Shown here: in pieces, positions 1 through 64,000 of the stretch
Layout: every line of letters begins with the position of its first letter
Numbering within the stretch: the first letter of the stretch is position 1
Origin: Sarcophilus harrisii
Lineage: Eukaryota
Reading direction: 5' to 3'
Assembly (NCBI GenBank): GCA_048593225.1
Contig: CM109176.1
Span: 477,563,429 to 477,627,428, forward strand
DNA length: 64,000 nucleotides
Notes under the pieces: generated by a model
The model's input: the letters and a program-made list of their open reading frames with translations, nothing else
Database searches by the model: none
What the model was told of the DNA's origin: nothing
Position numbers and translations under genes: made by a program

Positions 1-151
1 GGCTCCAGAAGAGAAAATAAGGCTAATGACTTTGCACAGCCCTTCCTAACTTAAATCCAATTCACTTGCATATCATGACATAACTTCTGTGATGTCATTG
101 TCCTCTTCAAGAACAAAAGACAATACCACTAACATCATCTGAAGGTGAATA

Positions 152-316
152 GCAGGGGCAGCTAGGTGGTGCAGTGGATAGAGTACCAGCCCTGAAGTCA
201 GGAGGTCCTGGGTTCAAATGTGATCTTCAGGCACTTTAACACTTCCTAGCTGTGTGACCCTAGGCAAGTCGCTTAATCCCAATTGCCTCAGCAAAAAAAA
301 AAAAAAAAAAAAAAAA
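152..316 (+). mobile_element. Marsupial tRNA-derived SINE (MIR-core family) with A-tail
   Basis: Begins GGCAGCTAGGTGGTGCAGTGGATAGAG...GGTTCAAAT (a tRNA-like box A/B head), followed by a MIR-like core ...GTGTGACCCTAGGCAAGTCGCTTAA..., then (A)25 at 292-316. Confidence 0.85.
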
Positions 317-1140
317 GGTGAATAGCAAGTTTAATCATCAATAGGGTCACTGTTAATAGAAAATCCCTTTTCAGAGGACACATAAATAAATGTTATCCAA
401 AATTAATAATTTTTAGTGTATCACTTTACACTGAAATCTCTTTATACTTGGAATAAACACTCAACTATTAGAATCAGTGTACCAAGGCTTACTAGATCTT
501 TCCTAATTATCTTGACTTGTTAGCTTTGGGCCAGTAACTCAAATTACAACATGATGCTGTTCAGGACAATGTCATAAGCTTCATGCCTGTATAGAATAGA
601 TTATTCAAAAGAAAGATTCTTGCCTTGGACTTAATAAAAATAATGTGGTTTTTGTTCCTAAGGGTATGGTATGGATCCAATACTTATATGCAAATTGCTT
701 CACCTCTCTAGTTCTTAGTTTCCTAATCTGCAAAATGAAGGGAATGTATTTATCACCAATACCCTTTTTAGCTCTGATGATAAATGCTAATGATTCTATA
801 AATAGAACAAATTAAGGCAAAATTGTAATAATAATTTGTAAGACAAAAGTAAAGATATTAAATAAGGAAAAGTTGGTAAAAATTGTATTATAACAAAGGA
901 ATTTTTAAAAATTAGGTGGAGCTTTTTATATGGTTCGACCATTTTTTGCAATAACGGTGGAATTTCATCTATTACTAAGGTTGAGACTAAAATCAACAGT
1001 TTACATTGTCAAGTTGTTGCTTTATTTTGAAAATATTTGATCAACCCCTTTTAAAATTTTTTTCTGAGAATGGGGAGGATTGGGAAGAAATAGAGAAGGA
1101 TGAAAGAAGAGACAGTAGGGCACTCTAAAGAAAGAGTAAG

Positions 1141-1294
1141 TTAATTGAACAAAAAAATTTATTTGAAAAGCTCAAAGAAATCCAACAGAAGAAGCAGGAG
1201 GAACTGAAGAGGCAGCAATTAGAACAGATCCAGAGGCTCCTGGAAGAGCAAGAGAAACTGCTGACTATGGTGTCTGGGCAACAGACACACTCAG
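1141..1294 (+). CDS. CENPJ: CENPJ coding exon (approximately exon 3); [51 protein letters not shown]; 5' boundary uncertain (in-frame stop at 1126-1128 limits it; an alternative acceptor lies at 1170/1171)
   Basis: Open frame ending at donor G|GTAACA (GT at 1295-1296). Sequence matches the conserved CPAP N-terminal coiled region (human ...[42 protein letters not shown], from memory). Phase-1 exit matches the next exon. Confidence 0.6.
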
Positions 1295-2544
1295 GTAACA
1301 CTTAGCAGTCATATATATGATTCATTTGACATGCTTTATATCATAGTGTTTTTATAAATTGTTGTCAGCATCTTTTTTTTTTTTTTTTCCATATATACAC
1401 AGATGAGTACCCTAGCAATAACAATATAGATCTCTGGAGGATCCTAGTAGGATGGATTTGAATTAGAATCTGGGTTCTCTTTTTTTTTCAGTTTCCGAAG
1501 ATTACTAGAATTGTGATTTGATAATTTTTGTGTTGCAAATTATAACAAATGATAGACATATAGAATCTACAATAAAGAATATAAATAGCTTCATTGTGTT
1601 ATGTTTTATAGTGTCTAGCAGAAGGTCACCAGGAAAGAATTCTGGAAACCAAGCTGTTTAAAATAGTTAAGTAAAATGAGAATATTTAGTTTGGAAAAGA
1701 CTGAGGTGAGATATAATAGTGGCTCATTTCTATGAAGGGATATCAAAATAACATATTTTCTTGAGAGCAACTAAAACCAATGGGCAAAAATTACAGGAAA
1801 GTCGATTCTTGTTCAAAGTAAGGAAAGACTTCTATTGAATAAAGCTGTCTTACTCTTGGCCACTTGAATTATTTAAGGAGCTGGATGTCAGAAATTGCTG
1901 CATCAGCAGTGAGGTTAGGGTATTTGACTTTTAAAAGTCCCTTCCATCTTTGAGATTGTACAAATAACATGGGTCATAAAATGGGTAAGGCACAGTTATG
2001 ATGGTCGTAATACCTTTAGATTTAGAACACCTCCTACTCTGACATTAGGATGCACGTGGGGTGATTGAGAGAATTGTGAGATCCCAATAGCATGGGAAGT
2101 GGTTATGATAAAGTTTGTCTAGTATTGATTTGACATTTGCTTGAGTTACTAATATGGTCCTTGTAGGGAATCTTTAGTAAGCCTAAAATTAGCAATGTTG
2201 GGGGTATACTTAAACAGAGTATTCATTGCTGCTTTGGGAATGGTTAAGAATTTCCAAGGATGTCCTTCTGGGAAAAAAAATTGTACCTCTGTCCTGCTGG
2301 GGAAAAAAATGTACCATTATTGAATAATGCTTATTTTTCCTGTGAATTCTAACAAATATGTCCCTAATTAAAATCGTGTAGAATTTTAAAAATACCAGTC
2401 TTAATGCATTTAGTTTATTTTATTAAAATGTCACTTATTTCATTTCTGGGGAGATAGGTAAAAGGAATGGGATAGTAGGAGTAGTTTAGTAAAATGAGAA
2501 GATTTTTCATAAAATATTAATTTTGCTTGTATTTTCTTCCTAAG

Positions 2545-2859
2545 GCTTGACTTTACTGTCTGAAGATCAGAACCCCAAATATGGAAATTCCATAAGTTCT
2601 ACTCCTGTACAGAAAACCATGCCTTACTTGTCACATATGTACCAGAATCAAACCAGAATAAAAACTCATGGTCCTGAAATTTTATCATGTGGTTCTGTAC
2701 AAGAAAGAGAAATGACTCCATGCAGGACTATGAGTAAAGAATATGTTTTATCTTCAAAAAGTGGTAGTACTTCTCCAGACTTTTCTCATGAGGCACAATG
2801 TCTAGAAGCATGTATAAGAACACAGAATGATTGGAAAGAAGAAAATAAAGATAATACAG
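2545..2859 (+). CDS. CENPJ: CENPJ coding exon; GLTLLSEDQNPKYG...EACIRTQNDWKEENKDNTG
   Basis: Acceptor ttttcttcctaag|GC and donor ACAG|GTGAGC. The 315-nt open frame is in phase with both flanking exons (1 in, 1 out). Confidence 0.8.
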
Positions 2860-3626
2860 GTGAGCTATCTTTTGAAATTAGTGCATTTATATCTAAGTAG
2901 CAGTCTGAATATCTTTTTATATTTACTTGTAGGAATGATTTCGCTCTACTCCATGATAGAATTCTTTTCTTTTACTTTTGTTTTGCCACCTGCTTCCTTC
3001 CCTTGTGTCTCTCTTTCCTTCCCATCCCTTCCCCCATTCTCTTTCATGCACATACACATAGTAGATTTAATTACAGATCCAGTATGCTGCAGTCACTGTG
3101 AGAAGATAGATAGATACAGGTTAAGTATGTGTAATTATCATTGTCTTTTCCTCTTAATCACATAAGAATAGGACAGTGATAGAGTAGAAAAGTCATTAGA
3201 ATAGGAGCTGAAAGGCTTTAATTTTAGGCCTACTTTGCTTCTTACTAGCTATATGTCTTCCAAAGAATCAGTTAAGTTTGAATTTTGGTTTTGTCATATC
3301 TTGCATTATCTCAAATACTTGTTAGGATCATATGAAATGATATATGTAAAATCATTTTGTAAACATGCTATTCCTAAAACCTTTAGAATTTTTGTTTTTT
3401 AGTACTAGTATTATGTGATTTTTTTTTTTTGGGGGGGGGGGGGGTTTGATTTGTGACATTGGGCTTCTGTTTTTTGACCCAGCATGTTTCCCTTATACTG
3501 CTCTACTATACCTGATTTTTTTTGGTCCAATTCTAGAGTTTTAAGAACCTTTATTCTGGTTTTATGTGAATTTGAAAGTTTTGACAGTTTGTATGCAAAC
3601 TAAATATTTCCCAATTCATGTCGTAG

Positions 3627-3768
3627 GGGAAGGTATACTGCCATGTTGGGAGAAAATGACTGAACAGTTACCAGAAGGGAAAGAGATTACAAACTCAAAA
3701 AAACCTGGTGATTCTTCTGATATTAACAATGGAAGAAAATTGTTAGCAATATCTAGTATTGAAGAAAG
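3627..3768 (+). CDS. CENPJ: CENPJ coding exon; GEGILPCWEKMTEQLPEGKEITNSKKPGDSSDINNGRKLLAISSIEE(R)
   Basis: Acceptor tcgtag|GG and donor GAAAG|GTATCT. Phase 1 in, phase 2 out. Resembles human ESILSYWEKPMEEP... Confidence 0.8.
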
Positions 3769-4827
3769 GTATCTATGTCAATTAACACAGATATTACTTG
3801 TGTTTTTATTTATATCAAAGTAGTGTAGTTGAATGTGAGTCATTTATTAAGTGGTGGGGAATCCTTTTAATTAATAATGAAAAATATGTTTCAGTTCAAT
3901 TAAAAGTATTAAATGTGTAATTGTTTTGTAAAAGGTATTATTCTGGGTATGCAAAGATTAAAAAATAATACTCATTTTACTAGAAGAATAAAATGCACAG
4001 GCATAAGTATAATGCCAGGTAAGATGTTATAAGGGCTTGGGAGAGAATACTTTTAGCTGAGTTATTAGGAAAGGGCTAAAGAAAAAGAAAGATTCTAAAA
4101 GGTAGACATATGGAGGGAGTATATTCTGGGTATGGGAGGAGGTGGGACTGTGTAAATGTGAGACCCATGGGAAATAGCAAAGTTCTGGGAACAGTTGGTA
4201 GGGTGGTTTGACTATTATATAAATTGTAAAGGCAAGTAAGTGTGGAAATAAGATAGAATGGTAGGGTCCAATTGTAGAAAGAATTAAGTTTTAGAATAAG
4301 GGGTTTGTACCTTATCCTTTGGGCCAGAACTTTTTTGATAATTCACTTTATTAGCAAAAGTTTGTACATGCACCCAATTATGTATTTATACATTATTTAC
4401 TTATACTATTATGTTAATAATTATGTACCTTATGTAATATGAACGATGATCCTGCAGAAGTGTGGTCAGACAGCAGAAGGAAGGGAGAAAGCAGTGTCAT
4501 AAAAACACAGAAGGAAGACACAGTTGTGTCCAAATATCCTGGAGAGAGAGGCATTGTTAAAAAATGAGAATTAGGAAAGGGACATTAGATTGGACAATCG
4601 AGAGATCATTGCTAACTCTGAAGAGAGAACTTTGATTTAGGTAGGGAGTTAAGGATAAAGGAGGTTGAGATTCTGGGAGAGTATGTGGAAAGATAGTGGC
4701 ATTTCCCAACCCTCATCTCCAGAAATAAATTCAGATGAGTAATGGCATTTGGGGGAATGATAATACAATTACAATCCAACTATATTTAAATATCCTGGCT
4801 TATTCTTTTCCACAGAAAAATAAAGAG

Positions 4828-4830
4828 TGA

Positions 4831-4871
<41 letters not shown>
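4828..4871. repeat. (GAGT)/(GT)n microsatellite
   Basis: gagtgagtgagtg followed by (tg)~17. Confidence 0.9.
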
Positions 4872-4872
<1 letters not shown>

Positions 4873-6850
4873 CAGGGGGTAGAGGGGGAGGTCGAAGGGG
4901 TTTAAGTGTGGGGAAAGGGTTGGAAGGAACTTCCCTGCTCTGGAGCATGGAGCCTGCTGCTGTGGTGATTTGGGAGAATGGGATGTGGGAAAACTAGGGA
5001 TAGTGGCATTAGAAATTATCCTGCTAACTCTTTCAATTGCTTGGGCTGGAATAGATTGTTTTCTCTAGTCTGAGGAGTCCAGACCCGGTGAAGCCATAGG
5101 TCATCTGGGGGAAGGAGAAATATTGAAGAGAATCATAGGATTGTGTAAAACACAAATCCATTATTGGCTATGGCCGGTTGAGCCAGGGGAGGGTGGATGT
5201 GATCCATGTTCCTACCATCTTGTTGATCACCCATCCCTTGGAGCCATTACATAGCCCTTACTTTGGTGATCACTTCTCTAGGCCATGAGAACCACTGAAG
5301 GCTTTTGAGCAGTGGAATGAAGATGGTCTGAAAGATGACTTGGAGAGGAAAAAGACTGAGGTAGGGAAACCAGTTGGGAGGCTAGAGTAGAAAGTAGAGA
5401 TAGATGGCCACCCTTATTACCTCTATTTACTCCCTTCTCACTGTCTCCAATTCTTCGCAATCTAGATTTTGACCTCATGACTAATTTGAAATTCCCCTCT
5501 CTGTAATTGACACTGTTTAATACTCTTTGCTCTTGGGTATTATCTCCTCTCTGGTATTTGTTATACTGTTCCCTCCTAGTTCTCTTTCCTTTGTGACTTT
5601 TTTTTCCAGTTTCTTTTGCTTGCTTATTATCCTTATCACAACTTTTAACTGAATGTGTCCTGGACCCATTGTCTGGCTTGGTGATGTCATTAGCTTCCAT
5701 ATATTTAACCATTATCTCTAAGTTGAGAATTCCTACATCTATATTTTTGCCTCAGCCTTTTATCTGTAGTTCTGCATTATTGCTTATTTATTGGCCATTT
5801 TAAACTGGATGCTCCAAAGACTTCTCAAACTCAACCTGACCAAAACAGAATTTCTTGTGACCTCCATCTGTCTCTCACAGATCTATCCTTTTTCCAACTC
5901 TCCTTATTCCTTTGAGAGTGCTATTCTGTAATCTATCCAGTATTGTAATGTTGGAAATTCAAATACTTCTGCACTATTCAAATAATTGATAGAGCTTGAG
6001 ATTTGTCCTTCCACGGCATTTCTCCATACACATGATCATGGTTTTAGTACCTTATTACACTTTTGCCTAGATTATTCCACAGGCCTCCTAATCATTTTCC
6101 CTCCCTCCAGGTTATTCTTCACTCTGCTAATTAAATCTTTTTCCTTAAATGTAGATCTCACTATCCATCCCCTTCAACGTGAAATTTTTCCATTTCCTCT
6201 CCAACTGTTAGTGCCCTCTCTCTATTTCCTCCTTCCCTCAATACCTTGTACTTAGTTACTTTGTAGTTATTCTCTCTCTACTTAGATGTGTATTGGTTGT
6301 CTTCATTGGAAGCTCCTTGAGTTAGGATTTTTTTATTCTTTGTATTTGCATCCTCAGGTTTTTTGTATAGTATCTACTATTTAGTAGTCAATAAATGCTT
6401 GCTAATTAGATGGATTTAATTAGATGTTGTCAATATGGAAATGACAAGATGTGGCACCTGAGGGAGAGGGAAGATGACAGAGGTTTTTAAGTCTGAGTGA
6501 CTGGCTTTCCATATAGATGGGGAAACTGATCTTTACAGGAGAGGGATTTGACTAGGGTCACACTATGAAGTAAATAGTACAAGTATGATTCTTTCCATTA
6601 TATTCATGGGGAAATAGACAGTAAAAGACTGGCTCAGAGTTGAATAGCTGATAAAAATCATAGGCAGCCTTTTGAGTCCAGATCTATTTAAGATTTTTTT
6701 TTTTTTTTTTTTTTACTATTTAAGTAATTTTTTTTTTTTAAACCATTCTGTTTAGTAGATTCAGATTCTTGAATAACAACTATGAAAATGGATGGTGAGC
6801 CTTATATACTACAGGGCTAAATACAACATAGCATTTTTCTGTTATTTTAT

Positions 6851-6967
6851 CTGCATAACCACAAAAGCCAAATTCCTTATGAGGAGTTGTAATAGAAGAT
6901 ATAGTTCCCCTGGCTATACCTTCTATTACAACTCCTCATAAGGAATTTGTCTTTTGTGGTTATGCAG
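6851..6967. repeat. Foldback inverted repeat: 48-bp arms (1 mismatch) around a 21-nt loop
   Basis: Left arm 6851-6898 ctgcataaccacaaaagccaaattccttatgaggagttgtaatagaag. Reverse complement of right arm 6920-6967 is ctgcataaccacaaaagacaaattccttatgaggagttgtaatagaag. Confidence 0.85.
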
Positions 6968-7019
6968 AGGAGGCTGTAATCTTTAACAATGAAGTATTTC
7001 TGAAATGAAAGGAATACAT

Positions 7020-7224
7020 CCTACACTGGGGTCCTCAAACTACGGCTGGCAGGACAGATGTGGCAGCTGAGGACGATTATCCTCCTCATCCAGGACTATG
7101 AAGTTTCTTTATTTAAAGGCCCATAAAACAAAGTTTTTGTTTTTACTATAGTCCAGTCCTACAACAGTCTGAGGGACAGTGAACTGGCCTCCTATTTAAA
7201 AAGTTTGAGGACCCCGTCCTACAG
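7020..7224. mobile_element. MITE-like non-autonomous DNA transposon remnant (~205 bp) with terminal inverted repeats
   Basis: 5' end cctacacTGGGGTCCTCAAACTacgg. The reverse complement of the 3' end (..AGTTTGAGGACCCCgtcctacag) gives ctgtaggacGGGGTCCTCAAACT. The interior is AT-rich and non-coding. Confidence 0.5.
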
Positions 7225-8661
7225 CATTGTTTATCTTATTGGAGGGTAAAAGTGAGAACACTTTGCAAACTTCTTAATGCTCTACAAGTGGTGATTGTTA
7301 TTTTTGGTGTGATTATTGCTTTTATCATTATTGTTACTATGATTTTCTAAAGTAGGGGTTCTTAACTTTTTTTATATCACAGACTTCATTGGCAATCTGT
7401 TGAAGTCTGCCTTCCCCTCTCCAAAATGTTTTTCTTTTAACTCATAATTTTAGAAAATACTTAAGTTCACTAAAGGTTAGAGGAAATAAAGATATAATTT
7501 TCTTCCCATCCAAGTTGACTGACTCCATGAAATTTTTCCATGAATACCTGTTAATCTAGAGGCTTTAGATTATCTGGAGAATAACTCAGCCAAAATAGGA
7601 TAAGTGGATAACAATCAGAACAAAAACATTCTGGGGAGACCTCTTTTAAGAGGTTTGCAGTGCTGTCAGCAGAAATAGGGAACTTGGGAGGGAATTGCAG
7701 CATATGAGACATTTATTCAATGTTATATGTGAGTTTGAAGTCCTGGTGGAATATCCAGAGAGGTTGAGCAGGCACTTAGAGACATGGGACTGCAGTGAAG
7801 GAAGAGATTAAGAGTAGCTATATTGATTTCACTGTATATAGAGGTGAAAATTGAGACCTTCAAACCAAGTGAGAACATCAAGGGAGAGAACTGATAGAAA
7901 AACAGAGAAGAAGTCACCAGACAAGACACTTAGGAGAAGATGAACTTTTAAAGAAGAATGAGAAGGAATGTTCAGATAGTTGGGAGGAGAACCAGGTAAG
8001 AACAGTGTCACTGGTATACTATAGAGGGAGGCAATCAGTCTGATTGCAGATTGCAGCAAGGACATCTACTGATGCTATTTTCTTTTATCTTTTTTTGTTT
8101 TTTGGCGTAAGGTTGAGTGTGAAACTTGATGCTTAGGATTAGCTTGTGAAGGAGACGGCAAATTTGGTAGTTTGGGCATTGTTGTACAAGTAGTATAGAA
8201 GTTTTTTACTTGAGAAAAGTCTTTACATTAAGTATTCTTAGATGTACTTATTCAATCTCTGTGATAAATCTTAGACAAAAGGGGAAAGCAAAAGTATAAA
8301 AATTCACATATTTGATAGCATTTTCCAGTTTTAATTTGCTAATTTAGTTATAAATCCTCATATGATGGATGCTTGAACAATTTTTATCACAGTGTTAAAA
8401 TATTTCACGTTGAAATGATAACTTTTTTATATTTCTTAGTGTAGAATGTATTATGTGGACTCATTCTGATCTGTTTTGTTAGAGTGTTAATGTATCAGAT
8501 TTATTTGCTTGGATTTTTGTTTTTTAAAATGGTTTATTAAACAGTAAAATAACCTTTTAAAGTTTCAAACGTATGGTTCTTAGAAATCTCAATGTGGCAC
8601 TTAATTTTAAAGGTTTTGCCATCAGGATTTATTTGCTTTATAATTTTATTTTCATTATTAG

Positions 8662-8764
8662 GCCAATTAAAGCTGCTATTAGAGAAAGGAAACAGACATA
8701 TGAAGAATTCTTAGAGGAACAGATTCAGATAGAAGAACAAGAATTGAAACAAAAGCAGCTACAG
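8662..8764 (+). CDS. CENPJ: CENPJ coding exon; (R)[34 protein letters not shown]
   Basis: Acceptor ttcattattag|G and donor CAG|GTTTGC. Phase 2 in, phase 0 out. Coiled-coil-like composition. Confidence 0.8.
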
Positions 8765-8900
8765 GTTTGCATTTTAGATGTTTTGACAAAAATATCCCAA
8801 TAAAAATTCATCATTAATATATAACTTCCTTTAAAAATACTTTGACCATTACTCAGTAATATAAAAAAATTAATTAAAATATATATTTTTTATTTTTTAG

Positions 8901-10467
8901 GAAGCAGAAATGTCATCATTAGCCAAAGCAATACCAAAACGGCCATTCTTAAAAAGAGGAGAAGGCCTAGCTAGGTTTACTAATGCTAAATCTAAAGTTC
9001 GAAAACCAAAAGAGAATAAATTAATGACTCATCAAAGCATGTCAGAAGAACAGCCAGTATTTAAAGCAGACAGACAACAAATACAGCGGAAAACTGCTCT
9101 TATAAATAAGGAACCAGTTACAGAGATGAAAAAGAGTAATCAAGTCAGAAACAAAACCAGTAATGCAGTTTCTCTGAAGTCAAAAGTACTTAGAAGTAAT
9201 AATGGGAAGAAATTTGATGGACAGCTTAAAGATCAAATGAAATTAGAAAAAAATAATAAGTTAGAACCTAATAAGGAAAATATACCAGAGTGTACAAAAC
9301 CCTTTGAAATAGGTTGCAAAGTCAAAAATAAACCACAATGCATAGAAAAGCCTCTTATTTCTACAGAACTGACCAATCCTGCCTCTGTTTCTAAAAGTTC
9401 TATGGGTCATATTGTAAAAGATTCAGACTTTTCTTTTGAAATTTCATTTCAAAAGAAATTAGACAATTGGGAAAAGGAAAAAGAAAAGGAGAACTTGGAG
9501 TTAGATGAATTTTTGTTCTTGGAACAAGCTGCTGATGAAATATCATTCTCTAGTAATTCCTCATTTGTATTAAAAATCTTAGAAAGAGACCAGCAGATTG
9601 GCAAAGGCCATAGAATGTCTTCTACCCCTGTCAAATCAGGGCAACAAGTAAAAGCAAATATAACAGATGTTGTTATTCCACACAACCAAAATAAGAAATC
9701 AAATCATATTAAACAAGATAAGAATATGTATGAAATAACAAAACATCTTGAATCAAAAGCATCACCTCAAAGTTTGAAAGAACAGATCAGCAAAGTCAGC
9801 AAAAAACCATTTCAAAATATTACTTCTGAGAGTCAAATCAAATGGAATGTAAGTGAGGATGAAGATGATGGGAACAGTGGTGTTAGCAGTGACTTTGAAG
9901 AGCATCTTGATAGTACCATAAAAGCAACAAATGAAGATACTAAAAACTTTTACAGCAGCAGCAGAGAAGATAATCCACAAAAGGGTGATGGTAAAGGACC
10001 TTTCAGAGACTCTAGGAAGGAGGGTAAAAACCGGGATATTGATCTGGATTTGTCAGATAAAGATGACAGTAGTGATGAATCCATCATAGTGGTAAGCATG
10101 AACGATAAAATTCCTAAGGCATCATGTGTAAATATGAATAAAATTGATTTTGATGATGAGAGAACATGGACTGACTTTGAAGAAAATGAAAGTAAAGATG
10201 ATGTACTTGGGAATGAAGATGTTAATGGGCTTCCTTTGATGGACTATTGTAGTAAAACTGAAATATCTAATTTGGACAAAGCAATAAAAAGGAAGGTTGC
10301 ACCCATAAAGAAAGGAGATGATTTGTGTAAATCCAGTAAGAGTATAAGCCCTCCTCCTACTAATGATCTGATGATGAAACTCTTTCCTTCCTTGAAGCCT
10401 AAACCTAGATCAGACCCACACTTAGCATCTGAATCTGAATTAAATAAAAGCCAAGAACAACCACTTG
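8901..10467 (+). CDS. CENPJ: CENPJ large central exon (1567 nt; equivalent of the human ~1.6-kb exon 7); EAEMSSLAKAIPKRPFLKRGEGLARF ... SQEQPLG
   Basis: A 522-codon uninterrupted frame (the ORF track entry 8910-10478 sits inside it). Acceptor tattttttag|GAAGCAG and donor CTTG|GTAAGT. Serine/acidic-rich, low-complexity composition typical of the CPAP central region. Confidence 0.9.
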
Positions 10468-11440
10468 GTAAGTCTTAATATTATCAGAAACTAAAGATTT
10501 ATCAAAATGTCATAAAGCTTAAATTTTTTTTGTGATTTCTATTTAGTAAGATCAGTTATTTGAAACCCTTAGGTTTCCTTTACTGATGTGTCATCAATAA
10601 AACATTTTTTTTGTTTGTATATTCCCATATAAGGTACTGTCCAGGTACCTCCTCACCAAAGATGTACAAGTTGTAATATGGACTCCTGTGGAGTTCACTG
10701 TCCAGGAGGAGACATGGGTGTATATAGATTACTATAGTACAATGTTTGATGTAGTAAAATATCAAGAAAATGCTCCAGGAACATAGTGGGAGGAAGTTTA
10801 GTAGACCTGACCCAAACATTAGTAAAACGGTTTAGAAGATGAGGGAAAGACATGTGGTTTTTAGTTTCCTAATTCCATATGTTATTCATTAATATACAAC
10901 CCAGTGATAGTCTAATGTCTTTCATAAACAATAAATATTCAACTTCCAGTTTTGTCATAAAGGGAAAGTTTAAAGGAATTCTTGTTTATGCACCCTTATT
11001 TCACCAATATTCTCACCCTGGAGTATCAGCAGACCTCTAATTTATCTCTAAAAATTTATGCCTTTATATAGCAAATTTGAGAGATGAGAATGTGTATATG
11101 TGTGTAAGATAGGAGGAACCTGTTTGCCCAAAACATCAAACTGGCAATGTCCATCTCATCTTTAGAATCTGACTGTATGTAACTTTAGTACCCAGCACAG
11201 TGTAGGTGATTTGTGATAGAACTTATAACATTCCAAGGGGCAGTGATATATGGTTCTTTTTATATATAGACCTCAGGTGCTTTCTTTAGAGAAATTAAGC
11301 CTATTTTTAATAATAGAAGCAGATCTTTTAAGTCATTTTAACTCTAAAATGTTTATATATTGTCATCATTTAATAATAGCAAGATTTTACTCTGTTTTCT
11401 GATTACAATTCAGCATTCATATTAATTTGATATGTTGTAG

Positions 11441-11573
11441 GTGATAGTGTTCGCTCCCAGATTTTAAAAGAGAAAGTTGTTGAATTGGAAACAGAAATCG
11501 AAAGATTTAAAGCTGAAAATGCATCATTAGCTAAACTTCGCAATGAAAGAGAAAATGCCTTAGAAAATCTCAG
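11441..11573 (+). CDS. CENPJ: CENPJ coding exon; [44 protein letters not shown](R)
   Basis: Acceptor tatgttgtag|GT and donor TCAG|GTAAGT. Phase 1 in, phase 2 out. Coiled-coil heptads. Confidence 0.85.
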
Positions 11574-13489
11574 GTAAGTTTGTGTAATAAGTGTGTGATA
11601 CATTGACTAAGGAGAGGATATATGAATTTCTTTAGGAATAGAATTAAAAGCAATTAAATTTTGGAATACTACTATATGTTTCGTGGCCAACAAAAACGTC
11701 AAGGATCTCCATGAGGATCTAGTGATAACTCATTTTTTCATGTAGAAAAATGTGTAGGGAAATGATTGTCTTCAATACCGGTTGAGTATTCTTAACATTT
11801 AATCTTCCTTTCTTATGAAAGGCAGCTTACCAAATTGGTATACTGGCCTCTTAGGCTTCATTGTTTAACTTAGAGCATAAAGATTGAAAAGTGCTTACCC
11901 CTTAATAGCGATGCTTACTATATGCCAGGCACTGGGCTAGATGTTTAATCAGCTCTTCAGAAAAAATAAACATAAGTTTTCAGTGGTAACTTAGCCCATA
12001 CTTAATTTCTTCAGATCTCTGATAACAGATTATTTTTATATAATTGTATTCTGAGTATATATAATCTTTCCTGTACTGTTTTTTTTGTTGAGCATTATTT
12101 TATAGAGATAACCACATTTCTGTCTTCTTCATAATATGTCAATATATAGAGAGAGTCTTCATTTTTACAAATATTCTATGGTAGGCACTTAGCACAAGAT
12201 CACACAGTGATCTCCACCTCTTCTGGAATTTATGTTCTATGAGGAGCAGATATTAATGTGATATAATCTGTTTAATGATTCTTTAATTTAAAAAAATTTA
12301 TTAGAGTATTGGCAAGATGTTTATGAAAACCATGAATATCTTTTATTTACATTTTTAATTTTTCTCAATTACATATAAACAAAATTTTGTAACTTAATCT
12401 TTTTTAAAATTTTGTAAGAAAAAAAAAATTTGCGTTCCAAATTTCCATCCCTTTTACTCTTCCATCCTTGAGAAAGCAAAACAGTTTGATAGAAATTATA
12501 CATGTGCAGTCATATAAAAGATTTCCATATTAGTCATGTTGGAAAAGAATATGCAGACCACAAAACAATAATAAAGTAAAAAAAGTATGCTTTAGTCTCC
12601 ATTCAGACTCCATCAGTTCTTTCTCTGGAGGTGGATTACATTTTTCATTATAAGTCCTTTGGAACTGTCTTGCTTCATTGTATTGCGGAGAATAGCTAAA
12701 TCATTCACAGTTGATCACCGTCAATATTATTGTTACTGTATACATACAGTGTTCTGATTTTGCTTACTGCTCATGTAAGTCTAGGCTTTACTGAAAACAT
12801 CCTGCTCTCTCTTTTCTTCTCCCTCCTTGAAAACATAAGCAATTTAATTTTGATTATACAAGTGAAGTCATTTCCATTTTAGCCATATTTATAAAAACCT
12901 GTATCATAAAAGTGGTGTCATCATGCAGTTTCATTGAAGTTAATTGTTTCAACTGGTTTTTAGTTGATTCTCTTGAAATATACCATTGAGATGAATGAAA
13001 AGGCTTAGAGACAGTTTCGGGTAATTAATAATAAATTAGGTTAACTGATAATCACTAAATTGATAGTCAGTGGTTTCTCCTACTAACGAATCCATCCATG
13101 GAGATTCCTGAATGCTGAAATACCTTTGGAAAAAGAGGTGCACTTGTAGGTTAAAAAAAAAAAAATCAACCCTGATAGGTGAACCTTTGATTAAAGGGTG
13201 GGGCATATTAATGAGATGGATTAAAAGTCTTAAGCTCCTTCTGTTGAGAATGTGACTTGATTGTGTGACTCAACTGCCTCCAGGAATCTGAACAAAAGAA
13301 TCCATCTCTATCCAGTCCACATTGGTTGGTTTTCTCCTTCATAAACTGGATTACCCTATACCAGAGTTTCTTAAATTTTATCCACCCATAATCCCTTTTT
13401 GACTAAGAAATTTTCATGGTTCTCTGGGTGTATAGGCTTTTAAATTGGTGTATAAATCAAACATTTACTGATAATAAATCATATTTTCT

Positions 13490-15010
13490 CAATCCCCATG
13501 TTGTTAGAGTGATACTTTTGTTTCCTCTTTGCCTTTTTCTATTCTTTGAATTTCTTTTTTGTTTGTTTTTGTTTTACTGTTATAGCTAACATATCTAGTA
13601 GAATGTTCAGTAATAGTGATGATAATGGACATCCTTGCTTTAATGGGAAAGTTTCAAGTTTATCCCAATTGGGTATAATGCTTGTTCTTGATTTTATTTA
13701 TATTTGAAGAAAGGCTCCATTGATTTCTTTGGTTTCTAGTGTTTTTAATAGGAATGGGTGCTGTCAAAAGCATTTTCTGCACATCCATTGATATAATTAT
13801 ATCATTTTTGTTGGTAATGTTATTTATATGGTCAAATAAGCTGATTCCTAGTATAAATTCCATCTTATAATGTATGATCTTTGTAATATATTGTTGTAAT
13901 CTCCTTAACTTTTTGCTTTGTTATTTATAAAGGAAATTGTTAAAATTTTTTTTTTCTTTTTGCTCTTTCCTGGATTGAGTACCAAATTATATCTGTTCAT
14001 AAGAGGAATTTGATAGGACTTCTCCTTTACTTACTTTTTCAGATAGTTTATATGGTATTGTTCCTTGACTGCATGGTAAAGTTCACTTGTGAATCCATCT
14101 GGTTCTGGGGCTTTTTTCTTAGAGTGCTTATTGATGACTTTTTAAATTTCTTTTTTTATTAGATATTGTTATTTAAATATTCTGTTTCCTGTTTTGTTAA
14201 TCTGGGCGGTTTATATTTTTGTAAATATTTATCCATTTCACTTAGATTCTCCATTTTAATAGCATATAATTGGGTAGAATAAATCCTAATAATTGTTTTA
14301 ATTTTCACTTCATTGTTGGTAATCACCCTTTTAATTTTTGATGCTATTTGGTTTCCTTTTTTAAAATAAGATTAAAACTACTTTATTTCTTTTTATAAAA
14401 CCAGCTCCTAGTTTTATTTATTAATTCACTGGCTTTTTTATTTTCAATTTTATTAATCTCTTGACTTTCAGGATTTCCATTTTGGTGTTTGATGGGGATT
14501 TTTTATTTGTTCTAAATCCTTTTCATTTCCTTGACTTCTTTTTAAATTTATTTTATGGTTATTTTTTATCTAGTTTTGAGAAGGGAAAGTTGAAATTCCC
14601 CACTGCTTTAGTGTCACTATTTCTTCCTGTTAATTCATTTTCTTAAGAATCTGGAATGCTATGGATTTGTTGCATTTAAATTAGTATTGATATTATTTCA
14701 TCTGATTCATTATTTCTCTGGTTCCTTTTAGAAAGATTTAGTTCCTTTGCGTATCCTATTTAGTTCTAGTTTTGTTTTTGCTTTGTCTAAGACCATGATT
14801 GCTACTCCTGCCCTTTTCACTTCAGGTGAAGCAGACTAGATTCAGTCCCTTAATTTAATTCTGTGTGTCTGTTTCAAGTGTTTCTTGTAAACAACATATT
14901 GTTAGATTCTAGTTTCTAATCTATTCTGCTGTCTGCTTCTGTTTTATAAGGTAAGTTCATCTAATTCATAGTTAAGATTATTAATTGTGTATTTCTCTTG
15001 CCATTTTTTT
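13490..15010 (-). mobile_element. L1 LINE fragment (ORF2-derived region), antisense orientation
   Basis: T-rich + strand text with L1-ORF2-antisense hallmarks (…ctttgtctaagaccatgattgctactcctgcccttttcacttcaggtgaagcagactagattcagtccc…). No intact ORF. Confidence 0.6.
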
Positions 15011-16970
15011 TTATCCTTCTCTTTTTTATCCTGAACGTCCTTTAAAATCTATTGCTGCTTATTTTATCTGCTTTCCCTTTTCTCATCTCCCATCCCTTGT
15101 TTTCTTTCATTTCCTTCCCTTCCCACTTCCTTATTGAGTAAGATATATTCCTGTTTGGAAGAGAGAGAGCTCTGCAAAGGCTTTCTCTTGTCATCTTGCC
15201 TTCATCCCAGTAGAGGGTGTCCTCAACAGTAATAGGGAAATTTAGTAAGTGGAAGGGTTTTGGACATGTGAATTTCATAATGCCAGTGAGACATCCAGAA
15301 AGAAATGTCTGATAAGCAGATGAAGACATGGTTTTGGGGCTGAGAAGAGAGACTGTGGTTGGATAATATAGATGTGGCATTCCTCTGCATAAGAGATGAT
15401 AATTAAATCCATGGGAAGTGATGAGAATCAAGAGAAGAATCTTAAGAGATGCAGTTAAGAAGGATAATTAACTAGATTAGATGTTCAAAAGGCATTTGAT
15501 AATATAAGGACTGTAGATTGGGAGACTAGTGCAAGAAAAATAGACGCAAACAAACGTGTTTATACACACACATACATATAAATTATATATATACACACGT
15601 ATATTGATTTATATTTTGGATATCATGTACACATATATATATATATATAAATGTACACATATATCTTCCCATTTTATAGATGAGGAACTGCAGATTTTAA
15701 CTAGGCACACAGTTTAGGGCACACAGATAGTAGATGTCTAAGGCTGGATTTGAATTCACATCTTCCAGACTCCGATTTTGATGCTCTATTCTTTATGCCA
15801 TGTTGTTGCCTGAGAAAGAATATGTGCATGGAATCATGGAGGGCTTTGAATTTGGATTCATTAAGTAATGGAGTATTACTGAAGATTTTTGAACAGGTAG
15901 GTGACATTTTTAGAAAGATTAATCTTGTAGCAATGTGTAGGGTAAACAGAATCCCAAATATTACTTATTAAATTATTGTAGTAATCTATGTGAAAGGTAA
16001 CAAGGGCCTAAAGTCAGAATGTGATTATTTGGATTGCAGAGGAAACAGACTTTGAGATAACACAGTAGGCTCAGTTTGAAATGGCAGTTTAGATTTGGAC
16101 AGGGAATTGGAGGTGTATAAAACAAGACCATGTAAACTTTGCTTTCTCAGAACCAGCTTATGAACTGATGCTGTATTCTACCATCAATGGACAAGCTAGA
16201 GGGAGATAAGGCTACAAAATAGTATTAAATCCTATAACCTGGGAAATTGCTATTCTAAAGAGGTATATTTGCTACTCTTTTCATTTAAGAAGAAATTCAC
16301 AGATTTGACTGACTAGCAAACTAAAGGTTATCATAGTGTGACTTCATCAAAAAGAATGACTATATATTTCTAGCCCCATTCTTTAACTTTTGTTTTGAGC
16401 AGGAGACAGTTATTATTAATATAGATATAAAATTACATATGTGAATGTATGTGTTTATGTACACAGACACATACATACACAATCTTAGAACATGAAGGAT
16501 TTTTAATAGCTCATTCTGCAGTTGCAGAAACTGAGGCTAAATTAGAATAAATGACTTCTCCAAAAATCACACAAACAGATCTAGAATAAGACAGATAGTC
16601 TGATTCCGGATCTAATATACTTTTATATAGGCAAGCAAAAATTAAAAGTTGCATTACCTTATTCCTTGGTTATGTTGGAGAGTTCATAGCTGTGAATTAG
16701 AAGTTTAGAGACTATCCAGAAGAAATGTATGTGTGATAACTTATCGATAACTGTAGCCCAGTTGTTTAACTATCTTAATTTTGCTCTCTTTATGGACATC
16801 TGATATAACTGAAAATATTTCCATATTTAGGTAAATGTTTGTCTCATGCTAGTTCTCTGATTTTGTCGGTGCAGGTTGTCACTTAAAATTCCTTTTGATT
16901 TGACATTTAGATTACTCTATTAGATGTTTATTATAGATGATAAGATGTATTTGTATTTTAATCAATTTAG

Positions 16971-17136
16971 AAAGGAGATTGCAGACTTTGAACAGCAGAA
17001 AGCAAAAGAATTGGCTCGAATTGAAGAGTTTAAAAAGGAAGAAATGCGAAAGCTACAAAAAGAACGCAGAGTTTTTGAAAAATATACTACAACTGCAAGA
17101 GCAATTCCAGATAGAAAGGAACGTGAAGAAATTCAG
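16971..17136 (+). CDS. CENPJ: CENPJ coding exon; (R)[55 protein letters not shown]
   Basis: Acceptor atcaatttag|A and donor TTCAG|GTATGA. Near-identical to the recalled human CPAP segment [33 protein letters not shown]. Confidence 0.85.
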
Positions 17137-19084
17137 GTATGAGAGCTCTTTGTAGTAGAGCATACAAGGTATGCAAAGTTATAGAATTGATATTGATAGG
17201 CTAATAATAAAAAATGTCAGTAATACATTGTTATAGAATTTTTGTTATGGATCTACAACAGATTCATTTCTTAATCTCAATAATTTTAACTGTTTTGTAA
17301 GTATGATGTCAAAATTCTCCTAAATGCATGCTAAATGCTATACAACACTTATAAGTAACATCAGTTAGAAATAACAGTGATACTAGAAGATTATTTGAAA
17401 ACAGACATATATTGCACATAATGTTTATATCTTGGCATTTTTAATATTCATTAAGGCAATGATTTTTCATAGTAAAAGATGGTAATAGTTTTTCACTGAC
17501 TATAGTTTCTTTATTCATTAGATTAAGATTAAGAAAAAATTCCTTTCATGTTTATCTACTAACTTGAAATAGATTAGATTTGGGAACATTTTCTTCGCTG
17601 TGTCCTTCAGCCTATAATCTTGACTTCATTGATATTGTTTCTATACAGATGACTCCCAAATCTTGCTGTAGTCTTTCTCTTTAAGTCCAGTGGCACATCT
17701 TCCAATTATCTGTTGGATATTTTAAAATGGATATCCTTTAGGCATCTCAAATTCAATATGTCTCACACTTAAATTTTTCTTTTTCCCAAACCTTTTTGTT
17801 GTTTGCACCACTTTCCCTGAGTCATCATATAGGTTTGCAACCCTGGTGTCATCCTTGACTCTGTTCTTTGTCACTCCATAGATCTCTCGTCAGTCGCCAA
17901 ATCTTACTTCTCCCTCTACAACACTCCTTCTCTTTCTTCATGTAGCCTTAGTTCACAATTTCATTACCTTTTGTCTATTCTAATATAGTATCTTCCTAAT
18001 TGGTCTCCTTGCCTGAAGTGTCTTCTTCCACACAAATATTAAAGGATTTTTTTTTTCCTAATGTACAATTCTGATCATGTTATTTTCTTGCTCAATAAAT
18101 TTTAATAGTTTCTTGTTACTTGTCAGTTCAAATATAAGCACCTCTGTTTAGTTTTTTAGTTTAGTTTTAGTAGGTTTCCAATCTACTCCTAATCTCTTAT
18201 TTCCAGCTTTAGAACATATCGTTGCAGCCTTCTGGCCATTCTGTGTGCTCTTTTCCTGGCTGGTCCCCCATCCCTGGAAATGCTTCTCTGTCTTGCACTT
18301 TGTTTCCTTTGAAACTCTTTACATATGCTGCCTTCATTATAAAAGCCTTTTGATTATCCCACTCATGCCCTTCCCACCATAAAGTCATCATATATGTGCA
18401 TGTACACATATTGTCTTTCCCATTAGAATGTAAGCTCCTTGATAGTAGGACAGGGCTTTTTCTTTTTCTTCTTTTCAGTTCTGAGTGCTTGGCAGAATTG
18501 TCTTCATGTCTTACATATCCCCTTGTCCTTTTATTTCCTGTTGTCACCATCCATACTTAAAGACTTGGCTGTTGCAATAATTTTCTCACTGCTCTGTCCT
18601 GTCCCTTCCCTGTCATCACCTCCTAACTTTAACCTGTTCCCTGATTTTTCTTTCTAAAATAGCCTTTTTTTTTTTTTTTTTTTAAAGAACTACTCTGCTC
18701 AGATCTTAGCTGCCAGCAGGATAAAATTCAAACCCTTTATCCTAGAATTCAGAGCCTTAGCTTCAACTTAAACTTTTATATTTTTATAATGCTTAATGTT
18801 TCTACAGAATCGTGCTTCTCTAGCCAAAGTGATACACTCATTATGTCCTTGAAAATATCTTGTGCTTTGCCTCCCTGGCCCTTTGTTTAAACTCTGTCCT
18901 TTATCTGAAATCTCCCCCTCATTTAATCTGCTGACCAAAGTCTTTCAGTGGACAGACAATTTAAACTTGGTTTATGTTAATCTTTCATAATTTCCCCATC
19001 CAAAATGTGTTATTGTTTCTTCCAAACTCCTTTACCACTGCTGTGTGATATTTAATATATACAAAATTTTTGTATTTATTATTT

Positions 19085-19255
19085 TAAAAAAAAATTTCTT
19101 TTTTTTTTGGCTGAGGCAATTGGGGTTAAGTGATTTACCCAGGGTCACATACCTAGGGAGTCTTAAGTGTCTGAGGCCAGATTTGAACTCAGGTCCTCCA
19201 GACTTCATGGCTGGTGCTCTATCCACTGCACCACCTAGCTGTCCCTGTATTTGTT
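19085..19255 (-). mobile_element. Marsupial tRNA-derived SINE, reverse orientation (poly-T at 5' side)
   Basis: Reverse complement of the same SINE as at 152-316: ...GCTGAGGCAATTGGGGTTAAGTGATTTACCCAGGGTCACATA...GGTGCTCTATCCACTGCACCACCTAGCTG. Confidence 0.85.
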
Positions 19256-19497
19256 ATTTTTGTTATGTGTCTTCTTTCCCTACCACACAAACAGATGGTG
19301 GTCAGAGTACCATTTGTCCTAATTTTTTTTTTTGCATATACCCACAATATCTAACAGTTTCTTGGATATAAATAAATGCTCAGTGTATTTAACTGCATGT
19401 CTTTGTCACTTACGGATCTATTCGTTCTATAAGCAGCTTGATAAAAATGTTGTTTGAACTTATTGAGCACTTGTGGATATTTGCTTCTCTTTTGAAG

Positions 19498-19740
19498 GCT
19501 TTAAAACAACAAATAGCAGATTTACAAGAAGAGTTGAAGCGAAAAGAGACAAAGTGGTCAAATACACATGGTCGCCTTAAAAGCCAAATAGAAACATTAG
19601 CTAAAGAGAACACAGATCTTCGAGAAGAGATAAAAGTTATGGAACGGTTTCGACTTGACGCCTGGAAAAAAGCAGAAGCTATTGAAAACAACTTAAAGAA
19701 TGAACATTCCCTATTTTCTATGAAAAAAGAAGAGTCTACA
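19498..19740 (+). CDS. CENPJ: CENPJ coding exon; [81 protein letters not shown]
   Basis: Acceptor cttttgaag|GCT and donor ACA|GTGAGT. 243 nt, phase 0 both ends. Matches human [21 protein letters not shown]...[15 protein letters not shown]. Confidence 0.85.
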
Positions 19741-20253
19741 GTGAGTTTATAGTAAATTTTTACTGATCACATATATTATTCAGAATTGAATCCAAATATA
19801 ATGAAAATTTTAAAAACCAGATTTTAATAATTGTTGTAAACTTTGGATTCTAACATTGCTAATTATAATCTATAGTTAAAATGAAGGTACTTTGTTGTGT
19901 TGAGGCTGATCATAAGATTTTAAAAATCAGTTAACTGACATGTTTAAATCTTAAAATTGAGATACAATTGAGGGATTTGATAATCTGTTAAATAATACCC
20001 ATCTTTTCAGGATGGTATGTAGGGGGAAAAAACCAAATTACTTTTGTACTATTCTTAAAGAATATTTCCTGCTTAGAAAATGGATTATCTGGCTCTACTA
20101 GATCCTTTGGTAGGAATAAATACTTGATAAAGAATTCTGAAAACAAACTGAAGAAAATAATGCCTAATATTTTTTGTCACAGATAGTTCATCATTAAAAA
20201 AATAAGCATTCTTCTTTTTTTACTTAAAGTGTCCATATGTAATATGATTACAG

Positions 20254-20338
20254 AATCCATTGTTAGGCTTTCAGAAGAGTCAGAACTCATCTTCAAGTCA
20301 GATGGAAAAATACAAGAAAAATCATTCACCAGGACAAG
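20254..20338 (+). CDS. CENPJ: CENPJ coding exon; NPLLGFQKSQNSSSSQMEKYKKNHSPGQ(G)
   Basis: Acceptor gattacag|AAT was chosen over the nearer tgttag|GC because only it keeps phase 0 and gives ...QMEKYKKNHSPGQG, which parallels human ...QVEKYKKNYLPMQG. Donor CAAG|GTATGA. Confidence 0.7.
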
Positions 20339-21699
20339 GTATGAAATTGTTTATGAGTAAGCCATAAGCATACATGTATATTACAAGAAACTTAGCATGA
20401 CCAATTAGGTGTTCCTCTATTAATGATCTATTTTATGAATTAAGTTTTCAAACTTTTTGCCACATTGAAACTCTTCTTGTATCAGATTCTTTGATAAGAA
20501 TAAAAATTTATGTTATTAATCATTTATTAAATGATTAGGCACCATGCTAAGCCTCAGGGATATGAATAAAAGCAGTCATATTCCTTGCCCTCAAGGAATT
20601 CATGTTAAAATGAATACATTATGCAAATAACTATGCACATACAAGAGTTGCACAATATAAATCCACATTTACAAATGTTTTAAAAGTTCATCTGTTATAT
20701 TTCTCTGCTCTTTTTTCATTTCTTTAAATGTTATCATCTCCCTTTTAGCAAAATTTTGGATTTAGTTTCTTATTGCTTATTGTAAGTAAACCACAAAATT
20801 GATTTAACTGTTTTTAGAGATTTCAATATCATTTTCATCTCTTACTTTTACATAAGCTACTATCTTGGAAAACTTACTTTTTACTTCAAATTTTTTGCTT
20901 AGAGAAATCAAGAGCTTTATTTTAAATTTTATTATACTCTATTGATAAATAGCTTTGTAATTTTTCTGGAAGCATGAAACTTTTTAACCATTTGATAATA
21001 ACACTAGGCAGGAAGATCACCAGTAAAAGTCACCTTTTTTTTTGGGATTTGGTGCTTGCAATATAGTACTTTTCCTTGTTGTTTTTTGAATCTTGATTTT
21101 ATCCAAATATCAATAGCAGACTCGGGTATCAAAAAACTAGTTAATAAAACAAATATTACCTCTTCTCCTTAACTTGACTAAATATAAACACTTTTCATTA
21201 TGTCCATTTTAATCAGTTAGTTAAATAAACAAAATCATGATGCCTAATTTGAGTCATCTTTAAGAAGTCAACTTTTTAGTAATATGATAGTTCTCTGAAT
21301 CTGTTTGATAGAGAAACTGTGTTATGAACTCTGCAGACAGAAAAGAAAGGTTGCTTTGGCTGTGAGCTCCAAAGGCTATAGCTTAAGAAATGATAATCTT
21401 TTGCATAAATCAATCAGTGAAATCACAAAGAAGCTCAGGCACTTCAGTTGAATGACTTAATGAAATTTAAAATGTGTAAACAAAATGGTTTTATGCCTAT
21501 TCCTTAACAAGGTGTGGATCCTGATTGAGTCAAGGAAGGAATAGCTAATTGGCCAATTGAGAAAAGCTAAGCATGTCTCTGAGGGCTTTACATAAACTAA
21601 GTAAATCTAGAAAAATAAATCTTTCTGGTCCTGATCACCAGAATTTTGTTCTAGTAGTGACCGAGAGACTTCATTGCTTTCTCATTTGGATCTCTTAAA

Positions 21700-21960
21700 G
21701 AAGAATGGAGGCAGACCTGGGTGGTGTAAATGGATAGTGTACTAGGCCTGAAATCAAGAAAACCTGAGTTTTAATTTGCTCTTTTAGACACTTTTTTGGC
21801 TGTGGGATTCTGGACAAGTCATTTAACCTCTGTCTGCCTCAGTTTCCTTATCTGCAAGATGGAGATTATAATAGCACCTACCTCCCAGGATTGTTCTGAG
21901 GATCAAATGAGATATTTGTATGCCACTTAACACAGAACATGATATATAGTAAGCATTATA
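21700..21960 (+). mobile_element. MIR/THER-type SINE
   Basis: …gtcatttaacctctgtctgcctcagtttccttatctgcaagatggagattataatagcacctacctcccaggattgttctgaggatcaaatgagata… This is the classic MIR/THER1 core and 3' region. Confidence 0.75.
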
Positions 21961-24900
21961 TCACTTTTAGCTGTTATTAGTATTGTATAATTTATCAAGT
22001 TCAGGTTAAGACCCAATGAACAATCACCATCTTAATATGTTCTGCCCTAGATTGACCACATGTGGAAATTTATTTTCAATTCCATATTTTAGCAAGGAAA
22101 TTTATGAGCTAGACAGTATCTAGGAGACAGTGACTAGGATTGCAAAGGGCTTTATAAAGATTATTTTAAATAATTGGAGATTTTTGTCTGAAGAAGAGAA
22201 GACTGGAGAAGTAGGTAAACTGTTTTCAAATTTTTTTGAAGGGCTTTCTCATTGGAGAAAGTGTTAGACTTGTTCAGTTTGCCCCTAGGGGGCCAGATTA
22301 GCAACAAAGAGACAGGGTTGATCTAAGGATAAAGTTTCTAACAATTGGAGCTATTTAGAAATGGAATGGCCTTCTTTGGGAGAAAATAGTTTCTACCTCA
22401 CTGAAGGCTTTCAAGCAAAGGCTGTGTGGCTGCTTGTTAGATAGGTTACAATACCTTTTTCAGATATGGATAGGTTGGACTATATGGTTATTGAGAACTC
22501 TTCTACCTTGGAGATTCTGTAAAAAGATTTTGTAGCATAAAGAAACAAGTAGATGAATCTGTTTCATCTAGAGTCCTAGCCAGAAAAATGAAGTTTCAAA
22601 TCTTGCCTCAGACATGCACTTGCTATATATATCACTCTGGATAGGTCATTCAATTTCTTAATTTCCTTGTTTGTAAAGCGGAGGATAAGAACAGAATCAC
22701 AGGATTTATGAGGCTCAAATTGGGTAGTGGGTATCTAAAAGGCTTTGCAATGCCTCAAAAGGGTTATATTAAGTGTAAGCTGTTATTTGGCACTGCTACA
22801 ATCAAGATTCTTAAAGGAATATTGCTAACAAATGGGCAGTTGATAAAAATTCACTATTTACTAAGGTCAGTTAAGCTGTATAAGAAATTTGATAGTTTTC
22901 TGTTTTGAGCATTTTTTTCTCTTTAAAAATTATTTAAAACATAAGTACAAAATTTATAAAAAGAAAAACAAAATAGAAAAAGAAAAAATTTGCTATGTAC
23001 ACTGTAGAACATAGAAGATTGAAACCATTTCCATTTCAAGAAAGCCTACATAATACTGCATATTGTGTTCAATACGGTCTTTTCTTTGCTTCCTTATAGT
23101 TTTCTTTTGTTGTCTTGCTGTCCACTTTTTTACTTTATTCTTTTTTTCCCTTTCTTCTCCACTTCCTCAAAAAAGACTGCAGTTAAGCAAAGACGTTATT
23201 TATATATACATATATGTGTACACACACATGCATATAAATACATAGGTACCTATAATCATATGGAGATTTACACTTAGACATTTATATAAATCTATGTAAG
23301 GTCGTACTATGTTTGTCCTGTGTTTCTCTGAAGGTGGAAAACATCTTTCTTCATAAGTACACGTCTTTTCATATTTTTGCTAAATCCACCAACTCATCCT
23401 TTCCTACACCATAGCCATTTTCCAACTTTATATTATCTCGTTATTTTAAATGGATTTTTTTCTATCTTTACTTTCCCCTCTTGCTCTAATACTTTGGGAT
23501 AATTATTTCCAATTATTTCTTGTACTATTATATCAAGATTCTTTTTTTGACTGTAGCTTTCAGATAGTACGATACTATGTTTTCTCTACTTGATCTATTC
23601 TCCAAATCCATTGTTTTTCTTATGACATTTCACATTATCTATTATTTTCCCATTCTTTATATTTTGTTTGATTATTTCTTAGCCATTTATAACTTTGCTA
23701 GCTTTCCCTTGCCTGATTCTACTTTTCAAAGTGTCACTTTCTTTAAGAATCTGGATCTCCTTTTCTAGTTGATTGACTTTCTTTTCATAATCTTACAGTT
23801 TTCTTGGATTTTCCCACCCAGTTTTTCCTCAGTGTCATTTGATTTTTAAAATCTTTTTTGAGTTTTTCTATGAATTCTTTTTGGGCAGGTGACTATTTAA
23901 TATTATTTTTTGGGGTAAGAGGCTTTTTTTGCTTCACTGTCCTTTGAAGGTGAACTCTGGTCTTTCCTATTCCCTTGGTAAATTTCTGTGGTTGAGTTCT
24001 TTCTCCTTTGCTTGTTTAAAAAAAAAAAAAAAATCATAGTAGATTGAAAAAATCATAGTAGATTGTTGATGTGATCATCTGTAGTTCTAAGATGTGAGGG
24101 ATACTGTCTCAAGCCTCAGGTCCTCCTTAAGTTCTCCCCTCTGCCCTGGAACCCAAAATCAAGGACTCTGCCCTTCTGTAAGTACTCACAGCCAGCAGCA
24201 GCATGGCTTGGTTCTGCTCTGCTTCTGTACGCACCATGCATGTGCTGGTTCCTTCTCCCCAACGCTGAGTTTCAGCAGCACAGCTGAGGCTGCTATTTGT
24301 TTTTGGCTTCCCTGACTCGGATACCTTCCTCCTCATACTGTCCCCACATTTGTGGCTGGCTAGCCACAGGTCTTGCCCCAACAGTTGCGCTGTTTCAGTG
24401 CAACTGGCCTTAACGGTGTTGACCTTTCACATGGGTCAAACCTCCATCGGGGTATCTTTCTTTGGATTTTCTCTGATTATTCCAGGAGGACTACTGTTCT
24501 GCCCCAACTCTTATTGCTCTACATTTGCCCTGAGGTGCTACTTTGTTTGTGGGGGAAATCTGGAAAGTTTTCAATTCCTCCCTTTATCATTCTCCCAGAA
24601 TACTCTCTTGAATATTTTTTGACATAAGTATTCTGAGTACTAATGTGTACATGAGAAAATATTAAATGAATTTAGCTCTTTTCTGTTACATATTTAGACT
24701 AGAAGGGAAAGTTTGAAAGGTGATCAACTTTCCATGTACTTTGGGGTTTTTTTATTGTTTTTTTCCCAAACATAATTCATCTTCTCTTTCATTTACTGGT
24801 TAACTAAATAGAAAATAACTCACAAATTGGGTTGTTTCTCAAAGTAGACTCAGTCTGGGAGTCAGGAGAATTAGTTCTTGTCTTTGTTCTCTTTGTTATG

Positions 24901-25931
24901 GATTGACTGACAGTTCATATTCCACTTAAAGACCTGAAAAGGACCTTTGAATTGAGTTAAGCAACATTTATTGGACAGACATTTTTCAGAACTTGCTGGG
25001 TGTACAATGCACTAGAATAGCTGTGATGGTGAATATAAACGATAAAAATATTCCCTGTTCTTCTGGAATGTTTAGTCAAACGGGGAAAGGAGACACAAAT
25101 ATAAGGTGTAGGGGAAATCGGCACTTAATTTTAGAGCAAGATGACAAGGGTTTGAATATTGGATCTGATACAGCTCTGGATAAGCTCTTTTACTACTTTA
25201 GTTTTCAGTTTCTTATCTATAGAATTATTGGTGATGATTTAGTTTAAACCCTAAACTAAACTAAATGATCAAAGTGCCTTATAGTGATCTTGACTTTAGC
25301 ATAGTATATAAAAACTCTTAACAATTTTTAATGATGGAAACCATATCAAGTTTTTCTTAGTCTGCTTTTAAGTATGGAATAAATATTCCTCTTTTAAAAC
25401 ATGGGAGAATCCTATGACACTACAAGAGAGGTAGGGAATAGTGTTAACAGCTAAGTTGTAAAAGATCTATTGCTTCATTGTATTTGAAAAGAGCCTTAGT
25501 TAATGAATTTTATGTAAGCTATCATTCCAACAACTTTTCTTCTATACTACATAAAGGTAATTTTTTAGAGGATTTTTGCCAGTTTTTTAATTAGATGTAA
25601 ATTGATGTTCTGAACAAATGAATTGTCATCACATACTTGTACTAATAAGTTTATTGATGTTCACCTCTCTGGGCCTTTCTTCAGCTTAAAATGAAGGTCT
25701 TAAATGTTGTCATCTCTTGAGATCCATTTCAGCTCTAAATTTATGATTTAAATTTATCATAATTTAAATTATGTGTTAAATATTAGAGTTTTAAAGATGC
25801 TTACATTAGTATATAGCAATGACAGAAAAGTTAATTTTAAGATTTAAAAAATGTGTTTCTTTGAGTATTTTAACTGAAAGATTTTTTTTTATGTTAATTT
25901 AACTTTTTTTTCCCTTTTTTGATAAAAACAG

Positions 25932-25996
25932 GAAATCTGCCTCGGAGACCAAAGTCAGCACCAGTCCATGATCTAAGTAATTCAGACAAAGGACAG
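25932..25996 (+). CDS. CENPJ: CENPJ coding exon; (G)NLPRRPKSAPVHDLSNSDKGQ
   Basis: Acceptor gataaaaacag|GA and donor GGACAG|GTGAAT. Phase 1 in, phase 0 out. Parallels human [21 protein letters not shown]. Confidence 0.75.
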
Positions 25997-26867
25997 GTGA
26001 ATTTTGTAGTATCTTAATATTTTAATGCATGTAATATAAATTAGTTGGTTTTGGAATTAGTCCCCTTCCCTACCTGTCTTGAAAGTTAAATTAGTCATAA
26101 GTGAATAAGTGGGTAAGTTTGAGTTCTTAATATGTTTCAAGTATTGTGCTAAGCACTGGGGCAAAGTAAGGCACAAATACAAAAATTATCCCTGCCTAAA
26201 CAGAGCTTACATCCTAATGTGAAAGATACCGTGAAATAAATGCCTACACATAATATAGAGCAGAAGGAAGGTAATGTTAGAGAGGAAGGCTTTAGTGACT
26301 GGGGTAAGTGAGAAAACTTCCTGAGAAGGTATTTGAGCTGAATCTTGAGAGAAGCCAATGATGTAAAGTGTTTCATTATTCAATCAACTTTGGCCTATTT
26401 TACAGCTTTTTTTCCTAAAGGATCTGGTTCAAGAATTGAACTGAATTTTTGGGTGGAGGTGGGTAGAAAGTACAATTGATTGAGATTTAATTCTTTGTAG
26501 TCACTATATCTGCAATATTAAGTTTTTCCCTTAGATGGTCAAGAGTTCTTAACTTTTAAAAAAATTTTTAAAAATATTTTGATGACTGTACTTTATTTAG
26601 CATGATTGATTTTCTTTCTAATTCTATGTATTTCAGTTTTATACATCTAAAAGCATCATTCTGAGAATGGATCCACAGGTTTTTGTCAGATGGCCAGAGT
26701 AGTCCATGACACATAAAAAAGTTAAAACCCCCGCCCTTGGCAGTTAAATATATCTGGGGCTTAGAACCTAATGTATATCATTTTATTGTAAGCCTAGTTA
26801 ATTTTAGTGTGTTAACCAACTTATTTGGGAAGGAGCGCTTAATATAACTGTAATAATTTAATGTGAT

Positions 26868-27010
26868 ATAGCAGCTAGGTGGTACAGGGATTTAGAATTG
26901 GCAAGACCCAACTTCAAATCTAGTTTCATAAATGCTTTGTTAGATGTGTGGCTCTGGGCAAGTTGTTTAATGTCTCAGTTTTTCCCTCAATTGCAAAATG
27001 AAGATGTCAG
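26868..27010 (+). mobile_element. tRNA-derived SINE (MIR-related)
   Basis: agcagctaggtggtacagggatttagaattggcaagacccaacttcaaatctag...ctgggcaagttgtttaatgtctcagtttttccctcaattgcaaaatgaagatg. Confidence 0.7.
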
Positions 27011-27148
27011 TAGCATCCCAGATGGAATACATGTAAAGTGCTCAGCAGTATCTGGTACACAGTCCACACACACACATAAGTATGCTTATTCCTTTTAGAT
27101 TTCAGATGAAGTCTTTTTCTTTCTTTTTTTTTTTTTTTTTTTTTAAAG

Positions 27149-27250
27149 CTCATATCCAGTGAACTATTTGAACCACTAATATGCCCCGTTCCTGATTCTG
27201 AAGTACAAGAAGAAGTAGTTCATGGAGAAATCAGTCATCCTGATGGGAAG
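27149..27250 (+). CDS. CENPJ: CENPJ coding exon; LISSELFEPLICPVPDSEVQEEVVHGEISHPDGK
   Basis: Acceptor (T)n aaag|CTC and donor GGGAAG|GTAAGA. Leads into the G-box region (human ...GEISHPDGKVEKV). Confidence 0.8.
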
Positions 27251-30200
27251 GTAAGATTATGAAAATTACAATATTTTTAAGTCAGGTATCCCAATCCATC
27301 TGAAGAAAATTAGAGAGCAAATATTTACTTACATCATCTCTCCTCAAAAGATTGCCATAATTTTCAGCAATGGGAAAAGCAAGAGTAGATTAAGATATCT
27401 CTGAGGATAAAGAATTAAGTCATTAATATATATATTATTATAAGAATTATTATTATTCTCCCTATTCAGTTCCTCTTAATGAAAACTGAAACGAGCCTTG
27501 GTGATAGTAAAACAATATGATTGCAATTTAAGAGTGATAAAACAATCTCAGAGTAAGGGGACCTTAGATCTAGTTATATACTATGTATCGATATTATCTC
27601 TAATAAGCAATCATAGAGCCTCTTTTCACATTTCAATATAGGGAGTTTACCACTTAATAAGGTTCCCCCTCCCCCAGCTATGTTGCCAAGCTCCTTTTCC
27701 TTTATTTTTTAATTCGATTTATGATCACTAGTGCTACCCATACAGGATGTCTTTTTCTCCTCTCACCTTTCATATTACTTAAAAATAGGATATGTTACCT
27801 AAATACATAGTATGGAAGGTTCTGCCACATTGGAAAAACTGAGCATGGTCCAGACAATCTGCTTTCTCAAGACTCACTGAGCCAAGTATGTAGCTGTGTG
27901 GTGCCAATAAGTTGCTTCGTTGTTTATATTCTTTGGCCCTAGTACTCTGCAGTAGAAGCACAAAACAGCCTCCAATCCTGGGCAGCTCCCTTCTGCTGCT
28001 TCTTTATAGTATGCAAACAGGTCAGAGGCATTTATTAAGCACCTCCTATGTGCCAGACACTGAATTCGAGAAAACAAAAGAGTCCATATCCTCTGGGATT
28101 TTGAAAGTTGGTATTCTTCAATGTGAAAATACTTTTCTATTTTTTCTTGTGAACCTAAGCTATTCCACTGATCAACTAGTCTATTTCTTAGCCAATACCA
28201 AATTGTTTTGATGACTGCTGCTTTATAATATAATTTTAAATCTGATACAGCTAGGCCACCTTCATTTGATTTTTTTTTTCATTAATTCCGAAAATACTTT
28301 TCTGTAGACTTAACAAGCAAGCATAACCAGTTGGAATAACTGGAATCTTGACAGTCTTACTATATAAAACAGAAGTTGCAAATGAAGAGAAAGAATGACT
28401 TTTGGATTTTTCTTAAGAATAACGGCACTGATTTTATCCTACACCTAAGGAACATAATTTCAACTATCTGGTCATCTTGTTTGGCAGTGTTTATTACTAG
28501 TATTAGAAGACAGATTGGGGTTTATTTGTTACAGATTCTACAGTTCCACAAAAACTCAAAAGAGCCTCCAAAATTGATCATTATATTTTGTGATTTCAAC
28601 ATAAAGTTGGGAAGGATGAGAAACAGACAGGAAAATAGAAATTAAAGAAAAGTAATGTAGTTCAAAGAAAATCCCTCCATTTTTTCTGTGTTTTGATCAA
28701 AGCCTTACAAAGTAAATAAAGTTCTGTGCTGATAATTAATAAGCACTCTCTAAGAGAAGAACTCTGGGTGATGAACATAATTACCAAATATCACAGAAAA
28801 TAAAATTGCCATTTTAACAAACAAGTAATGATTTTTTCATTGCTGATTCAGTTGTGTACAGCGCAGACCACTGAGTAATCATACTAATTCTAGAAGAATA
28901 GAAATGGGGAAAAATACCCATGCAATTGAAATAATTCAATCTAACAATTTTTGGATAATGAAAATTTTATAAGGACAAAATTTTTGTTTTACATAGATGT
29001 TTTACTGCTGTAAATATAACAATACCAGATCAGTCCCAAATGCTTTGATCAGCAGTTGACTGACTTTGCAGATTGAAAGGAATATTATTTTGTATAATAT
29101 TAAGGACGATATAGTAAGATTGAGCATTATCCCAGAAAAAGTAGAAATAAGCAGAGTAGAATCAATTAAAGAAAGTTTGACAAGAGACTACTAAGTTAAA
29201 ATCATCAAAGGATGAAACTAGAACAGATGAAGAATGGGGAAAAAAAAGGCTACAAAGATTTTTATAACAAGCTTTTTTCACCATCAAAAATGGGAAAATT
29301 ACCATATTTTGACAACATAAAAGCCTGGATGTATTTATAGAGGTGGAAATAACACTGAGGAGAAAAAAGACAATAAAAAGAACTGGATTTAAACTAACAT
29401 CCACAGAGATTTATGCTGAAAATGACAAATTAGGATCGAATCACAAGATATATAAGGTGATTCTTCTGAAGGCATGAAAAAAATCTGATTTTTTGGAAGA
29501 CTGTTCAAGTCACTTTCTGAAAGGCCTTTCCTGATCATTTCCCTTACTTTTCTGCTAAAACCTTCCTTTTGAGATCACCTATTTATACTATGTCCTTTAT
29601 GTACATAATTATTGTTTTGTCTTCTTCGGGAAAAATATAAATTTCTTGAGGGCAGTGATTGTTTTTGCCTTTGTGTCCTTAACATAGTGGCACAATAGTT
29701 AAAAGCTAAACAAAACAAAAACACACAATCCCAAACCATTCCACACATCTTGATCATACAAGTATCTACAAAATGAATGAGATTCTGATGTGTGGATTTA
29801 AAAAAAATTTTGGTTTAGTAGGGCAAAAATGCCAACTTAAAAGATCTTTTTCCAAAAAAATTATATTGTATTCATACTTAAAATTCAAGATCCCTTGGAA
29901 AGATATATTTTTAAAAATTAAAAAACATTTAATCCTCTAATTGTCTATATCAGAAAAACATAAAACACATGCTTGCCAGATGTGATGAAACACCAACAAA
30001 GACTCAAATTTTGAAGGATTTCCTTTTGCTGGTAAGGTCTTCCAGATACTGTTTACAGATTAATGACTGCATGAAATCTTGGATCACAACAGTACTTCCT
30101 AAAAGAAAGTTATAGTCTTTCATGTATTTGGGATAACTATATATCCAGGAAAGACAAAGTGAATTAATAAGGTTTCTTCTTAGCTTTTGTCATGCAGTTG

Positions 30201-30409
30201 GATGGATATAAAAAAATTTTATATCCTATTTATTATGTAGAACTGGGAAAGACAAAACAAATGATCAATGAATCTATTAGTTCCATGATTAAATGGGGGG
30301 GGGGCGGGGAAACAGATATGGGAAAATTGCATAGCTTTTTCCACATTAAAATTTTATTTTTTCTCATTATATTTAGTTTTCAACATTCACTTTGGTAAAT
30401 TTTAAGTTA

Positions 30410-31700
30410 AAATTTTCTTTCCTCTTCCCTCCTCCCCAAGATAGCAAGCAATCTGATGTAGATTATATATGGGTCATTTTAAACATGTTTCCATATTAGT
30501 CATGTTGTGAAGGGAAAAACAAGAAAACAAAAGGTGAAAATATTATGTAAGCTTTGATGCACATTTTTAGTCTCCACAGTTCTCTCTGAATGTGGATAGC
30601 ATTTTTAATCCCAAGTTTATTGGAATTGTCTTGGATATCTTGTGTTGTTGAGATGAGTTGTTTCAGTTGATCTCAGTCTTGCTATTACTGTGTATAGTGT
30701 TCTCCTGGTACTACTTACTTTATTCAGCATCTAACTCTTTGCTCATTTTTTTAAATGGTTATTTTATTTTTCCAAATACATGTAGAGATAGTTTTCAACA
30801 TTTATTTTTGCAAAACTTTGTATTCCACATTTTTTCCCTTCCCCAGGTGGCAAGTAATTTCATGTAGGTTAAATAGGTGCAATTCTTTTGAACATATTTC
30901 CATATTTGTCATGTTACGCAAGAAAAAAATCAAATGGGGGGAAAAAACCCCACAAAAAAGAAAGCAAGTAAACAGCATCCCCTGCACCAGAAAAAAAAAG
31001 TGAATATGTTTTGATCTACGTTCAGTCTCCATAGTTCTTTCTCTGAATGTATATGGCTCTCTCCATCCTAAGTTTATTAGAATTGCCTTGAATCACTACA
31101 TTGTGAAAAGAGTCATTTGATCATCACATAATCTTGTTGCTACATCTCCCAGTTCTGCTCATTTCACTCAGCATCAGATCATGTAAATCTCTTCAGGCCT
31201 TTCAGAAATCCTGCTGATTGTTTTTTTATTTAATAGCTGCCACCAACACTTTTGGGTCCCTTTCCCTCCTTTAAGATCTCTTTGGGATATGTCCAGTAGG
31301 AACACTGTTGGGTCAAAAATTATGCAGAGTTTTATAGTTCTTTGGGCATAGTTCCAAATTGCTTTCAGAATGTTTGGATCACTTCACAAATCCACCAACA
31401 GTGTATTCAGTGTCCCAGTTTTCCCACATCCCCTCCAACATTTCCTCATTATCTTTTCTTGTCATATTGGCCTGAGAAGGGTGTAGTGGTACCTCAGTTT
31501 TAATTTACAGTTTTCTAATCAGAAGTGATTTAGCTGCTCATCATTTCTCATAGAACAATAACATATAACACAACTTATTCAGCCACTCTCCAATTGATGG
31601 GCATCTACTCAATTTCCAATTATTTGACACCACAAAAAAAGCTGCTGTGAATATTTTTGTTCATAATGATGAGCTTTTTGGTATTTTTGGGATACAGACC
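30410..31700 (-). mobile_element. L1 LINE 3' region (3' UTR plus ORF2 C-terminus), antisense, with an internal partial duplication (about 30420-30760 and 30840-31100)
   Basis: Shares …cctccccaagatagcaagcaa…ttccatattagtcatgttg… and …ctgctcatttcactcagcatcagatcatgtaaatctcttcaggcc… with the L1 copy at 52272-53263. Confidence 0.7.
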
Positions 31701-33316
31701 CAGTAGTGGATTGCATAGAATTTACAAAGAACGTTCATTAGAAAAGCTAACAATGTTTTAGGAGAAACATTGAAGTCTCTTAAGACTTAAAAATGGAGTG
31801 CGACTTATGATGGGTGTGAACATTCTAAAATAAGCCTTGAAACTAGAGTAACAAAAGTTTGTATTAAAAGCAAATTCATACGACATGGCTAATGTTCACT
31901 TCACCAAATGTGAAGTTTCCTCACCTATAAACTTATATCTTACAGAGTATTTCCCCCTTTCAAGATAAAACAAACCAGTCTGTTGGAAATCTTAAGTTAC
32001 ATACAGTGTTTTACAATCGTCGTCCCTTATAAAGCTGTAAAAACAAAATGGAGAAGTGCCTTTTCAAATCTTAATATAGTCTAAGTTTGGCAATTACAAT
32101 TTCATTGCATTTAATTGTTTTTCTTGTTTTCATTTATACTGTTAAAATTATTGTATTTTATGTTTTCTCTCTGGTTCTGATTACTTTGCATCAGTTCATG
32201 AGGTTTCTTCAACTATAAATATTCTACTTCTACCATTTTGAAAATCATCCTTGAAAATTTCAATCTTACCTACTAAAATTTTAAGGACAAAAATTGATTT
32301 CCATGTAGTAAGAAAAACATCCTTTTACTTAAATTTATCTTTTTAAGATAAGGTGCTTAGGTGGATGTGGAGGAGCATGTAGGAAAAAAGTCGGTTCTCT
32401 AAGTATTCTAGACAAAACAAATGGCAGCCTCAAATCATAATCATAGTATTTTTTTTAATTTTAAAAAACTATAGTAAACATTTTGGATTCATAATTTATT
32501 TTGATGACCAGTACAGATTTACTATTTCTGTAAATAGTAGGTAAGGTAAACAAAACACTAGTAGGAAGGAATAGTTTACATAGCTTCCTTTTCATACTTA
32601 TGTATTTTTTAGTCATTTATGGAGTTAAATATTTATGGAGTCAAAAAGTATTAAGGGATATGGCCCAATATATATATATAATAGTCCTAGATAGAAAATA
32701 AAAAACAACATACCCTAGAAACATTGAAACTATTTATAATGCATGATAGCTAGGGAACCAAACTATATCTCTTCTGTTACTCATCCTCAGATACCATGGG
32801 TTTTTTCCAGGGTCCAGGCCCCCCAAGGCAGATAGATGATGGTATTTCATTCCAATCTGGCTTCCAGGGGCAGTAGAGACACCCCAGATCTCTATGGAGT
32901 AAGATTTGGGAAATGTGACTTGAAATTAGAAGGAACCTCTGAAGTAATCTGGTCCAACCTGTACCTGAACAGATAACTACACGATATTTCTTAAGCTTTT
33001 AGTGATTGAAAACTAATTCATATGCACTTATTACAATTTTGTACAGTTCTGGACAAAGGAAATAAATCTGAAACAATGTGGTTGATTCTTTTTTTTTTTT
33101 TAATTAGAAGATCTAAGTTTACATAATAGTTTTGTCTTTTACTTAAGTCTTTGGACCTTAGTTTTTTAGTTTGTAAAATATAAAATTGGATGTATTTCTA
33201 AGGTCCTTTCCAGTTCTAGGTCTTCCAATTGGAAAAATTATGAAAATTTCAGAGCAGGTAGTACTTAGAAAATTAAGTTTTTTTTTCCAATTTTTTTTTT
33301 TTTTTTTTTTTTTTAG

Positions 33317-33457
33317 ATTGAAAAGGTTTTAAAAAGTGGGTGCCATGTTATCTTGTTTCCAAATGGAACCCGGAAAGAAGTGAGTTCAGATGGAAAAACT
33401 ACCACTATTACTTTTTTCAATGGAGATGTGAAAAAAGTCATGCCAGATGGAAGAGTG
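33317..33457 (+). CDS. CENPJ: CENPJ G-box/TCP10 C-terminal domain exon; [47 protein letters not shown]
   Basis: Acceptor (T)n ag|ATT and donor GTG|GTATGT. Matches the human CPAP G-box motif strongly ([44 protein letters not shown]). Confidence 0.9.
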
Positions 33458-33587
33458 GTATGTTTCCATATATATTTTCTACCCCTTTATGTTTCACATA
33501 CACACACACAGATAGTTTTTGTATAGAACTATATATGTATATGTGTTGTACATTCCCCCCCCCACACACAATATGAGCAAATCGTAG

Positions 33588-33698
<111 letters not shown>

Positions 33699-33810
33699 TG
33701 ATTTTTTTTTTTTTTTTTGCAATTCCGTCTCTGCTCCTATTTACTCTCCAAAGCAATTCAAAATGAGAATTCAGGTTCATGTCATACAATATACTATATC
33801 TTTAAACCAG

Positions 33811-33931
33811 AAAAGCATTTTCCAGATGGAAGAAAAGAAATCACATTTCCTGACCAGTCCATTAAAAATTTATTTGAAGATGGGAGAGAAGAAAGCATTT
33901 TCCCCGATGGTACCATTGTTCGAGTACAACA
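33811..33931 (+). CDS. CENPJ: CENPJ G-box exon; (E)[39 protein letters not shown](Q)
   Basis: Acceptor tttaaaccag|AA and donor CAACA|GTAAGA. Phase 1 in, phase 2 out. Matches human [40 protein letters not shown]. Confidence 0.85.
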
Positions 33932-34997
33932 GTAAGACTTGCTTAAATCTAACAGTATTTTTAAAATTGCACTCTGGCTTTTCTTACTAATGTCATTTCA
34001 CTCTCATTCAAAAACAAACTTGCACATTTTGTATTCTGAGTGTCAGATATTGATTAGGTCATTAGTTAAGACATACTGCAAATAGATAGCATCTTTACCC
34101 TAATAAATTTAGCACTGGTTAATAATCTAATCAAAAAACTGCATATTTATTAAACTCTTAACATTCAGATATTCTATATAAATAATGCATGAGCAGATGA
34201 TGATAAATTCAAGTCAGTGAATGTTTCCTGACAGCATTATTATTTTAGTTGGATCTCAGGTAGGAATGAATTTAGGAAAGATTTGTGTGTATACTGACAG
34301 GGTAGCCTAACAGCTAGCATGATTAGCATTTGATGAGATAAAGGAAAGGCACTATACAGTTTTGTAGTAGCTATGGACTAGATAGTTGCAGAGATGTGCA
34401 TGAAGACCATGTGCTTGCAGTAATCAAAGCATAAGATTAGAAGGTCTGGACCAAGATGATCAAAACAAAGAAAGGGTCATATTTGAAGAGTCATATTTTT
34501 CCTCCAATTTAAAAAAAAAATAGAATTTATTAATAAGTAGGTACAGAAGATAAAGGTACACAGCAGTTTTATTGAACTCTATGGAACATGAGAGCTTTTG
34601 GTAAAGAAGATAACAGTAAATAAACACAGTTTCTACTATAACATGCTTGGATTTTAGTGTGGCATCAAGCACAGAGGCAAAAGGAGATATAATATTAGGT
34701 TAGAACCCTGAAACATGAGGAAATTAGATGCAAAATCTGTAGAGGGAAGGGAGAACTGAATTTTGACTGCATATGAGGAACATGTGTGTGTGTGTGTGGG
34801 GATTGGGAGTGAGGAGAGTGTGTCTGAGGAACCAACTTGGGGGGGGTTGGGAGTGAGGAGGGAGTATCTATGAGGAACCATCTATTGAAGACAAAGATGG
34901 AGAAAAAATTGGGAGCTAATATTATTGGAGGTAGTGGCACCTCCTACATATAATGGGAAGAGAAACGTTAACTAAATTATTTTTTTTTTTTAAATAG

Positions 34998-35190
34998 AGA
35001 TGGCAACAAAATAATAGAATTTAACAATGGCCAAAGAGAACTTCACACTCCTCAGTTCAAGAGACGAGAATATCCAGATGGGACCATTAAGACTGTATAC
35101 TCTAATGGCCACCAAGAAACAAAGTTTATATCTGGTCGAGTAAGAATTAAAGATAAGGATGGAAATGTTTTGATGGACACCAAGTTGTAG
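34998..35190 (+). CDS. CENPJ: CENPJ terminal coding exon with stop; (Q)[63 protein letters not shown]
   Basis: Acceptor (T)n aaatag|AGA and stop TAG at 35188-35190. Matches the human CPAP C-terminus ...RIRVKDKEGNVLMDTEL*. Confidence 0.9.
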
Positions 35191-35354
35191 CAAACTGTTT
35201 CTTAATCATGAAGTGATATGTGGTGCTTTGACAACAAATTACTTTTAAAAATGTATATATCATCATTTCTTTTAAAAAAAAAATGTATATTTCTGTAAAT
35301 TCCATAGCAACTTGTTAATCTGTACATAGTATATTGATGTTTTCAGATATCTAA

Positions 35355-35360
35355 AATAAA
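35355..35360 (+). terminator. CENPJ: Candidate polyadenylation signal (AATAAA) for CENPJ, about 165 nt downstream of the stop
   Basis: The AATAAA hexamer sits in the AT-rich 3' flank with a T/GT-rich tract following. Other hexamers further downstream cannot be excluded. Confidence 0.4.
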
Positions 35361-38271
35361 GTTTAAATTTGATAGCTTGTCTTACTTGAGCTTTGATATT
35401 TTTGCAAAGGATTGATGTTGAAATGGAAGACAAAAAAATAGAACCATGAAAGTTAACCAACTAACAAAAGATAAAATTGACTTTTTTCCTAAATGAAAAC
35501 TGTAGCGTTAGTATATTGCCAATACTCATTTCAATTTAAAATCTAACTTTTAAAATACAATGGTAACAGTACATATGATGAAGTAATTATGTGGAAGTCA
35601 AAACTTTGGGTAATTAAGCATGGGGAATAGGGCTGATGCCAGCAAGTTTTTACAAGTTTACTACTGCCAGGTAAATGGAAGGAAAGCGGAGTCCCAGGCT
35701 CCCTTGTATCTTAAAAGTTTGTAATAAGGATTCAAATGTGGTTAAAATAATCTCATTCATATGCTGAGATAACTGTTAACTATTCTATTTACTTTCCTCA
35801 TAACAGTATAATTCTCATTGCGATGATTTTACAGTTAATCTAGGGCTGAAAGTTTGTGATTAGCCTAAGGTCACGTAATTTTTAAACTGATATCTGTAAT
35901 CAGGTCTCTTGGCAATCTTCATTTATTTCCTTCAAAGTTCCTTGTAACTGGGGCTCTTTGATCTTTTGTCTTTGAATGGCCACTTCAGCCTTCTACATAG
36001 AACAGGCACTTAAATGCATGCTAGATTTCTACCTCATCCCCACACTTTGGGGAAGCCACTTTAAGAAACTTCAGAGAAAGGATAAGTTGGACCCAAAAAA
36101 TTAAATGGCCAGCTCAAGAACCAGATGCCAAGGGACACTTCGCTTCTAGCCTGGCAGGCTAGCCTTTGACAACTTCAGGAAAGAGAGTTTATATGACCCA
36201 GAATCAAAGCTACTCTGTGAGAGGAATTTGAACTCGACTCTTGTGTAAAAGGAATTTGAATTTGTCTCTAGCAGAGAATCCCAGGGTCTTGGTCTTTGTC
36301 CTGTTTAATTAATTGAATGGCAGCACAGGTGGCCATTTTAGAAGAGAGAATGACACACTGGACGTATTGCCAATAGAGGACAATCTGATAAGGGCAGGAA
36401 AGATCATTTAGCTGTTGGGAGAGGAAGTGGGGAAGGAGGTGGAGAGAAAAGAGCCAGGAAGAACAGAAACAGAACCAATAGACTGACTTCAGTTTAAAAT
36501 AGGGAAAAACATCACAGTAGTGGTTGCAGTCCTAAAATAGATTAACCTGCCCCAGGAGGTAATGGATGTTCCATAAAAAAGTCACTCTGGTGAATAAGAT
36601 GTTAGCTGCTTGTGTTTTGACTGATTTAGGAAAGCATGAACAAAAATGTAATTTTTAATTTTTCTGACTCAATATGGGTACCATCTTACTGACAAAATAT
36701 TATGTATGACTTAACTTACATAAACTATAAAGTTGATGATGACCATTACGTTTATTTATACAATAACATACTACAGGATAGGAAATTTTTCCAACAAGAT
36801 TTTATGTCAATGTACATGGCAAAATAAGAGAATGAATCAAGAAAAGTTTATAAACAGACTCAAAACAAACGTTTATTAAGTATATTCTTTGATAATTTTT
36901 AAAAGAATTCCTAACAATCCAACACAGAGGACAGTATATGAAAATAATCATGTTGAAAAACTAAACAAAAATAAGCCTAAACTACTCTATAAACATAGAA
37001 CTGAAATCTTTCTTCTGGGCTGCCACGTGTTCAGCATGATACAGAATATACCTGAAAAACAAAAGTTCTGGTATAATTGTATATCTACATTTTAAAGTCT
37101 AGATTTCTGGATGTTTCTTGATCTAGACTTTTTTTATATAACCAATTACAAAAAATCCATTAGATTTTCTTATGTACTTTAATGAAATTCTGTGGGTTAG
37201 CCTGATTGAAATTAGCTTTTACTTTCGATGGCTGAACATTATTCTTGTTAACATTCAGTTTTCTTCCAAAGGAAAGATGGTACAAAATGATTCAGCCCAA
37301 CATTTCTGGATTATAAACATCCAAAAAATTACCCCTCCCAATAAACTTTATTTTGTTTATATACAAAACTGATTTTTTCTTCTTTGAGAAACTACCTTAA
37401 TGTGACCACAGTTAAGTCTTTTAATCTCTTTGTGCCTATTTCCCACTTGATGACTCCTAATAATATTCATTCTTGTTCTAATATTCTCAGTTCACACACA
37501 AAAATATGAAACTGGACAAGTCAATTACTTACATGTACAGATATTTTCACATGTACATACATATACATATATATAATCTAGTCCAATCAACAAAAATTTC
37601 TCCCTCAACAGATTATCAGAATGGCTCTAGTAAGTCACCGTAGAGGTACAGAAACTAACCTAAATAGCTGCTGAAAACTACTGGCACATGCTGATTGTCT
37701 AATGGCTATTGATATTAATATAGAATAGTACCTAGAGATGTGGGCACTGTGGTACTGGTGCTGCTCCATTTCAAAAGATAAAGGGAAGATAAGATATTCA
37801 AGAGAAGACAGGACCATGCTTTCTTTAGGGGAATTTCCCACTAAGTTCATTTGCCATTTCTGAGGCAACAAGGGAAAAATCATGACATATGACACTGATA
37901 TCTGTAACTAATCATAAGTTGTGCCTAGTTAGGTCAGAAAGCATTATATACACTTACATCATTCATCCAAATCTGCAAGTCCCATTTCTATCAATGACAT
38001 ATGAACTGGATATTGTTCATCTTCATATAAAGTCACTATATATTCTGGTGATTGGGTCTAAAACAAAAGTAGAGTTTGTCAAACAAAAGTACATCCAAAT
38101 CATCCCTTCTTTTTTATTCTATCCTAAGCCATTTGCTATGTATACAACAGCCCTGTTAACCCATTCAACCAATTTCCATGATTTAAATGCTAAAATTAAT
38201 TCTTGTATTACTCACAAAGCCTTTCTGGACAGAATCAATTCTGATGCCAACATTCTTGTGAGATAATCTCT

Positions 38272-38277
38272 TGTGTG

Positions 38278-38310
<33 letters not shown>
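38272..38310. repeat. (GT)n microsatellite
   Basis: gtgtgtgcgtgtatgtgtgtgtgtgtgtgtgtgtgtgtg. Confidence 0.9.
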
Positions 38311-38314
<4 letters not shown>

Positions 38315-38970
38315 GCATATAGACGAACACTATATACATTTGTAACTGTATTCAGATACATTTATATCCAGATACCTGATCTAAATTATTTTTGAGAAGC
38401 TCTGTCCTTAACAGGACTATTCCATATTCCAAAGAACGTCACATACATAGTGGCAAAACACACACTCTAAATATAAAAATAATAGATTTGAAATAAACTC
38501 ATCTCTCCCTGTCATGGCTTCTAGGTTTTATACTTCAAGGAAACTATGGTCATTTACTTTAACAGAAATAATCAGAGATTATTCCTATTTGGAATTTCTG
38601 ACACTGAAATCTTAAAATTTCACAATTAATGCAAATAATAACACTTAATGAATTTCAAGTTTGGATAACGAAAGCAAGACTGTCACTTGATCTCTAATAA
38701 ACCTTAAAATTGTCTTTAGATCAATATGCTTTTATATATCAATGATGTCAAATTCAAATGGTAAGGGATCCAGGGATCTATGTTGTAATTTTATTAAACA
38801 TTTCCCAGTTACATTTAAATATGATTCTAGTCACAGAACCATATTTTAATACCTGTGTCAAAGCCTAACCTAACATTTTCACATACAGCACCTCTGTATT
38901 CAGTGATACCAAATTACCTTGGAAAATTCTGAAATCTTAACTATTTCTGCCAATTAGAATAAAAATTTAC

Positions 38971-39160
38971 CAGTGAGGAAGCATAAAGCTGTTTTCCTTG
39001 AAGACAATCTATCATAGCCCACATGGCTTCCATGCTCCACTTAGGGCAATATGGAATTCTTGTCTTTTCTGAATCTTTTAATGGAGGTTTAAATCCAGCC
39101 AAAAGAACTTTTACGGCCCGGGCAGGATATTTCATAAGATGGAGAGGAATTTGACGCAGT
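38971..39160 (-). CDS. RNF17: RNF17 coding exon (Tudor C-terminal part); (R)[63 protein letters not shown]
   Basis: Acceptor tctatttcag|A and donor CTCACTG|GTAAAT. Contains the LP.QA..C.LAGIKP motif. The ORF-track entry 38941-39135(-) overlaps it. Downstream terminal exon(s) not resolved. Confidence 0.9.
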
Positions 39161-39300
39161 CTGAAATAGAAAAATCATTAAAACCTATAGCATGTAACGA
39201 TTTAACGCTTTTTAAAAATTAGAATTATGAACAACTCAGATACTTTTGGAGAAAGTAAAAAAGATAATGCCCTTAAAACACTGCTAAATGTTGAATTCAC

Positions 39301-39436
39301 CTGCTTGTTGGCAATTTTTCAGTTGATCCATAGTCAACAAATTGAACCAAGATAGCAAGGGGATCAAATTCTTTGATGGAAAGAATCTTTGCTCGGTACC
39401 ATAAACCATCATTATATTCTGCAAGACAAGGCATTT
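39301..39436 (-). CDS. RNF17: RNF17 coding exon (Tudor core); (E)[44 protein letters not shown](R)
   Basis: Acceptor ttctctctccag|AA and donor AGCAG|GTGAAT. Textbook Tudor core: C.A.Y.DG.WYRA.I......V.FVDYG..E. Confidence 0.9.
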
Positions 39437-42400
39437 CTGGAGAGAGAATAAAAAGGAAAATTATAATATAAACCTAACAAATAAGACCCTTATATTTCTT
39501 TATATTGTTACTGGCTTCTGTCATTTTCAGAAATAAACTGCCCATTTCCCAAAGCCTCTTTAAAGTTTGAACAGTGAATATTCAGGCATAGATAAAAACT
39601 ATGGAAATGATAATGATGACAGCAGCTAACACATAACATTCATTTTAAGGGAGGTAGGTGGGCACTATGTGAGTGCAGCTTTCCTATTCCCATGCATCCT
39701 ACTTTTTCGTTTCTCGAGTATCATAGAAAGTAGCAGTTCCTTGCCTTCTCCACATAGAGGATACACATCTATTTCCATTAGTTCCATTCTCTGGATAGTT
39801 TCTGTGGAGGAGAATGGAATTCTAAGGGCTGGTTGGCTGTCTAAGTTTCGTCTTCCTGGTAAGTTTTATAAACCAAAATTTATGTTGTACTTTGTTTCAT
39901 CAAAACATGATTGTGATATCTTAGTGTGACATTGTTCTTAAAGCAGAACATAAACTCTATGGATCCTACCAAATTGGAAATATTGTGAGAATAGGACAAA
40001 ACTACATGTCACTTTAAGGACCAATCTTAACTATATTCAGAGATAGTAACTTTCAGGCTACCTGCAAGTTGATTAATTTTGGGCAGCTACTCTCAAAAGA
40101 TTGATCTGCCATCAGGAAAAAGAGCATCCCCATACAGATTACATCACGTATCCTTGAAATACTGAAATTCAATGTTTACTAAATCTGGGTTTCCAAGAGA
40201 TTTTTTCATTACACATACATAATTGTAAAATTTAATTTTAATAGTATCTTTCAAAGTTTTTCCCAATGTCACAAATTTAATAGCAAAATAATTATTTCAT
40301 GTAATTTACTGAATATGACTGTTGGGGGGGGGAGGGGGAATCACAGTGCCAAATCTTACACTAACACATTTCTGAGCAAATTTTGTTTCCTCAGGATATT
40401 TAATTGAATAGAATAACTCCACCAATCTCAAACTAAACACATAGATTTTTCACATTTTACCTCTTTATTAATATGTTAATATGGCTAGAGTACTAGACTC
40501 AAGGACAGAAAGATTTGGGTTCCAATACCACTGATTATCACAATCATAGAGGTCCTTTCTCCTCTTTGAACTCCATTTATATTCTTCCCTAAATGAAGAT
40601 GAGAGGATCAGCAGCACCTCTTCAATAATCAAAAATCAATAGCTGGATGGCCCATAATACCTGGCTGGATTCTCTGTGAGGAACTTGGGAGACAACGGGG
40701 ACAAAAAGCAAACAAGGCTAGTGGGGACTAGCACTGGACGGAACTTCTGAATCAATAAAATCACATCTACTGGAGTAATCACTTCACAGTACTGTTTAAA
40801 GGTTCAAATAAGATGATGTACATAATATGTGCTTTATGCACATGGGGCAAAAGTAATTTGTGAGACCAAAGTGGTATCTAAAATATGACTACCTTTTTTC
40901 TATATGTAGTTGAGAGAGTAAGTTAAAGATATTAAAGAACTAGAAAATAAGTGTTAAGGGAACAGAAGTTGGAGTGCGTAAGACTAAGATAGATATTAAA
41001 CATATGAGAGAAGAGACTAACTTGGGAGCTCCACAGATGATGACATCAAGGATCTGGACAGAAGAGTGAACATTATCACCCAGTAATTCCCCTTCTCCTC
41101 AAATTTATAGTCACTAGTTAAAGTTACCTTTTTCCTTTCTACCATTATGGTATCACATGCTGCCTTGAAACATATTTGATTTTACTATGGAAATGGACTG
41201 CTAAGAGAAATTGTAAGGCTTTACCTAGTGAACTTTATACTTGAGAGATTTCTGAATTAGTTTAATTTTAATCCTACTTATCAAGTGGTATGGATTATAC
41301 TTTGGAAGTCTAGAATACATTCTGGTAAACATATATTCCTCCTAATCACAATCGAGTCATATTTGAAGCATTTCCAATTTGAAAGATCCCAGTAAGACTA
41401 TAACCCATTAGCAAAGTTTTCAGGATCATGGATGTTTGCTACCATCTTAAAAGGCATTTGAATAGGACTTTATTGTAGCAGCTTAGTAATGGCCTATAAA
41501 TATCTGATTACTGAGGATCAGCCCAGCAAAGTTCAGAAACTTATCACTAAGTTGGTGTCAGGGTGATTTTTTTTTTTCTTTTTTTGGGTGTGAGAGAGGT
41601 TGCAAAAATAATTTTTGGAAGACTAGTAAGTAAATTGTCAAGAAGATGCAATAAAATTTGTAAAGGCAGCACCCTTGTCAAAGAAATCACAGATCTTTGA
41701 AGTACTGAAGACTTAAAGATTTCTTTTAATAAAGCCTATCATTTTATATGCTAAGCCACTGACAGTTTTGATTTAATTTAATTTTCTATTACCATGTTCT
41801 AGGATTCTAGGACCTTAGTGATAAACACAAGCAAGTTGAAATAATGAAAGTAAATAAAATGAGATCCAACCCAATTATGATCTTTACTTTAATAATTAAA
41901 AGTAATTTCAATTTTTAATCTTATAAATTTTATATATGTATATCATATATTACATAACATTAATTTTATGTTATATAAATTATGAACACAATTTATTTGA
42001 TATTATACATTTATAAATTAAATACACTATAATATTTAATTAATGAAATAAAAATATGATGCCATTGATTTGCTTTGAACCCAGATGCACCTTTTTTTCC
42101 TCCCTCTTAAAAGTGTTTTCTGATAATTTGTATGAATAATAGTAAGAGATACTACTTTCACATTTACTACCTATGGTTCTTCATAGTAGCAAAAATTAAG
42201 CTCAATGAAAAAAGAACCACAATACCTCCGTAAGCCCCCAAAATGAATTCAAATATGTGCAAGTGCTTTGTAAATCTTTAAGTGTTGTGGCAATATTAAA
42301 TTTATAAACACATGACTATAACAAAATATACAAATAAAACTACTAAAATGTAGCTGAACTGAAGATTAAATGCAATTCCTGGAGATGATAAAATATAATT

Positions 42401-42764
42401 TCTTTCTCCCTGTTAAGAGAGCTGAGGGACAGTAGGTTCAGAATACTGTGACTCAACTAGCTTTAACTGTCTTTTTTTTTTTAAAGTGTGTTCTATAAGA
42501 ATGGGTTAAAAAATTAAACTTATCAATAATTTGCCATCTTCAATGAATATGGAAATACACACTATTTCTTGTATTAAGGAAAACAGATGTTCAAAAACAG
42601 TAAAAAAATTCCTGATTTAATGAAATTGTTTTTATATATTTTTCCCCACTTTCTCAAAACATTAAGCCAAAGCCCCTCCCCAACATTTAAAAAAGTCAAA
42701 GTTTCATTAAGAATAAAAATATAACAACATTTCTCTGTATTTGAAGGAATCACAAAAATAATAC

Positions 42765-42924
42765 CTGATCTAAAATCTGTCAGGGAAGGAAGAGAATCAA
42801 CATTCTGATTACAACTCTGTAGTACTTCATCTAGGCTCTTTGGTTCAGACTCCCAGCTGACTCCAGTATCAGTTGTGTCATTTTGATGATTGAAATTTTC
42901 TATCAGATCAAGGCAGATATATAC
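42765..42924 (-). CDS. RNF17: RNF17 coding exon (Tudor linker); [53 protein letters not shown](E)
   Basis: Acceptor cattttttggcctag|GTA and donor GATCAG|GTATTA. Single open frame. Joining to the upstream exon gives ...[13 protein letters not shown], the canonical SPNE-FYvQL arrangement. The phase-1 exit is completed by the AA that begins the next exon. Confidence 0.75.
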
Positions 42925-43834
42925 CTAGGCCAAAAAATGTTAATCAGACCTATGCACATATTTCTGAAGTAGTTCACTAGAGTCTTCTTCCCAAGTTGAA
43001 ACTGACAATAACTACTCTTTGGACAATCAATTTAATCAGTTTTGAATCTAAATAAGTTATTTTTCTGGCTTACTTTCCCCTAAGAATAGCAGAGAGATAA
43101 TCAAGGAGATTGTCAAATACTTTGTTAAAATAAAGGTAAACTATATTTATAGGACTCCTTTGAATTAATCATTGAGCATCCATCCATAAAGAAAAAAACA
43201 AAGTGAGGGAGGGAATACATTTAGATGCAGCTTTAAGGACAGGGAACTGAATTCTAAAGACTTCTAAACCTTAACTTTCTCCTCCAATTCAGGTCCAAAT
43301 TCATTGTTTGTTTACTGTGCCTGGCCAAGATCTATACATGGTTGACAATTCCTTCAACCAAATCAGTACTGTAATTAGGATAACAAGTGCTCTTCAACAC
43401 TAGGTTTTCTCTGAGAAGACCATTTTGACTTCCTCTAGTCTGTGTAGTGTTCCAGGGCTGATGCAATCAGTATGTCATCTACAAAAAGGAGATTCAGAAG
43501 CTTCATCATTCAGAAGGAACTGCTATTGGAACTGTGCTGGGATCTGTTCCACAACAGCGGAGACCACCTTGGGCAAGAATACCCTCATTTTAGGCTGTTT
43601 GATATTAATCAAAGGATTATCCACTTCAGAGCCTGATGGGATCTTGGGGGTCATCACATCCTAACCCCTCATTTCATAGGTATGGAAGCTGAAGTCTAAA
43701 GAGGTTATATGACTTGTTCAGGAGACACACAGTACCTAAGAAAAAAACTCACTGATAGAGACACTCCCCTTCCCTCCCCACTCCTGGGCCAGCCCCTATG
43801 CTCAAAACTGTCTTTTAAAAAAGAGGGCTCTGCT

Positions 43835-43990
43835 CTCATGGGAGGCAGCCAAGACTGAGGTTAGCAGGCTGAGAGTGGAGGAGGAGCCAGGCCTTCTCAG
43901 GATAGGTGGCTTTGATTCAGAGGCAGGATTTGAATTCAAATCCTTGTGTAAGTCTGGTGCTCTATTAACTCTCACCCTAGCTAGAGTTGC
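43835..43990 (-). mobile_element. Marsupial tRNA-derived SINE, reverse orientation
   Basis: ...ggatttgaattcaaatccttgtgtaagtctggtgctctattaactctcaccctagctag is the reverse complement of the SINE tRNA-like head. Confidence 0.7.
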
Positions 43991-44039
43991 GCAAGTTTTT
44001 TTTTTTCCTCTTTTTACATTGTTCACAGAATTTTAACAT

Positions 44040-44650
44040 GTGCATGAGAAATTAAGACATCTCTGAGGTACCACTACACAGCTGTCAGATTGGCTAAGAT
44101 GACAGAAAAAGAAAATGACAAATGTTGGAGGGAACATGGAAAAACCAGGACACTGATACATTGTTGGCGAAGTTGTTAACTGATCCAAACATTCTGTAGA
44201 GCAATTTGGAACTTATGCCCAAAGGGCCTCAAACTGTGTGAAATCTTTAACCCAGTAATACTTTGATTAGGTTTGTATCCCAAAAAGATTAAATGAAAAA
44301 AGGAAAAAAGACTTGCACAAAAATATTTATGACAGCTCTTTTTATGGTGGCAAAAATGGAAATTGAGGGGATGCCCATCAATTAGGGAATGACCAAACAA
44401 ACTGTGATGGAACACTATGCTACAACAAATGGCCAGCAGATTCATTCCGAAAAATCCGGAAAGACTTCTGTGAACTCAAACAAGTTTAATGATCAGAACC
44501 AGAAAACACTGCACACAATACAGTATATAATACTGTATGATGAATGACTTAACCTATTCTCAGCATGATGATCAACTATTCTCAGAATACATTGTCAAAT
44601 AATTCCAAAGGACTTGGTGAAAGTGCTATCCATCTTCAGACAAAACTGAA
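44040..44650 (+). mobile_element. L1 LINE fragment (ORF2 C-terminal region), sense orientation
   Basis: ggatgcccatcaattagggaatgaccaaacaaactgtgatggaacactatgctacaacaaatgg... is the conserved L1 ORF2 C-terminal block. The ORF-track entry 44176-44445(-) is a spurious antisense frame. Confidence 0.7.
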
Positions 44651-45560
44651 CTTTTACAAAAACTTTATTGGCTTTTTTTTGGGGGTGTGTGTGTGGAGAG
44701 TTTAACCTGTATTTTCTTTCACACGACCAATATGGAAATAGGTTTTGCATGACTACACATATGTAACATAAATCGTTTGTCTTCTTAATGAGAGGTGAGG
44801 GAAAGGAAGGAGAGAATTTGAAACTCAAGTTAAGAAAACTAATATTAAAAATTGTTCATACATGTAATTGGAAAAAATGATTTGAAATGGAAAAAATAAA
44901 CATGCTTGAGAGATATCTTGTTGGAAGAGAGCTTTTTTTTTTTAGCAAAAAAAAATTTTGTAATTTCGTATTTTCTTCATTTTTCAAAAATATGCTAAAA
45001 TAAAGATTCAATCTACTATGGAATACTATTTATGAAAGCTTGAATGTTTTTTTTTTAATAACTTCATCAAGGATGACCTTAAAGTATGTATAGATTATTG
45101 TTGTTCAGTTGGGTCTGACCATCAGGGTTTTCTTGGCAAAGGGACAAGAATGGATTGCCATGTCCTTCCTTAGCCCGTTTCACACATGAGGAAAGTGAGA
45201 CAAACATGACAAGCTGATGGGCCTGGATTTACACAGCAAACTTAATATTTGATGCTAGATTTGGACTTGGGAAGATGAATATATCTTTCCAACTTCGGGT
45301 TCTGCACTTTATCTAGCAAATCATGGGTGCTAGTTATTTTCAAAAATTTTTTCTTCAGGTAAGAATTCAATCATTTACAGGTCATTAATTATTGATACTT
45401 TTAGGAATGTGTTGCTTTTTTTTTTTTTTTTTTTTTTTTTGACAACTCTGTGAGCTGTTTCTTGTTTCCTCCTCTCCACACCATGACTTTGGTGTTTCCT
45501 TCAAGTAACAAAAAAATTCCTCAAAATCTTGAGAGACAATATACATTTAGTCTAGTTCAC

Positions 45561-45647
45561 CTGCTTTTTGATCTTTGTTCTCTTTAGTGTCAGCATAAGA
45601 GGGACTATGACAGAGAGCCAGAAAATATGACGGATCCACTCACTGGC
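45561..45647 (-). CDS. Possible alternative or cryptic cassette exon in the RNF17 intron; 87-nt single open frame flanked by good splice motifs; ASEWIRHIFWLSVIVPLMLTLKRTKIKKQ; not accepted as a constitutive RNF17 exon
   Basis: On the minus strand: acceptor tctttcaccattaag|GCC and donor AAAAAGCAG|GTGAAC, phase 0 at both ends. The peptide does not fit the Tudor architecture, and skipping it gives the canonical SPNE|VYICL junction. Confidence 0.2.
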
Positions 45648-45947
45648 CTTAATGGTGAAAGAGTATATTATAAAATATTCAAAGACCTTTTTTTCATCTA
45701 ACTTTGTTTTTCCTTTAATACCTCGGGTATTATTTGCTTCACCCCCAGGACCTTCACCCCCCAAAACTGTTTTTTCCTTTCATGGCTTCTTATTGGCTCA
45801 TAAGGTGACAATGCTTACAATCTTTCACTATCCTTCTCCATTAGACTGTTCAAATAAATTTATATTCTAAACTGGTGATGCTCTTGGTTATCTATTACTA
45901 TAGTGATTAAAATTCTCACTTGCCCATTCTACTTTTAAATTGAATAC

Positions 45948-46064
45948 CTCATTAGGTGAAACAACATGCTTCACTTGGACAGGATAAAGTTCTCCTGGTG
46001 GAGGGAGAGATGGTGATAAATATGGTGGTAAAACAGGAGTCTCTGTATCAGACCGAAGCAATTC
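45948..46064 (-). CDS. RNF17: RNF17 coding exon (SN-like N-terminal strand of the last extended Tudor domain); [39 protein letters not shown]
   Basis: Acceptor tcttatgttctag|GAA and donor AATGAG|GTATTC. Only frame 1 is open. Ends in the conserved V.VKHV.SPNE motif that precedes F/VY.QL in extended Tudor domains. Confidence 0.85.
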
Positions 46065-46254
46065 CTAGAACATAAGATAAATTCAAGTTTCATTATGATC
46101 ATTAATCCAAAGTTCAAGGGGAAATTATTCATTATAACAATTCCAAATTAGCAAAACTCTTTCTAGAATTTAGTAATGGTCATACAGCTATATTTCTGAT
46201 TATTTTCTAAATATGGGATTCCTCCCATTTATTTTCATCCAGACTACAAGTTAA

Positions 46255-46400
46255 GGCACAGTGGACAGAGTACTGGACCTGGAAGATTCAGCTTCCTGAG
46301 TTCAAATATGACCTTAGACACTTACTAGGTATGTGACCCTGGGCAAGTTACTTATCCCTGTTTGCCTCAGTTTCTTCATCTGTAAAATAAGATGGAGAAG
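46255..46400 (+). mobile_element. MIR-type SINE
   Basis: …ttcaaatatgaccttagacacttactaggtatgtgaccctgggcaagttacttatccctgtttgcctcagtttcttcatctgtaaaataag…. Confidence 0.75.
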
Positions 46401-46932
46401 GAAACAGCAAACCCCTCCACTATCTTTGCCAAGAAAATGCCATAGAGGGGCACAAATAGTCAGACACAACTGAACAAGAAGAATAGAGTACAAGTTCAGC
46501 CAGAGAGAGGAAATCTGGCTTTTTTGTGCTTGAATGAAAATATGAAGTAAAATGAAATAATGCATAGAATAGGAGATAATATAAGGAAATGAGATACCTA
46601 TAAAGCCATTTTAAAGTGCTATATAAATGATAGTTGCTAATACTTGTGATTTTTTTCCCCTTTCTTCTCTTTTCTATGTTTATAACTTCTCACACAATAT
46701 ATTATAGCAAGGCTAGAACAAAACTATCTAGAGTAGGGATAGAATATCCATCTAGAAAAATATCCCAGAATTGATATCCTGAGTCCCAAAAGAGCCAACA
46801 AAATGACTATAACTTACTACTCTAAGGGGTCCTGATAGTGAGGTTATCACTTCTAGAAGGTTATAGTATGTCAAACATTTAGTAAGAAATGGAAATGACA
46901 ACTATAAAAAAATGATATGGGTTGAAATTTAC

Positions 46933-46989
46933 CTTAAAATTTATTTCCCAATTTTCTTCTTCATATTTTTCACTGTGATCCTTTGGCTT
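46933..46989 (-). CDS. RNF17: RNF17 short coding exon; KPKDHSEKYEEENWEINFK
   Basis: Acceptor tattttgattgcag|AAG and donor TTTAAG|GTAAAT. Only one open frame. Parallels human KPRSDHDKKYEEEQWEIRFE. Phase 0 at both ends, compatible with its neighbours. Confidence 0.7.
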
Positions 46990-47664
46990 CTGCAATCAAA
47001 ATACAGTTAATATGACATCTTTTTATTTCACTTTTCTTTTACCTTAAAATTATACATAATTTAGTTAGCTTCCATTTAATTATTTTAGAGCACAGAGCAA
47101 AGCCATTAATTTTCAGAGAGATCCTAAATAATGCTCTTTTATCCATAAGAAATCTTTAATGTTTTCAAATGTTAAATTCATTTTAGAAGCGACTTCAAAT
47201 TCTTATAAGATAGTGAGCCTTACATCATCTGAAAAAAGTAACATGGTAATTTGGCATTTTCATTCCTATTTGTAGTATTTAGTATAGAGCAAATACAGAG
47301 CAAGTAATATAGCAATTTAAGATACAAATCTGTATTGAATTTTATCGTTTGGAATCCAAAATGCCAATGAAATAAATTTCAAGCTTTCCCTTCTTTTCTC
47401 CCAAGTGTTATATAGATATATATTAAAATGTTATAGAAGAAAAACAGCAGAACAAACCACTGAGTACTGGGTGTGAAATAAAAATATGAAGAATTTCCTT
47501 CTGAGGAGTAGTAGCTGCTGGTTCTCTATGGCACAGTAACTCAGAGGTAAAGTCAGATGGGAAAACACAAGGGGTCAAAGAAAGATGATACAGGGAGCAG
47601 ATAAATTCCTGCTAAGAAAAGAGGCCCCTATTTTTTGACTTGCTAACAACCAAGAATGTATTAC

Positions 47665-47743
47665 CTTCTTAGGGCATGATATATTTGAAATGCGAGAGAT
47701 GCTTTCAAAATCTAATTTCTTGTGATTTTGGGCACAAATAATA
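47665..47743 (-). CDS. Possible cryptic exon in the RNF17 intron; 79-nt open frame (I)ICAQNHKKLDFESISRISNISCPKK between strong splice motifs; requires phase 2 entry and so cannot follow the phase-0 exit of 55626-55751
   Basis: On the minus strand: acceptor tgtatattctttctggcag|T and donor AAGAAG|GTAATA. The recalled human protein is contiguous here (…EEMLKE|KPRSDHD…), leaving no room for this segment. Confidence 0.2.
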
Positions 47744-48289
47744 CTGCCAGAAAGAATATACAAAGCATTTACAAAGATTATCAAGTCTTCAAGGAGAAAC
47801 TGAAGATCTCAAAGGTAAAAGTGGCACCTTCACACTGCTGCTCCTCGAGGTCAAGGGTTTCTGAAGGGGAAAAAACCCACAACATTCTGGATCTAAGAAC
47901 AGTTAATTAAGATGATGGAACTTCAGAATAGGATTTGGGCAATGCCTTAAAATATAGGAATGATGGGCTCCTGGCCATGGGAGGGATGCACCTAGTAAGG
48001 CTCATATTTATCCAAGATCTTACAAACCTAATAAAAGAGAGGGAGTAACATACTGCTAAGAAGAAACATATGAAGAAATTATAAGGGAGAACAGGGAAGG
48101 TTAGACAGCATTTGGATCAAGATTGATGGATCCCTTCCTTGTTGTGGGGTGCAGAGGCTAGCACAGCTGAATGAAACTATGAGCTATGTTATACAATGTA
48201 ACACAAGATGGGCAGGTCATACTGTAGAGTTCTGACAAGAAGTGATTCACTGTAGAGGAAATGGCAAACCATTCAAGTATCTGGAAAGA

Positions 48290-50207
48290 AAACTGTATAG
48301 GCTAAAATGATAACAAAAGATGACATCAGAAAGAGAGTTCCTCAAGTTGGAAGGTTCCAATTCCAGGTTCTTCCTGGGGAAGAGCAGAGTCAAATAGCTC
48401 CAGTACTAATGAAGTGGCTGGAACAAAGGCAAAAAAAAGTTCAGCTCTGCATGTATCTATTGATAAAAAGAAAGTCCGTTGCTCTAAAAATCAATATTGC
48501 ATAGGAATGTGGAATGCAAGATCAAGACATTCCAGGTTCTCATGCAATACTGAAATTTAGAGCACTGGATCAAGATGAAGGTAAGCTGGATATGGGCAAA
48601 TGTAAAGACTAAATATTGATATAATGGTTGTTAGGAAATGTAAAGACTAAATATTGATATCATGGTTTTTAGGTACTTAAATAGATGGGAATGGGTGAGT
48701 TAAATTCAGATGATTACCACATATACTAATGTGAGTAAAAGTCCCTTTACAAGAAATTAAATAGTCCTCATTGTTAATAAAAGGGTGAGAAAAGAAATAC
48801 TGGAGTATAAAGCTCAAAAATAACTGAATGATATCTATTTGAATCTAAGGCAAACAATTCAATATTGGGGTAAACTCTATGCTCCAACCACTGATCCTGA
48901 AGAGGCTGAAACTGATCAGTTTTATGAAGACATACAATACGATCAAGAGGGAACATCAAAAAAAGTCATTCATAATAGGAGTTTAAAATGCTAAGGTAGG
49001 AAATAAAAAGAAAATTGGAACAACAGGCAAGTTTGGCCTTTGAGTACAAAATGAAGTAGGGCAGGGACTAATGGAAATGTATCGAGAGAACTCACTGGTC
49101 ATAAATACTGTTTTTTCGGTATCCAAAAGGTGATTACATAGGAACATCACCAGATGGCCAGTATAGAAATCTGACTGATTATGTACTTTGCAGCTAAAAG
49201 TGGAGAAGCTCTATACTGTCCGTTAAAATAAAAACTTCATCATGAGCTTCTTATTGCAGAATTCAGACCTAAAATGAAGTAGGGAAAACCATTAGTCCAT
49301 AAAGATATGACTTGAAATAACAGCCCTTATGAATATGAAACAGAAGAGATAAGTAGACTTGAGGGATGAAATCTGGAAGATAAGAGTGTCTGAAAAACTA
49401 GGGACAGAGTGCAATACTACAAAGGAGGCAGCAACAAAAAACTTTCAAGAGAAAAAGAAGAGCAAAATAGCTATCTACTGATAAGACTTTACAAATAGCT
49501 GAGGAAAAACAGAAAGCAAAAAGGTAAAGGAGAAAGAGAAAAATATACCCAACAAAATAAAGAGCTCCAGAGAATAGCCAAGGGAAAAAACATTTTCTTA
49601 AATAAGCAACACAAAGAAATAGAACAAAAGAATGGGAAAGACAAAATCAATTCAAGAAGATTAGGAATATCTGGGAGTTTCATGTAAAAATGGGCATAGG
49701 GATGTTAAGGATTTAACAGAAATTTAAGAGACGAAGGAGAGGTGGCAAAAATGAACAAAAGAACTGTATAAGAAAGATCTTATCACCAATAACTAGGATG
49801 ATATAATTACTGATATAGAAACCAGATTTCTTGGAAAGTAAAGTCAAGTAGCCCTCAAGAAGCACTGCTAACAAGAAAGATGATGGAATTCCAGCTAAGC
49901 TATTTAAGACCGTAAAAGAATACGCTGTTAAAGTGCTGCACTCAATTTATCAGCAAACTTGAAAAATGAAAACAGTGGTCACTAGGTTGGAAAAGAAGCT
50001 GACACTTCCATCCCAAACAAGGGAAATGCCAAGCGATACTGAAGTTAGTGAACAACTATGCTCATTACACACTCCTGCAGGGTTATGCTTAAGATTCTGC
50101 AAGTTAGACTTTAGTGATATATGAACCAAGAACTATCAGAATAGCAGGCTGATTTTCTTTCTTTTTTTTATTATAATAACTTTATTGACAGGACCCATGC
50201 CAGGGTA

Positions 50208-50240
<33 letters not shown>

Positions 50241-51900
50241 TTTACAACATTATCCCTTGCACTCAACTTCTGTTCCGATTTTTCCCCTCTCTCCCTCCAC
50301 CCCCTCCCCCAGATGACAAGCAGTCCTATATATATTAACAATATATGTGTGCAGAACCGAACAGTTCTCTTATTGCACAGGAAGAATTGGATTCAGAAGG
50401 TAGAAATAACCCAGGAAGAAAAACAAAAATTCAAACAGTTTACATTCATTTCCCAGTGTTCTTTCTTTGGGTGTAGCTGCTTCTGTCCATCATTGATCAG
50501 TTGAAACCGAGTTAGATCTTCTTTGTTGAAGAAATCCACTTCCCTCAGAATACATCCTCATACAGTATCGTTGTTGAGGTATATAATGATCTCCTGGTTC
50601 TGCTCATTTCACTTAGCATCAGTTCATGTAAGTCTCTCCAAGCCTCTCTGTATTCATCCTGGCAGGCTGATTTTCAAAGAAGCAAAGGAACTAGAGACCC
50701 AACTATTAATGTTAAATGGATTTTGGAGAATGCAAAGGAGTACCAGAAAATTATTTCTGCTTCATTGACTATAGTGAAATCTGTGGCAAATTTTCAAAGA
50801 GATAGGAGTACCACAGCATGCATAATACACACAGACACACGTACACACACACGCGGGTGCATGCTTGCACCAAGAAACAACAGAGGGAACTGAACATGGA
50901 AAGACTGATTAGTATAAAATTGGAAAAGAAGTTCTACAAGGCTGCATATTGTCACCTTATTTATGAAACTTACAGAGTACATTATATGAAATGTCTGGAT
51001 GAATGAATCAAAAATCTGGAATTAGGGCTCCTCGAAAAACAGCCATTTATGTAAGACATGCAGTTGATATCACTCTAATGGCCAAATGTGAAGAGGAATT
51101 AAGAAACCTCTTCAGGAGGATGAAAGAAGAGAGTAGAGTGTAAAAGCTGGTTTAAAGCTTAAAAAATTAAGATTTTGGCAACTGTTCCCACCACTTCTTG
51201 GCAAATAGAGAAGAAATGAAAGCAGTGTTAGATTTCATATATTCTTGGACTCAAAAATCACTGCAGACAGCAATCACAGCCACAAAATTAGAAAATGCTC
51301 ACTCCTTGAAAGGAAAGCTATTGCAAATCTGTAAAGCATACTAAAAAGGAGAGACATCACATTGCTGACAAAAGTCTGTATACTCAAATCTATGGTTTTT
51401 CCAGTAACAAGATATGGTGATTTAGATTATAAAGAAAGCTGTGTGCTGCAGAATCAATGTTTTTGATTTGTGGTGCTAGAGAACATTTGAGAGTCTCAGA
51501 CAGCAAGGCGGTCAAAGCATTCAATATTTAAAGGAATTAATTCAGGGTATTCACTAGAAAGCCAAATTCTGAAGCTGAAGCTTAAATACTTTGGCCACAT
51601 AATAAAAAGACCCTAATGTTAGAAAAAATAGAAAAGGAAATTATGAACATGAACTTTAAGAGTTGCAGGAGAGAGAAGGCCTGTCCATAGAGTCACAAAG
51701 AACTGGCAACAATTGAATGGCTGAACAACAACAACAAAAAGACTGATGGAGGCAGAAAGGTAGGTGATATTGTCACTGGACTATACCATAAACCATCTGA
51801 TCAGAAAAAGAGGAGAAATTAATTTGTGAAGTCACAGAGTCTGGTTTAGAGGCCAGATATCAATGACTGGGATTCATTTGACTTGTCAACTACCACTAAT
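48290..51900 (+). mobile_element. RTE/BovB-family LINE, near full length (~3.1 kb of element) but degenerate; interrupted at 50158-50661 by a nested L1
   Basis: Long collinear similarity to the bovine BovB consensus as recalled, for example …caagatgaag… / ggcaagtttggcctttgagtacaaaatgaagtagggcagggactaatggaa, ctgcatattgtcaccttatttatgaaacttacagagtacattatatgaaa, ctggtttaaagcttaaaaaattaagattttggcaactg, and ggtttttccagtaacaagatatggtg. Frames are broken by stops and an internal (CA)n-associated deletion near 50820-50860. Confidence 0.8.
50158..50661 (-). mobile_element. L1 3'-end fragment (antisense; poly-T and (ATT)n at its 3' side) nested inside the RTE/BovB element, flanked by a 14-bp TSD
   Basis: Target-site duplication GCAGGCTGATTTTC at 50144-50157 and 50662-50675. 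The internal sequence …ctcctggttctgctcatttcacttagcatcagttcatgtaagtctctcc… matches the L1 3' region. Confidence 0.8.
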
Positions 51901-52271
51901 GAAGCCTCTTCTATCCCCTATGGCCAGCAAACTCTTAACTCCCCTATTCCAGCTGCATGTTACTTCATATTACAGCCTCAATTTTGCCATTACCTACAAG
52001 CATTTCACATTCATGATCAATAACTCTGAAATTCTTTATTCAATCATAATTTTTCCTATGCCTGTTCTCTAGCCCCAACAGATTTTTGTTCTTTTCATGG
52101 CTTAGAATTCCTCTAGCTCTGGGTACTTTGTCATAGCTCTGAGGTACCCCCACCTCCTTCCCAAATTTTAACCACTTAAAGTTGTTCACTCTAGTTCACC
52201 TCAACAATTTTGCTACCTTATACTAAGGCCACACATCTTTTGGTGAACCCTAACTCTCCTTTTCAAATGTT

Positions 52272-53263
52272 TTTTTTTTTTTTTGAATCTTTTTTTTTTT
52301 TAAATTTATAGCCTTTTATTTACATGATATATACATGGGTAATTTTACAGCATTAACAATTGCCAAACCTCTTGTTCCAATTTTTCACCTCTTACCTCCC
52401 CCCCTCCCCTAGATGGCAGGATGACCAGTAGATGTTAAATATATTAAAATATAAATTAGATACACAATAAGTATACCCGACCAAAACGTTATTTTGCTGT
52501 AGAAAAAGAATCAGACTCTGAAATATTGTACAATTAGCTTGTGAAGGAAATCAAAAATGCAGGTGGGCATAAATATAGGGATTGGGAATTCAATGTAATG
52601 GTTTTTAGTCATCTCCCAGAGTTATTTTTCTGGGCATAGCTAGTTCAGTTCATTACTGCTCCATTAGAAATGATTTGGTTGATCTCGTTGCTGAGGATGG
52701 CCTGATCCATCAGAACTGGTCATCATATAGTATTGTTGTTGAAGTATATAATGATCTCCTGGTCCTGCTCATTTCACTCAGCATCAGTTCATGTAAGTCT
52801 CTCCAGGCCTTTTTGAAATTATCCTGTTGGTCATTTCTTACAGAACAGTAATATTCCATAATTTTCATATACCACAATTTATTCAACCATTCTCCAACTG
52901 ATGGACATCCATTCAGTTTCCAGTTTCTAGCCACTACAAAAAGGGCTGCCACAAACATTCGTGCACATACAGGTCCCTTTCCCTTCTTTATAATCTCTTT
53001 GGGATATAATCCCAGTAGTAACACTGCTGGATCAAAGGGTATGCACAGTTTGATAACTTTTTGAGCATAGTTCCAAACTACTCTCCAAAATGGTTGGATT
53101 CGTTCACAACTCCACCAACAATGCATCAATGTCCCAGTTTTCCCGCATCCCCTCCAACAATCATCATTATTTTTTCCTGTCATCTTAGCCAATCTGACAG
53201 GTGTGTAGTGGTATCTTAGAGTTGTCTTAATTTGCATTTCTCTGATTAATAATGACTTGGGAG
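52272..53263 (-). mobile_element. 5'-truncated L1 (3' UTR plus C-terminal ORF2), antisense, with 17-bp TSD
   Basis: TSD TCTCCTTTTCAAATGTT at 52255-52271 and 53264-53280. The 175-aa minus-strand ORF at 52710-53237 (…HCWWSCERIQPFWRVVWNYAQKV…DPAVLLLGLYPKEI…) is the typical L1 ORF2 C-terminus. Poly-T at 52272-52310 is the A-tail. Confidence 0.9.
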
Positions 53264-54539
53264 TCTCCTTTTCAAATGTTGCTGAAGGAAGTCACGTAAT
53301 TTTGCTGCCTGGGTTTGCTGTAAGTCATAGTTATCTAATCCTGGAATAAAGAAGTCTTCCCCTAACTGATTCTCTTTCCCACTCTCCCGAAAGGCTGCCC
53401 CAACCTCTTTTTCAAGCCTCTCAAAGTAACTCTTCCCCATTTGATCAAGGTCCTTGACTCATAATAATAAAAAGGCCATTTGCCATGATCTTTTATAGAG
53501 CAGAAACTCCATTAATTCAAAATCCTTTGATCTTCTTTGCTCTGCCCTTTACTCAAGTTGAAAGGCAGCCTCTTTCCCCACAAAATCAAATCCTTACACG
53601 TAGCCCAAATTCTGTCTAATCCTCTTATCTCTGTCAGACTGTCCCTAAAATAAGTCCTATAATGTATATCATCTTCAATCTCTATTGTTTCTCTCTAATC
53701 TACAAACCTTGTAAAGTTTCTCCATCTTTAAAAAATGTCCACGAGATCCTACCCTCTCAAATTGCTGTTCTAAATCTGTCCTTCCTTTCACAGCTAAATA
53801 CCTAAAAAAGCTGCTGTTATTTCTTGCTTTTCCTTCTCCCTTCTCAACTCTTGGCAATATGGAGTCTGACGTTATTACACACGACTGAAATAATTTTCTA
53901 TAAAATTACTAGTGATTTCTTAATTACCAAATATAATAATTTTTTCTCAATCATCATCATTTTTTAAAAATAATAACTTTTTTTTCTCTAAACATATGCA
54001 TGGATAATTTGACAATATCAACTCTTGCATAGTCTTGTGTTTCAGACTTTCTCCTCTTTCCCCCTGCCCCCTTCCTTAGATGGCAAGCAATTCAATATAT
54101 GTTAAACAAATAATCATCTTCTTAACTTCTCTATAAACTTGACTCTGCTGATTTATTTTTTTTATGGATATTCTCTCCTGTCTTTGTTTTTTAAAAACTG
54201 CTATGATGTAGAAACCATCTCCTTTTCTGGATCATCATCCATTTTCTGCCTTTTAAATGGACATAATGCAACATTTTGTCCGAGATCTGTTTTCATTTCC
54301 CTATATAATCACTTGACTTCATCAACCCCTATGGGATTAATGGTAACATTTCTGCAAATGATTTCCAGGTCTACATATTTATCCCAGTCTCTATCCTTAT
54401 ATACAGTGCCCTGTCATCAACTGACTGTTGAATGTTATGAACTTGCTGTTCCACATGAAATTAAAGTCAGACCCAAAGCACAATTTGGCATCCTCTCCAA
54501 AACTGCCACTTCTGAACTATCCCATTTATGATACCACTA

Positions 54540-54660
54540 TTCTTTTTTTTTTTTTTTTTTGCTGAGACAATTGGGATTAAGTGACTTGCCCAGGGTCACA
54601 CAGCTAGGAAATGTTAAGTGTCTGAGTTCAGGGCTGGTGTTCTAACCACTACACCACCTA
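54540..54660 (-). mobile_element. Marsupial tRNA-derived SINE, reverse orientation
   Basis: (T)20 gctgagacaattgggattaagtgacttgcccagggtcacacagctagg...ggtgttctaaccactacaccacctagcc. Confidence 0.85.
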
Positions 54661-55255
54661 GCCTTTTGATGTTCTCCTTGATTCTTCAAATATCCAACAT
54701 GTCCTACTTATGTAGTCAGTCATTCATTATATTTGCCATTTCTACTTGTTTGAAATTTTATTTGTTCCCCTCTTTTTACTCATGCAGCAGCCTCCCTAGT
54801 TCTGATCGTCATTATTTTGACATTTGGCTATTACACTATTCTTTTTATCATTCAGGTTTGCAAGTTTGGGAAGAGAAGCAATATAAACTGATAGAACAAG
54901 TTGGGAAGGCCCTTCAAAAGAAGGGGAATCACTGAAATTTTCTGGGTAGAGAAGTAATTTGATCAAACATGGGTTTTTACACATATTACCTTGGCGGCAT
55001 TGTGAAGAACCAATGGGAACAGAAAGAAACTAGCAGCAGGGAAAGGCAATCAGGAGACTGCCACAATAGCCAAATGTCAAAATAATAAGGACCAGAACTA
55101 GGGAGGTTGCTGCATGAGTAAAAAGAGGGGAACAAATAAAATTTCGAACAAGTAGAAATGGCAAATATGATGAATGACTGACTACATAAGTAGGCCATGT
55201 TGGATATTTGAAGAATCAAGGAGAACATCAAAAGGCTATCTTGGGGAAAGTAATT
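54661..55255. repeat. Large inverted duplication: arms ~54661-54845 and ~55060-55250 (about 90% identical in reverse complement) separated by a ~215-bp spacer
   Basis: The ORF track shows mirror peptides (54618-54935(+) and 54986-55294(-) both contain LLMFSLILQISNM.YLCSQSFIIFAISTC.KFYLFPSFYSCS). Direct comparison confirms reverse-complement identity of the arms. Confidence 0.8.
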
Positions 55256-55625
55256 AAATATGTTCAGATTGTCCCTAGAAGAAACTAGGAACAATGGTGG
55301 AAGTTGCCAAGAGGGAAATTTAGGTTTGAGATAAATTTTTTTAAATTAATAATTGAAGTATTTTAAAGTGGAATGAATTGTCACAGAGCAAAGTAGGTTC
55401 CACTCTACTGGAAGTATTCAAAAGCAAAGGCTGTCTTACCACATTTGTCAGATCTATGTTATAAAGGGATTTTTTTCCAACTATGAGTTCCATTTCAGGA
55501 TCATCACCTGAAATATCCTTCCAACTATGAAATTTTGTAAAACATAGTTTACTTATTTTAGTTAATATTTATGATTCTGATTTAATTTTGGGATTTCTTT
55601 ATTTAAAAGAAAGTAGCTTGCTTAC

Positions 55626-55751
55626 CTCTTTCAGTATTTCCTCAGAACCTTCAAATGTACAATGTTTATGGTGTGCCATAAAGTAAGAAAGTGACATTCC
55701 ATCAAAATAAAGATGAACAGACAATTTTCCCCATGGATTTTTGGGTAATTC
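55626..55751 (-). CDS. RNF17: RNF17 coding exon; [42 protein letters not shown]
   Basis: Acceptor cttaatag|GAA and donor AAAGAG|GTAAGC. 42 codons, phase 0. Matches recalled human [42 protein letters not shown]. Confidence 0.85.
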
Positions 55752-56487
55752 CTATTAAGTACAATTAAGAAGTAGTTAAATTTCAAAACGGTATTGATTT
55801 AACTTGAAAATTGAGTGTCTATGTTCATTCCACAAAACTACAATTATGCTCCCTAAAAAACAATATGGTTTTGTAAGTCAGAGCACTAAATCACAAGTTT
55901 TTTCCAAAGTATTTTTCTTTACTTATAAAGAGCTATAATGTGTTGTACTATGTGATAATGACAGCTATCATTCATCTAAAAATTAAAAGTAAATAAAATG
56001 CTTTCTTCACAGTAATTCCATGAAACATGTAGTGAGGCATTTTTATCCTCTGTCAAGATGTATACAGAAATGACTTGCTCAGGATCACATCACTATTAAA
56101 TGACAGAGTGAAATTTTCTCATCCTAGTTCCAGAATTGTTTTAATCACACAATGTCTAAAAATGGCATATTTGAGTCTGGAACTCAAAATCCAATTAAGA
56201 AAAGAATACTAAAAATAAATAAGTTAAGGGAAAAAAAAAAAACTATCTGTACACACCTTTGTTAGTAGTCATCTAAAACAACGATGTACTAGACCTCATT
56301 TAGGTTGTAGCTGTCCATTCTGCTAAACACTTCAAGTCTAGAGCATCACTCCTTTCTCTTCCCCCACAAAATGTTCCTAGAGAACTGACGGCTAAGTTGA
56401 TTTTCCAAAGCATTGTTCTGAATACCATTTCCCTATTCAAAAATGGTGCAATGGTTCCCTAAAATCCTTTCTCTGAAAAATTTCCAG

Positions 56488-56520
56488 TTCTACCGCATCT
56501 GTCTGCCAAGAGTTTCCAAT
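56488..56520 (-). pseudogene. Partial duplicate (decoy/pseudo-exon) of the RNF17 exon at 57536-57616. It shares the acceptor and the first 33 nt (IGNSWQTDAVE), then diverges and reaches an in-frame TGA after 27 codons with no usable donor
   Basis: Direct repeat: + strand ~56484-56715 versus ~57580-57815, about 93% identical and including the ttatcccaattag acceptor. Copy 1 on the minus strand reads IGNSWQTDAVELEIFQRKDFREPLHHF*. Confidence 0.6.
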
Positions 56521-57535
56521 CTAATTGGGATAAAAATGTTATCTTCCATGAACAAAAAAGAAAACAGAACAAGAAACTGTCTGATATACAAAAGCCAGAG
56601 AATCATAATGAAATTATGTTCAAAATAAAGTTCCAAAAACCTCACAAAGGTAAATATTATTGCATTTTGGTTTGCACCTATGACCCCACTGTTGTAATGA
56701 ATCCTACAACTTACTATTTACATGTTACCATATTATTATTTCCTAAAATCCAATTCTTGCTCCCACTAAATTCCTTTCATTATTTCTCTACAGAAATATT
56801 CCTTTTTGCCAAATTATATACTGTTTCCAAAACAAGGTTCAGTGAAAATCATATTGTTGTTTCAAGGCAAATAAACTTTTCTACTTTTCCCTCGACATTT
56901 TCTTGTGATGTCCAGGCCTGAAGTCTAAATCTAGAATCACTACTCATTCACAACTCACATCTGCTACTCTCAACTGTTTTTGGTCTTTGCATATACAAGG
57001 CTGTCTCTTTGGAGAAATAAGCCTTTTTTTTTTTTTTTTAAAAAGAACTCTGAAGGTTGCCCCATAGATAGCAACACTCTCATACTGCATGAATGTTTCT
57101 TCTTTTAGTTGAATATGTCTCTTAAAAGCAAAGGATCATGGTCAGAGTTTTAAAGCTGAAAGAACCTTAAAAGTCAGCTAGTCTAACCCTCTTATTTTAA
57201 AGAGAAGGATATTAAAACTCAGAAGGATCAAAAGACTTGCCCAAGATCACAATGGTATTAAATGTGTCTCAGATTTCTAAACAAACTCCTTTAAATCTAA
57301 ATCCCATATTATTTCTGCTCCAGCTTCCTTTGACCAGGCTTAATATTGCTGCATACCACACAAAGTAAAATTAAGTTAAAATTTAGTTACTGAAAACTAA
57401 AATGAAGCTTATAAATATTCTGTGTGCCCTTTAAAAAATTTAGATTTAGATATTAGTTATTCTCTCAAATTAATATTTTTAAGGAATTCTTATGACATAT
57501 CAATACAAATAACTGCTTAAACATTAATGAGTTAC

Positions 57536-57616
57536 CATGTTATGAATTTCTACTTCTCTTTTTGGTAGTAGTTCTTGAAGAAGTTCTACTGCATCTGACT
57601 GCCAAGAGTTTCCAAT
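57536..57616 (-). CDS. RNF17: RNF17 coding exon; [27 protein letters not shown]
   Basis: Acceptor ttatcccaattag|ATT and donor AACATG|GTAACT. 27 codons, phase 0 at both ends. Parallels human [27 protein letters not shown]. Confidence 0.8.
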
Positions 57617-58542
57617 CTAATTGGGATAAAAATATTATCTTCCGTGAACAAAAAAGAAAACAGAAGAAACTGTCTGATATAGAAAAGCCAGAGAATCATA
57701 ATAAAATTATGTTCAAAATAAAGTTCCAAAAACCTCACAAAGGTAAATATTATTGCATTTTGGTTTACATCTGCGATTCCACTGTTGTAATGAATACTAC
57801 AATTTGTTCACAATATATGGTTTTAGAGAGTTGCCCAGGGTCACATACCTACTATGGACAGGGGTGGGATTTCAACTTAGGTTTTCCCGACTCCCATTTT
57901 TTAAAAAAACCTTTGAATCCAGTATTTTATCTATCATACCATAATGCTTCTCTTTTATATTTAAGTTGCAAAGTTCTTCTGTCTGAAATAATCTAAGGTG
58001 ATTTTATTAACTCCTACCTAACACTTTTATGAAACAGATTCTCCTAAAATTGGTCAATTGTATAACAGAAATAATAAGAAACATGTTCAAGCAAATACAA
58101 TTCTATTACGCTGAAACGCAAAAAGGAAAAAAGCACATTAGCAAGCTTAAAACTTCTTCACTTTTTTAACGCCCCCCCCCCAAAATACTTATTCCATGTA
58201 TAATCAAACCCTACACTTAACACTATCAGAAGGATCTTAGCTTCCCTTAAATTAAAACGTGTGCACATGCGCGTGCATGCACACACACGTGGGACATTTT
58301 CCAGGCACAAAAACACAGAATACCAAAAATAAAACAAATCAAAATATAAAATATGAATTCTAGGATTGTTTTTAGTATATTTATTAGTATACTAAAAGTT
58401 AGTATACTTGTTTGTACTATTGAGCATAAGTACTCCTTAGTCCTGGATTATCCTACGTCTTAAACACCGAGTATTGGAGCAATCATAATGGGAAGAATAT
58501 TTAGATTATTACATTTATGATACAACAAATCAATTTACTTAC

Positions 58543-58662
58543 AGGTACAGTATTATATAGCTGACAAGGAATACAAAACTGGGGTCTATCGGCATATAAT
58601 ACAATTGGATAAAGATGACACTGTGGGATCTTCTCAGTATATCCATGGTCTAAATATTGTAC
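58543..58662 (-). CDS. RNF17: RNF17 coding exon (Tudor core continuation); [40 protein letters not shown]
   Basis: Acceptor tttattttatgcag|GTA and perfect donor CCT|GTAAGT. Phase 0 at both ends. Tudor motif F.DYG..E.V....L, parallel to human [40 protein letters not shown]. Confidence 0.85.
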
Positions 58663-59439
58663 CTGCATAAAATAAACTGTATTACAGAATTACTGGTAGA
58701 GGAGTGATTTTTTTATTCCTCAGTGTTCACTAAGAATTATAGCAATCAGCTATATTTGATTTGAAAGAATTTCCAGGAAAAAATAGCCCAACTTTCTCAC
58801 TGTCATGAAAAGGCTATAAATCCATATAAATAACTATGCAAGACAATTGTTGCTTGGCTTTTTATTACTCTATTTGAAATTTCCAAGGAACGGGAGTGGG
58901 GGGGTGGGTCATAACTTCTTTTGTAAAGTATGTCGCCACAAAGTGCTAAACTAAGAACTCTGTGACAATAGAATAGTTACTAAAAATATATTTGTGAAAT
59001 GCTTTAAAGTTAAAGTGACATGATATAGTTTAATAAACACTAAATCGGAAGCCTGGAGTCCTAGGCCCCAGTTTGACACTGATCTGCTGTCTGTCATCAT
59101 GTTACATTTTCTCAGCGGTAAACTGAGGGAGTTAGTATTCATTTTAAGTTTTTTCTACCTCAAAATTTTAATTTTAAATACTTTTGGGGAGATTTCTACC
59201 TCTTGATAATCTCAAAATTAACAAAATCTCATTACATATTATAGGCTCTGTCCAAAGATCGCAAAAGCAAAAAATGAAAATCACCTTCTTCCACTTAATC
59301 TCAACTGAAGGAAAAAAAAAAGATTCACTGTCTAAAAGTATTAATTATTTGAATAAATTAAACTGAATTTAAACATTTGAGTGAGAAAACAAAGTACTTT
59401 AGTTCTAATTACTTTTGTCTCAACTAATATAAAATTTGA

Positions 59440-59830
59440 GAAACAAAATGGCAAAGCAGAGAGAGCTGGGCTTAAGCAGGAAGCCTGGGTTCAAGTCTAG
59501 CCTGTGACACATACAGGATGTATGACCATGAACATGTTCCGTAACATCTCAGTGGTCTAGGCAACTCTCTTAAGATAGATGTGACTGGATAGAGAGCTAG
59601 ATTTAGAATCAGGGAGCCCTGAGTTCAAATTCAGCCTTAACATTTAATAGCTGTATGATCATAAGCAAGTTGCTTAACTTCTGCTTGTCCGAGTTTCCCC
59701 ATCTGTAACATGGGGATAACAGCACCTACCTACCAAGTTTATTGTGAGGATTGAATGGGATGGACTTAACACAGTGCCTAGTACCTAATGGATATTTATT
59801 GAATCAGAGTTCCCTATTCTTTACCCTTAT
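59440..59830 (+). mobile_element. One or two MIR/THER-type SINE copies
   Basis: …gttgcttaacttctgcttgtccgagtttccccatctgtaacatggggataacagcacctacctaccaagtttattgtgaggattgaatgggatggacttaacacagtgcctagtacctaatggatatttattgaat. Confidence 0.7.
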
Positions 59831-60534
59831 ACTTGTAGAGAAAATACTTGAAGGTACACTGCCATGATGGGGGAAACTTCCTCATTCTAACAGAATCAGG
59901 CCTAGTCCCCATCTCTATCACTAAAATAAAATTCATAATAATTTAATAAAAACTTTAACCGACAGGATTTTAACTCATCTTTGTACTATCTATAAAGATC
60001 TTTAAACACTGCAATAATGTATATGAAAATTATTCCGTTTGTAGATTTGTGTATTTTTTCTGTAAAGCCCTGACAAACTAAAAAATGAAAACAAAACCAA
60101 AACCCCACTTATGAGCCAGTTAAAATACACTGTATTTACTGGCTCAGACTTCAGACAAATGAATGCCCCAAGAAGGAATTAGTTTTAATACTTTTATTCA
60201 TTTCAACCCACTCAAAGCTAAATTCTAAGGGATTGCCTATCTAGTGTGTTTAAACAATGTAAATAATTTCATATTTATACTATGGATAGAACTTTGCTCC
60301 AAGTCATGGAAATAAAGTTTGACTGGCTCTAGGATTAATGAAAAGTTAAAATCATGGGAAAAAAGAAAAGTCCTTTTAAATATAAAGAGTCATCAACTAA
60401 GATTGACTTTCCCATAGTTTATATGCTCAGGAAATTATCTAGTTAAAAAAATATTCTCAAAAGATATTATACAATTTGTCCTTAGGAATGATTGAGTTTA
60501 ACTCTATATGTAGCTAAAGAATAATCAAACTTAC

Positions 60535-60698
60535 CCTGATAGTTCCACCAACAACTTCCATAACTTTACCTCGATACCACACAGTATCTGATCCTCTAAT
60601 TGCACAAGCTTCTCCTTTTTTCCAGCAATATGGCTCCAAAAGACCAAGACACTTAAAATTACTTTGAATTTCATCCATCAATTTTCTAAGTTCAAGTT
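60535..60698 (-). CDS. RNF17: RNF17/TDRD4 coding exon (start of an extended Tudor domain); (x)[54 protein letters not shown]
   Basis: On the minus strand: acceptor ttatgcattcccttag|AA and donor ATCAGG|GTAAGT. The Tudor signature G.AC.A...D..WYR..V is present. Matches the recalled human RNF17 segment ...[40 protein letters not shown]. Confidence 0.8.
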
Positions 60699-61963
60699 CT
60701 AAGGGAATGCATAAAACATAAACCTTAGGAAAATTATTTCACTCTTAATTTTTAAAGCAAATAAAATCATTATTTCCTATTAATTTTATATTAAAATGCC
60801 ATGAAACAGTAACTACACTTTAAAAATCAGTTCTTATACCCTTGGATTTATATTCAATTTGTTCAAACTCTACTAAAGTAGTTTAAATAGGAGCCTTTAT
60901 TATCTATATGCTTATTATATATTTAGAAAACATAATATCAGGTTATATTCAAGTGTTCTGAGGATTTCTCAATCCTATATATCATGATTAAGCACTACTA
61001 AATGCACATAAATATTAGAGTAGTTCAATCTAATGTTGGATCAAGAGTAGCTGAATAAAATATAAGATACACTGCATTTTGTATGAAGGTAAAATGCAGC
61101 ACAATCTTGGGAAAACAGGCATTTAGCAAAATCTTGTTAGATTCAACCAAGTTAACCAAAATTATCCCAAATAGTATTTTCATAATAAACATAAAGTAAC
61201 AATAATGTAATAAAAACCAGTATGGGTAGCTGACAGATGATTTAGCTTTGAAACTAGAATGACATTATCAGTTGGTATCATTATAATTTATCCCCTACAG
61301 AAATCCTATTTTTATATCTCACTACAGCCTGATTGCAACCCCAGATACTTAGGTATGTGTGTAGAGAATAAATTCAGGTAGGGGAAATCTTTTGCAAAAT
61401 GAGAGGACAATCTAAGTATAAGAAATGTTCATCACTAGAAGTTTGGTCATGAGATAAAAAAAAATTATTTAGTCATGTAAACATCAAAAATTTAAAAAAA
61501 ATCAAAAATTAAAAAAATAAAAATAAAAATGACTTCTAAACTTTTGTGGTCTGCTTCTGATTGTTAGCAATTATGGCAGATTATTAGGCATTGGAACATG
61601 CTAAGACAAACAATTTTTAGATAGAATAGAAACACATTTTAACTCTCAACAAAGATCTTTGTCCAACGATTAAGAAGCAGATATACTATTGGAGGAAGTG
61701 AATCATATTAATACTCATATTCTTGTTATAAATGACAAAAAAAAGCCCACAAAATATTTTTTAGCTAAATATTATAAAAATTATCTTCCAGGAGGTTTGA
61801 ATAAAAAAGTTAGTGAAATTTCAGTTGATGTCTAAAGATGAAAGGTGTTTCACAGTACTCTTGTCATATTGCCCTGAAGTGCTCATCATAAGCAAAAACA
61901 AAAATAAATACCACTGAAGATACCTGCAGCTTACAGGGCAATATTTTTACACAGTGAAGCAGG

Positions 61964-62650
61964 TTGTGGTCCCTTTAAGAAACTGTATTTCCTATTGGTC
62001 TGTGATTCCTTTCAGATTCCTGCCCTTTCTGGCTGAGGCATATCCTCCCCAGACAAGTTGTCTTTCCGGGATGCCAAAGCCTTTGATTCAATTACAAATC
62101 CTGGTCAAAAAGCATCCCTTTGAATTCCAATAAGAGATTTGGGGTGTTCCAGCCCCCACTGGATCTGAGCCAACTTGGGCTGTCTCAGCCCTGAATGGTT
62201 CTGAGCTGCTGGGACTGTCCCAGACCCCACTAGGACACTCAGTATAAAAGAGCCAAACTAAAACCCTCTCTTTGCAGAGGTTCCAAACATGCCAGGTATG
62301 CCATGCTTAGTATGCCAAGGGAGCCTCTGTCCACTGGAATATTCTTTTCCAGTGTCACCCTCTCTTTGCCCTCACCTATTTCCCTAACCAGACTTTATAA
62401 GCCTCTCTGACAGGATTTCTAACCTTCCCTATAATAAAACCTCTTATTAGTCTAGATTTCTGAGTTTGTAAATTTCTTTAATGAGAACATCTGCACCACC
62501 AGAAGGGAATCCCCAAAACTCCCTACTCTTGTGCCGAATCCCAAGGGGTGCGGGGGAACCAAACCTCTCCATTTGGTTTCCTGAACCTTGAACCTGCTAC
62601 TGATCTTTTCATTTAACTCCCTGACCACCAGAAACCCTAATCTCATTTTG
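61964..62650 (+). mobile_element. Putative solo LTR of an endogenous retrovirus
   Basis: Begins TGTGG.... Internal TATA box (agtataaaagagcc ~62243) followed about 190 bp later by aataaaacctcttattag (polyA signal ~62434) and a GT/T-rich tract. A U3-R-U5-like layout. No adjacent PBS or gag sequence, hence a solo LTR. Confidence 0.4.
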
Positions 62651-64000
62651 GTTCCCTAAATCTAGACTTTATCATTAGGAAGTAGCAGCAAATACACGGA
62701 GAATTTGACAAGATCCTTCAATTCTTGACAACTTCAAAACACAGACCCTAAAAAGAATGGCCAAAAAAACCTCTCCAAACCCAAAAGTATAAAATAGTTT
62801 GAAGAAATAAAGGACCAGAGATGTGCCTGTAAAACATGATTTTTCTCCCAAGACAGCTGGAAACAGTGGACACCATGTAGACTAAATAGAAAATCAAAAT
62901 TTTTTTTACTTTAACAAGTGCCTACCAAAGCGGAGTCATTTTTGATTTAGTTACACTTCTGTGCAGTCAGACCATTAACTAAAATAAAGGTTATAATCCA
63001 CAAGAATTAGAACATAAAAGACAGTAGTCAGTCAGCTTAACCAGTCTTATTTATTTCTTTATTTGTTTTGCTGAGACAATTGGTTAAATGACTTCTCCAG
63101 GGTCACATGGCTAGTAACTAGTCTTATTTAAAAAAAAAAAAAAAACAAAAAAAAACCCTGCTGACTCTGGAAAAAGGATATAAGTGGAAAAGGTTATGTA
63201 CATAATAACTTCTTAGAAAAATCAAACTGCAATCAAAAAGGCTGTAAGGATAAAGATCTCAGAAACTGCCAAGTTAAGTAGACACATGGAAGATACTTTA
63301 ATTGGAATATAAACTTATTTACAGATGAAGACTAAAGATTACAAATAGCACTTTTTCCCCCTTAAGTATTAGAGGGAAAGAAAAAGCATTTAAATGCTAT
63401 TATATGCAAATACTAGTCTCTAAATGCTTGTAAAACAATATTCAGATAACCCTGGAGCTCATTTCCTAATTATGGGAGACAACATATTAAAGAGGGTTCA
63501 TGATCACATTCAGTTCATGGCAGATGGAAATATTCAGTCATCCTTAAGCAGGGATTGTAGTAGGGGACATGTGGCAAGGAGTTTGGGGAATATGGCATGA
63601 CAAAAGTTTTCTGTCGATGGTTTAAGGATCAGGTGCAAGAGAGACAGATAAATGCAGGAACCCATTTCACCAAGGAGTAAATGTCCTCCATTTACAACTG
63701 CTCAGTAGATGCTGCTATTAAGTCTGTCAAGTCTTCACATTTACAACTTAGAGTAGGGTAGGGGAGGAGAGAAGAGGGAAAGATCCCTAGCTCCTCCCTG
63801 GGAAGATGGGTGGGAGGTGGCTGGTCCTAGTTAGGAACAAACCTGAAAGCTAGCTGTGATTCAAGAAGACCATCATCCTAAACATACAAGATATAGTTAC
63901 AAAGATCAACAAATTCTGGATTGTATATACAATAGTATTACTCTATACAACTGGAATTCTTTAAACTTCTTGGTTTTTCCTACAGACAGGCAGGCACATT

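Follow-up and report, generated by a model that had tools for sequence, protein, structure and literature searches.

In Sarcophilus harrisii an intron of CENPJ, a gene of the centrosome, contains a near-perfect DNA palindrome of 119 bp, located at positions 6850-6968 of the window, the whole stretch of 64,000 nucleotides analysed here. The palindrome is real and goes far beyond chance. Its structure, the lack of a second copy in the window and the lack of a target-site duplication (TSD) make it about an even call that it is a young, locus-specific inverted duplication, produced via template switch or snap-back synthesis, and not a mobile element.

Structure and folding of the palindrome

The inverted-repeat search delimited two arms of 55 nt, at 6850-6904 and 6914-6968, which are 96% complementary and have 9 nt between them. 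The left arm reads TCTGCATAACCACAAAAGCCAAATTCCTTATGAGGAGTTGTAATAGAAGATATAG, and the right arm is its reverse complement save at 6919 and 6950. When the arms were aligned base by base, 53 of the 55 positions were complementary, the exceptions falling at 6868 and 6899 of the left arm. At the former, C6868 stands opposite T6950, which gives C·U in the plus-strand RNA and G·A in the minus-strand RNA; at the latter, A6899 stands opposite C6919, which gives A·C in the plus-strand RNA and a U·G wobble in the minus-strand RNA. The symmetry centre, as placed by the sequence and the folds, lies in the spacer TTCCCCTGG (6905-6913), itself non-palindromic, and this spacer is bracketed by a 5-bp inverted microhomology, TATAG (6900-6904) and CTATA (6914-6918). 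Arms, spacer and mismatches are treated here as unstranded features.

A preliminary description of this DNA had placed arms of 48 nt at 6851-6898 and 6920-6967, with a single C/A mismatch, around a partly palindromic loop of 21 nt. Those two segments are indeed reverse complements with one mismatch, that of C6868 opposite T6950, and they are correctly placed, though the palindrome extends further, to 55 nt per arm. The 21-nt loop comprises the 5-bp arm extensions TATAG and CTATA, the pair 6899/6919 and the true 9-nt spacer, and its partly palindromic character fits with the arm extension inside it.

Folding, proposed as a check in the same description, yielded a very stable hairpin. The RNA fold of a 139-nt region had a minimum free energy of -85.0 kcal/mol on the plus strand (z = -15.4, with 0 of 200 shuffles as good) and of -86.6 kcal/mol on the minus strand (z = -16.5), both strands being comparably stable. 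Folded as DNA the hairpin reached -54 kcal/mol (z = -15.7), and no shuffle came near its RNA or DNA fold energies. A stem of 55-58 bp with a loop of 5-9 nt was predicted by the RNA folds, and RNA and DNA folds alike showed a loop of 5-7 nt closed at the spacer. Within a context of 521 nt the mean pair probability of the stem was 0.95, and the MFEI of the hairpin was about 1.9.

Inverted repeats were surveyed across the whole window with arms of at least 20 nt and spacers below 400 nt. One other inverted repeat of comparable quality was found, a 174-nt pair separated by a 232-nt spacer and hence of a different architecture; the remainder was microsatellite-like. The two 174-nt segments (54659-54832 and 55065-55238) are 96% identical, are the sole such pair in the window and adjoin a CORE-SINE fragment at 54533-54662. 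They represent either another young duplication in inverted orientation or two copies of some repeat placed head to head. The window also contains a segment of about 224 bp that is duplicated in direct orientation (56486-56709 and 57582-57802), with copies of 93% identity located 1.1 kb apart, and open frames running through both copies give near-identical peptides.

Host gene and sequence context

The window has a GC content of 33.7% and an observed-to-expected CpG ratio of 0.13, and there are no Ns around the hairpin. An open reading frame of 525 codons at 8901-10475 corresponds to the large CENPJ exon (PF25779; E-values down to 4e-141), whose best identity in a collection of 5.8 billion proteins was 53-54%. 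Exons were mapped by tblastn of four CENPJ proteins (P0010, P0012, P0056 and P0118) against the window. On the plus strand they were located at about 1057-1317, 3575-3769, 8660-8794, 8901-10496 and 11440-11574, and further downstream at about 16963-17157, 19501-19650, 33320-33932 and 34990-35181; past about 35.2 kb no CENPJ-like match to the four proteins was obtained in the window. The exons at 3575-3769 and 8660-8794 flank the hairpin, in agreement with its earlier assignment to a CENPJ intron, and define a plus-strand host intron of 4.9 kb with approximate limits at 3770 and 8659. The next exon follows 1.7 kb downstream of the hairpin, whose plus strand is sense with respect to the CENPJ pre-mRNA.

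The closest neighbour of the hairpin is a 191-bp element at 7026-7216, 57 bp downstream. It has perfect terminal inverted repeats (TIRs; 14 of 14 positions, GGGGTCCTCAAACT) at 7028-7041 and 7202-7215, and it is abutted by a 7-bp duplication, TCCTACA, at 7019-7025 and 7217-7223. This is the signature of a putative MITE of hAT type, possibly OposCharlie-like. No second copy of the element was found in the window, and its terminal inverted repeat was absent from the paper texts searched. On the other side, 110 bp upstream of the hairpin, the segment 6684-6739 contains poly-T runs of 23 and 12 nt, both of them following CTATTTAAG; it represents either a tandem duplication of 32 bp or a minus-strand insertion, by retroposition, of poly(A) only with a TSD.

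Interspersed repeats of other kinds occur elsewhere in the window. Copies of CORE-SINE/MIR type were observed at about 18990-19370, 54533-54662, 161-315 and 63040-63114, and they have exact 20-22-mers of the tRNA-like head in common (AGCTAGGTGGTGCAGTGGATAG). Judged from the sequence of these heads, which we take to be those of marsupial SINEs, the common oligomers indicate apparently recent SINE activity, as in marsupials. The base composition of the window and the 53-54% identity of the CENPJ exon are likewise consistent with marsupial DNA. At 52713-53291 the minus strand holds an open frame of 193 codons with the motif HCWWSCERIQPFW, on account of which we assume a resemblance to the C-terminal part of LINE-1 ORF2.

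Copy number and database matches

The palindrome is unique in the window: searches for the arm with up to 3 mismatches, by blastn at word sizes of 7-9 and by tblastx returned no second copy in the 64 kb. Similarly, the flanks (6300-7500) had no other copy in the window by blastn save for the poly-T, and tblastx revealed no hidden coding homology in them.

In a scan of the whole window at Rfam gathering scores no family reached its threshold. A permissive scan of 6000-8000 gave as best match MIR6462, a plant family, at 41.4 bits against a gathering score of 96; other sub-threshold matches, MIR7696 and mir-3192 among them, fell on both strands and corresponded to unrelated miRNA models from plants and animals. 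These matches rest on helix geometry only, and the hairpin is a member of no curated RNA family.

Arm 22-28-mers had no match in metagenome, prokaryote and viral collections, and a control 27-mer from the high-copy CORE-SINE/MIR core was equally blank in the latter two. Peptides spanning the hairpin, taken from the open stretches of all three pairs of arm reading frames, matched no protein, and neither did a SINE-derived control peptide. Because the controls were blank, the results from external collections carry no weight on hairpin copy number: the controls show that these collections are devoid of marsupial non-coding DNA, and blanks there say nothing on single-copy status. Among the paper texts searched, arm 15-16-mers were absent, apart from one chance match to a pig primer.

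Sequences abutting the arms

Cut-and-paste elements would be expected to leave a TSD at the arm ends. Direct repeats of 2-10 bp were searched for at boundary shifts from -2 to +7, and none abuts the arms. The sole TSD-like matches (GC, TGCA and AT, and TA by inspection) lie within the palindrome and are themselves palindromic, and they are therefore uninformative as TSDs. The TGCA candidate is at 6852-6855 and 6963-6966; for it to be a TSD, two flank bases would have to be complementary by chance (1/16), with the tetramer itself being palindromic as well, and for TA the number of such flank bases would rise to six (1/4096). The last bases of the left flank are ...TTTTA and the first of the right flank GGAGG, the only TA pair being internal (6856-57 and 6961-62). 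Next to the arms there is no duplication of TA, TTAA or TWA and none of 8 bp, and the two octamers that would make up a TSD of hAT type, TTATTTTA and GGAGGCTG, do not match. The flanking duplications for which the preliminary description had advised to look are thus absent at every canonical length.

Local alignment of the 25-bp flanks (CTGTTAT-TTTA against CTGTAATCTTTA) scored 7, a value matched or exceeded at 14% of 5000 random window sites. The flank repeats CTGTTATTTTA and CTGTAATCTTTA and the 9-mer GTAATYTTT were rejected as TSDs, being no better than chance. A Helitron was also discarded. Helitrons carry a 5' TC and a 3' CTRR located after a short hairpin, and they insert between A and T; the A/TC junction is present at 6849-6851, but no CTRR/T terminus is found after the hairpin.

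Origin of the palindrome

In the origin that we infer, a nascent 3' end would fold back, during replication or double-strand-break repair, and anneal through the central inverted microhomology TATAG/CTATA around the 9-nt spacer. It would then copy its own strand for about 50 nt and return to the original template. Such an event is known as an intrastrand template-switch mutation, and snap-back synthesis is an equivalent description of it. One arm would descend from the intron as it was before, the other would be the reverse complement synthesized from it, so that a single event would create a perfect stem with no TSD, and two substitutions would have been acquired since. The palindrome displays the features of such an event, namely a reverse complement of the immediately adjacent sequence, a short spacer and no TSD, and the 5-bp microhomology around the spacer is the geometry expected of loop-back priming. 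The other local duplications of the window (174 nt, inverted, 96%; 224 nt, direct, 93%) were counted as support.

The arms differ at 2 of 55 positions (3.6%, 95% CI 0.4-12.5%). At rates of 1-3e-9 substitutions per site per year, which were assumed by us, this divergence suggests an age of about 6-18 Myr, with a wide error and a plausible range of 1-60 Myr. With arms 3.6% divergent, the earlier opinion that so clean a hairpin can hardly be old neutral sequence appears reasonable, and among the origins then considered a very young foldback is the one that the evidence favours; nothing speaks for a palindrome-mediated rearrangement.

Template switching is known to produce perfect hairpins in one event (PMC10710096; Monttinen, Frilander and Loytynoja 2023). 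In primates more than 6,000 template-switch hairpins comply with a criterion of 30-55-nt stems, and at least 18 human miRNAs have arisen from hairpins of this origin (PMC10710096). The events have a mean length of 11.6 bp; in complex sequence they extend up to 90 bp, and overall lengths of 97-180 bp are attained (PMC9435742; Loytynoja 2022). A copy of 55 nt is hence long but documented for template switching, in the long tail with respect to the mean of about 12 bp. Like the catalogued hairpins, the CENPJ palindrome repeats adjacent unique sequence in inverted, near-perfect form across a short spacer, has no TSD, is single-locus as far as the 64-kb window lets see, and has a stem that tops the catalogued 30-55-nt class (PMC10710096). 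It differs from them in that they are defined by parent/child comparison and four-point alignment, whereas the palindrome is known from one sequence alone, in the length of the copy, far above the mean, and in that no small-RNA product of it is known.

The long arms and the short spacer are also the architecture of a palindromic MITE such as MADE1, and this is the main rival to local duplication. The hairpin would then be a MADE1-like element, mobilized by a trans-acting transposase and inserted in the intron, whose TSD has been lost, is hidden or is atypical; we regard this as possible, although clearly less probable than a local duplication. The inverted arms of 55 nt (53/55) and the 9-nt core fit such an element. 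At a density like that of MADE1, about one copy per several hundred kb, two copies of a family per 64 kb would not be expected, and a TGCA duplication at 6852-6855 and 6963-6966 is formally possible. Against it, no TSD abuts the arms: these are 96% identical, so that the TSD of a cut-and-paste element should have been equally preserved and still be present, and a hidden one needs chance palindromic flank bases (2 bp for TGCA, 1/16; 6 bp for TA, 1/4096). The neighbouring MITE at 7026-7216 keeps its TSD, which indicates that true MITE insertions in this stretch of the intron retain the signature that the hairpin is devoid of. Moreover, no second copy, even diverged, exists in the 64-kb window, and the termini (TCTGCATAACC...) are unlike the end motifs that we take to be those of Tc1/mariner, hAT and piggyBac elements. 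Marsupial genomes have harboured active DNA transposons and their MITEs (PMC4408412), one of which lies 57 bp away, and this favours the insertion of an element. MADE1 itself measures 80 bp, made up of two 37-bp TIRs and 6 bp, and its hairpins gave rise to mir-548 (PMC1784062; Piriyapongsa and Jordan 2007). The palindrome resembles this Hsmar1-derived element, the origin of hsa-mir-548, in its two long inverted arms with few central bases and in the highly stable hairpin that forms upon transcription from an intron, and departs from it in the absence of an abutting TA, of detectable sequence similarity and of any evident repeat family, as well as in arms of 55 nt instead of 37 nt. The MITE insertion contemplated in the preliminary description thus keeps the palindromic architecture on its side and is weakened by the missing TSD and the missing second copy in the window. 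If an old MITE had had its arms re-homogenised by template switching and had lost its TSD by decay, it would look identical to either origin.

Two further explanations are each very unlikely. One takes the palindrome as a by-product of another insertion or excision, either the hairpin-capped end left by a hAT excision (long P-nucleotides) or L1 twin priming, in a variant in which both cDNAs reach the 5' end of a short RNA. The hAT-type element 57 bp away speaks for the former, but the 8-bp TSD copy predicted at the inner arm end and at the opposite flank is absent. As for retroposition, minus-strand A-runs (6728-6739 and 6694-6716) are found about 110 nt past the hairpin, and the T-rich 9-mer GTAATYTTT has one occurrence beside the poly-T and another 7 nt past the end of the right arm; this TSD candidate is nevertheless of low complexity and no better than chance (by our estimate about 0.2 within 300 bp), and 6740-6850 contains no polyadenylation signal and no known SINE or LINE similarity. 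The other, of equally low probability, is an assembly or sequencing artefact, for instance a fold-back chimera, since palindromes are known from library and long-read chimeras and a single assembly was viewed. Artefactual fold-backs are, however, usually perfect and much longer, while here the arms have two differences and enclose a 9-nt non-palindromic spacer, and the whole measures only 119 bp and lies within unique sequence that is free of Ns and shows no coverage-type discontinuity.

Transcription and hairpin RNA

Since it lies in a sense intron, the hairpin is probably transcribed, as a predicted double-stranded RNA stem of about 55 bp in the CENPJ pre-mRNA. Such a stem would be raw material for ADAR editing or for processing by Dicer or Drosha, and it has no evident acquired function. 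A small-RNA gene would be an add-on to either origin, local duplication or MITE.

It seems improbable to us that the palindrome functions as a gene for hairpin RNA, whether as an intronic miRNA specific to the lineage or as a locus of endo-siRNA/shRNA type, expressed from the CENPJ pre-mRNA with selection keeping its stem. Such a gene would agree with the high stability of the stem-loop, whichever strand is folded, with its predominance over the surrounding sequence (pair probability 0.95, with an MFEI of about 1.9), and with a sense intron that supplies transcription. On the other hand, no Rfam family attains its gathering score (41.4 against 96 for the best), and the arm sequence occurs in no paper text searched. 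Canonical Drosha substrates have a stem of about 35 bp, an apical loop of at least about 10 nt and basal flanks that are single-stranded, with which an uninterrupted stem of 55-58 bp and a loop of 5-9 nt are a misfit. Furthermore, both arm differences disrupt pairing in the plus-strand RNA and neither is compensatory, so that nothing points to selection on pairing. The hairpin therefore has neither the curated family match nor the stem of about 35 bp with a larger loop that characterize a canonical pre-miRNA, and the pre-miRNA option of the preliminary description, with no Rfam match at threshold, a stem too long and a loop too short, is left unsupported. Young miRNAs are enriched in sense introns, where 81 of 99 intragenic miRNA loci associated with template switching reside (PMC10710096).

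A related possibility, which we judge slightly more improbable still, is that of a newborn small-RNA locus of the marsupial lineage, in which a template-switch hairpin would already be diced from the CENPJ pre-mRNA into phased products. The locus would be at the stage of a proto-miRNA or an endo-siRNA, its stem exceeding those of canonical pre-miRNAs by about 20 bp. Endogenous loci of long-hairpin siRNAs were reportedly described in mouse oocytes and ES cells, by Watanabe, Tam and Babiarz among others, in 2008. The palindrome shares with such hp-siRNA and shRNA loci a perfectly paired stem that exceeds a pre-miRNA and could yield several duplexes without Drosha. Theirs are, in contrast, defined by small-RNA reads, the palindrome being read from DNA letters only, and many of them are inverted pairs of repeat elements with much longer arms.

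Biological meaning

On present evidence the hairpin results from an event of an ordinary kind; it is not a new element or a new mechanism, and no effect on CENPJ is suggested. Stem-loops made by template switching have been shown to be a source of lineage-specific miRNAs in primates and rodents. If the hairpin were indeed a newborn small-RNA locus, this route of miRNA birth would be extended beyond those two groups, and an intermediate would have been caught before mutation trims its stem. If template switching is the right reading of its origin, the CENPJ palindrome would be a further clean example, from a non-eutherian mammal, of how one error can place a transcribed perfect stem-loop in an intron. 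The hairpin could moreover serve as a presence/absence marker in marsupial phylogeny, or act as a mildly fragile site.

Follow-up and report, generated by a model that had tools for sequence, protein, structure and literature searches.

The window, by which we mean the whole 64-kb stretch of DNA that was analysed, contains the convergent 3' ends of two genes, CENPJ/CPAP on the plus strand (1129-35187) and an RNF17-like gene on the minus strand (39300-60738), and the last recognisable exons of the two are only about 4 kb apart. Pieces of plus-strand open reading frame matched the tubulin-binding region of CPAP (Tubulin-bind_CPAP) at 8901-10475 and Tcp10_C repeats at 33317-33523, 33702-33932, and 34972-35187, the last of which closes with a stop. 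These pieces are exons of CENPJ/CPAP, which end at about 35187. On the minus strand, Pfam Tudor matches were obtained in the exons at 60517-60738 and 39300-39473; the 60517-60738 piece has Tudor-annotated homologues in the protein collection search, and a further conserved block lies at 58535-58667. This multi-Tudor gene fits RNF17 or "RNF17-like", and the name is based on the tail-to-tail order of RNF17 and CENPJ, which we take to be the order in the human genome.

The subject of this study is an inverted repeat, whose position in an intron of the minus-strand multi-Tudor gene, convergent with CENPJ, is supported by the exons around it. The original prediction had placed the repeat inside an intron of RNF17. 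The intron placement was borne out by the minus-strand Tudor exons, and the name of the gene depends on the assumed synteny. Exact look-ups of two window ORFs beside the repeat gave no match, and a scan for bacterial promoters and terminators returned nothing relevant.

The inverted repeat and the adjoining SINE

A repeat search and self-blastn of the window gave two ungapped arms of 174 nt each, which are 232 nt apart (Table 1). The arms are complementary at 167 of 174 positions (96%; self-blastn E 4e-78), and they differ by seven substitutions (five transitions and two transversions, one of the seven at a CpG) and by 0 indels. Arms of about 190 bp at 54661-54845 and 55060-55250, with about 90% identity and a spacer of about 215 bp, had been described previously from this DNA; the inverted duplication does exist and those limits were near, but the limits, length, identity, and spacing are corrected here to the values just given and those of Table 1. 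The mirrored peptides on the ORF track had been attributed to the inverted repeat as an artefact, and the ORF translations agree with this. When the whole 64-kb window was searched for inverted repeats of at least 60 nt, with at least 75% complementarity and with arms within 3 kb of each other, this pair was the only one found, and self-blastn of the window gave no third copy of the arm sequence. The 102-aa ORF of the arm matched 0 of 1.84e9 protein representatives, which is a weak result because the library is without close relatives. The intron sequence between the arms (54847-55064) was also unmatched elsewhere in the window by self-blastn, and the sequence to the right of the right arm (55239 onward) is non-SINE sequence.

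Table 1. Features of the inverted repeat, the SINE, and their junctions (positions in the window)
Feature	Position	Strand	Description
TSD left copy, CACTATTCTTTTT	54535-54547		Just before the poly-T; ends at the putative first-strand nick TTTTT/A
SINE poly(A) tail (plus-strand poly-T)	54548-54560	-	13 nt, besides 5 T assigned to the TSD; from the sequence and the alignment with two other window copies
Short CORE-SINE body	54561-54662	-	tRNA-like head and truncated CORE; blastn to two window copies
Left arm	54659-54832		New inverted copy of 55065-55238; flanked by the SINE head and by a TSD copy
Junction microhomology TAGC	54659-54662		4 nt in common between the SINE head and the copied segment at its outer end
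Orphan nucleotide A	54833		At the putative fold-back junction; in neither the exact TSD nor the repeat
TSD right copy, CACTATTCTTTTT	54834-54846		Directly behind the left arm instead of behind the SINE head
Original single-copy intron	54847-55064		From the nick site to the copied segment; supplies most of the 232-nt loop
Right arm	55065-55238		Original genomic segment (template/source); outside the TSD-bracketed insertion

A SINE had been noted next to the repeat, and the sequence, self-blastn, and alignment all place a minus-strand SINE directly against the left arm, in the sense orientation relative to the RNF17-like gene. Blastn found two fuller copies of the same family in the window, copy A at 154-292 (plus strand) and copy B at 19108-19246 (minus strand), and the layout of the family is a tRNA-like head, a truncated CORE, and a poly(A) tail. 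In the three-way alignment, the focal SINE was without the first 6 nt of the head (GGGGCA), so that it starts with GCTAGG, and it carried a 29-nt internal deletion. This architecture fits a short marsupial CORE-SINE of the WSINE1 / SINE1_Mdo type, a match made by family description. WSINE1 and SINE1_Mdo have been described as CORE-SINEs of marsupials that are short, end in poly(A), and are believed to depend on L1 for their spread (PMC3403934). Copy A was used as a control. Its 13-nt target-site duplication (TSD), AAGGTGAATAGCA at 142/315, directly abuts the complete head and thus shows the normal insertion of this SINE family.

Target-site duplication and origin of the repeat

At the focal SINE, the two copies of an exact 13-nt direct repeat stand before the poly-T and behind the left arm. 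Direct repeats of a comparable kind (exact, non-low-complexity, at least 13 nt, spacing 50-1000) numbered only 11 in the 64-kb window, and the TSD of copy A was among them. This corresponds to a density of about 1.8e-7 per position-spacing combination, and the chance of such a repeat falling within +/-2 nt of both junctions is about 5e-6. Because the TSD encloses the poly(A) tail, the SINE, and the left arm, all three entered as one unit; its position further means that the left arm is the new copy and that the right arm is the source, which starts 218 bp beyond the nick site. When the insertion unit was removed, the sequence read ...GATAC CACTATTCTTTTT/ATCATTCAGG..., with the right side beginning ATCATTC. 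The restored site, TTTTT/AT, is an L1-endonuclease site of the TTTT/A type. Under a single event, the empty site is predicted to read ...GATACCACTATTCTTTTTATCATTCAGG..., with 55065-55238 present once.

The two joints of the left arm are of different kinds. On the outer side, SINE homology and the inverted repeat overlap by the four nucleotides TAGC, and the outer flanks are unrelated straight beyond them. At the inner boundary, the left side reads GGCTATT/A/CACTATTC and the reverse complement of the right side reads GGCTATT/GTGGCAG, while a C precedes the left TSD copy. The homology at the fold-back joint is therefore 0-1 nt plus one orphan base, compared with 4 nt at the SINE/arm joint. The orphan A would be an untemplated base or a later substitution.

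We believe that the inverted repeat very probably arose in one step, as a by-product of the insertion of the neighbouring poly(A) SINE by retrotransposition, in which nearby intron DNA was copied backwards. A "palindromic rearrangement product" had been offered among the alternatives of the original prediction, and it comes closest to the sequence, in which the 13-nt TSD brackets both the SINE and the left arm. The architecture is read directly from the DNA, and we infer the following order of enzymatic steps. The LINE endonuclease would cut the plus strand just behind 54547, and the nick would prime reverse transcription from the SINE RNA (the 'primary RT end'). A staggered break of the second strand would free the right-hand ('reciprocal') DNA end, whose 5' strand would be resected over at least about 390 nt. 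The minus-strand 3' overhang, ending in the complement of the TSD, would fold back with 0-1 nt of homology and a loop of 232 nt, and the folded overhang would prime 174 nt of DNA synthesis across 55065-55238. The SINE cDNA would then be captured through the GCTA/TAGC microhomology, with removal of a 6-nt cDNA flap, and ligation would join the remodelled reciprocal end to the 'primary RT end', leaving the TSD intact. In a variant with an identical product, the 3' end of the cDNA would switch template onto the plus-strand DNA at 55238; snap-back priming and a cDNA template switch onto DNA cannot be separated by the sequence that they leave.

Read on the plus strand, the left arm has the minus-strand sequence from 55238 to 55065. 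This polarity means that the copied strand would be the plus strand at 55065-55238, or that the minus-strand 3' tail of the right-hand end copied itself. Pre-mRNA of the RNF17-like gene was rejected as the template of reverse transcription, because it is minus-sense and a plus-sense template is needed. The reverse transcriptase could also have jumped from the SINE RNA to a local plus-sense transcript, antisense to RNF17. Such template switching by the L1 reverse transcriptase is an established source of chimeric retrocopies, and it would give the same final sequence; we count it as a sub-variant within our preferred reading and consider it very unlikely, because no plus-strand gene covers the position (CENPJ ends near 35.2 kb), and a source merely 218 bp from the nick points to a DNA mechanism in cis. 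Two further candidates were rejected. 5' transduction would call for a parent locus with the segment directly ahead of a SINE, and the only other copy in the window, 55065-55238, runs on into non-SINE sequence. Twin priming inverts part of the retroelement itself, whereas here unique flanking DNA is inverted and the SINE is collinear.

Several observations stand against a single event. The SINE appears to be more diverged from its two window relatives than the approximately 2% per arm predicts, although the divergence of the SINE is an unreliable clock, being based on three CpG-rich copies of unknown subfamily structure, and gene conversion between the arms could mimic youth. The fold-back junction is without clear microhomology, and the implied loop of 232 nt differs from the small hairpins of published inverted duplications. 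Nine related Logan loci, retrieved via the Tudor exon, aligned to the window over exons only (77-86% identity, with 81-86% given for the Tudor exon), and none of them reached far enough toward the position of the repeat to show an orthologous or empty site.

The apparently greater divergence of the SINE would suit two independent events, that is, a normal SINE insertion followed by a break and fold-back repair, or a SINE that landed at the edge of a palindrome. Inverted duplications that have nothing to do with mobile elements are also frequent in human populations, with 277 events of median length 284 bp (PMC12350158). A pre-existing palindrome is excluded, because a normal insertion puts the second TSD copy at the head of the SINE, and here it was found 174 nt further on. 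A later break would have had to hit within a few nucleotides of the SINE/TSD junction and to spare the whole 13-nt TSD. Two events leave this coincidence of position unexplained, whereas the single-event model predicts it, and we regard two events as unlikely.

A DNA transposon with long terminal inverted repeats had been another of the earlier alternatives, and the present data speak against it. The element would be non-autonomous and MITE-like, of Tc1/mariner type, with terminal inverted repeats of about 172 bp and inserted at TA. Such elements generally consist of a long inverted repeat around a short interior, and TA is present at both outer ends (54659-60 and 55237-38). However, a palindromic TA that falls within the repeat and also within the SINE microhomology is almost uninformative, and it was the only candidate TSD: inspection of the outer ends by eye for duplications of 2, 3, 4, and 8 bp gave no 8-bp, TTAA, TWA, or 3-bp duplication. 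If a transposon had inserted into the SINE, the SINE should continue past 55238, and it does not. There is no second copy of the arms in the 64 kb, whereas the SINE family has several; the null protein search of the arm ORF, weak as it is, points the same way, and a transposon would give no account of the 13-nt repeat on either side of the SINE plus left arm. We therefore consider a transposon highly improbable.

Some library preparations are known to create artificial palindromes, and a fold-back chimeric read is one example by which the assembly or the library could have produced the repeat. The arms differ by seven substitutions, mostly transitions and one at a CpG, with no indels, and the SINE head and the TSD mark the junctions, which makes an artefact scarcely credible.

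Comparison with known systems and age of the duplication

The proposed by-product formation during SINE retrotransposition has a close counterpart in L1. Studies have shown that some L1 inserts carry an inverted duplication at the reciprocal end of the double-strand break, in a clone with induced expression and in a cancer genome (Mendez-Dorantes et al., bioRxiv 10.1101/2024.12.14.628481, Fig. 4D/E). In the model proposed for L1, the reciprocal end is resected 5' to 3', the 3' overhang anneals to itself and primes, and the product is joined to the primary RT end by ligation while the TSD is kept (bioRxiv 10.1101/2024.12.14.628481). The locus described here agrees with these cases in TPRT at an endonuclease-type site and in the order of the parts: a segment from the reciprocal side lies inverted between the 5' end of the insertion and the breakpoint, its source is retained, and the TSD surrounds the unit. 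The joints of the L1 cases have short microhomology; here it amounts to four nucleotides between SINE and arm, and to 0-1 nt plus one orphan base at the fold-back joint. The differences are that the passenger here is a SINE mobilised in trans instead of L1, that the duplication is germline-fixed and a few Myr old whereas the L1 examples are somatic or experimental, and that the loop is 232 nt instead of a 'small hairpin', with fold-back homology of 0-1 nt instead of 2 nt.

Other systems share single elements of this arrangement. Twin priming (Ostertag & Kazazian 2001) is likewise an inversion during TPRT, with the second 3' overhang as primer and the TSD preserved; however, there the RNA-copied retroelement is inverted, whereas here flanking DNA is inverted, its source is kept, and the SINE is not inverted. 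Snap-back inverted duplications at resected breaks (Yu et al. 2025; Al-Zain et al. 2023, as cited in bioRxiv 10.1101/2024.12.14.628481) also arise from a self-annealed 3' tail that primes, and they also have a short unique spacer. Nucleases or replication induce the breaks in those cases, where many products are large or give rise to dicentrics; in our case, the break would be a TPRT intermediate, and the synthesis would have stopped at 174 nt and been captured by cDNA. Long-TIR MITEs and Tc1-mariner derivatives have long inverted repeats, a short core, and TA at both ends, as found here, but neither the SINE junction nor the 13-nt TSD around SINE and left arm can be reconciled with them, and the repeat has no informative TSD of its own and no evidence of multiple copies from the window or the protein search. 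Inverted Alu pairs in primate introns similarly form long intramolecular dsRNA in a pre-mRNA intron, where ADAR editing is their expected fate; those pairs consist of two repeat insertions, whereas here the arms are unique intron sequence from one event.

In marsupials, a rate of 0.0045 substitutions per site per Myr has been derived from SINEs (PMC3403934). At that rate, the 4.0% divergence of the arms corresponds roughly to 4-5 Myr, and any gene conversion between the arms would lead to too young an age. The duplication is thus germline-fixed and a few Myr old in a marsupial-type genome.

Such by-products of retrotransposition are known but have rarely been documented; in the literature, we found this class described only for L1, in engineered cells or experimental clones and in tumours. 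The present locus is a germline-fixed, SINE-associated case of the recently described L1-driven local rearrangements. It offers a natural example at nucleotide resolution, in which the TSD, the nick site, the microhomology, and the source segment are still readable. It indicates that ends are remodelled in the same way in the germline when the passenger is a SINE, and that the outcome can reach fixation. A long hairpin able to form dsRNA can thus arise within a gene from unique sequence through a single retrotransposition event, and this bears on the origin of ADAR/MDA5 substrates and, potentially, of new hairpin-RNA genes.

The predicted hairpin RNA and other repeats in the window

A long dsRNA stem in the pre-mRNA had been part of the original prediction, and folding supported it: a stem of about 174 bp was predicted on either transcript strand, with 54847-55064 as the loop region in both folds. 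The gene-sense (minus) strand gave -358 kcal/mol (z = -52.9), and the plus strand gave -341 kcal/mol (z = -27.5). The long near-perfect stem is present in the sequence, and expression of the transcript is assumed from the intronic position. A permissive Rfam scan of 53000-57000 returned a single match, the plant family MIR2630 (RF04097) at 54777-55121 on the plus strand (41.1 bits, E 6.7e-6). Its identity as MIR2630 was rejected as a false positive from the long hairpin shape, since the family is a plant one and its gathering score is 144 bits. Long inverted repeats score against hairpin covariance models, as this match shows.

Whatever its origin, the hairpin might now be a source of hairpin RNA or endo-siRNA in germ cells. 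A 174-bp stem with 96% pairing, in the transcript of a germline-expressed gene and with a very strong predicted gene-sense fold, would suit such a role, and the weak score against the long-hairpin plant miRNA model (41 bits, E 7e-6) may be added. That Rfam score, however, is far under the gathering score (41 vs 144) and reflects a generic hairpin shape. All seven of the arm differences are uncompensated, giving five plain mismatches and two G-U pairs in the gene-sense RNA. With 0 of 7 compensated, there is no sign of selection on pairing, although the test of compensatory change is weak for such a recent duplicate. The structure is young, and repair accounts for it as a by-product. Hairpins in introns stay in the nucleus and do not last long, such stems are usually edited by ADAR, and efficient dicing of long dsRNA in mammals is documented mainly in rodent oocytes, which have a special Dicer isoform. 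We consider a present role as an endo-siRNA source highly doubtful on these grounds. Most likely, the present-day stem would have no selected effect, serving as a substrate of A-to-I editing by ADAR and being degraded with the intron. The link between the hairpin and the role of RNF17 in the piRNA pathway appears to be a coincidence of location. That the SINE-made hairpin is processed in germ cells, either into endo-siRNAs or into heavily edited dsRNA, is given a very small probability. If the hairpin is processed, inverted duplication coupled to retrotransposition would be a route to new mammalian hairpin-RNA loci.

Other repeats were observed in the window. About 1.3 kb to the right of the inverted repeat, in the same intron, 56486-56712 and 57582-57805 form a direct duplication with 89-94% identity and a spacing of about 1093-1096 bp; matching ORF peptides suggest that the duplicated block may be larger, roughly 56463-56918 versus 57496-57993. 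A 193-aa open frame on the minus strand at 52713-53291 resembles the cysteine-rich C-terminal region of LINE-1 ORF2 (CWRGCG..HCWW.C), and a similar piece lies at 27877-28278 on the same strand. A Pfam search of three large repeat-derived ORFs, including the one at 52713-53291, gave no relevant match. Read as L1 fragments, the two pieces are consistent with L1 activity in this genome. Two plus-strand ORF fragments, 50516-50890 and 52609-52848, both carry the peptide SYSIVVEVYNDLLVLLISLSISSCKSLQA, which means that the same interspersed repeat occurs twice, about 2 kb apart and in direct orientation. The tail of SINE copy B (19060-19110) is odd, with an A9 run and then TTTC between the TSD and the poly-T (...attattttAAAAAAAAATTTCtttttttttt...), which suggests that its 3' junction may be composite or rearranged. 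A (TG/CA)n microsatellite lies at about 4824-4994, where it appears as VCVCVC and THTHTH runs in the ORF translations.

Follow-up and report, generated by a model that had tools for sequence, protein, structure and literature searches.

The closest described relatives of the element reported here are the proximal repair-mediated duplications, of which Pace et al. (2009) identified 824 in human DNA and which have been attributed to synthesis-dependent strand annealing after a double-strand break (PMC2671141). Members of this class have a mean length of 162 bp and a maximum of 619 bp, lie on the same chromosome as their source at an average distance of 1.2 kb and rarely more than 5 kb away, and are never poly-A-tailed (PMC2671141). 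Their breakpoints carry microhomology, filler of 1-68 nt or target-site duplications of 4-21 nt, some members are chimeras from two nearby donors, and among the donors are partial exon/intron segments and intron splice sites (PMC2671141). The survey was based on insertions that lie within transposable elements and covered primates and six further vertebrates, none of them a marsupial (PMC2671141). A second system to be considered is that of the decoy exons, which are cassettes found, and enriched, in large (>1 kb) retained introns (Parra et al. 2018, PMC6097662). They show high sequence conservation, both of their splice sites are functional, and they are recognized by U2AF binding and by junction reads (PMC6097662; PMC7373989).

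Here we describe a partial copy of an exon and its flanking intron in the next intron of a Tudor-domain gene, which is probably a new instance of repair-mediated proximal duplication with the twist of an apparently permuted two-piece structure. The window, by which we mean the whole 64-kb stretch of DNA that was analysed, contains on its minus strand the following parts of this gene (a caret marks splice-site or block boundaries throughout).

Exon X, 60698-60535, minus strand: start of the Tudor domain also encoded by exons Y and Z.
Exon Y, 58662-58543, minus strand: the exon that precedes Z, with the donor CCT^gtaagt.
Exon Z, 57616-57536, minus strand: the genuine exon, 81 nt, phase 0/0, part of an extended Tudor domain.
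Exon W, 55751-55626, minus strand: the next exon after Z, 126 nt, phase 0/0.
Last Tudor domain, 39437-38968, minus strand: two exons downstream of the copy, conserved with comparison locus L003, Pfam TUDOR 1.7e-14.

The joined translation of exons X, Y and Z matches Pfam TUDOR at 6.6e-15, and two separate exon groups with such matches (6.6e-15 and 1.7e-14) mean that the gene encodes several Tudor domains; further conserved minus-strand exons lie between W and 39437-38968. Structural matches in the PDB were to the extended Tudor domains of SND1, TDRD1 and Qin, with exon Z falling in the C-terminal extension of the fold, and this search returned other Tudor proteins only, with no RNF17 entry among the matches. 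On the plus strand the neighbouring gene is CENPJ/CPAP, identified by Pfam Tubulin-bind_CPAP in a 525-codon exon (8901-10475) and by Tcp10_C at 33.3-35.2 kb (1.7e-38), and its 3' end near 35187 converges tail to tail on the minus-strand Tudor gene. RNF17 is named directly ahead of CENPJ in a description of the human 13q12.12 segment (PMC5017670), and its product combines an E3 domain with five Tudor domains (PMC4511215). The window covers the gene without its 5' part, and the RING/E3 region lies outside. The Tudor domains and the synteny with CENPJ/CPAP make it very probable that the gene is RNF17, as a sequence-only reading of this DNA had proposed. Spermatogenesis requires RNF17, which also restrains piRNA ping-pong (PMC4511215).

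The copy and its source form a direct repeat around and downstream of the acceptor of exon Z.

Source block A, 57582-57805, minus strand: the final 189 nt of the Y-Z intron, including its acceptor, followed by 35 nt from the start of exon Z.
Copy A', 56486-56712, minus strand: 192 nt derived from the intron, including its acceptor AG (56522-56521), followed by 35 nt derived from the exon (56520-56486).

Copy A' sits within the 1784-nt Z-W intron (57535-55752), downstream of its source, from which it is separated by a gap of 869 nt (1096 nt start to start). Aligned on the plus strand, 56486-56712 and 57582-57805 have the same orientation and are 92.5% identical over 227 columns (BLAST E = 7e-93, K2P = 0.066), the differences being 14 substitutions (11 transitions and three transversions) and one 3-bp indel. 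This is the top-scoring self-match in the whole window, where just two copies are present, and a 27-mer taken from the block likewise occurs at these two sites only. The sequence-only reading had placed direct repeats of about 93% identity at approximately 56484-56715 and 57580-57815; identity and orientation hold, while the blocks prove 2-10 nt shorter. Its central claim, that a 3' splice site and the head of a Tudor exon were copied locally into the downstream intron of the same gene, is borne out, with 35 rather than 33 nt of exon included.

The edges of homology are sharp. Collinear flanks of 400 nt align at the level of shuffled sequence on both sides, and a larger duplication was therefore rejected at that distance. 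The block ends read ...aaatttcc^AGTTC and ...CAACTT^actattta, and neither carries poly-A. The block includes intron sequence and lacks poly-A, which contradicts retroposition. Origin of both blocks as copies of a dispersed transposable-element family is contradicted by homology that runs unbroken across the intron-exon boundary into an exon conserved in distant vertebrates; in addition, there are two copies in the 64-kb window, no poly-A tail and no terminal inverted repeats, and two exact-pattern scans of metagenome contigs and one protein search with a plus-strand frame, which are weak tests, returned no match. We give this explanation hardly any credence. The same holds for an assembly artefact, in which the second block would stem from a mis-joined haplotype or from collapse or expansion of a region: a difference of 7.5% is far above allelic divergence and both copies are embedded in unique, non-homologous flanks, which leaves this reading exceedingly improbable.

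Which block is the original was decided by comparison with four loci (L003-L006) on contigs of other vertebrates, fetched through the open reading frame of the neighbouring exon. All four carry the same three exons in the same order, and each has one copy of a third exon of 81 nt whose AG^ and ^GT stand at positions identical to those of exon Z (...ccaattag^ and ^gtaac on the minus strand); the orthologous peptides read VGNVWQQDAVDCLQELLTNEEVEIHVQ or VGNFWQRDAVYLLQKLLTNEEVEIHVQ. The matches to the neighbouring exon in the protein collection were single-exon open reading frames of other vertebrates at no more than 86% identity, and the contigs for two of them, P0013 and P0019, stop at the exon. 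Judged by this conservation, 57582-57805 is the source and carries the ancient, genuine exon Z, as had been supposed for the real exon at 57536-57616, and 56486-56712 is the derived copy because the boundaries and peptide of exon Z are those conserved in L003-L006. The intronic part of the block aligned with the corresponding intron in L003 or L005 no better than expected by chance, and a conserved intronic regulatory element was on this ground rejected as an explanation for the block.

Substitutions are spread similarly over the two parts of the copy, with 2/35 positions differing in exon-derived and 12/189 in intron-derived sequence, a pattern of divergence that looks neutral. Neutral rates are assumed here to be 1-3e-9 per site per year. 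With these rates, the K2P of 0.066 would place the duplication roughly 11-33 million years ago.

The copied exon head encodes IGNSWQTDAVE and continues with CT, beyond which the sequence is unrelated to exon Z. Translation from 56520 gives IGNSWQTDAVELEIFQRKDFREPLHHF and then a stop: the frame is lost right after the breakpoint of copy A', the in-frame TGA is codon 28, exactly as previously noted, and more stops follow. Upstream of A' in gene orientation, the 50 nt preceding the copy contain what appears to be a second fragment of the same exon, and the whole insert is bracketed by a possible direct repeat.

Source piece D, 57552-57531, minus strand: the last 17 nt of exon Z and the donor gtaac.
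Copy D', 56745-56724, minus strand: 18/22 identity to D, with a pseudo-donor ATG^GTAACA whose GT is at 56728-56727.
Possible filler, 56713-56723, minus strand: 11 nt between D' and A', matching neither source flank.
Left flanking repeat, 56455-56467, no strand assigned: 13 nt, TTCCCTAAAATCC, possible target-site duplication or microhomology.
Right flanking repeat, 56739-56751, no strand assigned: 13 nt, TTTCCTAAAATCC, overlapping the end of D' by 7 nt.

D' (TAGGAAATAATAATATGgtaac) agrees with D (TAGAAATTCATAACATGgtaac) at 18/22 positions, a short match, spotted post hoc, with p=0.06 against shuffles and p=0.005 against 3873 real 50-nt windows. The flanking repeat, TT(C/T)CCTAAAATCC, was likewise noticed post hoc (12/13 identity, p=0.054); its 10-mer CCTAAAATCC occurs on the plus strand of the window in these two places only. 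D' lies 11 nt upstream of A', while in the source D lies 29 nt downstream of block A, and those 29 nt (57553-57581) are the exon Z nucleotides absent between the two copied pieces. The insert thus holds 35 nt of the head and 17 nt of the tail of the 81-nt exon, with the tail ahead of the head. These features are suggestive of a composite and circularly permuted insert, a structure that is new here and had been missed by the earlier reading, and on the evidence of the two pieces the insert duplicates both splice sites of the conserved exon Z.

This arrangement bears on two other routes to a local copy. Tandem exon duplication is common in animals, and Letunic, Copley and Bork reportedly described in 2002 how it gives rise to mutually exclusive exons. 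The present insert resembles such duplications in being derived from an exon and lying, with its orientation kept, in the neighbouring intron, and its 1096-nt spacing could reflect a unit of about 1.1 kb, with the whole exon, that was duplicated and then reduced to the present block by deletions and decay. It differs from them in that 35 + 17 of the 81 exon nucleotides are present, permuted, with the frame broken and in a layout that is not exon-like. In place of a complete collinear exon with acceptor and donor there is a 35-nt head and a 17-nt tail, in place of an open frame compatible with the neighbouring exons the sequence runs into a TGA at codon 28, and the 400-nt collinear flanks retain no residual similarity. 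Furthermore, the exon tail and donor fragment are on the wrong side of the block, and this origin would call for a deletion whose end falls exactly within the exon. Because D' lies upstream of A', the insert does not read as a decayed collinear exon duplication; the permuted two-piece order and the unrelated flanks would contradict such an origin, which we regard as unlikely.

Permutation is what would be expected had a circle of about 290 bp been cut out of, or copied from, the neighbourhood of exon Z, opened within the exon and integrated 0.8 kb downstream in the germline. Circles of this length fall in the known size range of microDNA. Such an event would explain the D'-A' order in one step, with a mere 29 nt of exon (57553-57581) missing between the pieces and a total size within the microDNA range. 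However, two template switches during repair lead to an identical insert, the 11-nt junction has no match in either source flank, and the D' match is short. We consider reintegration of a small circular DNA an unlikely alternative. If it were true, the locus would be a small natural case of circle-mediated duplication, one that placed the acceptor and the donor of an essential exon in the intron that follows it.

By its dimensions the insert sits within the repair-mediated class (PMC2671141). It is 227 bp long, or about 260 bp if D' and the filler are counted, where at least 50 bp is the criterion of the class; its source is 869 nt away (1096 nt start to start), within the 5 kb that delimits the class; and its ends are free of poly-A/T. 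A possible 11-nt filler and a possible 13-nt flanking repeat or microhomology would match the described breakpoints, and the seeming derivation from two nearby source pieces recalls the chimeric cases. The source, too, is of a described kind, being a partial exon/intron segment with a splice site. In contrast to the surveyed members, the insertion site is not visibly inside a transposable element, and the two source pieces are neighbours whose order is permuted in the insert.

The reading that we favour, and hold to be reasonably probable, is that of a break-repair patch that drifted neutrally and has no function, its mechanism, age and lack of function all being reconstructed from the sequence. 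A double-strand break would have occurred in the intron downstream of exon Z, and repair would have copied nearby DNA by synthesis-dependent strand annealing in which the template was switched. The D'-filler-A' order could result from two rounds of strand invasion, giving a patch of about 260 bp that consists of the 22-nt end of exon Z with its donor, the 11-nt filler, and 227 nt comprising the intron end, the acceptor and the exon head. The copy would then have drifted neutrally, and the spliceosome would either ignore it or make trace use of it, giving transcripts destined for nonsense-mediated decay.

Whether the copied acceptor might nevertheless act in splicing was approached with a simple position-weight matrix for splice sites. 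Its frequencies are approximate values after published tables, and the scores are therefore rough and not equivalent to those of MaxEntScan. The copied acceptor differs from the genuine one by a single change in the last 20 intron bases (t/c at -18, pyrimidine to pyrimidine), with an intact polypyrimidine tract and a retained likely branch site ttcAy, and the earlier statement that the acceptor and IGNSWQTDAVE were preserved was correct. With this rough matrix, genuine and copied exon Z acceptors score 2.7 bits each and the exon Y acceptor 9.1 bits, and 20/129 other AGs in the Z-W intron outscore the copied acceptor. Genuine exon Z must depend on exon definition via its own donor and purine-rich 3' half, neither of which the copy has in exon position. 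The D' pseudo-donor scores 4.1 bits by the same rough measure, rank 8 of 90 GTs in the intron; since the copied donor is upstream of the copied acceptor, the D'-A' layout has the wrong order for an exon. Three other donor-like sites follow the copied acceptor.

GCG^GTAGAA, 27 nt past the copied acceptor: 2.9 bits, in phase and ahead of the stop.
ATG^GTATTC, 95 nt past the copied acceptor: 1.5 bits.
AAG^GTGTGT, GT at 56255-56256, minus strand: 264 nt past the copied acceptor, 9.5 bits, the best GT of the intron.

The first of these corrects the assertion that no GT donor lies in phase, weak though this site is. Use of the third would close a stop-rich pseudo-exon of 264 nt. On sequence grounds some use of the copied acceptor is possible, given the intact acceptor region and the good donor-like site 264 nt on, and a 264-nt stop-rich cassette is conceivable, which would be a substrate for nonsense-mediated decay. 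As had been pointed out, a transcript using the copy would meet a stop ahead of the last Tudor domain, whose exons are at 39437-38968. The term pseudo-exon does not suit the layout, in which the donor fragment precedes the acceptor fragment. The view of the copy as unusual, or as a serious competitor for the genuine site, is not supported: on the rough matrix its 2.7-bit acceptor is exceeded by 20 AGs of the same intron, and partial exon/intron and splice-site copies at about 1 kb have been described as a by-product of break repair (PMC2671141).

In several respects the copy resembles the pseudo-exons and pseudo splice sites found in introns: its AG comes with a pyrimidine tract and is followed by donor-like GTs, every continuation runs into stops, and the Z-W intron contains many other pseudo-sites that are equal or better. 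It differs in that its acceptor was copied from a real one rather than born by chance, and so brings with it 35 nt of true exon.

A stronger proposal would be a functional decoy or poison element, whose acceptor binds U2AF/U2 and promotes retention of the Z-W intron, or is spliced with the donor after 56257 into a stop-containing cassette, and which thereby tunes RNF17 output in the testis. The near identity of the copied and genuine acceptor regions, the 9.5-bit donor-like GT 264 nt downstream and the 1784 nt of the Z-W intron, which is in the size class (>1 kb) enriched for decoy exons (PMC6097662), are compatible with this proposal. Like decoy exons (PMC6097662; PMC7373989), the copy is a non-productive splice-site element in an intron of more than 1 kb whose inclusion would lead to nonsense-mediated decay. 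Unlike them, it appears to evolve neutrally and is known here from sequence alone, and whereas known decoy exons are highly conserved it is young (probably 10-30 million years). The weak acceptor, above which 20 AGs of the intron score, the neutral-looking divergence and the displacement of the purine-rich 3' exon part and donor from exon position also argue against a decoy function, which we deem very unlikely.

Other kinds of function were considered for both copies. The plus-strand open frames that cover them are unusually long (152 and 166 codons) and the indel is of 3 bp; coding on this strand was rejected, as most differences checked by eye (not formally tallied) alter the amino acid and the protein collection held no homologue. 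An Rfam search of both copies gave no match, so that a snoRNA or miRNA reading was rejected, and RNA folding of the copies was no better than that of shuffles (z-scores +0.6 and +0.7). Because of the weak acceptor, the wrong donor order, the neutral-like divergence and this lack of Rfam, structure or coding signal, we regard the copy as most probably inert and without function.

For the biology of RNF17 the insert would carry little weight if the copy is not spliced. In principle, a cassette that brings in a stop could reduce RNF17 output; nothing here suggests that it does so. The interest of the locus may lie instead in its being a clean and datable patch of apparent break repair that duplicates the acceptor and the donor of a conserved exon, in a marsupial, a group outside the original survey (PMC2671141), and in a permuted two-piece structure that would record the path of repair. 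The locus also illustrates that intronic sequence resembling an exon is not necessarily the remnant of a duplicated exon in decay.

Elsewhere in this part of the window there are repeat-like sequences. A 35-nt match of 80% identity between 56068-56102 and 57230-57264 looks like two unrelated MIR-type fragments. A SINE is present at 54547-54655, which we take to resemble the tRNA-headed, MIR-core SINEs of marsupials.

Both copies of the duplicated block, the source at the acceptor of exon Z and the derived copy in the Z-W intron, are overlain on the opposite strand by unusually long stop-free frames, and the 3-bp indel between the copies preserves the frame:

56463-56918, + strand: stop-free frame of 152 codons, antisense over the derived copy
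57496-57993, + strand: stop-free frame of 166 codons, antisense over the source copy

Most of the inter-copy differences inspected (a subset, by eye) alter the amino acid and no homologue was present in the protein collection. We therefore rejected them as a gene and regard them as chance occurrences.

Fragments of a MIR-type SINE core (motif …gacttgcccaag(g/a)tcaca…) lie on either side of the source block and within the spacer, and appear to account for the weak 35-nt repeat between 56068-56102 and 57230-57264:

57140-57330: MIR-type SINE core fragment
57815-57900: MIR-type SINE core fragment
56068-56102: MIR-type SINE core fragment

The RNF17 intron next after the Z-W intron carries an inverted repeat immediately adjoining a SINE (54547-54655):

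54659-54832 and 55065-55238: arms of the inverted repeat, 174 nt each, 96% complementary, spaced by 232 nt

Two possible readings of this structure are a second young local repair duplication, in this case inverted, and an element bearing long terminal inverted repeats. Its Rfam match to MIR2630, a plant miRNA hairpin family, scores 41 bits, far below the gathering score of 144, and reflects only the long hairpin.

Ordinary interspersed repeats are also represented by an open frame, which we take to be LINE-1 ORF2-like from a peptide motif, and by related pieces elsewhere in the window:

52713-53291, - strand: ORF2-like open frame of 193 codons (peptide …TLRYHYTPVRLAKMT…)
44049-44502 and 31255-31519: fragments related to this frame, 71-78% identical

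The Tudor gene is convergent, tail to tail, with a neighbour identified by its CPAP tubulin-binding motif, within a 525-codon exon (8901-10475, + strand), and by Tcp10_C (G-box) repeats in exons at ~33317-35187 (+ strand), with a stop at the end:

8901-35187, + strand: CENPJ/CPAP gene

Orthologous Tudor-gene exons were found on vertebrate host DNA in metagenome and sequencing-run assemblies, namely two JGI metagenome contigs (L003 and L004) and three Logan contigs (L005-L007). The introns are far shorter in these contigs; the Z-W intron, for example, spans ~680 nt in L003 versus 1784 nt in the window.
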